52,364 nucleotides of DNA from Nemertoderma westbladi. Taxonomy: Eukaryota; Animalia; Xenacoelomorpha. Where the stretch lies: contig JAUCBJ010000142.1 in the NCBI GenBank assembly GCA_032718475.1, positions 1 to 52,364 of the forward strand, read 5' to 3'. How positions within the stretch are numbered: the stretch's first letter is position 1; every line of letters begins with the position of its first letter. Under the pieces are notes generated by a model that did no database searches, had not been told where the DNA came from, and was given only the letters and a program-made list of their open reading frames with translations. The translations under genes were made by a program, and so were the position numbers. Below, piece by piece: positions 1 through 52,364 of the stretch.

Positions 1-41
1 TTGGCAGGTTAAACTGCTAAAGGTCTTCAAAAGCGCGAACA
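1..41 (+). mobile_element. Terminal 41 bp of an LTR related to the BEL/Pao element at 4582-22380, opposite orientation, cut by the window edge
   Basis: Reverse complement is TGTTCGCGCTTTTGAAGACCTTTAGCAGTTTAACCTGCCAA, matching 4582-4620 apart from a 2-nt insertion. It ends in CA and is not followed by the PBS-position motif, so it is a 3' or solo LTR. Confidence 0.85.
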
Positions 42-619
42 GTAGTTTATGATCTTTTTTTAATTATTCACAATAATATTCACAAAGAGTCTATAAGAAG
101 CTTAATTAAAGTAGCATACAACAACATCAAAGTACAAAATCTTCCTATCTGTTGAACTTACCAGTATATGGAAAGCTCAACCTTCAGAATTTAATCATTG
201 TTATATTTATTAGGTATATGTAAAGTTTATCTGGGAGAATTGTTTCGTTAATCGATATTCTCCCTAACACTAATAATTCATTCCTGGTGACATCCACCAT
301 TGGTGTCTGTTGGACACATTTACGTTCGAATCCAAATTTCAAACGTCATATCTTGAATAGTAAGAGTTATTCTCCCCTTTTACGCAATCTTTTGTGTTTT
401 AATGGCTTATATTATATTATAATGTATAGGTTTTCAATATGTGCATTATGGGCGATTTAATGAAATAATCCTAATATATGAGCATTCGAAAGTCATATGA
501 AATCGATTTGCATCTGCGCGAGGGTATTTTATTGATTTGGTTTACTTTTTATGAATGTTTACATGTTTATAGCTGAGTAACTGGTATGAGGCTCATGCCT
601 CTGATGCGGCAGATCACTG

Positions 620-1160
620 CGATAGATAGATAGATAGATTTATTTATACATTATGTAAAAAACAATAACAAATACACCAAACAATGTACCGGTATAAAGG
701 TATTGTCCAACATAACAATATAGGAATACCCCTAAAGCTTTGCAGCTTATTTCCAAGGGGGTCCTTTATGTTACTTGGATACAAATACAATATTACACTA
801 CGCTAACCTAAAACCAATATAAAACGTAATTACACTATGTACATGTACAACTTTACCGAGAGCGTGACAATGCCCGACTCAACGATAAAGATGTAATGTA
901 CAGAACAATTTATTATAAAACGTAATTACAGTATAAATAGCAAATAATTAATAAACTAATAACTTACTGTAGGACAATTGTACCTATTTTTACATTGCGA
1001 GGCTTTACAGCGTTCACAGAGGAAATTTAATTAGCAGCGGCAGAATCAATTCCTGTACAGAAATCCTCGAAACAGAAAAAAGGCCCCACTGACTAACCAC
1101 AGAATTTGGAAATACCGAGAGGACCACACTTATACGGAATGAGAACTGGTTCAAAATGTC
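620..1160 (-). mobile_element. Possible decayed 3' end of a CR1/L2-like LINE with (CTAT)n tail
   Basis: On the minus strand, GGACCCCCTTGGAAATAAGC is followed by AATAAA and (CTAT)4-5 at 620-640. Only weak residual coding similarity upstream. Confidence 0.3.
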
Positions 1161-1612
1161 AAATCAGATCAGTATACGATGGTTCGACAACATTTGTGTC
1201 TACTGTTGACGGTGACACAGAACCATTTGAAGTGTTATGGGGCGTCCTCCAGGGAGACACACTTGCACCATTCTTGTTCATTATTGTGGTTGACTACGTT
1301 CTACGCATGTCCTTAGATCATCATAATGATGATGGGGTGATGATAACTCCACCTACTGGCTCCAGAAGTCGAGGAAATCCTGCCAAGTACCTAACTGATC
1401 TAGACTTTGCTGATGACTTAGGAGTACTCTCAGAATCACTAGAGGGAGCCCAACGGCTCCTCGGCTCATTAGAACAGGCTGCTTCTTGTGTTGGTTTTTT
1501 TGTCAACATCAAGAAGACCAAAATGTTGACAGTTGAATTCGACACTCTTTAGGAAATGTCTGACAATAAAAGCTAAGTTCTAAGGATGGAATCACGTGAC
1601 CTTCGAATGCAT
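1161..1612 (+). pseudogene. RTE-like non-LTR retrotransposon reverse transcriptase fragment
   Basis: GVLQGDTLAPFLF and TDLDFADD motifs. Highly similar to 26337-26850. Stop at 1550 and an internal deletion of the YLGSWI segment. Confidence 0.9.
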
Positions 1613-1651
1613 AATGGAATTATATAGGCTGAATTTAATGGGCTGACTAGA

Positions 1652-2985
1652 TGATCACCTACTTTGGGTGCCTCAATGGATCACCTACTTTGGGTGCCTC
1701 AATGGATCACCTACTTTGGGTGCCTCAATGGATCACCTACTTTGGGTGCCTCAATGGATCACCTACTTTGGGTGCCTCAATGGATCATCTACTTTGGGTG
1801 CCTCAATGGATCACCTACTTTGGGTGCCTCAATGGATCACCTACTTTGGGTGCCTCAATGGATCACCTACTTTGGATGCCTCAAAGGATCACCTACTTTG
1901 GGTGCCTCAATGGATCACCTACTTTGGGTGCCTCAATGGATCACCTACTTTGGGTGCCTCAATGGATCACCTACTTTGGATGCCTCAAAGGATCACCTAC
2001 TTTGGGTGCCTCAATGGATCACCTACTTTGGGTGCCTCAATGGATCACCTACTTTGGGTGCCTCAATGGATCACCTACTTTGGGTGCCTCAATGGATCAC
2101 CTACTTTGGGTGCCTCAATGGATCACCTACTTTGGGTGCCTCAATGGATCACCTACTTTGGGTGCCTCAATGGATCACCTACTTTGGGTGCCTCAATGGA
2201 TCACCTACTTTGGGTGCCTCAATGGATCACCTACTTTGGGTGCCTCAATGGATCACCTACTTTGGGTGCCTCAATGAATCACCTACTTTGGGTGCCTCAA
2301 TGGATCACCTACTTTGGGTGCCTCAATGGATCACCTACATTGGGTGCCTCAATGGATCACCTACTTTGGGTGCCTCAATGGATCACCTACTTTGGGTGCA
2401 TCAATGGATCACCTACTTTAGGTGCCTCAATGGATCACCTACTTTGGGTGCCTCAATGGATCACCTACTTTGGGTCCCTCAATGGATCACCTATTTTGGT
2501 TGCCTCAATGGATCACCTACTTTGGGTGCCTCAATGGATCACCTACTTTGGGTGCCTCAATGGATCACCTACTTTGGGTGCCTCAATGGATCACCTACTT
2601 TGGGTGCCTCAATGGATCACCTACTGTGGGTGCCTCAATGGATCACCTACTTTGGGTGCCTCAATGGATCACCTACTTTGGGTGCCTCAATGGATCACCT
2701 ACTTTGGGTGCCTCAATGGATCACCTACTTTGGGTGCCTCAATGGATCACCTACTTTGGGTGCCTCAATGGATCACCTACTTTGGGTGCCTCAATGGATC
2801 ACCTACTTTGGGTGCCTCAATGGATCACCTACTTTGGGTGCCTCAATGGATCACCTACTTTGGGTGCCTCAATGGATCACCTACTTTGGGTGCCTCAATG
2901 GATCACCTACTTTGGGTGCCTCAATGGATCACCTACTTTGGGTGCCTCAATGAGAATAATCACCTACTTTGGGTGCCTCAATGAT
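1652..2985. repeat. 26-bp minisatellite (GATCACCTACTTTGGGTGCCTCAATG)n, ~51 copies
   Basis: Head-to-tail units with rare point variants. The ORF translations repeat every 26 aa (3 units). Confidence 0.98.
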
Positions 2986-3091
2986 CATAATTTTTTCATT
3001 TGTTTGTGTTTTTTAAAGGGCCTAGTGGCTAAGTACTAAACTTTGCGCGTTAATGTCCTAATTCCATGTTTTTTTGTAGTCTGTGTGATGT

Positions 3092-3602
3092 AACACGAAG
3101 TGGGGACTTCGCGCAGCACGAAGTTGGCAGAGCCTTAGCGAATTGACACTGTTAGGGGGTAGGTCAATTTATGCAAATAGTCACGTTGGCCCTCTAGCGG
3201 CAGACTGGAGAACTGCAGATGGATTCGCCTCCTTTGAAAGTCACAGCTAATGGTCTAATACATATCTGCCAAGTTTCAGCTTAAACGGATTAAAAGCAAA
3301 GAAATGGGAGGGCATTTAATGTTTAGACATGTGGCCCTCTAGCGGGAGACCATTGCACTGATGGTGTCTGAAAGTCTCTCAAAAATCTCAACTTTTGCTC
3401 ATATTGATACCTACAAATTTTCAACTTGGCAGCTTTAAATCCGACAAAGTTATTAGCATGTCAAAATCGTAACGACGACGACGACGACAACGACGACGAC
3501 GACGACGACGACAACGACGACGACAACTATTTGCATAAATTGACCCACCCCCTAACAGTGTCAATTCGCTAAGGCTCCGCCAACTTCGTGGCTCGCCCCA
3601 CA
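3092..3602 (-). mobile_element. Non-autonomous DINE/HINE (Helentron)-like or MITE-like element, copy A
   Basis: Ends ACACGAAGTGGGGACTTCGCGCAGCACG (hairpin CGAAGT-GGGG-ACTTCG) and CGTGGCTCGCCCCACA. ~65-bp inverted repeats at 3116-3181 and 3525-3590, and an (ACG)n microsatellite at 3472-3525. The same ends recur at 28.7, 47.0 and 50.3 kb. Family and strand are inferred. Confidence 0.7.
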
Positions 3603-4581
3603 ATCTAATGTTAACCTCTTTTTAGTTTAATATATTAAGAATTAATTCACAAGATTTTCAGATAATAATGGGTGACAGGGAGATGTTGTTGGTAAGCCAG
3701 TACAGTATTCTTAATGCACCTGAAATGCAGCATATAGAATGCAGCATGCTGAATATATATAGATTGAAATATTGTTTCCCCATTATTTCATTTTTCAAAA
3801 GTAAAAAAATATATTATGATTTTAAAGAAATATTTACCAGAATTTTAATTTAAATAGGAATTTTATTTACTTAAATTGCCCGCGGAAATGAGGCAAGTCA
3901 AAATATTGCTGTTTAGTAAAACTGATATAAAATGACGATTCCATTATAGTATGCTCCTTCCTGTAAGATAAATAAATCCTTAAGCACATCACATCCACTG
4001 CATGCACTGCCTAAGTGGTTGACAGGAAATCAATTAGGTGCTGTACATATAAAACTCGACCATTCACTCACTCACTCACTCACCACTCACTCCATGCATG
4101 ATTATTATGATGTCAGTTTAATTAATAGGCAATACATTAATTTGATTGGGACAAACCAAACGCAAAAATAAATCTGTGATAAATCTTAATTGAATGATTT
4201 CTGATAAATACGATAAATAGTGAAGGAATAATTTGTTTTATTCAAATTCATGATGATTTACATGGTCAATTATATTTCATTTTAAGATGATACTGAAGGT
4301 AGTGTATAAATCCATCTTTCACTCAGATGAATTATCTAGCTATGATGTCAATATTAAGATTATAAAAAAACATATGAAATTAGAAATGCACGGAGCTAGT
4401 ATTGCTAGCGATGCTTAATATGTTTATTTTGGAACTGCAAAAGCGGTGGTTTCTAGGGCGTCACAAGGTCTAGATCGATTAGTCAATTTCACAACATTGA
4501 TCACTGCAAATTAATAAAGATCAATATGACTGTAAACCGAGGGTCGAGATCGTTAACATGATTATTTAAATTGAACTCCCC

Positions 4582-5811
4582 TGTTCGCGCTTTTAGACCT
4601 TTAGCAGTTTAACCTGCCAAATTTGGATGTCTTCTAGATAATAAATCGACTTTAGCCTATGACGAGTATTTGATACACTACATTAGCCGAAGCCAGTCTA
4701 TGCGCGACCATTCACCCGCTGGATATACCCGGGAGACTGGATTCGGAAGCCTAATCTTATTGCGGTGTAGGCCTACTGTATTATTCGACTGATCGTAATA
4801 TATAATCTCTGACAAATATTATTCACTTTCGGGAAATATTAACAGTTCCTTTAGGACGTGGCGCTCTAAATATGTAAACAGAGTTATGACTTAAACTAGA
4901 CACAACGGGATGGCTATAGATTCACGTATATGGCGCATTCTTTAGGAGATGCTTTGTTATCAGTCACAATCATACACAATACTGCACAATGCTGCACACC
5001 GATCTGCCGACCTTCACTAATTTTAGTCACATATAAAGAGAACAACAACCAATACATGTAGTGCCTATGAAATATCATTAGATTCACTTCAAAACCACTT
5101 TAATGTAAGTCGCAATCGTTATATGTAACCGGTCTCTCTTACCTTCAGTATATCAAGAAGATTGAGGGTTTTGTAATTATTTATCGATATTCCAAATATA
5201 ATAATATTCCATCAACTGATATAATGAATAACCGACAGTAAATAGCAGTAAAAATGCGGTGTTTGTAGTTGACAATATGATTAGGTGAGTGAGATAACAG
5301 ATATACGTTTCTATGATTAAGCCTACTAATGTTGGGCTAAAGCTTTAAAATACAGTAATTCCAAAGCCGGTCTTCTAGGCTCGGAAAAAACCAACACAAC
5401 TGATCCCTCTGGGCTGTTGTAGGTATCTTTCAACACAAAGAGAAACAGCTCTCATTGGCCGAGTTCCAGATTCTGTAGGTTCCACGAATGTCTAAATGCC
5501 GAACTATTCGGGTTTTTGCAGCCCATATTCAACACAAGGCGAAATCGCTCTGATTGGTGGATCATTGTTCTGATTGGTTGATCGAACAGAACAAAGAGAC
5601 TATAGGCGTACAGCAAATCGGTTGGTAGATTGCGTCATTTGAGTTAGGTAGTTTAGAGTATTTGAGCGCATTGTGGGAAAACTGGCTTTTTATGTCCGCT
5701 AAAGCACACATGCAGACACAGCGGATAAATCGCTAGTTATGTCCTCTAAAAACACCTTACACAGTACATTGCGGAGAAAAGGGCCAGTTATATCCCGCAA
5801 AAGCTTTTACA
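4582..5811 (-). repeat. 3' LTR (1230 bp)
   Basis: Direct repeat of 21161-22380. By eye, about 3 substitutions and one 10-bp indel (CATACACAAT). Confidence 0.97.
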
Positions 5812-5819
5812 CCGCTCCC
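5812..5819 (-). promoter_or_regulatory. Short polypurine tract GGGAGCGG
   Basis: G-rich tract directly abutting the TG of the 3' LTR on the element strand. Confidence 0.7.
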
Positions 5820-5889
5820 AGAAAATGGGATTTAATTCTATAAAATATAAAAAATCACAGTTTCTAAAATATAAAAATACTCTAAACAG

Positions 5890-7249
5890 CTAGTCTTTCT
5901 TGCGCGGACGGCGTTTACGCAGTTCTTTGAGGCTAGCAAGAGTCCTTTTCTCTTTGGGACGAGGCACTTTACTAGGAGGGCTGTAACTCCTGGGTGAAGG
6001 GTGCAATACAATTGCATCAGAAGGTTTAGGGTTACGGTCGATGTCTCGTCCATTTCGATATGCTTCTCCTCGAGCTGATTTTCCTCCGCTTATCGTTGGA
6101 TGCGTTCGTCCAAAACTCTTGCAGAGAATAGGGTCGTCCAAGTTCGATATCTTCTTAGAGATTCTGAATTTCCTGATCGAACTGAGATAAAATTAATTCG
6201 TTTACCGCTTGGACTTGCTGCTGCAATTTACGTTTCTCTAAACAATTGTAGGTTCATTTTCCGATCTTTTGACGAATAGTGTCCAACGCGTTTCGTACAA
6301 CTCTTTCCTCCGCCTCGGTGACAGGTTGTATCAGGTTAAACAGGGACAATGATACGGTTGAATGGCGATATTAGCTGTCCGCGTCCCAATCCGACTAAGT
6401 AAGATGGGTGAATATTTAGGGAGTCCACAACCGGAGCGCCACCGACTAACTGTTCGGGTAACACTAGATCTTTGAACAGTGAGTACAGTTCGGGAGGATC
6501 CGTGATACTATTAGGATCAAGAGTCTGAGGTCTAACTAGGGAATGAGGAGGTCTGACCGAGTATTCCGGAACTCTGATCATAGGTTTATTTAAGGATCGT
6601 TTGAATCGAGCGAGCGTAGGTGATACATCGAACAAGTTTCGCTCGAAACTCCCGTAAATATAGCGAGTAAAACCGTGTTTAAAGCAACGTCTCCGCGGAT
6701 GTTTATGTCTTTCCGTTTGTTGGTTGGGTCTTGGGCATTCATCGCAATAATACCAAAGACGCACGTATTGTAGGGGAAACGCGGGTGATGTTTATTCGGT
6801 GTTACAACGTTTCTCTCAAGAATTCCAAATATACATTAGAGTTACTGCGTTTATCCGGTTCTTTAACGTCTTCTCTTTCGAGTCGATTTCGAATAGAATT
6901 TTCACATTCGATTTTCAGTTTATCGTTCCGACTCCGCTGGGTAGGATACTCAAAACAGTACCATTTCCCTTTCGGTGTCGACATCGTCCGTATCGTGTAA
7001 ATCGATAGAATGACTAGTAGTTAAGAAGTCCATATACATACCATTACGATGCGTATAGCGAGCGGTGAATTTTCTATAGTCCAATTCACGCATAAGTTGC
7101 TCCTGGGACATTGGCGGTTCGATATAACGACCATCGTCCTCCGTAGTAGTTGGACCAGCGTCGCCGCGTATCAAGCTATCAACAAACGCTTGTAAAGGTA
7201 GAGTATATCGCTCCCTGATACCAAGATCATCTTCTATCAACTCAGTCAT
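5890..7249 (-). pseudogene. Fragmented accessory ORF region of the LTR element, product unknown
   Basis: Chain of same-strand ORF pieces (6950-7249, 6802-6984, 6336-6764, 5890-6141) with protein-like gaps between them, more GC-rich than the adjacent LTR, ending ~70 bp before the PPT. No domain recognised. Confidence 0.45.
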
Positions 7250-7675
7250 ATCTGCTATATGAGTTTATCAATATTATAATGAGTTTATATTTAGGCTAGC
7301 GGGCGTCGCTGCCTACCCCTCTCGGCCCCCGGACAGCGCAAGATCCTCAGCGCTGGTGTACTTTCGCCGATGTGCCTATCGCCAACGTCGTAGCTGCACA
7401 ACGACCACAACAACCAGCGCGAGTCACTCCACCGTCCGTCCCAAAGGCTTAGATTTACTTCAGGTTCTTACTGGAGAGTTAGGGCTACTTTCACAATTGC
7501 GACTCGCTACTGTAAACACACTTTAGTAGTAACATTCACCTATAAACGTACAAATTCCACATAACTGTCACAAATCGCACACATTCGGGCCATTTGTCCG
7601 TTAGTCAGTGCCTTCCAGAATGCCACGTTATTATTGGGTATCCTGGGATACTAGCAGTGTGCTATTTATTCCTTA

Positions 7676-10600
7676 TAGTCTACCTGCCAACTCCCGAAAA
7701 TTAAGTTTAGATGGCATTTTTTGTTAATGGTTGGCATCCACATGATTTTTGTACTTCAAGACATGGCGAATCCAGCTAGGCCGGATGCCACCTCTGCATT
7801 TTTGATTTAATGCCTTTTTTTGGGCTTCAAAGTTTTTTGCTCAAAAATGTTTTTTTCAAGTTTAGGATACAAGTTCATGGTGAATGCTAGTGAATCTCGT
7901 TTCATTACCAGTGTATAAATCTAAAGTTAATAAAAATGCATCAATCTTGTCCTGAAACTGTTATAAACACTTTGGTAAAGAAGAAAATTTCCGAAATTTC
8001 CGAAATTCCCTTGCAGTCCGCCAACCCGGCCCTAGTAACCGCCTTAGCAACAGATTTATGAAATTTAAATTGTCAATTTCTTTGTCTCACCTTTCCTTTT
8101 CCTGAGAAAATCAACAAACAGTTTTAAAAATCAAAAAACCCATCACACAACTTAATAACATCTTGGGAACACATCAAGGGCAATATAAAATCAAATAGCG
8201 TCTAATGTCGCAGACACAGGCCCATTATTTAGACCAGAGTAATTTACACAAGTATCAAAATATTAAGTTTAAGTGGAGAATTCGTGTACCTTTACTCAAC
8301 TATTTGCTTCCATATTTGTAATTATTTGAAAATATCACTACAGCTAAGAAGCATGGTGATACTTCCCGTCATATTGTACACATTCGGGTGACATTTACAG
8401 TCCACGTTACCATAGCAACAGACCAAATAAGACAATTTAACAAGAATTTAATTTACAGTATAACTATAATGCAGTATTCCCTAGGCCTACCTTACCAGAG
8501 TTTTGAGAGATTAAATGTAACACACGTCGCATAGCTAAAACCTTCGACTGTTAGTCAACATCATATCGTGACTTGGGGGGGTATTGTTTAATACAAATAT
8601 GAATTTTAAAGATCTCAGGCGTTTATCGAGACATATAGTTAATAATTAACTCACTCTAAATTCTGCTAAGATATTAGTTTTGGAACAGTCGGGTGCATCA
8701 CACTATGCACCGTCGAGACAGGGGAGGGGGGGGGGGGGGGGGCAATCCCATTTCGGCGAATTAATATTTTGTATCAATGTTAAATTATCAATTTAAGGAA
8801 AGGAGCAGTTTACAGTGGCACGTTATTCGGCACAAAACAATAAACGAATATCAACAGAACAGATAGAAGTTTAATTTTTGAGAGTAATCAGGTGTTATTT
8901 GCGTCGATTTTCACCCTGGAGAGGGATCAATTTTGATTGCGTCGAAACTATCACTTTCATTTGCCTATTATTATTATGAATTGATGGAAATGGATGGTGA
9001 CGAACATATTGCCACTCTTAAAGGTAAACTTCCCGAATGTGATTTGTGAAGAGACTTGCATAGTATGTGGAACAAGAAGAAGTGTGCAGAAAGATGAAGT
9101 GGAAAATTTCTACCACAATCTACATGCATCTACTGATGGAGTGGATCAGCATGCATTCTTAATTTGCCTGGGTGACTTTAATGCAAGTCTACATCACTCA
9201 TCTACATCTCATACTGGACCAAGTGGTCACACGTCCCAGATATACCATATTCTGTTTCGTGGGAAATACAGGAGCTCTATTCTGTACAAGACTGAAGTAT
9301 ATTTGCACTTCGACCCTTATCCAGCTATTACCTAGTATTGTGGCCTAGGTAAGACTTAGTCTCCACGCAGAATGATTCCCGCCGACTAGGGCACACGAAG
9401 ACAGACAATGCTAAAGGAGCTTATCAATAAGTAGGGCCGAGGTTGATGCCATTAACGCTGATGATAGAAGGCAATCAGCTCAGGCATAGCAATCAGTAAA
9501 CCTGCTCACTGGGAGGAAAAGCCAACCAACCACCAAGGTTAATGCTGAATTGAATGAACTCCTCAATAATGGTTGAAAGGCCTACTTGAGAAGCAGCTTC
9601 CAAACATAACAGGGTATTGCCTGATAACTTTGAGGTACATCGTGTATCTGATTCTGTGCTCACAGATATCCACATCTCATTTGCTGAAATTAAGATTGCA
9701 GTAAGGGGCTTGAAGACCAATCGTGCCATTGGAGTAGATGGCGTGTCCCTGAGGTCTTTAAAATTGCTGTGTGCTTAGAGCTCATTCACCCCATTATTCT
9801 GAGTATGTATAGGACAAAGATAGTCCCTCAAGAAATGAAAATATATAAGTTGGTCCATGCACCAAAAAAGGGCAACCTAACAACCTAGAAAGCTTTTCGT
9901 GGAAACTCGTTAATCTAGATTGCTGCAAAGCAATACAACAGAATTCTATTAAATCGCATCAGGAATCCTGTGAGAACCAAAATGGGTTCCATAAAGGTCG
10001 TGGGACATGAAGTCTATTCTGGCACTTAGAAGGATAATCAAAGAGTTATCAACAAAGAAAGACATACATCTGGCTATTATCTTTGTTGACTTCTTTAAGG
10101 CCTTCGACTCAGTCTCCCGACCACGGATGTTTAGCATACTTGTAGCACATTGGTTTCCTGAGCAAATTATTGCAGCTTTCCGATCACTGTTTGATGGTTC
10201 CACCACATTTGCGTCTACTGCTGATGGTGACACAGATCCATTCGAACTCTTATGCGGAATCCGTCAGGGTTACACACTTGCACCATTCTAATTCTTAATT
10301 GTGGTTGATTGTGTTCTACGCATGTCCTTAGATCATAAAAATTAAAATTATTAAAATGGGATGATGATACCCCCTACTGGCACAATAAGTGGAGGAAATC
10401 CAGCAAAGTACCTAACTGATATAGACTTTACTGATGATATAGGGATACTGTCAGAATCACTAGAGGTAGCCCAAAGACTTCTCTGCTCATTGGACGAGGT
10501 TGCTTCTAGTGTTTGTCTTTTTGTAAATTCCAAGAAGACAAAAATTAAGACAGTGAAACTTGACAGCCCTCAAGAAATGTCTGATCGTAAGGGAATAAGC

Positions 10601-12749
10601 TCCAGGAATGGCTTGCTTGAGCACGTGGATGACTTCTGCTACTTGGGATCATGGATCAGAAACTCAGGTGAGGACCTTCGGATATGTAGGGGGGAGGCAT
10701 GGGCTGCATTGAATAGACTATCCAGGATTTGTAAGTCCCTCATAATAAAACGGTACCTCAAGGTTCGATTATTTCTGGCAGCAGTAGTTCCATGGGAGTT
10801 CACGCTGGGCTCTAACTGCAGAGGATACCAAATCTCTGGATGGCACATTCACAAGAATGCTGCGCCGGGTTCATTGTGTTATATACAACGAACACATCTC
10901 CAACCAGACTCTATACAACATTGGAGCTGTTTCATGAGTCTCCTCTAGCTTGCCACTTGAACGGAACCGCCTCAGCCTTGCAGGACATTCATTGCTTTCA
11001 CTGTGAGGAACAGCCAGTGCATTATCTTGTACTTTGGATGCCTCATGAAGTGAATAAGCATGGTGGACAACCCATGAGTTTCTTGAGACGCATCTTAAAG
11101 GACACTGGCCTTGAAGATGCGGATGATATAGCAATTGTCATGGGTGCCAGAGAGTTGTGGCAACGCAATTTTGTCGACAAGCCTGCACAGCATTCTAAAT
11201 ATATATGTAATATATATAATGCAGCTGCAATGTAGCATGCCAATAGTAATAGTAGTAAAAGTAGTAGTAGTGCTGACACATTTAATTTTAACTTGCCGTC
11301 AACTGAAGCAATTCTTAATGGCTCATCTTTCTTTGCTCCATATACTATGCATGTCTCTTCACAAACCACATTCGGGCAAGTTTTCCTTTTAATAGTAGGA
11401 ATAAGTTCGTCACCATCCATTTCCATCAAGTCATAATAATAATAATAATAGGCAGATGCAAGTGATAGTTTCGACGCAATCAAAATTGATCCCTCTCCAG
11501 GGTAAAAATCGACGCAAATAACACCTGATTACTCTCAAAAATTAAACTTCAATCTGTTCTATTGAGATTCGTTTATTGTTTTGGTTGGAATAACGTGCCA
11601 TTTTAAACTGGTCCTTTCCCTAAATTGATAATTTAACATTGAGAAAAAATAATTGAAATAAAAACAAAATAAAAACCGAAATGGGATTTGTGCCCCCTCC
11701 CCCGCTCAACCCCTGTCTCGACGGTGCATAGTGTTATGTACCTGCCTGTTGCAAAACTAATATCTTAGCAGAATTTAGAGTGAGTTAACTATTAACTGTA
11801 GGTCTCGATAAACGCCTGAGATCTTTAAAATTCATATTTGTATTAAACAATATCCCCCCAAGTCACGATATGATGTTGACTAACAGTCGAAGGTTATAGC
11901 TATGCGACGTGTGTGACATTTAATCACTCAAACTCTGGTAAGGTAGGCCTAGGGAATACTGCATTATAGTTATACTGTAAATTAAATTCTTGTTAAATTG
12001 TCTTATTTGGTCTGTTGCTATGGTAACGGGGTCTGTAAATGTCACCTAAATGGGCACAATATGACGGGAAGTATCACCATGCTACTGAGCTGTAGTGATA
12101 ATTTAAAAAAATTACAAATATGGAAGCAAATAGTTGAGTCTATGTACACGAATTCTCCACTTAAACTCAATATTTTGATACTTGTGAAAATTACTATGGT
12201 CCAAAAAATGGGCCTGTGTCTGTGACATTGGACGCTATTTGATTTTATATTGCCCTTGATGTGTTCCCAAGATGTCATATAAGTTGTGTGATGGGTTTTT
12301 TGATTTTAAAACTGTTTGTTGATTTTCTCAGGAAAAGGAAAGGTGAGACAAAGAAATTGACAATTTAAATTTCATAAATCTGTTGCTAAGGCGGTTACTA
12401 GGGCCGGGTTGGCGGACTGCAAGGGAATTTCGGAAATTTTCTTCTTTACCAAAGTGTTTATAACAGTTTCAGGACAACATTGATGCATTTTGATTAACTT
12501 TCAATTTATACACTGGTTATGAGACGAGATTCACTAGCATTCACCATGAACTTGTATCCTAAAATTGAAAAAAATCATTTTTGAGCAAAAAACTTTGAAG
12601 CCCAAAAAAAGGCATTAAATTAAAAATGCAGAGGTGGCATCCGGCCTAGCTGGATTCGCCATGTCTTGAAGTACAAAAATCAGGTGGATGCCAACCATTA
12701 ACAAAAAATGCCATCTAAACTTAATTTTCGGGAGTTGGCAGGTAGACTA
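7676..12749. mobile_element. Foldback-type non-autonomous DNA transposon with ~1.4-kb TIRs (Academ-like termini), nested in the LTR element
   Basis: 7676-~9076 is the reverse complement of ~11333-12749. Termini are TAGTCTACCTGCC..GGCAGGTAGACTA, with a 3-bp TSD TTA (7673-7675 / 12750-12752). No transposase. Superfamily is inferred from the termini and TSD. Confidence 0.88.
9085..11271 (+). pseudogene. Decayed RTE-like LINE (endonuclease remnant, RT, 3' end) filling the foldback loop
   Basis: GDFNA endonuclease motif, FVDFFKAFDSV, QGYTLAPF, TDIDFTDD and YLGSWI, many stops and frameshifts, (TAG)n-like tail. Homologous to 26268-27398. Confidence 0.9.
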
Positions 12750-13145
12750 TTATGCTATTCAATGGGCAAGCTTTATTGTTCTTTTAACTCACTTCTAATT
12801 CTAGCGTGGTTGTTGCCATGGTGACATTATGGAAAGCTAGCGGTAGAATTAGGGTAATTCTCATGCATACAGATCTGGGATGCTATTTAATAGAAATTCT
12901 TTAAAATGTCAATATCCTCTCTTTATACATGATTTTATGAATTTTATCGGCTATTGACTATATATTGGAGATTCTCGCACACGAATACACTTAATAGGGT
13001 GAATCTCCGCTCCCATGATCTATTAATTAAGGGAATTTTGGGAATGTTATAAATTGTATAAAAATGACAATTTATCAAATTCATTAAAAGATGAATTTAA
13101 ATTTATTCCCGTAAATTTTATTATTTAATATTAAATGGACACAAT

Positions 13146-13410
13146 TTTATTCCAGAACATATCTGGGGACTGGGATCCTTGATTCTAGGAAATTTGTCTT
13201 TTTAAGAGTATCGGTAAGTGCTACGATATCTTAATTGACTAGAATTTTAAAGGATCTAAATTTTGACTGATTTTATAAATATTAATAGTTAATATTTAGG
13301 ATGGGCACCGGTTTATTCCAGAACTTGTCTGGGGACGTTAACCACTGATTCTAGAATTTTGTCTTTCAAGTATATCGGTGGGTGCCGCGATATCTTAATC
13401 GACTAGAATT
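13146..13410. repeat. Diverged ~100-bp direct repeat (offset ~165 bp) in the LTR element 3' internal region
   Basis: TTTATTCCAGAAC..TCTGGGGAC..GATATCTTAAT.GACTAGAATT at ~13146 and ~13311. Confidence 0.7.
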
Positions 13411-13978
13411 ACAGATGGTCAAAGGGTTTAACAGATTTATTTGCATTGTACGCTACTGTTAAAGGGACATCACGCTACTATATGTATTATTTAATATACG
13501 GTATGAGAGCAATATCGCACGAAGCAATGTCAGTGAGAAGAGGCAAGTCGTTTCCAAGGTCTACCCAGAGCTTGGTTTAGCCGAGACACGAGGATCTGAA
13601 TTTTGCATTCCTAATACTCTACTTACCAATAATACTTGAATATAGTAGGAGCTTTATTGTACTTTAATAAGTACGGATATTTCATCTTACTGTAGTCACG
13701 TATTTATAATGTAATACGGACAGTAAGGAAAGAGAAAAAGAATTATTTCTCGCCGTCGCACTAAATATATAATATATAAGTAATTAAGTAATAAACACTA
13801 ATATATATTGCACTAATCTACTAAATAATCGCTAAAATAACATTCTACCAAATAAAATTAAAGAAAACGATTACAATAAAATTACATAATAATACATACA
13901 TAAATATAAAATAATAAAAACAAATATAAAATAATATAGTCACACACCCACTCCAGACGCTGTTACGTTGGGGAGTCC

Positions 13979-15556
13979 CTAGATGTTTGTTAGATTAGGG
14001 AGGTGGTCGTGGGAAGAGTATCTTGCCTTCCATAGTTTCCGGACAGTTCTCGGTCTCGTTCCAGTAAACATAAACGACCAACTGGGCGATTGAGCTGCTG
14101 TGTCTCGAAGACAATTCCAGGTTTCCTCTTCGTCCTTCAAATACACGACGGCCTTACAAAGCCAATTCCAGGATCTATAGTGGTCCATCGCTCCCGGCAG
14201 GAGAGGTGAGAGTCCCGGCGAGACGTCTGGTGTTCCAGGTCTCCAGTCTCTCTCTCTGATCTCCACAACAGATCGGTTCGCGGTGGGGGAGTTTAGATCC
14301 ACAGCGTCGTCCCTGGCAATGTGTAGTACAGACAGATCTATCACGGGTTTAAATAACCTTGATTTACTCGTCCGGGTTTTAGGTTTGACTTTCGCCGCTC
14401 CCTTGGCTTGTCTAATCTCAGCCGTGGTAATATGGGAAGGCCATTCATCTTCTTTACTTAGGAAGTCGGGTCCACCTAACCAGTCTGGAGTATCTGTCAG
14501 TTCTTGAGGAGTTGCTCCTCTGGAAGCGATGTCGACTAGATTAATCGTCTCGGGGCAATGTCTCCATTGATCTACATTGGAGTTAATATTGTCATTATCT
14601 GAGGAGTATGGTGTTCCCTCAGTTGGGTCGTCTACCTCACTGCTCTCCGCTTCCCATTCGCTTACTTGGTATACCCGTTCTTTTGGTAACCTTTCTATGA
14701 GAGTTCTACGGGAAGGGCCAGTAAGGTACCAACCTACTCTAGTTCTTCCCGCATAGGCTTGTAGCGGTTGCGGTTGAGCAGGCCATTTCTCCAATGTCTC
14801 AAGCGCCTCATGCACATTTTGGCCGATGAGTATTTGCACTCCAGGGTAATCTATGTTGAATCTAGGTATATTAAGCTGCTGGGTGGAATCGTCCTCATCC
14901 CAGTTATAAGGTTCTACTTGGCTGGTAGCGAAGTTCTTTATCGCCACCATTTTTACTGACCTTATACTGTGTTCTCCTAGTTCATCCTGGGGGGTGGACA
15001 ACGCACCTACATAATAATCCGCTATTACTGTAGATTTCCAAACCTGCATAATTCCTGACATGTTTAACTTAGTTCGGAACTTGGGTTTTCCAGCAAAGAT
15101 GTCTTCGGCTAGTTCTTTGTCGATGAATGTTCCTGTGCTACCGGAGTCAAGGAGGGTGTTCACTGTATAACTCCTTTTAAGTCCGTGGACCCTTAACTGT
15201 ACTACTGGAAATTCTCGGATTCCTACATTGGAAGTTGGTGCTTTCCAAGATGGTTGTCGGTCAGAAGTAGTTAGGGGGAGCTCGATGTCGGTGGCCTTTT
15301 CATACGTAAGTGCTCGATACACTGCGGTATTTATCAGGTAACAGGATTCGTTTTCGTCGGAGAATTCGTCCGTATAGAATCCTTCCATCTCAGAACTTTG
15401 GTCAGTGTCGTTCACATCACTGAATTGGACATGTAGTTCGGACTCACTTACCTGATTCGGGCTGTTTCGATCGAATTCAGTGTGCAACAAGATATGATGT
15501 TTTACGCCGCACTTTGCACACCTTGCGTCGGAGTAACAGGTTCGCCGTTGGTGTCC
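13979..15556 (-). CDS. Truncated BEL/Pao pol: end of the zinc knuckles, aspartic protease, fused in frame to the RNase H C-terminal segment; no RT or integrase
   Basis: Same frame as gag beyond the TGA at 15557-15559. Contains GHQRRTC..CAKCGVKHHILLH, LLDSGSTGTFI, ILIG and RTRVGW, then QWRHCPETINLVDIASRG..WLGGPDFL..WP. No YVDD motif and no integrase motifs. Confidence 0.85.
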   Translation of the reverse strand, partial: GHQRRTCYSDARCAKCGVKHHILLHTEFDRNSPNQVSESELHVQFSDVNDTDQSSEMEGFYTDEFSDENESCYLINTAVYRALTYEKATDIELPLTTSDRQPSWKAPTSNVGIREFPVVQLRVHGLKRSYTVNTLLDSGSTGTFIDKELAEDIFAGKPKFRTKLNMSGIMQVWKSTVIADYYVGALSTPQDELGEHSIRSVKMVAIKNFATSQVEPYNWDEDDSTQQLNIPRFNIDYPGVQILIGQNVHEALETLEKWPAQPQPLQAYAGRTRVGWYLTGPSRRTLIERLPKERVYQVSEWEAESSEVDDPTEGTPYSSDNDNINSNVDQWRHCPETINLVDIASRGATPQELTDTPDWLGGPDFLSKEDEWPSHITTAEIRQAKGAAKVKPKTRTSKSRLFKPVIDLSVLHIARDDAVDLNSPTANRSVVEIRERDWRPGTPDVSPGLSPLLPGAMDHYRSWNWLCKAVVYLKDEEETWNCLRDTAAQSPSWSFMFTGTRPRTVRKLWKARYSSHDHLPNLTNI

Positions 15557-18364
15557 TCATCTGAGGCAATTATAACACAACCGCTTATCCCACATGACTT
15601 CACGTCTGTCCTTTAGTGATTTCCTCAGGAATTCATCACACGCACTTAAACGGTGGGGCCCGTCACACAGCACACATTTTGGTTTGATGTTACTTACCTT
15701 ACTTTGGGTAACGTTGTGCACACTCGTTCTTTCCTCGGGCTTTATTACATGAATTCTCTTAGGAGACGTAGGAGGAGTTTTTCTTACCTGTTCTCTCCTG
15801 TCATTGGTTCGCGACTTGAATTTACTTACGTCCTTAGGCGCTTTGTTGTCATAGTAAGATCTTTCAGTGTCTTTCCCGCTGTCTTCCTCTTGAGAAGCCT
15901 GGCTTTCGCCGCCGTCTGTATAACACACTGGTATTACCTTTCTCCTAGAAACGGGTTTCTCACTTACCTTATTTTCCGGTGTCTTCTCTCTGGACTGCTT
16001 TAGAAGCTGTAATTTTACCTCTCCATCTAAGAATGACATGAGATCAGCCATGGTAGGATCTCTTTGTTGTTGTTCCGTCATATATAACACTTTCTTGTCC
16101 CAGCGTGTACCTACTCCACCCTTGGGCAAAGTAGATGCTAAGGCTCCTACAACCATAGAATTCTGGTATTCATGAGACTTACCTAGCCAATCTAATTGTC
16201 TACAGATCTCCTGAATCTCATCGGAAAACTCTATAATCCCGCTGCTAAGAAACTTTCGGGGCGCCATTAATTTCGCATATAAATACCTAGCTATGTTAGT
16301 CCTATTACCATACCTGATGTTTAGTGTATCCCAAACTTGTCTTAATCCATCTGGATGTCCAATAAACTTTAACGCCATTAACTTGGGAGATCCTTCCAAG
16401 CACTCAATGAGGAATCTAAGTTTCTCTCCGTTAGATAGCACAGAGTTCTGTATGTTATCTTTGTAATATTCATTAAAAGGTAACCATTTCATCTCATCTC
16501 CATTGAACTTGACTATCTCTCCCACCTTTACCGCTTGACGGGCTTCGGTTCTAGCCATTTGACGCGTAAAACTTTCTTGGGCCATCGTGTTATTTAATAT
16601 CGAGTTATCGGTATATAAATTTCTCGGATTATTATCAAGTCTATATGGGATATCATTGTCAACAGGTTTATAATTACCCTTAATAGGGTTTACTATAGGA
16701 GTTTCCACTTCGCTAGCAGTATAGATGCGTGTAGGCTCCACACCTTGCGCATGAAATACTTCAGACCTAACAGGTTGACACATTGTTACAGGGGGTGGTG
16801 GTATACCCTTTTGTGTATTTACTAATTTATCGCGTTCTAACGCGATACTTTGCTGCACTTCTTGCAACTCTAACCTACTCTCTCTAATTGTTCCCTTTAA
16901 CTGCTGCACAGTCCCCTCCATCTCCTGGACTTGCTGAGAGGAGCGGGAACGGTGTTCCCTCAGCTGCCCGAGCAGGAGACCCATCTCCCGTCGTCCCTCA
17001 TCTACCCACTCGACCGCCGAAGCGGGAGGCACCAACGTTGTAGCGGGCGGACGAGGGACAATGGGCGACAAATCATTAATATTTCGCTCGGAGTCCAGGA
17101 CATGAATATTTTCAAGGGTGGTTCCGTGGGGCACAGGTAGCTTAGTGCTGTGCAGAGGGAATTTAGAGGTAGGTTCAGGGAGTACAGGTGTCTCTATCAC
17201 CGAAGGGGTGGCTTCGAGAACAGGCCTAATTATTTCAGGCTCATCTACTATAGTAGGGAGTCTTTCTATTTTAATTATTTGGTCTGTGGGTTCTGTACTA
17301 CCTAAGTTTGTGTTAGTTAGTTGCCTTCTAACAGCTGGGGGCAAATCAGGCAATTTCTGACGGTGGGACATTCTTCTACGTCTGCCTAGACGAGATCTAT
17401 TTCCTCCGCCTTCAGGATCGGTGGTATCGCCTTCCTCAGATGATGTATATCCCTGTCTTTTGGGAGTTGATCGACTCATCATCTGCATTTGACTAGCTGT
17501 TAACTGTTTATTTATGCAGTCTTGATTCTCCTGAATGTTTTCCAATTCTAGTTGGGTGGTTTCTTCAGACGCTCTCCGTTCTGCTTCTGCCACTGCCTCT
17601 GCCGCTGCCACTGCCGCCTTTCTTTCCGCTTCGGCCGCTGCCGTTACTGCCTTTCTTTCCGCTTCTGCCTCTGCCGCTGCCGCTGCCGCTGCCGCTTTTC
17701 TTTCCGCTCCTGCCGCTGCCACTGCTGCTGCCACTGCCGCTGTCTTTCTGTCTTCTATACGTTTTTTCTTTACTTGTTCTTCTTGGACTCTAGCGATGCG
17801 GAGGCGTTCATCAAATTTAGCTTGGTTCGCAGCTCTCATATCCGCATCGATTGCGTCCAACACAAGCTTGGCTCCTTCACTATTAGGGCTAAGTCCTTCC
17901 AGCCTTCTCCTCAACTCTTCATCACCTATAAAGCGTTGATAGTCTGACAGATAGATGTCAATAGCATCCCTCTTATGCGGTTTCTCTGCTGTCGCTTCAC
18001 TTTCCACTTGGGAAAAGGTGGCGTCTGTTGATTCTCCAAGGGTTGAGCGCTCATCTAACTGAGATTTCCACGGGGCAGTTCTTTGAACTTGGAGACTCAC
18101 CCGCTGTAACCAAGTCTTTACGGCAACTTGCAACGACGTGTCTTGTCTTCTTTTCGAAGCCTCCTCAAAGGCCGATAGGATTAGTCTGATTCTTAGAATT
18201 CTTTCTCGAACTTGATAAAGCAGCTCTCTCTGCTCTTGAGGTCCTTGTGGTTGTCTAAACAATTGTTCCTCTAATCGCTCCATGGAGCTGAAGAATCCCT
18301 GTACGTATCCGGCTGCTGACCTCTTCCACACAGCTGGATCGCTGGTTTCCTTTGTCACTCCCAT
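15557..18364 (-). CDS. gag: BEL/Pao Gag (935 aa), stopped inside the second zinc knuckle
   Basis: KFNGDEMKWLPF..EKLRFLIECLEG..L..RYG (DUF1759-like), CVLCDGPHRLSAC and LCYNCLR knuckles, N-terminal coiled-coil and Ala-rich repeats. Confidence 0.9.
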   Translation of the reverse strand: MGVTKETSDPAVWKRSAAGYVQGFFSSMERLEEQLFRQPQGPQEQRELLYQVRERILRIRLILSAFEEASKRRQDTSLQVAVKTWLQRVSLQVQRTAPWKSQLDERSTLGESTDATFSQVESEATAEKPHKRDAIDIYLSDYQRFIGDEELRRRLEGLSPNSEGAKLVLDAIDADMRAANQAKFDERLRIARVQEEQVKKKRIEDRKTAAVAAAVAAAGAERKAAAAAAAAEAEAERKAVTAAAEAERKAAVAAAEAVAEAERRASEETTQLELENIQENQDCINKQLTASQMQMMSRSTPKRQGYTSSEEGDTTDPEGGGNRSRLGRRRRMSHRQKLPDLPPAVRRQLTNTNLGSTEPTDQIIKIERLPTIVDEPEIIRPVLEATPSVIETPVLPEPTSKFPLHSTKLPVPHGTTLENIHVLDSERNINDLSPIVPRPPATTLVPPASAVEWVDEGRREMGLLLGQLREHRSRSSQQVQEMEGTVQQLKGTIRESRLELQEVQQSIALERDKLVNTQKGIPPPPVTMCQPVRSEVFHAQGVEPTRIYTASEVETPIVNPIKGNYKPVDNDIPYRLDNNPRNLYTDNSILNNTMAQESFTRQMARTEARQAVKVGEIVKFNGDEMKWLPFNEYYKDNIQNSVLSNGEKLRFLIECLEGSPKLMALKFIGHPDGLRQVWDTLNIRYGNRTNIARYLYAKLMAPRKFLSSGIIEFSDEIQEICRQLDWLGKSHEYQNSMVVGALASTLPKGGVGTRWDKKVLYMTEQQQRDPTMADLMSFLDGEVKLQLLKQSREKTPENKVSEKPVSRRKVIPVCYTDGGESQASQEEDSGKDTERSYYDNKAPKDVSKFKSRTNDRREQVRKTPPTSPKRIHVIKPEERTSVHNVTQSKVSNIKPKCVLCDGPHRLSACDEFLRKSLKDRREVMWDKRLCYNCLR

Positions 18365-18918
18365 CCGTGTATGTCTTCCCAGGCAGCTTCCGATAAGTCA
18401 AACGGAAGTCTGGGTCCGGGGAAGTTCCATTGCGACTCGACAATAGACTTCAGTTCTTCCCTTGTATATCCCGCATAACTATCCTTGGTCGATCGCTTAC
18501 TTCTCACCCAATCAATCTGGTGTTCCTCCACCGCAATCAATACCCTAGTGAGTACGGCTGCAGGAAGGATGAGAAGGGGATCCGAATAAACCGCATCTGT
18601 CATCTTTGCTCCGTGCTCGGGTGTCAGCTCTACAGTATCCTCACTACTGGAGCTGCCGGGCCGCTGAGAAATAAGTTCTCGGCTCGCGGGTTGTTGCTGT
18701 TCCGCTGCTTCTTGGTCCCGCTTGACCTGAGCTCGAGTTCCTATGATAGACCTACAATGTTGGACTAGCCTAGGGTCTGATATTACTACTGGAGGGATGA
18801 TCTTTCTTACAGTAGGAGGTGAATTGAACTTCGGTCTCACACGTTCCACACTCCTGTCCGGGTCACAGATGGTTGTATCTAGGAGACTGTCTGACAGGTT
18901 TTGCTTTGTGTCAGACAT
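18355..18918 (-). CDS. 187-aa ORF upstream of gag (separate ORF or frameshifted Gag N-terminus)
   Basis: ATG-initiated and on the same strand. Its TGA overlaps the gag ATG region (ATGGGAGTGA). Confidence 0.55.
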   Translation of the reverse strand: MSDTKQNLSDSLLDTTICDPDRSVERVRPKFNSPPTVRKIIPPVVISDPRLVQHCRSIIGTRAQVKRDQEAAEQQQPASRELISQRPGSSSSEDTVELTPEHGAKMTDAVYSDPLLILPAAVLTRVLIAVEEHQIDWVRSKRSTKDSYAGYTREELKSIVESQWNFPGPRLPFDLSEAAWEDIHGWE

Positions 18919-19029
18919 GTTTGTTTATACAGTTGAATGCCTACTGCTCTATTACAGTTTAAGCATGTCTAGTAATTCAGTATCACTGTTAGCCTAGTAA
19001 TTAATTACCGATACTGCTACTCAGTGTAG

Positions 19030-19300
19030 CGTAATATATATATAATATATTAGAATACCGGTATGCTTATAGTATATATATAAGTATTATTACAGACTAG
19101 ATTTGTCACAGAATACCGGTATGTAATTTCAGCACAAGTATATATAAATATATAATAGGCCTTTCGTGAATACCGGTATACAGCTTGCACTTATAGTATA
19201 TATAAGTATAATTATGGACTAGAATTAATTACAGAATACCGGTATAATTTCAGCCTTAATTTATAGAAATAAATATAATAAGCCTATTGTAAATACCGGT
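19030..19300. repeat. Degenerate ~60-bp repeats with an AATACCGGTA core in the element 5' UTR
   Basis: Core recurs at about 19053, 19111, 19168, 19233 and 19292. Confidence 0.7.
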
Positions 19301-20249
19301 ACGTCAATTATTTTAGAATAATTGAATTTCTGAATTTTAGGGGTTACTTGGTTACTTTAACTTACTTTATTACCGTTATTTAAGCAGTAGTCCAACTGAT
19401 ATTGAGACCTAATTGTTGTATGGCAGGCCTACTATTTTATAAATCGGTTTGAGTTGATTTATAATATATATACCGGTTTTAATGGGTTTTGTCAATATTT
19501 GAAATAAATGTTATTATTTCTGGGAAAGAGTCACTACACAGAAGCTGTGCGCTCTCAGTGAAGTGCTACTTGTTGGACACTAAAACAAATAATTCTAATT
19601 TACCTAAGTTACATAATACTACAAATTACATACAATTCGGGGTGAGATTACAATCTCTAAATAAACACGAAAAATTACACGTACTAATTTTTAGGGTAAT
19701 TTTACAAGAAGTCTACAAACCAGCCTAACAAAGGGTTAGATTGTCTGGTTATTACAACGGACAGGGTACTACGGTATTTGAAAATAATAAGTAGTAGTAA
19801 ATATATTGCGTTGTCCAGATAGGAAAAATACCACCGTCTGACGACTTATAGCCATATCGCTATAAGTACTACGTTATGTATCACGGAGTGTTCCTACCTA
19901 GAAGTTAATTACCGCGGTCTACCAGAACCAACGTGCCTATTAACCACTTTACAACACAAATATACTGCCTACACACTAATTACCTTCGGAAAGCACTGTA
20001 CACTAAACCCTAAATTAGGTACAAGTACTTATACAACAAATAATCAGTAGTTAAAATACTTGAACAGCTAAAAGAACCACGGTATCTGCTGGAGTGACCG
20101 GGGCACAAAATCACCAGTCTTTACCTACGCCAAGCAGCCCTGATGTAGTACCGGGGTTGGTTTAACTATAACGGTATATATAACAAGCACAATTACTGTA
20201 GGAATAAACTTGGGGATATGAATGTTGCGAATAATCGCATAAACTCTGA

Positions 20250-20827
20250 ATAATAAATATTACACTACGCGTACAGACTACTCAAACAAAATGCAGACCA
20301 AATACTGACAGACTACTATCAAGCCTAAACAAACTACGGTATATGCAGACTCCGAAATGGTTAGTTAGTATGCGTTCTAACCGAGTAGTACGACTTATTC
20401 TTTCGAGGGGGTTTACCTCACAGCACTGGAAGCCCCTACGTTCCCAACTGGCACTTTATCGGACATACACTCTACATACACCGCAATCTCTTCAAACCTA
20501 ACAACAGCTAGGCAACAATCCAGCCTACAAATTATCTAAATAAGAAATATTACGCTACCCGTACAAACTACACAAACAAAATACAGACCAAACGCTGGCA
20601 GACTACTATCAAGCCTAAACAAACTACAGTATATGCAGACTCCGAAATGATTAGTTAGTATGCGTTCTAACCGAGTAGTACGACTTATTCTTTCGAGGGG
20701 GTTTACCTCACAGCACTGGAAGCCCCTACTTTCCTAACTAGTAATTTATCGGACATACACTCCACACACACCGCAATCTCTTCAGACTTAACAACAGTCA
20801 GACAACAGTCCAGCCTACAAATTATCT
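20250..20827. repeat. 290-bp tandem duplication in the element 5' UTR
   Basis: 20341 onward matches 20631 onward (ATATGCAGACTCCGAAATG.TTAGTTAG..) with scattered substitutions. Confidence 0.9.
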
Positions 20828-21148
20828 GTACAATCTGAGCAGGCTTACATGCCTTCTGCTCAATATTGGCCTACAAATAAATAAAACCTGACAGAAATAA
20901 GTAAAATCTCAATAAAAAACCAGGGCGGGCCATCCCTGATTTAATATTAAGGCCTACCGGTATACAATATCAAAATCGAATAATACTGCTGTACCTGTAC
21001 TGCTGTAAGTACCGGTCCGGGTGGTTAGGTAGTCAAGCCTACTGGGTACCGGTTGGCCGGTACTTCAGCTTTATTGCCTACGTTGCAATAAAGAAGCAAT
21101 ATCTGTTATTGTTCTTACCAGAACAATAGACAACTATATTTCAGAAGT

Positions 21149-21160
21149 TATATCTGTTAT
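21149..21160 (-). promoter_or_regulatory. PBS-position 12-mer ATAACAGATATA, complementary to an LTR-internal sequence (candidate self-priming site)
   Basis: Abuts the CA end of the 5' LTR and lacks the TGG start of tRNA PBSs. It is the exact reverse complement of 21863-21874 and 5294-5305. Confidence 0.6.
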
Positions 21161-22380
21161 TGTTCGCGCTTTTAGACCTTTAGCAGTTTAACCTGCCAAA
21201 TTTGGATGTCTTCTAGATAATAAATCGACTTTAGCCTATGACGAGTATTTGATACACTACATTAGCCGAAGCCAGTCTATGCGCGACCATTCACCCGCTG
21301 GATATACCCGGGAGACTGGATTCGGAAGCCTAATCTTATTGCGGTGTAGGCCTACTGTATTATTCGACTGATCGTAATATATAATCTCTGACAAATATTA
21401 TTCACTTTCGGGAAATATTAACAGTTCCTTTAGGACGTGGCGCTCTAAATATGTAAACAGAGTTATGACTTAAACTAGACACAACGGGATGGCTATAGAT
21501 TCACGTATATGGCGCATTCTTTAGGAGATGCTTTGTTATCAGTCACAATACTGCACAATGCTGCACACCGATCTGCCGACCTTCACTAATTTTAGTCACA
21601 TATAAAGAGAACAACAACCAATACATGTAGTGCCTATGAAATAGCATTAGATTCACTTCAAAACCACTTTAATGTAAGTCGCAATCGTTATATGTAACCG
21701 GTCTCTCTTACCTTCAGTATATCAAGAAGATTGAGGGTTTTGTAATTATTTATCGATATTCCAAATATAATAATATTCCATCAACTGATATAATGAATAA
21801 CCGACAGTAAATAGCAGTAAAAATGCGGTGTTTGTAGTTGACAATATGATTAGGTGAGTGAGATAACAGATATACGTTTCTATGATTAAGCCTACTAATG
21901 TTGGGCTAAAGCTTTAAAATATAGTAATTCCAAAGCCGGTCTTCTAGGCTCGGAAAAAACCAACACAACTGATCCCTCTGGGCTGTTGTAGGTATCTTTC
22001 AACACAAAGAGAAACAGCTCTCATTGGCCGAGTTCCAGATTCTGTAGGTTCCACGAATGTCTAAATGCCGAACTATTCGGGTTTTTGCAGCCCATATTCA
22101 ACACAAGGCGAAATCGCTCTGATTGGTGGATCATTGTTCTGATTGGTTGATCGAACAGAACAAAGAGCCTATAGGCGTACAGCAAATCGGTTGGTAGATT
22201 GCGTCATTTGAGTTAGGTAGTTTAGAGTATTTGAGCGCATTGTGGGAAAACTGGCTTTTTATGTCCGCTAAAGCACACATGCAGACACAGCGGATAAATC
22301 GCTAGTTATGTCCTCTAAAAACACCTTACACAGTACATTGCGGAGAAAAGGGCCAGTTATATCCCGCAAAAGCTTTTACA
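21161..22380 (-). repeat. 5' LTR (1220 bp)
   Basis: Element strand reads TGTAAAAGC..GCGCGAACA. Near-identical to 4582-5811. Confidence 0.97.
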
Positions 22381-23165
22381 TCCCTGTAACCTAAAATCAA
22401 CATCAACCCCCTTAGTTGTATTATCTTTATGCTAAGTGTTATTTACTAATAATATATTTATCAATTATTATTAATTCCACAAAGCCAATTAAGGTTATAA
22501 GGGGAGAGGTAGGGTAAAAATTGAACTTATGGCTCACCAACACCAAAATTAAGAATAATGCACAATTACAGCACAGAACGATGAATAATGCACAGAACCT
22601 AAATTAAGTCAATAACGGGGAAAAATGTATATGCAAAAGTTATAAAGCGATCTCCTATTATTTATTATTAGTAGTACCAGTTGACCAACAAGACCAGTTT
22701 ATTTATATAGCAGCACGATCATTAGAGACACTTAGGGAAGTGCTGCGGCATCGAATAGCATTTAACAACAAATGATGGCAATAATATGGGGCAAAATATT
22801 CCTATCTTTTACTTTTATATAGGGGGAAACAAGAAGGAAGTGGTACTCATCTTCTAAAGCAACTAGATTGTATAAGGTGGACTTACGTTGTTCACGAGGA
22901 ATGTTATACCAACGACCATATTGAATACCCAGACTATGGGACGAGTATCTGATCCTTGAAATTAAAGTCGAAGAGAATTAAGGTACCCTTCCGCACGGTA
23001 GCAATATTTAACATACGGTGAGTAACCCTTTAGGTGAGTCTCTTATTAATTGCCCTCACCATTGTTGAATATGAGCAACCCAATTAACTCGGCCGGGCCC
23101 CGGCTGGGCCCTCATCTATAGAATTCAACTGGAGCATGTAGGCCTGTTTGAGTAGACGACTAGAA

Positions 23166-23440
23166 TTACATTTGATAATTTTTTAACCAGAACTTTATTA
23201 TTCTAAACTTCACTTCGACGAATAGCGAGAAGATCCCTGTTTCCAGATAGACCATGAAGTTCCGTGTTGAAGATTTAACCCTCAAAAATCGTTTAAGGAA
23301 CTTAAGTTGGATTCGTTCAATCTCATCTCCAGCGTATTCATGAAACCCCAAATCTCACATCCATATAAAAGGATTGGTTTAATCAGTGACTCGAATAGGT
23401 TATAGGCTAAGTTAAACTCGATGTTCGGGAACTTCAGAAG
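23166..23440 (-). pseudogene. Non-LTR retrotransposon fragment (region C-terminal to RT)
   Basis: FESLIKPILLYGCEIWG..IERIQLKFLKRFLRVKSSTRNFMVYLETG..RIIKFW, typical of the LINE ORF2 post-RT region. Confidence 0.7.
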
Positions 23441-24083
23441 GAAAAATACGAAAAATACATTTAAGAAGAATGGCTTGAAATTGTACTGAATTTTACATCA
23501 TGGCCCTCAATAACACAACCATAAAACTACAGTATGAAATAACATTGTTAAAGTCATGCCGAAATTACTGAGTAAAGGTTGGCATTTTGTAGTTTACACA
23601 GGAGATCAAAGCCTAAAGTATTAATCTCTGGGAATTAACTTAAATCCAATTACTGTGATAGTGAAGCCCTTATTATCTGAATTCGTTTCGTATTTCCAGG
23701 ATTTTAATTATAAGGTTAGTATTATTATAGGCTTCGTATTTCACTTGTTGTATACCTGAACCTGTGCAGTGATTTACAATTCCACCCACTTCACCGCAGA
23801 CCCATTTCGACACCATCAATTTAAATGATAATATTCCAAATTTCGACGAATTGTAAAGCTGACTAACATCCATTTCTCTAATAATAAAGGAATAGTCGAT
23901 CCAAGATTCTAGAAAACGATTTATATTGAGCAGACGTGATCAGAAGGTAGACAATAGGAAAGAGATAAATAATAATTTTACGTTTCTTTCTACAATTCTT
24001 GGCCATCCCCTCCTTCAAACCCATATTTATGATTTATTAAAATTTGGAATGTTTACTACTACTACTACTAGTGAAATTCAGTA

Positions 24084-24610
24084 GACTTGTTGATTCATTA
24101 GCGGAGTGTTTCATCTCTCTGGGATGGACAATCAAGCGTATCCCCATCGAAACACTATCAATACTTTGGAAAACTTACTCTTTGCCAATATTTCGCTAGT
24201 TTTCCGTTTTACATAGGAGTTCTGAACCACAGCGGAACCTTCAGCGGGACCATTTGGAAGTAAGGTATAGAAATGCACTACGAAAACTTCTCCATATTAA
24301 TGGAACATTAATTTCATCGAACATTTTATATGGGTTATTTGGAATCAATCTATTAATTCAAGAAATATACCAATCAGCTATTCTAATTGTCCAGCGATTG
24401 ATCAGAGTACCTAACACACTATTGCAATCAATAACACGGACAACAGGCACCCTAAACAACCATCAACACTATTTGGGTCTTCGTTCAACTATAAGGAAAT
24501 GCGCGAAAAAATATGCAGTCCCGCAGCTCTCGTCACTATTACAATGTGAATATCAAAAGAGTACTCTCCTGTCTGATGTTGGTACCAACGTTATGGATTC
24601 TATTGAATAG
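24084..24610 (+). pseudogene. Non-LTR ORF2 C-terminal fragment related to the RT ORF at 45823
   Basis: LAECFISLGWTIKRIPIETLSILWKTYSLP..LEVRYRNALRKLLHI aligns by eye with LSETFHRRGWTLKWLSLDSQSRLWNEIALP..LDICYHKVPRTLLHV. Confidence 0.6.
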
Positions 24611-24832
24611 ATTAATTTATTAATTTGATTTGGAATTAATCAATTCAATTTATGGATCGGAGATGGTCAGCTTCACGGCAAAGTTGAACAAAGTGAAAGC
24701 GTATCTGGAGTCAATTATAACTTAATTACATTGCTCTATCAGTTTTAATATAATTAGCATACGTGCGGTTTTAAACCTTTTAATATAAATATTAAAAGCT
24801 AGTTTGGCTGGCGGTGCGCACTGTTTGTGCGA

Positions 24833-25216
24833 GACTACTACTACTAGGTCGAGCGAACTAGGACAGTGGAAATTAGATCCTTCGATGCTTCCCGATTCTC
24901 CATAGTTGTCGCAATTTCGTTTCTCCCAAGTTCAGTATCCCTTTCAAGTTGATCTATATATGTTATGGCTGGTCGTCCACGGCTACGCTTTCCATGAGTT
25001 GGTTGCCAGAAAAGTAGATCTGGTATGACCTCGTCTTTACTTCTCCAGCAGTGCCCACTGAATCTTAATCTGCGTTCACGGAGGGTGGTTGATACAGGCG
25101 GTATTGTACCATAAAGCTCGGCGTTTGTCATGTGCTGTCTCCAGCTGATGTTTAGGGCTGCCCTTAGTAGTCTTGTGTAGCAACCATCAATTCGTTGATC
25201 AAGTGATTTAGTCAGT
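24833..25216 (-). mobile_element. 5'-truncated RTE-like LINE 3' end (second family)
   Basis: IDGCYTRLLRAALNISWRQHMTNAELYG..RRLRFSGHCWR..HGKRSRGRP, followed by a (TAG)n tail. Confidence 0.85.
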
Positions 25217-26242
25217 CACTCTCTATCCATGATCCTATCCATCTTAGTCAGTAATCTTGTCGATATATGATCAGATTGTTTGTAGAATAAATTGTATGAG
25301 ATTTCAGGAAATAGTATGAAAGAAAGCTGTCATTCTACAGTTTCACGTAAATATATGATTTTGCTGCTGGGTAATTGATGCGATGCTGTCACTTAAAACC
25401 AAGGATATTTATCTAACAAAGACAGCTACAAAACACTGGAGTCCATTGAAACTGTGAAGTGTGTTTTAGGTTAGTGATTCCGGAATACTCTTGACAGCTT
25501 TTATTGATTCAGACTGGTTGGTTATCAACAGTTCAGCAATTAGGTATTACTGCCTGCCAAAGTTACTGGTGCGGCCGCCCTGCTGCATCTCATTGTGTCG
25601 CAGGCCTTACTTATTAGTTTGGCTCAGAGGCTCACATTACTTGGTGGAAGGGGAGGGGGGGGGGGGGGGGTCTTAATACCCATTTTGGCGATTGTAGAAA
25701 GGTGATCCCCTCCACCCACACATACAGGCGTTGTTGCCAAGGTGATCCCCTCCACCCACTCACCTCCACTCACTACTCTTTATTGTTTAAATTGTTATAT
25801 AATTCAATATTTCATTATATTCGTTATGACTATTTTTGTTGGTTGATGAAATAAATAAATAATTAATGTGACTATATTATGTTGAAAGTACAGTGATGAA
25901 ATTGCTATGTTTTACTGTTTATTAGTTAAGATTGGAACACAGAATTCATTAAGAAAATGCATTATTACGTCAAGATCAATCTCACAAGCATGAATTTCTT
26001 GTTGAGTAATCTTTCAAATTGCCTAGTGTATTGTTAGAACTTTCCTTACCTTTCATTGGGTTTTGTTGCCTATGATTGTATCACAATTAATTATTACCTC
26101 TCCATATATTGAACCTTTCCTGGATAACATCCTGGAAAGACCAGAAGAGACAAACTACTTCATACCGTCCAATAAATTTCAAGAAGAAACTTTCAACAAA
26201 TCTGACATTCGAAACAATAGTTAATTATACTTATTATAACTA

Positions 26243-28150
26243 TTTACATCATTGTGTGCAAAGTAGCTTCAACGTATGTCAAACGTATGTTCAGCATACT
26301 TTCATTATATGGGATTCCTGATGAAATTATTGCAGCAATCAGATCAGTATACGATGGTTCGACAACATGTGTGTCTACTGTTGACGGTGACACAGAACCA
26401 TTTGAAGTGTTATGGGGCGTCCTCCAGGGAGACACACTTGCACCATTATTGTTCATAATTGTTGTTGACTATGTTCTAGGCATGTCCTTAGATCATCATA
26501 ATGATGATGGGGTGATGATAACTCCACCTACTGGCTCCAGAAGTCGAGGAAATCCTGCCAAGTACCTAACTGATCTAGACTTTGCTGATGACTTAGGAGT
26601 ACTCTCAGAATCACTAGAGGGAGCCCAACGGCTCCTCAGCTCATTAGAACATGCTGCTTCTAGTGTTGGTCTTTTTATTAACTCCAGAAAGACCAAAATT
26701 TTGACAGTTAACTTTGAAAGTCCTCAGCAAGTCTCTCATCGGATGAGCATAAGCTCCAAAGATGGTATGCTTGAGCATGTGGATGACTTCTGTTACCTGG
26801 GATCATGGATCCGGAAGTCAGGTGAGGACCTTCGAATACGTAAGGGAAAGGCATGGGCAGCCTTGAATAGGCTTTCCAGGATTTGGAAGTCACCGAGAAT
26901 TAATCGGAAACTTAAGGTCCGGTTATTTAGAGCAGCAGTAGTTCCAGTACTCCTCTATGGGAGTCCATGCTGGGCTCTAACTGCTGAGGACACCAAATCT
27001 CTGGATGGCACATTCACAAGAATGCTACGCCGGGTTCATTGTGTCAAGTTCAATGCACACATCTCCAACCAGACACTATATAACATTGGAGGTGTCTCAT
27101 TGGTTCCCCCAAGCTTGACTCTAGAACAAAATCGCCTCCGCTTTGCAGGACATTGCTTTCGCCGTGAGGACCAGCCAGTGCATAATCTTGTACTTTGGCA
27201 GCGTCATGGAGTGAATAAGCATGGTGGACAGCCCATGACTTTCTTGAGACGCATCTTAAAGGATACTGGCCTTGAAGATGCGGATGATCTAGCAAATGTC
27301 ATGGGTGATAGGGAGTTGTGGCGGTGCAATTTTGTCGATAAGCCTGCACAGCATTCTTAAAAATGCAGCTGCAATGCAGCATGCCGATCCTAGTAGTAGT
27401 GCAAAGTAGCACTTTGCAGCGTTATGACCCGAGTTTATTTATGTACCGAGCGAGCGCAGCGAGGGAGGTTTACATAAATAAACAAGGATCTTTAAAGCTG
27501 AAATGTAACCTTTGCAAACAATGATGTATGTAATTTTGTTACATTATGTCAACTAATCAGCGTTTGGTATGTGAAGAAAGGTTTTTATGGATGCTCATTT
27601 GAACATTTTAATCATGTACTATTTCGATTTATACTATGTTATGATACTGTGATTTGTACTATTACTATGTACTATTTATTAACAGGTACACAGTATTAAT
27701 TATACATTTAAATAAATCTAATTAAAGTTTGTTGGAAGTTTTCACCTGCATGGGTTGATAAATCATTAATCCATCTTGACTTTGGTCGACTGAAGCAAAC
27801 TTAGTCACCGTCTTTATCCATTCAGTTTTACTGAACACTGTCGTCACTTTCTTAGGTTATTTTAGTGTCTTCTATTAGACGTTTCGCCATAATGGATTAC
27901 AGTACACGTTAAACAATTATTTACATACAGTAGCTAGTCCCGTCACTGCAAACTGGATAATAAAGCAGCCACTCATTAACATGAATGGAAATAATACATT
28001 CTGGAATACGGTAATTGAAGTTGTGTCCATGTCATTGATTACTTTGCAGCGTTCCGTCCTATAGGCCGCAACGCTGCAAAGTAGTACTTTGCAGCTTTCC
28101 GCGTAATTCACTAGAAAGCTGTTAAGTTGACATAATGTTACAAAATATAT
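26243..28150. mobile_element. Palindrome-rich non-coding element (Crypton-like non-autonomous, inferred), interrupted by an RTE LINE
   Basis: Removing the LINE restores a ~150-bp hairpin centred on GAGCGAGCGCAGCGAG. 27533-27554 is inverted at 28125-28146. The palindrome GCTGCAAAGTA-G-TACTTTGCAGC at 28073-28095 repeats 27401-27420. Confidence 0.5.
26268..27398 (+). mobile_element. 5'-truncated RTE-like LINE with an open RT-to-C-terminus frame and a 12-bp TSD
   Basis: ORF open to 27360 (QGDTLAP, FADD, YLGSWI, RLRFAGHC), (TAG)3 tail, TSD GTGCAAAGTAGC at 26256-26267 and 27399-27410. Confidence 0.95.
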
Positions 28151-28676
28151 TACTGCCACTAGTGACAAGGAAAGCGTGCCGTGGACGACCGGCTATAACA
28201 TATACAGACCAACTTGAAAGGGATACTGAACTTGAGAGAAACGGAACTTCGACAACTATGGAGAATCGGGAAGTCTGGAAGGATCTCATTTCCAGTGACC
28301 GAGCTGAAATGTAATCAGCTAGAATGTCTTGGAAATATTGGAGAAGGGAGTTTCATTAGGCTATTTAATATGAACAAAGTTCCCAGTCAAAACGTTTAAC
28401 TCTCAAAAAAAATAATTCTTGGACGAATTCAAGTGCAACCATTCGAGCCGTATGTGCTACTCAACAATTTGAAGTTTGCTACAGTTTCTGATAAGGCTTC
28501 GTTGGCTTTAGGTGAGCCTTCTTCTTCCTTCTTCTCCTTCGAGCCTTCTTGGTGTTGGAAATACTACAAACTTGATATATTATATTACCTTGGTAGTTTC
28601 GGGATTGAATATTTCTTTGCAAATTTCAACACGATTTGATGACTAATTTTTCATTAAAACTAAAAGCGACCAACAA

Positions 28677-29299
28677 AACACGTTCGTGGGGACTTCGCGC
28701 AGCACGTAGTCGGCAAGCCTTGGCATACGGTTCATATAGAGCAAATGGGGCATGTCTAGTTTGGACCCATATCCCATGCTATAAATGTATTCATTCGATA
28801 TACAATCATATGTTAATCCGCTAGGTGGTGTCAAATTGTTATTCTGCAATTTCGTACTTACCAGTGCAGCACTGTACAGCAGTACCGTACCGGTAGGCCT
28901 ATGTCATTACTTCTGAGTCTCTAGCGGATCCCCAATTAAATGTCGTAACTTTTCAATTTCGTAAAAGATAGACTTCATGATTCTCTACAGGCCACCAAAA
29001 TTTCAGCTCAGGAAAATGAGGCCTTCCCGAGAAATTTAACATTTTCTAAAAACCACATAATCTGTCGTAGCTGACGTCAGACTGCATGATTTTTCACCAA
29101 ACTTTACAAACTTTCTAAACTTTCTCTCTACTACTTACCTACTAAGTTTGGTTCAATTCCGAACGAGCGATGCCGAGAAATTCGCGTTCAAACATTTACC
29201 AGACGGACGGACAGACAGACGGACAGACAGACGGACATGCCCCATTTGCCCTATATGAACCGTATGCAAAGGCTCGCCGACTACGTGTCTCGCCCCACA
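28677..29299 (-). mobile_element. DINE/HINE-like non-autonomous element, copy B
   Basis: Same terminal motifs as 3092-3602, ~54-bp inverted repeats (about 28704-28757 and 29234-29287) and a (GACG/GACA)n microsatellite. Confidence 0.7.
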
Positions 29300-29851
29300 T
29301 TTCAACAGCACTCGTAGCAACTTAACCTTTGCAGCAGCGACTCTATTTAGTTGGTGGGTATCAATATAAACACCTACTTTATATAAATCTAACATGAAAT
29401 TAGAACGGCTTCAAATATTTGATGACATATTCATGACAGCTCAATATTTGCTCAAAATAATTTGCAAAGACGTCCAGCTCCCCTTGTAAATTTCTAAACA
29501 GTAATTAATTGTGATATTTGCAATTTCGCATTAGGTCCACAGTGAGAAGAGATTAGTCCAAAGTTCAAGAAAACTGGACAAGGTTACTTAAGTCTACAAA
29601 GATTAAGCTTTTGCGGGCCCCTAGGCTTCAATAAATAGGGGGGTCCCTCCACTATACTACTACCACCCCCCCCCCCCCCCCACCCCCCCCCCACCCCCCC
29701 CCCCCCCCCCTAACGCATTCAAAATTAATTAATTTGGCAATACTAAATGATTCCCTTTATAAAAAAAAAGGCTTTATTAAAATATAATCAATTAAGAATG
29801 TATTCATAATTACAATAAAAAAATAATTAATATTCATAAAATTCAAGTGGT

Positions 29852-30253
29852 CTATGATGAATAAAAAACTTCAACTAGGAGGTCTTCTCGGTCAGAAAGT
29901 CCGTCCTTTTCGACAGGATCATCACTGCGGTGAACTTTGATACTCCGAACAGTGGTTAAGAGAGTAGAGCATTTACACTTCCTGATTCAACTCCATCTCA
30001 TCACTCTACAGTAGCATACGTTACATGGTTCCATCTTGCGGAGAAGACCAGATGGCTCTTCAATGGTCAGAAACCTCTCTTCTGAATCACCAATAATCAG
30101 GTTTAAGGGATGCTCTAATACCATCACTTAGGGTGCCTGTTGCATCCGCAGATGTCACTCAGACGTCTAACCACATGCTTAGTTCCCAATTGGGTCAACA
30201 ATATGGCCCATCGCCCAATGATGAGTTGAGGCACTGATCACTGAAGAACAGTT
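29852..30253 (-). pseudogene. Possible decayed Cys-rich exon
   Basis: Acceptor TTTTTCTATTTTGTCCAG. Pieces KHVVRRLSDICGCNRHP and PCNVCYCRVMRWS*IRKCKCS need at least one frameshift and one stop to join. Confidence 0.25.
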
Positions 30254-30769
30254 CTGGACAAAATAGAAAAACGAGGTTGCAGCTGTTACGCATTCAATTC
30301 ATATGAATGTATGAATGCATGAATGTGCAACATGGACTGAGATACGAGACAAAAAGCTTTTGGCAGTGTAACAAAACATGGAAACCTACGTATATCAAAC
30401 AACACACTCAGACAAGCCAGCCAATATACTCAGACAATATAAATATTCGCATAGGGGGATGGAGGGGTGGGGGTTAGATGAATATTGATAGGTGTGAATT
30501 TGTTTTCTGTTTTCTGTTTGCTGTTGCATTTATATTTTTTGGAATTTTTTTAAAGTTATTTCACAAATCCTAATAGAAAATTTCCCCGGGCCCCCATTTT
30601 TCGCCGGCCCCTAGGCTCAAGCCTTTTAGGCCTATTGGGTAATACGGCACTGGACGGGTGGATGCCTAACCTTTCTTGTAGACAATTACTCAATGATCCC
30701 CGAACTGCAAGAATGGACTCAAGGATACTTCTTACTTTCTTTCAACCGATTTGTCTCACAGGAGATTTT

Positions 30770-32765
30770 ACTGTACACTGTCACACACTGTACACGTACA
30801 CTGTACACTGTTCACATACACTGTACACTGTTCACATACACTGTACACTGTACACGTACACTGTACACCGCACACATACACTGTACACTGTACACGTAAA
30901 CTGTACACTGTACACATACACTGTACACTGTACACATAGAATGTACACGTACACTGTACACTGTACACATACACTGTACATGGACACTGTACACGTACAC
31001 TGTACATTGTACATTGTACACGTACACTGTACACATACACTGTACACTGTACACGTAAACTGTACACTGTACACATACACTGTACACGTACACTGTACAC
31101 TGTACACATACACTGTACACTGTACACATACACTGTACACTGTACACATACACTGTACACGTACACTGTACACTGTACACATACACTGTACACGGACACT
31201 GTACACGTACACTGTACACATACACTGTACACGTACACTGTACACGTACACTGTACACTGCACACATACACTGTACACTGTACACGTAAACTGTACACTG
31301 TACACATACACTGTACACTGTACACTGTACACGTACATTGTACACTGTACACATACACTGTACACGTACACTGTACACTGTACACATACACTGTACACGG
31401 ACACTGTACACATACACTGTACACGGACACTGTACACGTACACTGTACACTGTACACTGTACACATACACTGTACACATACACTGTACACTGTACACGTA
31501 CACTGTACACATACACTGTACAGTGTACACATACACTGTACACTGTACACTGTACACATACAATGTACACGTACACTGTACACGTTACGGTACACGTACA
31601 CTGTACACGTACACTGTACACGTACACTGTACACGTACACTGTACACGTACACTGTACACGTACACTGTACACGTACACTGTACACGTACACTGTACACG
31701 TACACTGCACACGTACACTGTACACGTACACTGTACACGTACACTGTACACATACACTGTACACGTACACTGTACACGTACACTGTACACGTACACTGTA
31801 CACGTACACGGTACACGTACACTGTACACGTACACTGTACACGTACACTGTACACGTACGCTGTACACATACACTGTACACTGTACACATACACTTACAC
31901 GTACACTGTACACGTACATTGTACACCTACACTGTACACGTACACTGTACACGTACACTGTACACTGTATACATACACTGTACACTGTACACGTACACTG
32001 TACACGTACACTGTACACTTACACTGTACACATACACTGTACACGTACACTATACACGTACGCTGTACACGTACACTGTACACGTACACTGTACACGTAC
32101 ACTGTACACGTACACTGTACACATACACTGTACACTGTACACGTACACTGTACACGTACACTGCACACGTACACTGCACACGTATACTGTACACGTACAC
32201 TGTACACGTACACTGTACACGTACACTGTACACATACACTGTACACGTACACTGTACACGTACACTGTACACGTACACTGTACACGTACACTGTACACGT
32301 ACACTGTACACGTACACTGTACACGTACACTGTACACGTACACTGTACACATACACTGTACACGTACACTGTACACGTACACTGTATACGTTACTGTACA
32401 CGTACACTGTACACGTACACTGTACACGTACACTGTACACGTACACTGTACACGTACACTGTACACGTACACTGTACACGTACGCTGTACACGTACACTG
32501 TACATATACACTGTACACGTACACTGTATACGTACACTGTACACGTACACTGTACACGTACACTGTACACGTACACTGTGCACTGTATACATACTCTGTA
32601 TACTGTACACGTACACTGTACATGTACACTGTACACGTACACTGTACACGTACACTGTACACGTACACTGTACACGTACACTGTACACGTACACTGTACA
32701 CGTACATTGAACACGTAAACTGTACACGTACATTGTACACGTACACTGTACACGTACACTGTACA
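30770..32765. repeat. Compound satellite of ACACTGT (7 bp) and ACACGT/ACACAT (6 bp) subunits, consensus 13-mer TACACTGTACACG
   Basis: ~2 kb, irregular on the left and a regular 13-bp period on the right. Confidence 0.98.
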
Positions 32766-33479
32766 ACAGTCTACAATTAATCATCATGTGACAGTTACAT
32801 GCCAGTTAAATATTCGTTGATAACTTATGATCTCGGGTAATCATAAATAATTGGTCGGTGCGTGATGTGGATCAGAGAAGTAATGCACCAGCAATCTTCT
32901 GCACAAAGGTATCTGTAGCAGTATCATTACAGTTGACTTACGGTTCTGTTACTATATTAAATTGAAATCTGCTACTGTCATTTGATGTCACGCCCTATTG
33001 GAAGTAACACCTGATAATTGGATTGATAATTAGTCCAATTTTAAGGAATATTCACAACGCTTCACTGACCGTTTTCAGTCTTGTGGATTTTATAATAGGA
33101 GTCAAGGTGTTCAGAGGTGAGAGGAATGTTTAGTTAGTAACAGGGGTGTAAAATATGTTCCTTTCCAACCAATATTTAATATATTTTTTACTGATTAATT
33201 GAGATTTTAATTGTATACCATTATGCTTCTCTTCACCCGCCTTCCTTACTTATATTATAGAATTAGATAACTGATACTTACTCTTTAAAAAAATAGAAAA
33301 AAATATAATAACTATTAACCAGAATATTGGTAACAAACGTAGAAAATAAAAAAAAAAATGTTTAAGTTTAACAATAATCAACATGCAATATATCCCGTAT
33401 ACCATTTTCATCCTATTCAGGCAGTTGATCCTCCATCCACATCCTCTTATACAGTAAAACTAAAAATTTTAGTTGGTAA

Positions 33480-33803
33480 CGGGGGTAAACGTTACGCCTA
33501 CACCTGCGCCTACACGCGTCTACACATACCAGCTCTGCCGGTATGTGTAGACGGGGTGTTACCTACGGGGGTAAACGTTACGCCTACACCTGCGCCTACA
33601 CGCGTCTACACATACCAGCTCTACCGGTAAGCCTATACATCTGACTATTCCATAAGTTGTTGACTCTCAATTCATTCCCTACATATTCCAATCTCTCGTT
33701 TATTGTCTTGGTTCCTTTCAACCCGCTCTGTAACCTGCTCCTTCACTAACCTGCCTACAAGTAGTTGTAGGTGTAGGCGTTGCGTTTACCCCCGTAGGTA
33801 ACA
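33480..33803. mobile_element. Small MITE-like inverted-repeat element with a duplicated left end
   Basis: TGTTACCTACGGGGGTAAACGTTACGCCTACACCT (33557-) is inverted at ~33769-33803. 33480-33542 is duplicated at ~33566-33628. Hairpin CGTCTACACATACC..GGTATGTGTAGACG. Confidence 0.55.
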
Positions 33804-33925
33804 GAGTAAACAGAAGGTACCTTGAAGCGACGGTAATACCATCTCGAGAAGTATCGTGATCTTGTGGAAATTTTGTGAGCTGTTGTGTGACTTGTTTGTA
33901 TCTCTGGTATCACTGATTAACAATG

Positions 33926-35726
33926 TTGTAGGCCCTATGGTTAAACTGTGTATGATTTGATGTTAACCTTGTAGGCCCTATGGTTAAACTGTGTATGATT
34001 TGATGTTAACCTTGTAGGCCCTATGGTTAAACTGTGTATGATTTGATGTTAACCTTGTAGGCCCTATGGTTAAACTGTGTATGATTTGATGTTAACCTTG
34101 TAGGCCCTATGGTTAAACTGTGTATGATTTGATGTTAACCTTGTAGGCCCTATGGTTAAACTGTGTATGATTTGATGTTAACCTTGTAGGCCCTATGGTT
34201 AAACTGTGTATGATTTGATGTTAACCTTGTAGGCCCTATGGTTAAACTGTGTATGATTTGATGTTAACCTTGTAGGCCCTATGGTTAAACTGTGTATGAT
34301 TTGATGTTAACCTTGTAGGCCCTATGGTTAAACTGTGTATGATTTGATGTTAACCTTGTATGCCCTATGGTTAAACTGTGTATGATTTGATGTTAACCTT
34401 GTAGGCCCTATGGTTAAACTGTGTATGATTTGATGTTAACCTTGTATGCCCTATGGTTAAACTGTGTATGATTTGATGTTAACCTTGTAGGCCCTATGGT
34501 TAAACTGTGTATGATTTGATGTTAACCTTGTAGGCCCTATGGTTAAACTGTGTATGATTTGATGTTAACCTTGTAGGCCCTATGGTTAAACTGTGTATGA
34601 TTTGATGTTAACCTTGTAGGCCCTATGGTTAAACTGTGTATGATTTGATGTTAACCTTGTAGGCCCTATGGTTAAACTGTGTATGATTTGATGTTAACCT
34701 TGTAGGCCCTATGGTTAAACTGTGTATGATTTGATGTTAACCTTGTATGCCCTATGGTTAAACTGTGTATGATTTGATGTTAACCTTGTAGGCCCTATGG
34801 TTAAACTGTGTATGATTTGATGTTAACCTTGTATGCCCTATGGTTAAACTGTGTATGATTTGATGTTAACCTTGTAGGCCCTATGGTTAAACTGTGTATG
34901 ATTTGATGTTAACCTTGTAGGCCCTATGGTTAAACTGTGTATGATTTGATGTTAACCTTGTAGGCCCTATGGTTAAACTGTGTATGATTTGATGTTAACC
35001 TTGTAGGCCCTATGGTTAAACTGTGTATGATTTGATGTTAACCTTGTAGGCCCTATGGTTAAACTGTGTATGATTTGATGTTAACCTTGTATGCCCTATG
35101 GTTAAACTGTGTATGATTTGATGTTAACCTTGTAGGCCCTATGGTTAAACTGTGTATGATTTGATGTTAACCTTGTATGCCCTATGGTTAAACTGTGTAT
35201 GATTTGATGTTAACCTTGTAGGCCCTATGGTTAAACTGTGTATGATTTGATGTTAACCTTGTAGGCCCTATGGTTAAACTGTGTATGATTTGATGTTAAC
35301 CTTGTAGGCCCTATGGTTAAACTGTGTATGATTTGATGTTAACCTTGTAGGCCCTATGGTTAAACTGTGTATGATTTGATGTTAACCTTGTATGCCCTAT
35401 GGTTAAACTGTATATGATTTGATGTTAACCTTGTAGGCCCTATGGTTAAACTGTGTATGATTTGATGTTAACCTTGTAGGCCCTATGGTTAAACTGTGTA
35501 TGATTTGATGTTAACCTTGTAGGCCCTATGGTTAAACTGTGTATGATTTGATGTTAACCTTGTAGGCCCTATGGTTAAACTGTGTATGATTTGATGTTAA
35601 CCTTGTAGGCCCTATGGTTAAACTGTGTATGATTTGATGTTATCCTTGTAGGCCCTATGGTTAAACTGTGTATGATTTGATGTTAACCTTGTATGCCCTA
35701 TGGTTAAACTGTGTATGATTTGATGT
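33926..35726. repeat. 43-bp minisatellite (TGTAGGCCCTATGGTTAAACTGTGTATGATTTGATGTTAACCT)n, ~42 copies
   Basis: Nearly invariant units with a recurrent TAGG>TATG variant and an internal GGTTAA..TTAACC dyad. Confidence 0.98.
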
Positions 35727-36017
35727 CACCGACTTGGTCTTGATTATGTATATGAATTGGGGATTTCCAAGTAATATATGTCCCTCTTGATATCAATGGC
35801 ATTGCTCTGTCTGCTACTGCTGTTGTATTTTAGAAGCTGTGCGCCACAATTTAAAAACAGCATAGAAAATCGATTATAAATTACCAAACCAAGACTATTG
35901 TTTCTTCTCGAATTTCATGGCCTAGGGATTTGAGAAGCTGTTTACCCACCATGACTTTCTGTGTTCTCAGTTATTCCTTTAGAAGACAAGAAACTAATCT
36001 TTAAAATAATTACTTAC

Positions 36018-36078
36018 CAGCCAGATGAGTAACTTTATACATAAACTCCATCGGCTTCTCCATTAGCTATTGTGGATT
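36018..36078 (-). pseudogene. Candidate second coding exon (61 nt) containing an in-frame TAA
   Basis: AAATCAG acceptor and CTG/GTAAGT donor after a 54-nt intron. Reads ESTIANGEADGVYV*. Confidence 0.35.
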
Positions 36079-36132
36079 CTGATTTAAACATAGTAAATGT
36101 AAGGATAAAATGATAGCATATGTTTGACTTAC

Positions 36133-36229
36133 CTCCATCTGAGGTGTATTTGGAAAGGGCATCTAACGAGTCAACAGCAATCAGCATGCATAGCAATAAG
36201 CAAACCAATCGGAATCCTGATCGCATCAT
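36133..36229 (-). CDS. Candidate first coding exon encoding a signal peptide
   Basis: MMRSGFRLVCLLLCMLIAVDSLDA.., pyrimidine-rich acceptor ending TTTTGAAG at 36243, GAG/GTAAGT phase-1 donor at 36132, and a possible upstream UTR-exon donor CAG/GTATAA at 36467. Confidence 0.5.
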
Positions 36230-38371
36230 TAAAATTTATATCCTTCAAAACAATAAAAAGAATTGAAAATCATCAAATTGAAATTCAATTTTTTGAAATT
36301 GTATATAATATACTTAGTGAACTCTCATATAAAATTTCAAAAAAATCATCAATTTGAAATTATTAAAGAAAGGATTAAATAAAATAAATAATTAATTATT
36401 GTAAAAATTGCTCAATTTATTTCAAATGACTCTTCAAAGTAAATGTCCACAGGATACATACTTATACCTGTGGAACAGATTTGATAGTGAACAGCCTGAT
36501 AAACTGGATAAGCGGGATTAAAATGTTCATCCTTGAAATTAGTTTACGGTCTCATCAGCTCATCATCATTATACACACAAAATCTTATACGTAAAACTTT
36601 CACAAACGTTTACAAAAACAATTTAATTGTTCATTTCACATCTGTAATGTTCTCTGATAAAACAGATAAAACGGACAGCTTCACCGCGATTGAAGCACTT
36701 GATCCCGGGGGGGGGGGGGGGGGGGTGACTGCTCTAAAGGAGGCTAGGCTAGAATTCTTAGTTGGCTTGATAATAAGGCCCAGTTTAGCTGCTTCCCTGA
36801 TGACTCTCTTCAAGTGGTCGATAACAGAATGACTGGACCACCCATAGAGCCATCATTAACACATCAAGAAAATAGATGTTAAGGGGTGTGTTAATCATTT
36901 CCGCAATCCCATGTATATCACATTGAATAAATAAATCCAAATCCCTCATAACAACACTTAGTACTTAAATATGAATAATTCATACCGATTTAGCTAAATT
37001 TTTAAAGCAGGTTACATCAAGTTCCTGAAAATTTCGCAGGTTTATCCGGACAGGTAGGTTAGGTACCGGCACAGGACAGATCAGTCGGCACATGATCTTG
37101 CTTTATGGTAGATTGTTGGATACTATAGATACTGGTAATGATTGTTAATGATAATGATTTAATTTTGGGATTTACAATATGTCAGCTGGTGAACTATGGC
37201 TAAGCTAATGTATTAAGGTAGAAAGTCAGACAGATGGGTAGGGAAGGAACATAGTCTTCTTCTAGAATGTAGACGGTATAATAATACTGAAGCGACCGAT
37301 AATACACCTCGTTCTATCTATATAAAGTTAACATACACCGACAGGAATACCGAGAATGTTTTAATAGATTAAACGACCTATATGATAATCCTAACATAGA
37401 AACCATAATAAAGTAATTGTTATAGCAATGATTTCCGAATTCTTCCTTTGAAACTATTTCATCTCATGTAATGACTTTCTTTCATAGTTTCATACAAGAT
37501 ATTTACTACACCTGTGCGACAATTTATTCTAATTTACAACTGATGAATAAATTAATTGCAAGTTGGTCTCATAAATAAACTACATAGTAAGCTAGTGTTA
37601 TGCGTTTAGTTAAGAATTTAAATTATGCATTATAGCTAGTTGGTTTCAACTTGTAAATGCCGTCCGTCTGAATGCACTTTACTGTTGCCAATGAATAACT
37701 AACTATACAGCACAGATAATAGAACATTTTGTAACAGAGGTTGTGATTTTTTTAATTATGGACGATTTTATTTATTAATTTTATTAGAGATAATCTCATA
37801 TATTATTTGCAGATTTTTTTGATTTTATTTGTAATAATTTAAGAGTAGGTAATGAGATTGAAAGAGAAACATTTTCTTTTTGAGGCCAAAGTATTTCGCA
37901 TCCTTATTAAATTATCACGGAGATTACTTGCTTGCGACTCGTACAAGGTGTTATTCTTGATGAAGCGACAATGGGAATGCATTAGGCTCGGGGCGCACAC
38001 AGAGAGCTGTCTAATAATAATTATACCCCTATCTCATTACAGGTCACATCTTGTAATAAGTAAGGAAATGAGAGATTCCATAGTCCTATTGTGCCAGTTA
38101 GTGATCACTCTGCGCATCGTAGGACCGCATACTAATGGATATACCAGCAGCGCCGCAACCCATTTATAAAGTGCACTTCACATCCAATAATGAAATGTGA
38201 GGTAGAATTACAAATACAGAGTTCATGGAAAATATATCGCAGTGCCATTCGGCTTCAGGGCTTCAACTCAGATGATAATGGGATCCGGCGCACGCAAACA
38301 ACAGTTGGTCTAAAGGCTAAAATTTAGTCTAGAAATAATCTAGAAAGTCTAATCTAGAAATAATTGTAAAA

Positions 38372-41300
38372 TGTATGTTTTGGACTGTTGGTGTATGTTT
38401 TGGACTGTTGGTGTATGTTGGACTGTTGGTGTATGTTTTGGACTGTTGGTGTATGTTGGACTGTTGGTGTATGTTTTGTACTGTTGGTGTATGTTGGACT
38501 GTTGGTGTATGTTGGACTGTTGGTGTATGTTTTGTACTGTTGGTGTATGTTGGACTGTTGGTGTATGTTGGACTGTTGGTGTATGTTTTGGACTGTTGGT
38601 GTATGTTTTGGACTGTTGGTGTATGTTGGACTGTTGGTGTATGTTGGACTGTTGGTGTATGTTTTGGACTGTTGGTGTATGTTTTGGACTGTTGGTGTAT
38701 GTTGGACTGTTGGTGTATGTTTTGGACTGTTGGTGTATGTTGGACTGTTGGTGTATGTTTTGTACTGTTGGTGTATGTTGGACTGTTGTTGTATGTTGGA
38801 CTGTTGGTGTATGTTTTGGACTGTTGGTGTATGTTTTGGACTGTTGGTGTATGTTTTGGACTGTTGGTGTATGTTGGACTGTTGGTGTATGTTGGACTGT
38901 TGGTGTATGTTTTGGACTGTTGGTGTATGTTTTGGACTGTTGGTGTACGTTGGACTGTTGGTGTATGTTTTGGACTGTTGGTGTATGTTGGACTGTTGGT
39001 GTATGTTTTGGACTGTTGGTGTATGTTTTGGACTGTTGGTGTATGTTGGACTGTTGGTGTATGTTTTGGACTGTTGGTGTATGTTGGACTGTTGGTGTAT
39101 GTTTTGTACTGTTGGTGTATGTTGGACTGTTGTTGTATGTTGGACTGTTGGTGTATGTTTTGGACTGTTGGTGTATGTTTTGGACTGTTGGTGTATGTTT
39201 TGGACTGTTGGTGTATGTTGGACTGTTGGTGTATGTTGGACTGTTGGTGTATGTTTTGGACTGTTGGTGTATGTTTTGGACTGTTGGTGTACGTTGGACT
39301 GTTGGTGTATGTTTTGGACTGTTGGTGTATGTTGGACTGTTGGTGTATGTTTTGGACTGTTGGTGTATGTTGGACTGTTGGTGTATGTTTTGGACTGTTG
39401 GTGTATGTTTTGTACTGTTGGTGTATGTTGGACTGTTGGTGTATGTTGGACTGTTGGTGTATGTTTTGGACTGTTGGTGTATGTTTTGGACTGTTGGTGT
39501 ATGTTGGACTGTTGGTGTATGTTTTGGACTGTTGGTGTATGTTGGACTGTTGGTGTATGTTTTGTACTGTTGGTGTATGTTGGACTGTTGGTGTATGTTG
39601 GACTGTTGGTGTATGTTTTGTACTGTTGGTGTATGTTGGACTGTTGGTGTATGTTGGACTGTTGGTGTTTGTTTTGGACTGTTGGTGTATGTTTTGGACT
39701 GTTGGTGTATGTTGGACTGTTGGTGTATGTTGGACTGTTGGTGTATGTTTTGGACTGTTGGTGTATGTTTTGGACTGTTGGTGTATGTTGGACTGTTGGT
39801 GTATGTTTTGGACTGTTGGTGTATGTTGGACTGTTGGTGTATGTTTTGTACTGTTGGTGTATGTTGGACTGTTGTTGTATGTTGGACTGTTGGTGTATGT
39901 TTTGGACTGTTGGTGTATGTTTTGGACTGTTGGTGTATGTTTTGGACTGTTGGTGTATGTTGGACTGTTGGTGTATGTTGGACTGTTGGTGTATGTTTTG
40001 GACTGTTGGTGTATGTTTTGGACTGTTGGTGTACGTTGGACTGTTGGTGTATGTTTTGGACTGTTGGTGTATGTTGGACTGTTGGTGTATGTTTTGGACT
40101 GTTGGTGTATGTTGGACTGTTGGTGTATGTTTTGGACTGTTGGTGTATGTTGGACTGTTGGTGTATGTTTTGGACTGTTGGTGTATGTTTTGGACTGTTG
40201 GTGTATGTTGGACTGTTGGTGTATGTTTTGGACTGTTGGTGTATGTTGGACTGTTGGTGTATGTTTTGGACTGTTGGTGTACGTTGGACTGTTGGTGTAT
40301 GTTTTGGACTGTTGGTGAATGTTGGACTGTTGGTGTATGTTGGACTGTTGGTGTATGTTTTGGACTGTTGGTGTATGTTGGACTGTTGGTGTATGTTTTG
40401 GACTGTTGGTGTACGTTGGACTGTTGGTGTATGTTTTGGACTGTTGGTGTATGTTGGACTGTTGGTGTATGTTTTGGACTGTTGGTGTATGTTGGACTGT
40501 TGGTGTATGTTGGACTGTTGGTGTATGTTGGACTGTTGGTGTAAGTTTTGGACTGTTGGTGTATGTTTTGGACTGTTGGTGTATGTTGGACTGTTGGTGT
40601 ATGTTGGACTGTTGGTGTATGTTTTGGACTGTTGGTGTATGTTGGACTGTTGGTATGTTGGACTGTTGGTGTATGTTTTGGACTGTTGGTGTATGTTTTG
40701 GACTGTTGGTGTATGTTTTGGACTGTTGGTGTATGTTGGACTGTTGGTGTATGTTGGACTGTTGGTGTATGTTTTGGACTGTTGGTGTATGTTGGACTGT
40801 TGGTGTATGTTGGACTGTTGGTGTATGTTGGACTGTTGGTGTATGTTTTGGACTGTTGGTGTATGTTGGACTGTTGTTGTATGTTGGACTGTTGGTGTAT
40901 GTTTTGGACTGTTGGTGTATGTTTTGGACTGTTGGTGTATGTTTTGGACTGTTGGTGTATGTTGGACTGTTGGTGTATGTTGGACTGTTGGTGTAAGTTT
41001 TGGACTGTTGGTGTATGTTTTGGACTGTTGGTGTATGTTGGACTGTTGGTGTATGTTGGACTGTTGGTGTATGTTTTGGACTGTTGGTGTATGTTGGACT
41101 GTTGGTGTATGTTGGACTGTTGGTGTATGTTTTGGACTGTTGGTGTATGTTTTGGACTGTTGGTGTATGTTTTGGACTGTTGGTGTATGTTGGACTGTTG
41201 GTGTATGTTGGACTGTTGGTGTATGTTTTGGACTGTTGGTGTATGTTTTGGACTGTTGGTGTATGTTTTGGACTGTTGGTGTATGTTGGACTGTTGGTGT

Positions 41301-43958
41301 ATGTTGGACTGTTGGTGTATGTTTTGGACTGTTGGTGTATGTTGGACTGTTGGTGTATGTTTTGGACTGTTGGTGTACGTTGGACTGTTGGTGTATGTTT
41401 TGGACTGTTGGTGTATGTTGGACTGTTGGTGTATGTTTTGGACTGTTGGTGTATGTTGGACTGTTGGTGTATGTTTTGGACTGTTGGTGTATGTTGGACT
41501 GTTGGTGTATGTTGGACTGTTGGTGTATGTTTTGGACTGTTGGTGTATGTTGGACTGTTGGTGTATGTTTTGGACTGTTGGTGTATGTTGGACTGTTGGT
41601 GTATGTTTTGGACTGTTGGTGTATGTTGGACTGTTGGTGTATGTTTTGGACTGTTGGTGTATGTTGGACTGTTGGTGTATGTTGGACTGTTGGTGTATGT
41701 TTTGGACTGTTGGTGTATGTTGGACTGTTGGTGTATGTTTTGGACTGTTGGTGTATGTTGGACTGTTGGTGTATGTTTTGGACTGTTGGTGTATGTTGGA
41801 CTGTTGGTGTATGTTTTGGACTGTTGGTGTATGTTGGACTGTTGGTGTATGTTTGGACTGTTGGTGTATGTTGGACTGTTGGTGTATGTTTTGGACTGTT
41901 GGTGTATGTTTTGGACTGTTGGTGTATGTTGGACTGTTGGTGTATGTTTTGGACTGTTGGTGTATGTTGGACTGTTGGTGTATGTTGGACTGTTGGTGTA
42001 TGTTGGACTGTTGGTGTATGTTTTGGACTGTTGGTGTATGTTTGGACTGTTGGTGTATGTTTTGGACTGTTGGTGTATGTTGGACTGTTGGTGTATGTTT
42101 TGGACTGTTGGTGTATGTTGGACTGTTGGTGTATGTTTTGGACTGTTGGTGTATGTTGGACTGTTGGTGTATGTTTGGACTGTTGGTGTATGTTGGACTG
42201 TTGGTGTATGTTTTGGACTGTTGGTGTATGTTTTGGACTGTTGGTGTATGTTTTGGACTGTTGGTGTATGTTGGACTGTTGGTGTATGTTTTGGACTGTT
42301 GGTGTATGTTTTGGACTGTTGGTGTATGTTTTGGACTGTTGGTGTATGTTGGACTGTTGGTGTATGTTTTGGACTGTTGGTGTATGTTGGACTGTTGGTG
42401 TATGTTTTGGACTGTTGGTGTATGTTGGACTGTTGGTGTATGTTTGGACTGTTGGTGTATGTTGGACTGTTGGTGTATGTTTTGGACTGTTGGTGTATGT
42501 TTTGGACTGTTGGTGTATGTTTTGGACTGTTGGTGTATGTTGGACTGTTGGTGTATGTTTTGGACTGTTGGTGTATGTTTTGGACTGTTGGTGTATGTTT
42601 TGGACTGTTGGTGTATGTTTGGACTGTTGGTGTATGTTTTGGACTGTTGGTGTATGTTTGGACTGTTGGTGTATGTTTTGGACTGTTGGTGTATGTTTGG
42701 ACTGTTGGTGTATGTTTGGACTGTTGGTGTATGTTTTGGACTGTTGGTGTATGTTTTGGACTGTTGGTGTATGTTTTGGACTGTTGGTGTATGTTTTGGA
42801 CTGTTGGTGTATGTTTTGGACTGTTGGTGTATGTTTGGACTGTTGGTGTATGTTTTGGACTGTTGGTGTATGTTGGACTGTTGGTGTATGTTTTGGACTG
42901 TTGGTGTATGTTGGACTGTTGGTGTATGTTTTGGACTGTTGGTGTATGTTGGACTGTTGGTGTATGTTTTGGACTGTTGGTGTATGTTTTGGACTGTTGG
43001 TGTATGTTTTGGACTGTTGGTGTATGTTGGACTGTTGGTGTATGTTTTGGACTGTTGGTGTATGTTTGGACTGTTGGTGTATGTTTTGGACTGTTGGTGT
43101 ATGTTTGGACTGTTGGTGTATGTTTTGGACTGTTGGTGTATGTTGGACTGTTGGTGTATGTTTTGGACTGTTGGTGTATGTTTTGGACTGTTGGTGTATG
43201 TTTGGACTGTTGGTGTATGTTTTGGACTGTTGGTGTATGTTGGACTGTTGGTGTATGTTTTGGACTGTTGGTGTATGTTGGACTGTTGGTGTATGTTTTG
43301 GACTGTTGGTGTATGTTGGACTGTTGGTGTATGTTTTGGACTGTTGGTGTATGTTTTGGACTGTTGGTGTATGTTTTGGACTGTTGGTGTATGTTGGACT
43401 GTTGGTGTATGTTTTGGACTGTTGGTGTATGTTGGACTGTTGGTGTATGTTTTGGACTGTTGGTGTATGTTGGACTGTTGGTGTATGTTTTGGACTGTTG
43501 GTGTATGTTGGACTGTTGGTGTATGTTTTGGACTGTTGGTGTATGTTTTGGACTGTTGGTGTATGTTTTGGACTGTTGGTGTATGTTGGACTGTTGGTGT
43601 ATGTTTTGGACTGTTGGTGTATGTTTGGACTGTTGGTGTATGTTTTGGACTGTTGGTGTATGTTTGGACTGTTGGTGTATGTTTTGGACTGTTGGTGTAT
43701 GTTTGGACTGTTGGTGTATGTTTTGGACTGTTGGTGTATGTTTTGGACTGTTGGTGTATGTTTTGGACTGTTGGTGTATGTTGGACTGTTGGTGTATGTT
43801 TTGGACTGTTGGTGTATGTTGGACTGTTGGTGTATGTTTTGGACTGTTGGTGTATGTTTTGGACTGTTGGTGTATGTTTTGGACTGTTGGTGTATGTTTT
43901 GGACTGTTGGTGTATGTTTTGGACTGTTGGTGTATGTTTTGGACTGTTGGTTTATGTT
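38372..43958. repeat. 5.6-kb GT-rich minisatellite GGACTGTTGGTGTATG(T)2-4 with 18/19/20-bp units, ~295 copies
   Basis: Directly visible. The unit lacks stop codons, which creates the 1800-aa ORFs. Confidence 0.98.
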
Positions 43959-45822
43959 TAATAACATATCCAAACTTCACAAAACTCCGCCTTGGGTAAC
44001 GCTAGTTGCGATTCATTGAAGAACTTATGATAGCAACTGTTATAATGGCTATGTGAAAAACCAACATATGGGATGGGGGCGGGGGGGGGGGGGGGGGTGC
44101 ACTATACTTAAAAATTGAATCAACTCCAGAAACGCAAATAACAAATGAATACGGACAAAAATAATACCGAAACCTGTACCTGCACTATTGATTCTCGTTT
44201 ATTGTTTTGGTTAGAATAACGTGCCACTGTATCGTGATCGTTGTCTTAGTGGATAATTAACAATGTTAATTAACTGTAATATAAATTATAAATTAATAAT
44301 ATAAATTCGCTGATTTGGAACTTACATCAAAAGTGGGTCAATCCCATACGCGTATGCATTTTCAGGTATGTAAGTCTGTGAGATTCAAAACAATTTTCGT
44401 TTTAATTGGATAGGCGGACATTTTATTAAAAAATGGTGATAATGTTTATGAGTTAATTTTCCGACAGGCCGTCTTTAGAGGGGTATTTAACATACTTTGT
44501 GGGTTGGTATTCGATTAAATCTACATATCTACTTAACCTATATTGTATTTCTAACTTATTTTCCGGTTGCTGATATGATTATAATCTTTACACTAATATT
44601 ATAAAATATTCTGAATGATGATAATAATAACTGGTAAACTGTAACAAACTTTTAATCAACCGAATGAAAGCATCAAAAATAGAGTTGGTGCTATTTTTGT
44701 AGCCTCATTTTTTAAAAATAATTACATATTCATAGCTGAAGACACCTGACCTTCTTGCTTAGCACTGACTATAAATACTGCCAGACTGACATTCCTGTAG
44801 CACACATTCTAGTCCAGTAGGCCTACTGAAAGAGGAGTTCCTTGCATATGAATTCCAGAATGAAGCTATTCTGCAGTCAGGCTTATAATTTCATAGCTGA
44901 ATATATCTCTCATCTTGCTCATCACTATGGCACCGACCAATCACATGGCATGTGCGATATCGCAATATTGAGATAGCGAAATTGCAAAAATTTATTGTTT
45001 TTCTACAGTAGTAATTATTTAGCTTATTCTTATTTATTCCCTCTACGGGGTTCTACGGGATTCTACGGGATTTACATTCAAATATGTTAGAGTGAAATGG
45101 GAGGGAATTACAAATAAATACATATACAGCTCATTCATTTCTGCCAGGGAGTTAATAAATAAATAAATTGGAGCTGAGTTGATATGCCTAAATTATATAG
45201 TAATAAGGCTTTTGGTCAGCAGTTCACAAATCGATATAAACAGAATCCCATTTTACAATTAGATGAAAATCTAATGAATTCTAATTTATGAGATTCAGGT
45301 AGGAATTTGATATATTCCAATAAGTAAAGTAATAAATCCGTATTGGATATCATTTGAAGAAATCTCTAAGATTGAGTAGATGCTGCGAGGGAAGTTGATA
45401 TACAGTACAGTACTGTCCGGACGACTGTAATGTGTAGTTTATGAACCTATGGGTTTGGGTTGCAGACAATAAGCAGCCGCCATTGATAGTTATCTGGTAA
45501 CGCGTGATTATGTCTTTTGGAAGTCAGATCATGCATAATTGTCCTCTGCGACATTAGGTCTTGTGTAATTAGGTTCAGGGTTATATATAATTACTGCTGA
45601 TTACCAGCAAAAATTAAACTGTAACCTGCGACATTGACCCTCGTTTATTGTTTTGGTTATAATAACAGACATATCACGTTAACGACACCGGGATGGCAAT
45701 ACCTTCGTGTCGGAGATAGTATTAGCAATCCTGTCTATTTCTGCTGTTTTTTCAGATACAAGCAGGGGGGGTGGGGGAGGGGGGGTTAGTTATAGAGACC
45801 TCAACGCAATCGAGATTCATTC

Positions 45823-46956
45823 TTGGTGAAATCATATTGTCCCATTTCTTCAATCAGTATATTTGGAAAGATCCTGGAAGCTGTTGCGGAATTCTTAACT
45901 TCACTCCCCATCCCTTTATCTCAAGTAGCTTATCAATCTAAAACTGGAATTGATGTCCTTGGTGCTTTTTTTGAAAATTTGGAGGTGCTTAGGAAACAAA
46001 CATCCACAACTTTCTTTTGTAAGATGGATATCTGCTCAGCCTTCGATAACGTTGAATACCACATCCTCTTTAATAACATGTCAGAGTTTGTAAATCCTCA
46101 TATGTGCTGTACTAATTCATTATTACAGTGTAACCCATCTTCGCCTGAATTTCGTAGTTTTGGTGGACGCACCAAGGGTATGAAACCTAACAGGGGTTTG
46201 AAACAAGGGTCACTGATATCTCCAATTATCTTCTGCTTTTGTATAGAAGATGTATTGAATGCTCTGCAGGACGAGGGTTATTGTTACGACCTCATGAATC
46301 TATGGATTGGCCTGATCTGCTATGCAGATGATATTCTTATTCTGGGGAAAAATATAAAGGAGGTGAAGATTATGGTTGAACTCATAATTAGGGAATTAAA
46401 TAAGTTAGGATTGGACATCGAGGCATCGAAATCTGAGTGGTCTTATCTTCTAGGTGCTGGTTGTCAGACCCAATCTATGCCCTGCTTCATAAACATTATG
46501 GGGACCCACATCCCACCTAGCGCCACTCTGTCTTTCCTGGGTGTAAAAGTTAACCTCAAGACTTCAGATAGGCTCAGTGAATGTATAAAGACTGTTACAA
46601 TTCTATCCGAGACTTTCCACAGGAGAGGGTGGACTCTCAAATGGTTATCCCTGGACTCACAATCTCGGCTATGGAATGAAATTGCACTACCAGCGATCAC
46701 TTTCCGAATTCGTTTCATTTTTGGATCCCTTACATCTATTGAAGCTGACACATTGGATATATGCTACCATAAGGTTCCACGTACTCTATTGCATGTTGGA
46801 CCATATCTCTCATATAGCTGTACCTACACTCTACTGAAGACCACACCAATTAGTACGTCAATTTTCTGCGATGTCATTGGATGTATTCAGAGGGCAGCTT
46901 TTTGTCCAAACAAGATGTTGAGTTCTATTATTTATGCAAGCGTCTTATCTCAGTCC
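45823..46956 (+). pseudogene. Non-LTR retrotransposon reverse transcriptase fragment, 3' end replaced by an inserted element
   Basis: SYCPIS..GKILE, DICSAFDNV, GLKQGSLISP, YADDIL and FLGV motifs. The frame runs on into the element starting at 46957. Confidence 0.85.
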
Positions 46957-48594
46957 ACACGTTCGTGGGGCCTTCGCGCAGCACGATGCCCAGTTATTAG
47001 ATACAAATTAAAATTGAGCGACTGTATCACAAAATCAGGTTTTGAGAAATTTACCCACACCACCAATCAATTAAAGAAAGGGAGACAGTACGTCTTCACC
47101 CCTTTTAATCCCCCCCCCCCCCCCCACCCTTCCCAACCACCAATACATAACCGGGACATCTACCACCCACGGAAGGGTAGCACGAACTTATTTCCAATCG
47201 CACGTTAAATATGCAAAGCCAGGTGGTTTATAGGAATATAATAAACGCAGTTACTCGTTTTCATTATAAGCCTCTTTGCGTTCGTCCTGTTTTGTATTTA
47301 AATATATTTCTTAAACGCAGGCTAGGACGATCTTTATAATAATAGTAACTAGGGATGCGATCAATATGTGAAGCAGGTGGTTTATATAATAATTTAGTCA
47401 ACGCAGTACTCGTCTTCATTATATGCCTCGTTGCGCTCGTCGCTTGTCCTGTTTTGTCATAAAATATTTTTCCTAAACGCAGACTGACGATCTTTATACA
47501 GTTATAACTATGCGAAGTTTCGAAACTGTGCGAGTAACTGTTGATACATCTATGTGGAGATGTGTGATATGTGGAGATGTGTGATACAACGCCAACGCAT
47601 CTTATGCCGATGTAGTAATATGGGTATTGAAATAATATTAAATCAATGTACACTCTTAAAGCTGCAGCGAAAAAATGTAGCTAATTTCCTAGGTTACATA
47701 TAAAATAATAATATTATTTTTAAGAACATTAATTTTACTACTTTGCAAAAATTCAATTAAAAAATAACCAGACATATACATTGTGGAATAAACTATTTCA
47801 GAAGCCTACAACAGCCATGCCATGGATGGTATTTATGTTATTATATCTGTCATTTACCTGAGATAGCAATACAACACTTATAGTAGAGTCAATACAGGAA
47901 GGATGTTGGGATGTTGAATTTAAAGAATGCTGTCTGGGCTGGAATAGCAATACTGGTTGCCTATTACAATTCCTCTCTGGTTAGTCTACAGCCACAACTC
48001 CAAGCCAGCTAGCTCCACACCAGCAGAGACTTGACCAATAATCATTCCCAGCAACTAGCTGCCTTACACACACATCCTTCCATCGTACCAGCATGTTAGC
48101 CAATAAATGAGCAGTATTTAATGAGAATCAATTTTTTATGACGTTTTAATTACTTTAGATCAATTAAAGACACAATTATTAAAGCAAATCACTTGAACTA
48201 ATTAAAAACTATAATAGAATGGCGTTTGTGGATTACATCTGTATAATTTTTAAGTATAATTATTTAAATCTTATACTGTAAAACAATTAATTTCCTTTAA
48301 AAGCCAGGTTGAAAATGGTGTTTTTACCGTAATCAACTTAATTAACTAATTAACTGCTATTATCTTAGCTTCTCGAAGGCCACACGGAAATTCTACTTGG
48401 AAAATTTCTAAACTTTTGCCAAACAACATGTGTACCAAGTTTGGATAGATTTCATCAAAGATTGGCCGAGTTATTAACGTTTAAAATTGAACACGACAGA
48501 ACGACAGAACGACAGAACGACAGAACGACAGAACGACAGGTTGATTAATGGTACCACTACGCTAAGGCTCACTCACTTCGTGGCTCGCCCCACA
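46957..48594 (-). mobile_element. DINE/HINE-like element, copy C (long form)
   Basis: ACACGTTCGTGGGGCCTTCGCGCAGCACG and CTTCGTGGCTCGCCCCACA ends, (ACGACAGA)n microsatellite, ~155-bp internal repeats at 47.2-47.5 kb. Continuity of the middle is assumed. Confidence 0.6.
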
Positions 48595-48652
48595 TCCCAG
48601 GACAGATATGTCAGTCTACAGTACTCCTATGAAGCTTGGTTAAAGTATTTCC

Positions 48653-50340
48653 TGTGGGGCGGGCCATGAAGTGAGTGAGCCTTAGCGTAGGGGTACCATT
48701 AATCAACCTGTCATTCTGTCGTTCTGTCATTCTGTTGATCTGTTGCTTTTTTTGACGTTAATAACTCGATCAATCCTCGATGAAATGTAACCAAACTTGG
48801 TACACAAATAGTCTGTCAAAAGTTTAGAAATTTTCCAAGTTGAATTTGCGTGGGGCCTTCGTGCAGCACCAGTGTAACTGCGGATGTCTTACAGTTATAA
48901 TAAATTTATTTATCCAAAATTATAACGCTTGACTTCAGCGGGTTGCTAGGAGACTAAATCAGCTGGGTTTCTGGCAAATTCCGAAATTACAGTAATACCA
49001 TTGTGGCCTGTCTGCCTGTACCGGTACTATACTCAATCCCTGAATCCAGGAATCAAGAATCCTGCAATCAGACAATACTGCAATACCATACTGTGTTCGG
49101 TGTTTTACGGTACTGGCTGACTGGTACCGCGGTACCGGTGCAGTGATTATAGATCACGTATACTGGTACAGGACAGGCAAAATTCTGTAGGCCCTAATTA
49201 GCCATATGCACTGCTGGGCTGCGGTCCTGAATTAGTTTAGAGGGTCCGTTCTGCCATTGACGACGTCCGCCGTACCGCCCTACCTGCCTACTCCTACCAC
49301 TGTCATACTGTAGAACCAGACTGGTAGCAACTGCCAACTACAGAACTACCGGTACGGTACTGAACTACGACAGCACTATACCGCATTTCTACGCTCCTGT
49401 CAGCGATGAAAGAAAATTAATTTCTTCGTTTACGGTTTCTACTCTTGTTAACACGGATTAATATGTTAATTAAAGACTATGTACCGGCATACGACGGCAC
49501 CGGCCAACGTATACTACGACGGCACCGGCAACTGGTATAATCAGATGTAGATGTACCGGCACATACCAATCTGCCAATACAACAATAGCAATAGGCCTAC
49601 CCTTACAAACCATCCATCGACTCTGGACTCGGCAACTGCAACCATGGAAGTTATGCGGACTAACCAGCTGACTGGCATTCTTAGTTCAGGTACCCACTAC
49701 CACCAGAGTCTACCCAGCCTGCCAGCTACCCAGAAAAGTGTTGGAATTGAAATCAAACAACTCACCACCAAGGCCACCTCTGTCTGTTACCTCTACTTTC
49801 GGTATCGCTGCCGCTACGGGCAAACTGGACTAACCGTAACCGAGGATGAAATAATTCGGTTTTTTAATCTCACTCTGCCATCACCCAGTGCCCGGCGGTG
49901 TTGAAATTGACACGCATTGTACAAGCAGTAGGCCTATTGCTCCGAGTTTCCAGCTGGCGGCAGTAATGAAGACGAGTACTGCGTTGAATATACTCCTATT
50001 AAACACCCGGCTTCGCATATTGAATGCATCGATAGTTATAAAGATCGCCAGTCTGCGTTTAGGAAATATATTTAAATACAAATCAGGGCGAGCACAACGA
50101 GGATTATAATGAAGATGAGTACTGCGTTGACATACTCCTATAAAACACCTGGCTTCGCTATTGAACGCATCGATAGTTATAAAGATCGCAAGTCTGCATT
50201 TAGAAAAAAAATTTAAATACATATAAGGATGAGCGCAACAAGGCTTATAATGAAGATGAGTACTGCTTTTATTATATTCTAAATTTTAATTTGTGTCACA
50301 TAACTGAGCCTCGTGCTGCGCGAAGTCCCCACGAACGTGT
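48653..50340 (+). mobile_element. DINE/HINE-like element, copy D (long form), inverted relative to copy C
   Basis: 48653-48865 is the reverse complement of ~48370-48594. ~142-bp repeats at 49964, 50107 and 50248. Ends CGTGCTGCGCGAAGTCCCCACGAACGTGT. Confidence 0.65.
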
Positions 50341-50799
50341 TACCTTCACTTACTTCACTACTCTTCTCGAGGTACAGTATTAAGGCTCTCCATACCCAGG
50401 TTTTTCCTGGCTGTTTAATTTGTCCGATGTGATCAATGTGGACTTTGTTCTAAATTGCTTGCGCTGTAATATTACTTTTCCCAGCAAAGTCAAACGCATC
50501 CAGGAATTCCTCAATCAATCACTCATGGTGTAATCTGCATCATCATTTTTATAGTTTCTGATTTATGACTTACTCCCCAATGGTGATCCCACCCCTCATA
50601 TCATATTTTATGGTGGTGCACTTTGTTTATAGTTTCACTTAATGACCAACCCTTATACTATGTTTTCAATGTGTCTTGAATTTTACTACCATATGTATGT
50701 ACAGAAGTAAGCTGATGCCATTGGATTTTATCTTTTAATTTTAATTTGCCGGCAATGACTGGATTATTTTTGTATATTCCTTTAACATTTCTGTATATT

Positions 50800-51610
50800 C
50801 CGCATTTCTAGATGCATCCAAAGCATTTGATCGTGTAAATCTGTAAACCACTATAAATTGTTTAGGAAATTGCTTAATATTCATGTCCCTGTATGTATCG
50901 TGCGCACCCTACTAAGTCTCATTGCGTGTATTTTTTGCCAAATTGTTTAGGTCGAGCTGGTGACGTTTTCATTAACGGTAAATTACTTTCCTGTGTTAAA
51001 GAGATATCTTACCTAGGACATACTATAAGCATAAGCTGTAATCTTTCTGATGAATCTGACATTATGCACATGCGCAGTAATATGTATTGTCGAGGAAACC
51101 AATTAGCCCAACACTTTTCGCATTGTTCGTTCTCCGTTAAAGTACAGCTCTTCCAATCTTTTTATTACTTACAGTTTATATTGTTGCTCATTATGGTCGA
51201 TTTTTCGAGTAGAATGTTTGCATCAGATGAAGGTTTCATATAATACTGCTTTCTGTCTGATGTTCAAATATTCTAGAACTGATGATACTGATACTTAGTC
51301 TGTACTCAATAGGGTGAATACTTTTAAGTCAGTTCTGCGCTCCAACATTTATTCTATTTTTAACCGTGTACGTAAATCAAACAATGTTTTAGTTAGAGAA
51401 TGCTACAATAAGTGTTGTGATTCCTCAATTCTAATTGAGCGTTGGAATATTTTGATGGGCACCTTTGAGGTGATATTATGTAATGTTTGTAATCTATTAC
51501 AATAAAATTGTGCCATATGTATGTAAAATATATCTACAGTATATGTACTATGGGCTGAGTTCCGGAATATATAAATCAAATTATTAATAAATAATAATAA
51601 TAATAATATA
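50800..51610 (+). pseudogene. Heavily deleted non-LTR retrotransposon (RTE-X-like) with (TAA)n tail
   Basis: FLDASKAFDRVN, ISYLGH and YCRGNQLAQHFSHCSFSVKVQLF motifs. (AAT)n at ~51590-51608. Confidence 0.7.
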
Positions 51611-51659
51611 GGTAGAGTCTTGTCATATATTTTCCTTGTAGGGCTGACCTCGATTTTTG

Positions 51660-52307
51660 GTGGCTGCCCGAGCAAGTTGCTGAAATGATTTTTCCACTTC
51701 CCAACACATTCTTCAGGACTATCTGCTTTGAGGCGCCCCTTTGCACAAGTTTTCCGACCAGATACCTCATTTACAGTTTACCAGGTATGTCTTGATTGTT
51801 GCTGTACGTGAGCAGTTGTAATTTCTCCAATCTTGTCCTGTTGTACTTCTCCTGGCTGATGTTGTAGGCCAATTTAAGATCTTCCTTAGTTTCTCAACCT
51901 TGTTCATGTTTTCGGTTGTTGGTTGTTCGGTTTTAACTTTGTAGGCTATCTTAAGATCTTCTCTCTTACAAGTAACCTCAGAGTTTTGCCATGGCACATA
52001 CTGTTTTCATTTGGGTTTCTGGGGAATATTGGCTCATTCCTTGTGGGCCTTTATTATAATCTGGTATATTGAATCGGTGGACTGGTCTTCATTCATTGAC
52101 TGAAGTACTTCAAAGCGATTTTGAACTTCTACTGTATAAGCATCCTTTACAGCATTGTCAGTTCTGAGTTTCTCCCAGTCATAGTTGATTTGCTTGCTTG
52201 TTCTGGGTTTGCTGGCTCTCAAACTGAGTCTGATCTCTACAGTCACAATTCTGTGGTCCGAACCAATTAGGTTGAACGAGCTGTATGCCTCGCAGTTGAT
52301 CATACTG
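51660..52307 (-). pseudogene. RTE-like LINE fragment (endonuclease C-terminus and linker), cut by an LTR insertion
   Basis: AYSSFNLIGSDHRIV (SDH motif) and YTVEVQNRFEVL. Directly abuts the LTR at 52308. Confidence 0.8.
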
Positions 52308-52364
52308 TGTTCGCGCTTTCAGACCTTTGGCAGTTTAACCCGCCAAATTAGAATGTCTTCTAGA
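52308..52364 (-). mobile_element. End of another related LTR (diverged variant), cut by the window edge
   Basis: TGTTCGCGCTTTCAGACCTTTGGCAGTTTAACCCGCCAAATTAGAATGTCTTCTAGA matches 4582-4638 with about 5 substitutions. Confidence 0.88.

What the first reader, a model, noticed from the sequence alone, without database searches (positions are those of the whole stretch)
21099..21925. Candidate tRNA-independent self-priming in a BEL/Pao LTR element
Seen: the sequence right after the 5' LTR is ATAACAGATATA (21160-21149), with no TGG-initiated tRNA-type PBS. Its exact complement TATATCTGTTAT lies on the same strand inside the LTR (21874-21863; 5305-5294 in the other LTR). The match starts exactly at the LTR edge and stops after 12 nt. 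An AT-rich TATA-like TATATTTTAAAG lies about 40-50 nt upstream of the LTR 12-mer and an ATTAAA about 200 nt downstream, so the 12-mer plausibly sits near the transcript 5' end. Known: Tf1 of S. pombe (Tf1/sushi group of Ty3/Gypsy) primes reverse transcription by annealing its first 11 nt to the PBS, followed by RNase H cleavage. BEL/Pao elements are generally described as tRNA-primed, and I know of no self-priming case among them. Inference: this family may self-prime. The TATA spacing is not ideal.
Basis: partly seen in the sequence, partly recalled or inferred. Interest (0 to 1): 0.8.

Follow-up and report, generated by a model that had tools for sequence, protein, structure and literature searches.

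The report
Self-priming signature in BEL/Pao retrotransposon
A young, cut-down BEL/Pao jumping gene of an animal has no tRNA landing site and carries instead 12 bases that pair exactly with a conserved spot in its own terminal repeat, and most distant relatives that could be tested show the same self-pairing, so this group likely starts copying itself with a piece of its own RNA rather than with the host tRNA that reference texts describe.

Summary
A non-autonomous BEL/Pao element (1.22-kb LTRs, 98.9% alike; Gag DUF1759; no RT, RNase H or integrase) has no TGG tRNA site. The 12 nt after the 5' LTR are complementary to LTR 21874-21863 (23 of 20,000 shuffles reach this). In public DNA runs, diverged subfamilies share only a ~50-nt island, 21911-21862, which ends at that 12-mer. 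Among 10 distant BEL/Pao families with independently fixed LTR ends, 8 pair with a splice junction in their own LTR, 1 pairs contiguously and 1 has a tRNA site. Sister families keep the pairing through matched changes. Self-priming is therefore likely (about 0.7), but it is inferred: no RNA, start site or cleavage was seen, and covariation inside this family could not be tested. I found no report of BEL/Pao self-priming in nine searches of an open-access library. This scan noted the same signature seven times on other DNA.

The parts
21161..22380 (-). 5' LTR, 1220 bp, TG...CA
4582..5811 (-). 3' LTR, 1230 bp, 98.9% identical to the 5' LTR
21149..21160 (-). Primer-binding position: 12 nt complementary to LTR 21874-21863; 11-nt core (21160-21150) is shared with other copies
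   Evidence: joint 21095-21150 in runs X1 and X2
21863..21874 (-). Predicted self-primer in the 5' LTR (copy in 3' LTR at 5305-5294); no variant at >=4% in 3 DNA runs
21862..21911 (-). ~50-nt island, the only part of this stretch that some diverged subfamily contigs share; it ends at the 3' end of the predicted primer
   Evidence: tables 7 and 8 (X2 record 12, X1 record 4)
21099..21115 (-). Duplicate of the LTR end plus 11 nt of the primer-binding site; partly held in a local hairpin (21128-21107); absent from some other copies
   Evidence: table 5
21633..21711 (-). Predicted 79-nt GT-AG intron in R/U5 that contains the ATTAAA; its junction does not match the primer-binding site
   Evidence: splicing not observed
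21913..21924 (-).
21967..21972 (-). Initiator-like TCAGTT with CCAAT words upstream (22027, 22126, 22146): alternative start-site candidate
   Evidence: motif scans; function untested
5812..5819 (-). Polypurine tract before the 3' LTR
22381..22385 (-). Left copy of the 5-bp target-site duplication (right copy 4581-4577, one mismatch)
15557..18924 (-). Gag region in two frames (break near 18355-18397); DUF1759 at about 16507-16121 and a C-terminal Cys/His knuckle
13979..15556 (-). Protease (about 15232-14714) followed directly by the segment that lies after RNase H in relatives (about 14587-14435); RT, RNase H and integrase are missing
7675..12750 (.). Nested insertion with ~1.4-kb inverted ends, holding a LINE RT fragment

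Best explanation
This non-autonomous BEL/Pao element has, in place of a tRNA site, 11-12 bases complementary to its own LTR, and it likely primes minus-strand DNA synthesis with that piece of its own RNA, using RT/RNase H borrowed from a coding relative. Shown: the pairing, its position at the LTR edge, its excess over chance, the conserved island that ends at the primer, and the same self-pairing in relatives. Inferred steps: (1) transcription starts at or upstream of 21873; (2) 21874/21873-21863 folds back on 21160-21149; (3) RNase H cuts after 21863 and leaves a 3'-OH; (4) RT extends it through U5 and R (702 nt, or 623 if the intron is spliced) and jumps to the 3' R. In most relatives the primer would be created by splicing an LTR intron. 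This family is the contiguous type, plausibly a junction fixed by intron loss (inference from the tree of relatives only).
For: 12-nt match at offset 0, 23 of 20,000 shuffles. Predicted pair probability 0.6-1.0 in the folded leader for 4 assumed starts, spliced or not. Diverged subfamily contigs align only over 21911/21910 to 21862/21857, and indels pile up at 21860-21851 just past the primer. Copies without the duplication keep 21160-21150. Of 10 relatives with LTR ends fixed by repeat termination, 8 match an exon junction over 10-14 nt (null 0-2 of 300 each), 1 matches contiguously over 10 nt (4 of 1000), 1 has a TGG site. Matched changes: L004/L011 2 of 2, L026/L039 1 of 1, L031/L054 3 of 3, L014/L060 pairing kept. 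Contiguous types are in long-ORF elements (1656-2073 aa) and nest among junction types. Precedent: Tf1 (PMC7175516).
Against: No RNA, start site, cleavage or cDNA evidence. Covariation inside this family is untested, because no contig spans both sites and one search showed only 40 of 322 variant rows. Absence of variants in the 12-mer is weak on its own: with 16 variant rows over 141 nt, about 0.24 would miss it by chance (hand calculation). The primer lies 702 nt from the LTR end, against 87-330 nt in 11 relatives. The element has no RT and only 20-35% Gag identity to relatives, so it is not placed in their tree. No second helix beyond chance: window 180 of 400; Fisher p=0.15 over 14 relatives. 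Host tRNAs could not be searched (no genome). The AAG acceptor (L054) and the 5' LTR of L073 were chosen after looking.
Confidence: 0.7

Rival explanations
1. The pairing is real but structural (leader folding, packaging, dimerisation or 5'-3' cyclisation through the 3' LTR copy), and another molecule supplies the 3'-OH.
For: The duplicate site and hairpin at 21128-21099 allow alternative folds. The primer is far from the LTR end. No cleavage was observed.
Against: In all self-pairing cases the helix begins within 0-3 nt of the LTR end, exactly where a primer 3' end must sit, and it occupies the only place a tRNA could bind. It is 10-14 nt long, like the 11-nt Tf1 primer.
Confidence: 0.15
2. 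A host tRNA fragment or other small RNA primes here, and the LTR match is secondary.
For: Half-tRNA priming exists in copia lineages (PMC6317226). Host tRNAs were not available.
Against: The sites differ among relatives and track each element's own LTR, including exon junctions. No tRNA or Rfam hit in the window or leader.
Confidence: 0.06
3. The 12-mer lies upstream of the start site (promoter or U3; it begins with a TATA-like word), so it is not in the 5' end of the RNA and cannot prime in cis.
For: The island could be a core promoter. Initiator-like words lie downstream (TCAGTT 21788). The start site is unmapped.
Against: Similarity among copies falls off upstream of about 21911-21930, as expected for the U3 side. 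CCAAT words and another initiator-like word lie upstream. It does not explain the exact complement at the LTR edge.
Confidence: 0.05
4. Chance or a one-off inverted duplication in this copy.
For: AT-rich 12-mer; this copy also carries a local duplication. An unanchored scan gives false hits of 12-13 nt (L005-L007 inside gag, L045, L064).
Against: Anchored chance is about 0.001. The 11-nt site is present in other copies in two runs. The same feature occurs in 9 of 10 relatives.
Confidence: 0.04

Closest known systems
Tf1/Tf2 (S. pombe), Tj1 (S. japonicus) and the Tf1/sushi and Tcn1 groups of Ty3/gypsy
   Same: No tRNA site; about 11 nt of the LTR complementary to the site next to the 5' LTR. 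Tf1 cuts after base 11 with RNase H to make the primer (PMC7175516 passages; PMC4600332; PMC5341516).
   Different: Different superfamily (BEL/Pao). 1.2-kb LTR with the primer 702 nt from the LTR end. Primer not shown to be the RNA's first 11 nt. Non-autonomous. Relatives make the primer at a splice junction.
TAR lineage of plant Ty1/copia (Houba, Osr-1)
   Same: Self-priming predicted from sequence alone, by >=10 nt of complementarity starting 0-5 nt after the 5' LTR (PMC6317226 passages). This element meets that criterion.
   Different: Plant copia versus animal BEL/Pao. No splice-junction form was mentioned in the passages read.
Belpaoviridae / Semotivirus as profiled by ICTV
   Same: LTR size, polypurine tract, Gag and protease type (PMC8742986, whole text).
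   Different: The profile gives an 18-nt site for tRNA-Arg or tRNA-Gly and host-tRNA priming; this element and 9 of 10 tested relatives lack it.

Membership tests
BEL/Pao (Belpaoviridae) | Direct LTRs of about 0.2-1.2 kb with TG...CA ends and a target-site duplication | tested here: met
   1220/1230 bp, 98.9%; 5-bp duplication with one mismatch
BEL/Pao (Belpaoviridae) | Gag with DUF1759 whose homologues are Pao polyproteins | tested here: met
   PF03564 E 2e-12; 20 of 21 long homologues scanned carry Peptidase_A17
BEL/Pao (Belpaoviridae) | pol with protease, RT, RNase H and integrase | tested here: not met
   Protease and a post-RNase H piece only; RT, RNase H and integrase absent, hence a non-autonomous derivative
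BEL/Pao (Belpaoviridae) | Polypurine tract before the 3' LTR | tested here: met
   5819-5812
BEL/Pao (Belpaoviridae) | 18-nt site for tRNA-Arg or tRNA-Gly (ICTV profile) | tested here: not met
   No TGG within 20 nt of the LTR end; 1 of 10 relatives has such a site
Tf1/sushi self-priming group | Ty3/gypsy (chromovirus) proteins | tested here: not met
   Proteins are BEL/Pao
Tf1/sushi self-priming group | Site next to the 5' LTR complementary to about 11 nt of the LTR | tested here: met
   12 nt, offset 0
Tf1/sushi self-priming group | Primer is the first 11 nt of the transcript | not testable with these tools
   No raw RNA reads available; motif scans ambiguous
Tf1/sushi self-priming group | RNase H cleavage after the primer | not testable with these tools
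   Needs biochemistry
Tf1/sushi self-priming group | Additional RNA structure next to the primer helix | tested here: inconclusive
   An upstream second helix is not above shuffles; other structures not tested
Splice-junction-primer BEL/Pao (earlier notes of this scan) | Site complementary to an exon junction of an LTR intron | tested here: not met
   Best junction match in this element is 7 nt against 12 contiguous; met in 8 of 10 relatives

The most novel reading that the evidence does not exclude
A large branch of animal BEL/Pao retrotransposons is tRNA-independent. Its primer is built from its own RNA by host splicing of an LTR intron, and lineages such as this one have repeatedly hard-wired the primer as a contiguous word by losing that intron. 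Self-priming would then exist in all three LTR superfamilies and, here, would be tied to the spliceosome.
Probability: 0.45. Interest if true: 0.85.

Novelty: new variant of a known kind. Interest (0 to 1): 0.68.

Why it matters
The ICTV profile states that BEL/Pao elements are primed by host tRNA and that their replication is poorly understood. If the signature is functional, a whole branch escapes dependence on tRNA and on silencing through tRNA fragments, annotation tools that require a tRNA site will misjudge these elements, and the origin of LTR priming (self versus tRNA) gains a third lineage. The prediction is sharp and cheap to test: a cut after 21863 and strong-stop DNA joined to LTR-derived RNA.

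Tried and rejected
No own genome is held, so no family census and no host tRNA search. Exact DNA patterns found 0 loci in viral contigs and 0 in metagenome contigs. The protein alignment found no relative in viral contigs. The protease ORF found no homologue of similar length. No RNA holder listed. X6 (RNA is a guess, other organism) was laid but not; its single loose end with a TATA-like word upstream of 21902 rests on a short alignment and is given no weight. ARAGORN: 0 tRNAs in the window. Rfam: 0 hits in 20800-22400. The unanchored scan of 48 of the 78 loci (30 short, rearranged or truncated loci left out) gave >=11 nt in 23 loci against 12.2 expected, with clear false hits (L005-L007, L045, L064), so it served only for leads. 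The careful RT tree did not finish; the quick tree is used. The Atlas gave no usable hit for the 3' ORF piece. No DNA similarity between this LTR and the 78 loci.

Full report
Element. The finding lies at the 5' end of an LTR element on the minus strand: LTRs 22380-21161 and 5811-4582, TG...CA, 98.9% identical, with three substitutions and one 10-nt indel, and a 5-bp target-site duplication with one mismatch. A polypurine tract lies at 5819-5812. Gag carries DUF1759 (E 2e-12). Its homologues (1782 proteins at E<=0.001, best 150 listed, 25-39% identity) are Pao polyproteins: 20 of the 21 long ones scanned have Peptidase_A17. The protease is followed directly by the segment that lies after RNase H in those proteins; RT, RNase H and integrase are missing. 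It is a young, non-autonomous BEL/Pao derivative with a nested inverted-repeat insertion at 7675-12750.

Observation. The 12 nt after the LTR (21160-21149) are the exact reverse complement of 21874-21863 and 5305-5294. The match starts at offset 0. In 20,000 dinucleotide shuffles of the LTR, 23 reached 12 nt and 70 reached 11 nt over four offsets; 19 of 49,546 other window positions match the LTR for 12 nt or more. No TGG follows the LTR. The LTR end and the first 11 nt of the site are repeated at 21115-21099, partly inside a hairpin. Folding the leader from four assumed starts gives pair probabilities of 0.6-1.0 for the helix, spliced or not; this is a model, not a measurement.

Other copies. 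No genome is held. Seven public runs were listed, none on record as RNA; four were laid as contigs. The family is very abundant, and summed depth falls about a hundredfold upstream of about 21930 (depth is not copy number). In runs X1 (2 contigs) and X2 (1 contig) there are copies that lack the duplication but keep 21160-21150, so the shared core is 11 nt. One search showed only 40 of 322 variant rows, so I cannot say the site is invariant. The narrow lay (21825-21965; 109, 32, 4 and 0 contigs for X1, X2, X4, X6; variant tables complete at 4%) shows no change in 21874-21863, seven substitution rows elsewhere and nine indel rows, five of them at 21860-21851. That absence alone is weak (about 0.24 by chance, hand calculation). 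More telling, contigs of diverged subfamilies align only over 21911-21862 (X2 record 12, 50 of 121 nt) or 21910-21857 (X1 record 4, 54 of 135 nt), with unrelated letters on both sides: the shared island ends where the predicted primer ends. Covariation within the family could not be tested, because no contig spans both sites.

The promoter argument. The TATA-like word differs in the 3' LTR. At 21920, 21915 and 21913 all or nearly all laid depth in X1 and X4, and 70-100% in X2, carries other letters. In the other copies the stretch before the island is T-rich and is followed by AG, which resembles a splice acceptor, but the only strong donor word upstream is at 22329, 51 nt from the LTR start. 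ATTAAA (21673) lies inside a 79-nt GT-AG stretch, 21711-21633. CCAAT words (22146, 22126, 22027) and an initiator-like word (21972) suggest a possible start near 21970. The start site is unresolved. Priming needs only that it lies at or upstream of 21873.

Relatives. An alignment of 12 long homologues retrieved 78 loci from metagenome contigs (516 confirmed, best 80 kept). Hosts are unnamed and the sample is biased by the query. Twelve loci have the LTR end fixed by the end of the direct repeat; L053 and L058 duplicate L045 and were dropped, leaving ten. None matched its downstream LTR contiguously beyond 9 nt. Following a lead from earlier notes of this scan, I tested exon junctions: 7 of 10 matched over 10-14 nt (null 0-1 of 300). 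The count became 8 of 10 after AAG was allowed as acceptor, a change made after inspecting L054 (null 0-2 of 300). L073 matches contiguously over 10 nt in its 5' LTR (4 of 1000, chosen after looking), and L045 has a TGG tRNA-type site. An unanchored scan of 48 loci added leads whose LTR ends are not independently fixed: contiguous L004, L011, L019, L063, L069; junction L026, L031, L032, L060; and several false hits. Pairs chosen by eye keep the pairing through matched changes: L004/L011 2 of 2 (sisters in the tree), L026/L039 1 of 1, L031/L054 3 of 3, and L014/L060 with several changes. The contiguous types have open frames of 1656-2073 aa in five of six cases. In a quick RT-RNase H tree of 73 rows they fall in two places, each beside junction types (L004/L011/L019 with L031 in a 98% SH-aLRT clade). 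That fits repeated intron loss but does not prove it. The window's element has no RT and is not in this tree.

Against. The primer is 702 nt from the LTR end, against 87-330 nt in 11 relatives. A second helix seen in duplex folds is not above shuffles. Host tRNAs were not searched. Nothing was observed at the RNA level.

Mechanism. Most likely (0.7): the RNA folds so that 21874/21873-21863 pairs with the site at the LTR edge, RNase H from a coding helper cuts after 21863, and RT extends the new 3'-OH. All these steps are inferred by analogy with Tf1, where the first 11 bases pair with the site and are cut off between bases 11 and 12 (PMC7175516, passages). In Tf2 the choice of start site decides whether the primer is included (PMC5341516, passages). 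Rivals: structural pairing 0.15, host RNA fragment 0.06, word outside the transcript 0.05, chance 0.04.

Literature. PMC8742986 (whole text) gives tRNA-Arg/Gly priming for Belpaoviridae. PMC6317226 (passages) lists self-priming for Tf1/sushi, Tcn1 and plant copia TAR only. PMC4600332 (passages) covers Tj1. PMC3601003 (passages) did not model BEL/Pao. Term look-ups in PMC554778 and PMC3118150 found no mention of PBS or tRNA. Nine searches (listings only for papers not named here) showed no report of BEL/Pao self-priming. The library lacks most subscription journals and Repbase reports, and I read no supplements, so prior mention there cannot be excluded. I recall a proposal that C. elegans Cer7 encodes its own tRNA-like primer; one search did not list it, and it is unverified. 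This scan's notes hold seven similar findings from other genomes; they are unchecked AI notes and are not counted as support.

Verdict. Real feature; BEL/Pao derivative; works like Tf1 by inference but is not a member of the Tf1/sushi group. New variant of a known kind; interest 0.68.

Noticed in passing
window 7675-12750: Insertion with ~1.4-kb inverted ends (91.7% complementary) inside the element, holding a LINE RT fragment that is 80% like another at 26283-27409.
   Followed up: no
window 5890-7264 (-): Broken extra reading frames before the 3' LTR, with a Cys/His-rich piece and a basic C-terminal run; no Pfam hit and no Atlas hit for one piece.
   Followed up: partly
window 21128-21099: Duplicate LTR end plus primer site inside a hairpin. 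The duplicate takes up to about 20% of the pairing in folds that start at 21873, and some other copies lack it.
   Followed up: partly
window 20245-20827: Tandem duplication of about 290 bp (91%) in the 2.2-kb 5' leader.
   Followed up: no
L010, L014, L037, L039, L054, L062, L065, L078: Primer site complementary to the exon junction of an LTR intron (77-404 nt) in coding BEL/Pao relatives; most of these sites begin with GTT, 0-3 nt after the LTR end.
   Followed up: yes
L004 60-430 and L011 150-380: Sister coding elements with diverged LTRs and a contiguous self-pairing word that differs at two matched positions; L004 has donor words downstream of the primer, as this element does.
   Followed up: partly
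window 1500-3000, 30500-32800, 33800-35600, 38300-44000: Long tandem arrays (units of 26, 13, 43 and 18/20 nt) around the element.
   Followed up: no
window 45796-47208 (+): Another RT fragment (RVT_1, E 1e-26), unrelated to the finding.
   Followed up: no
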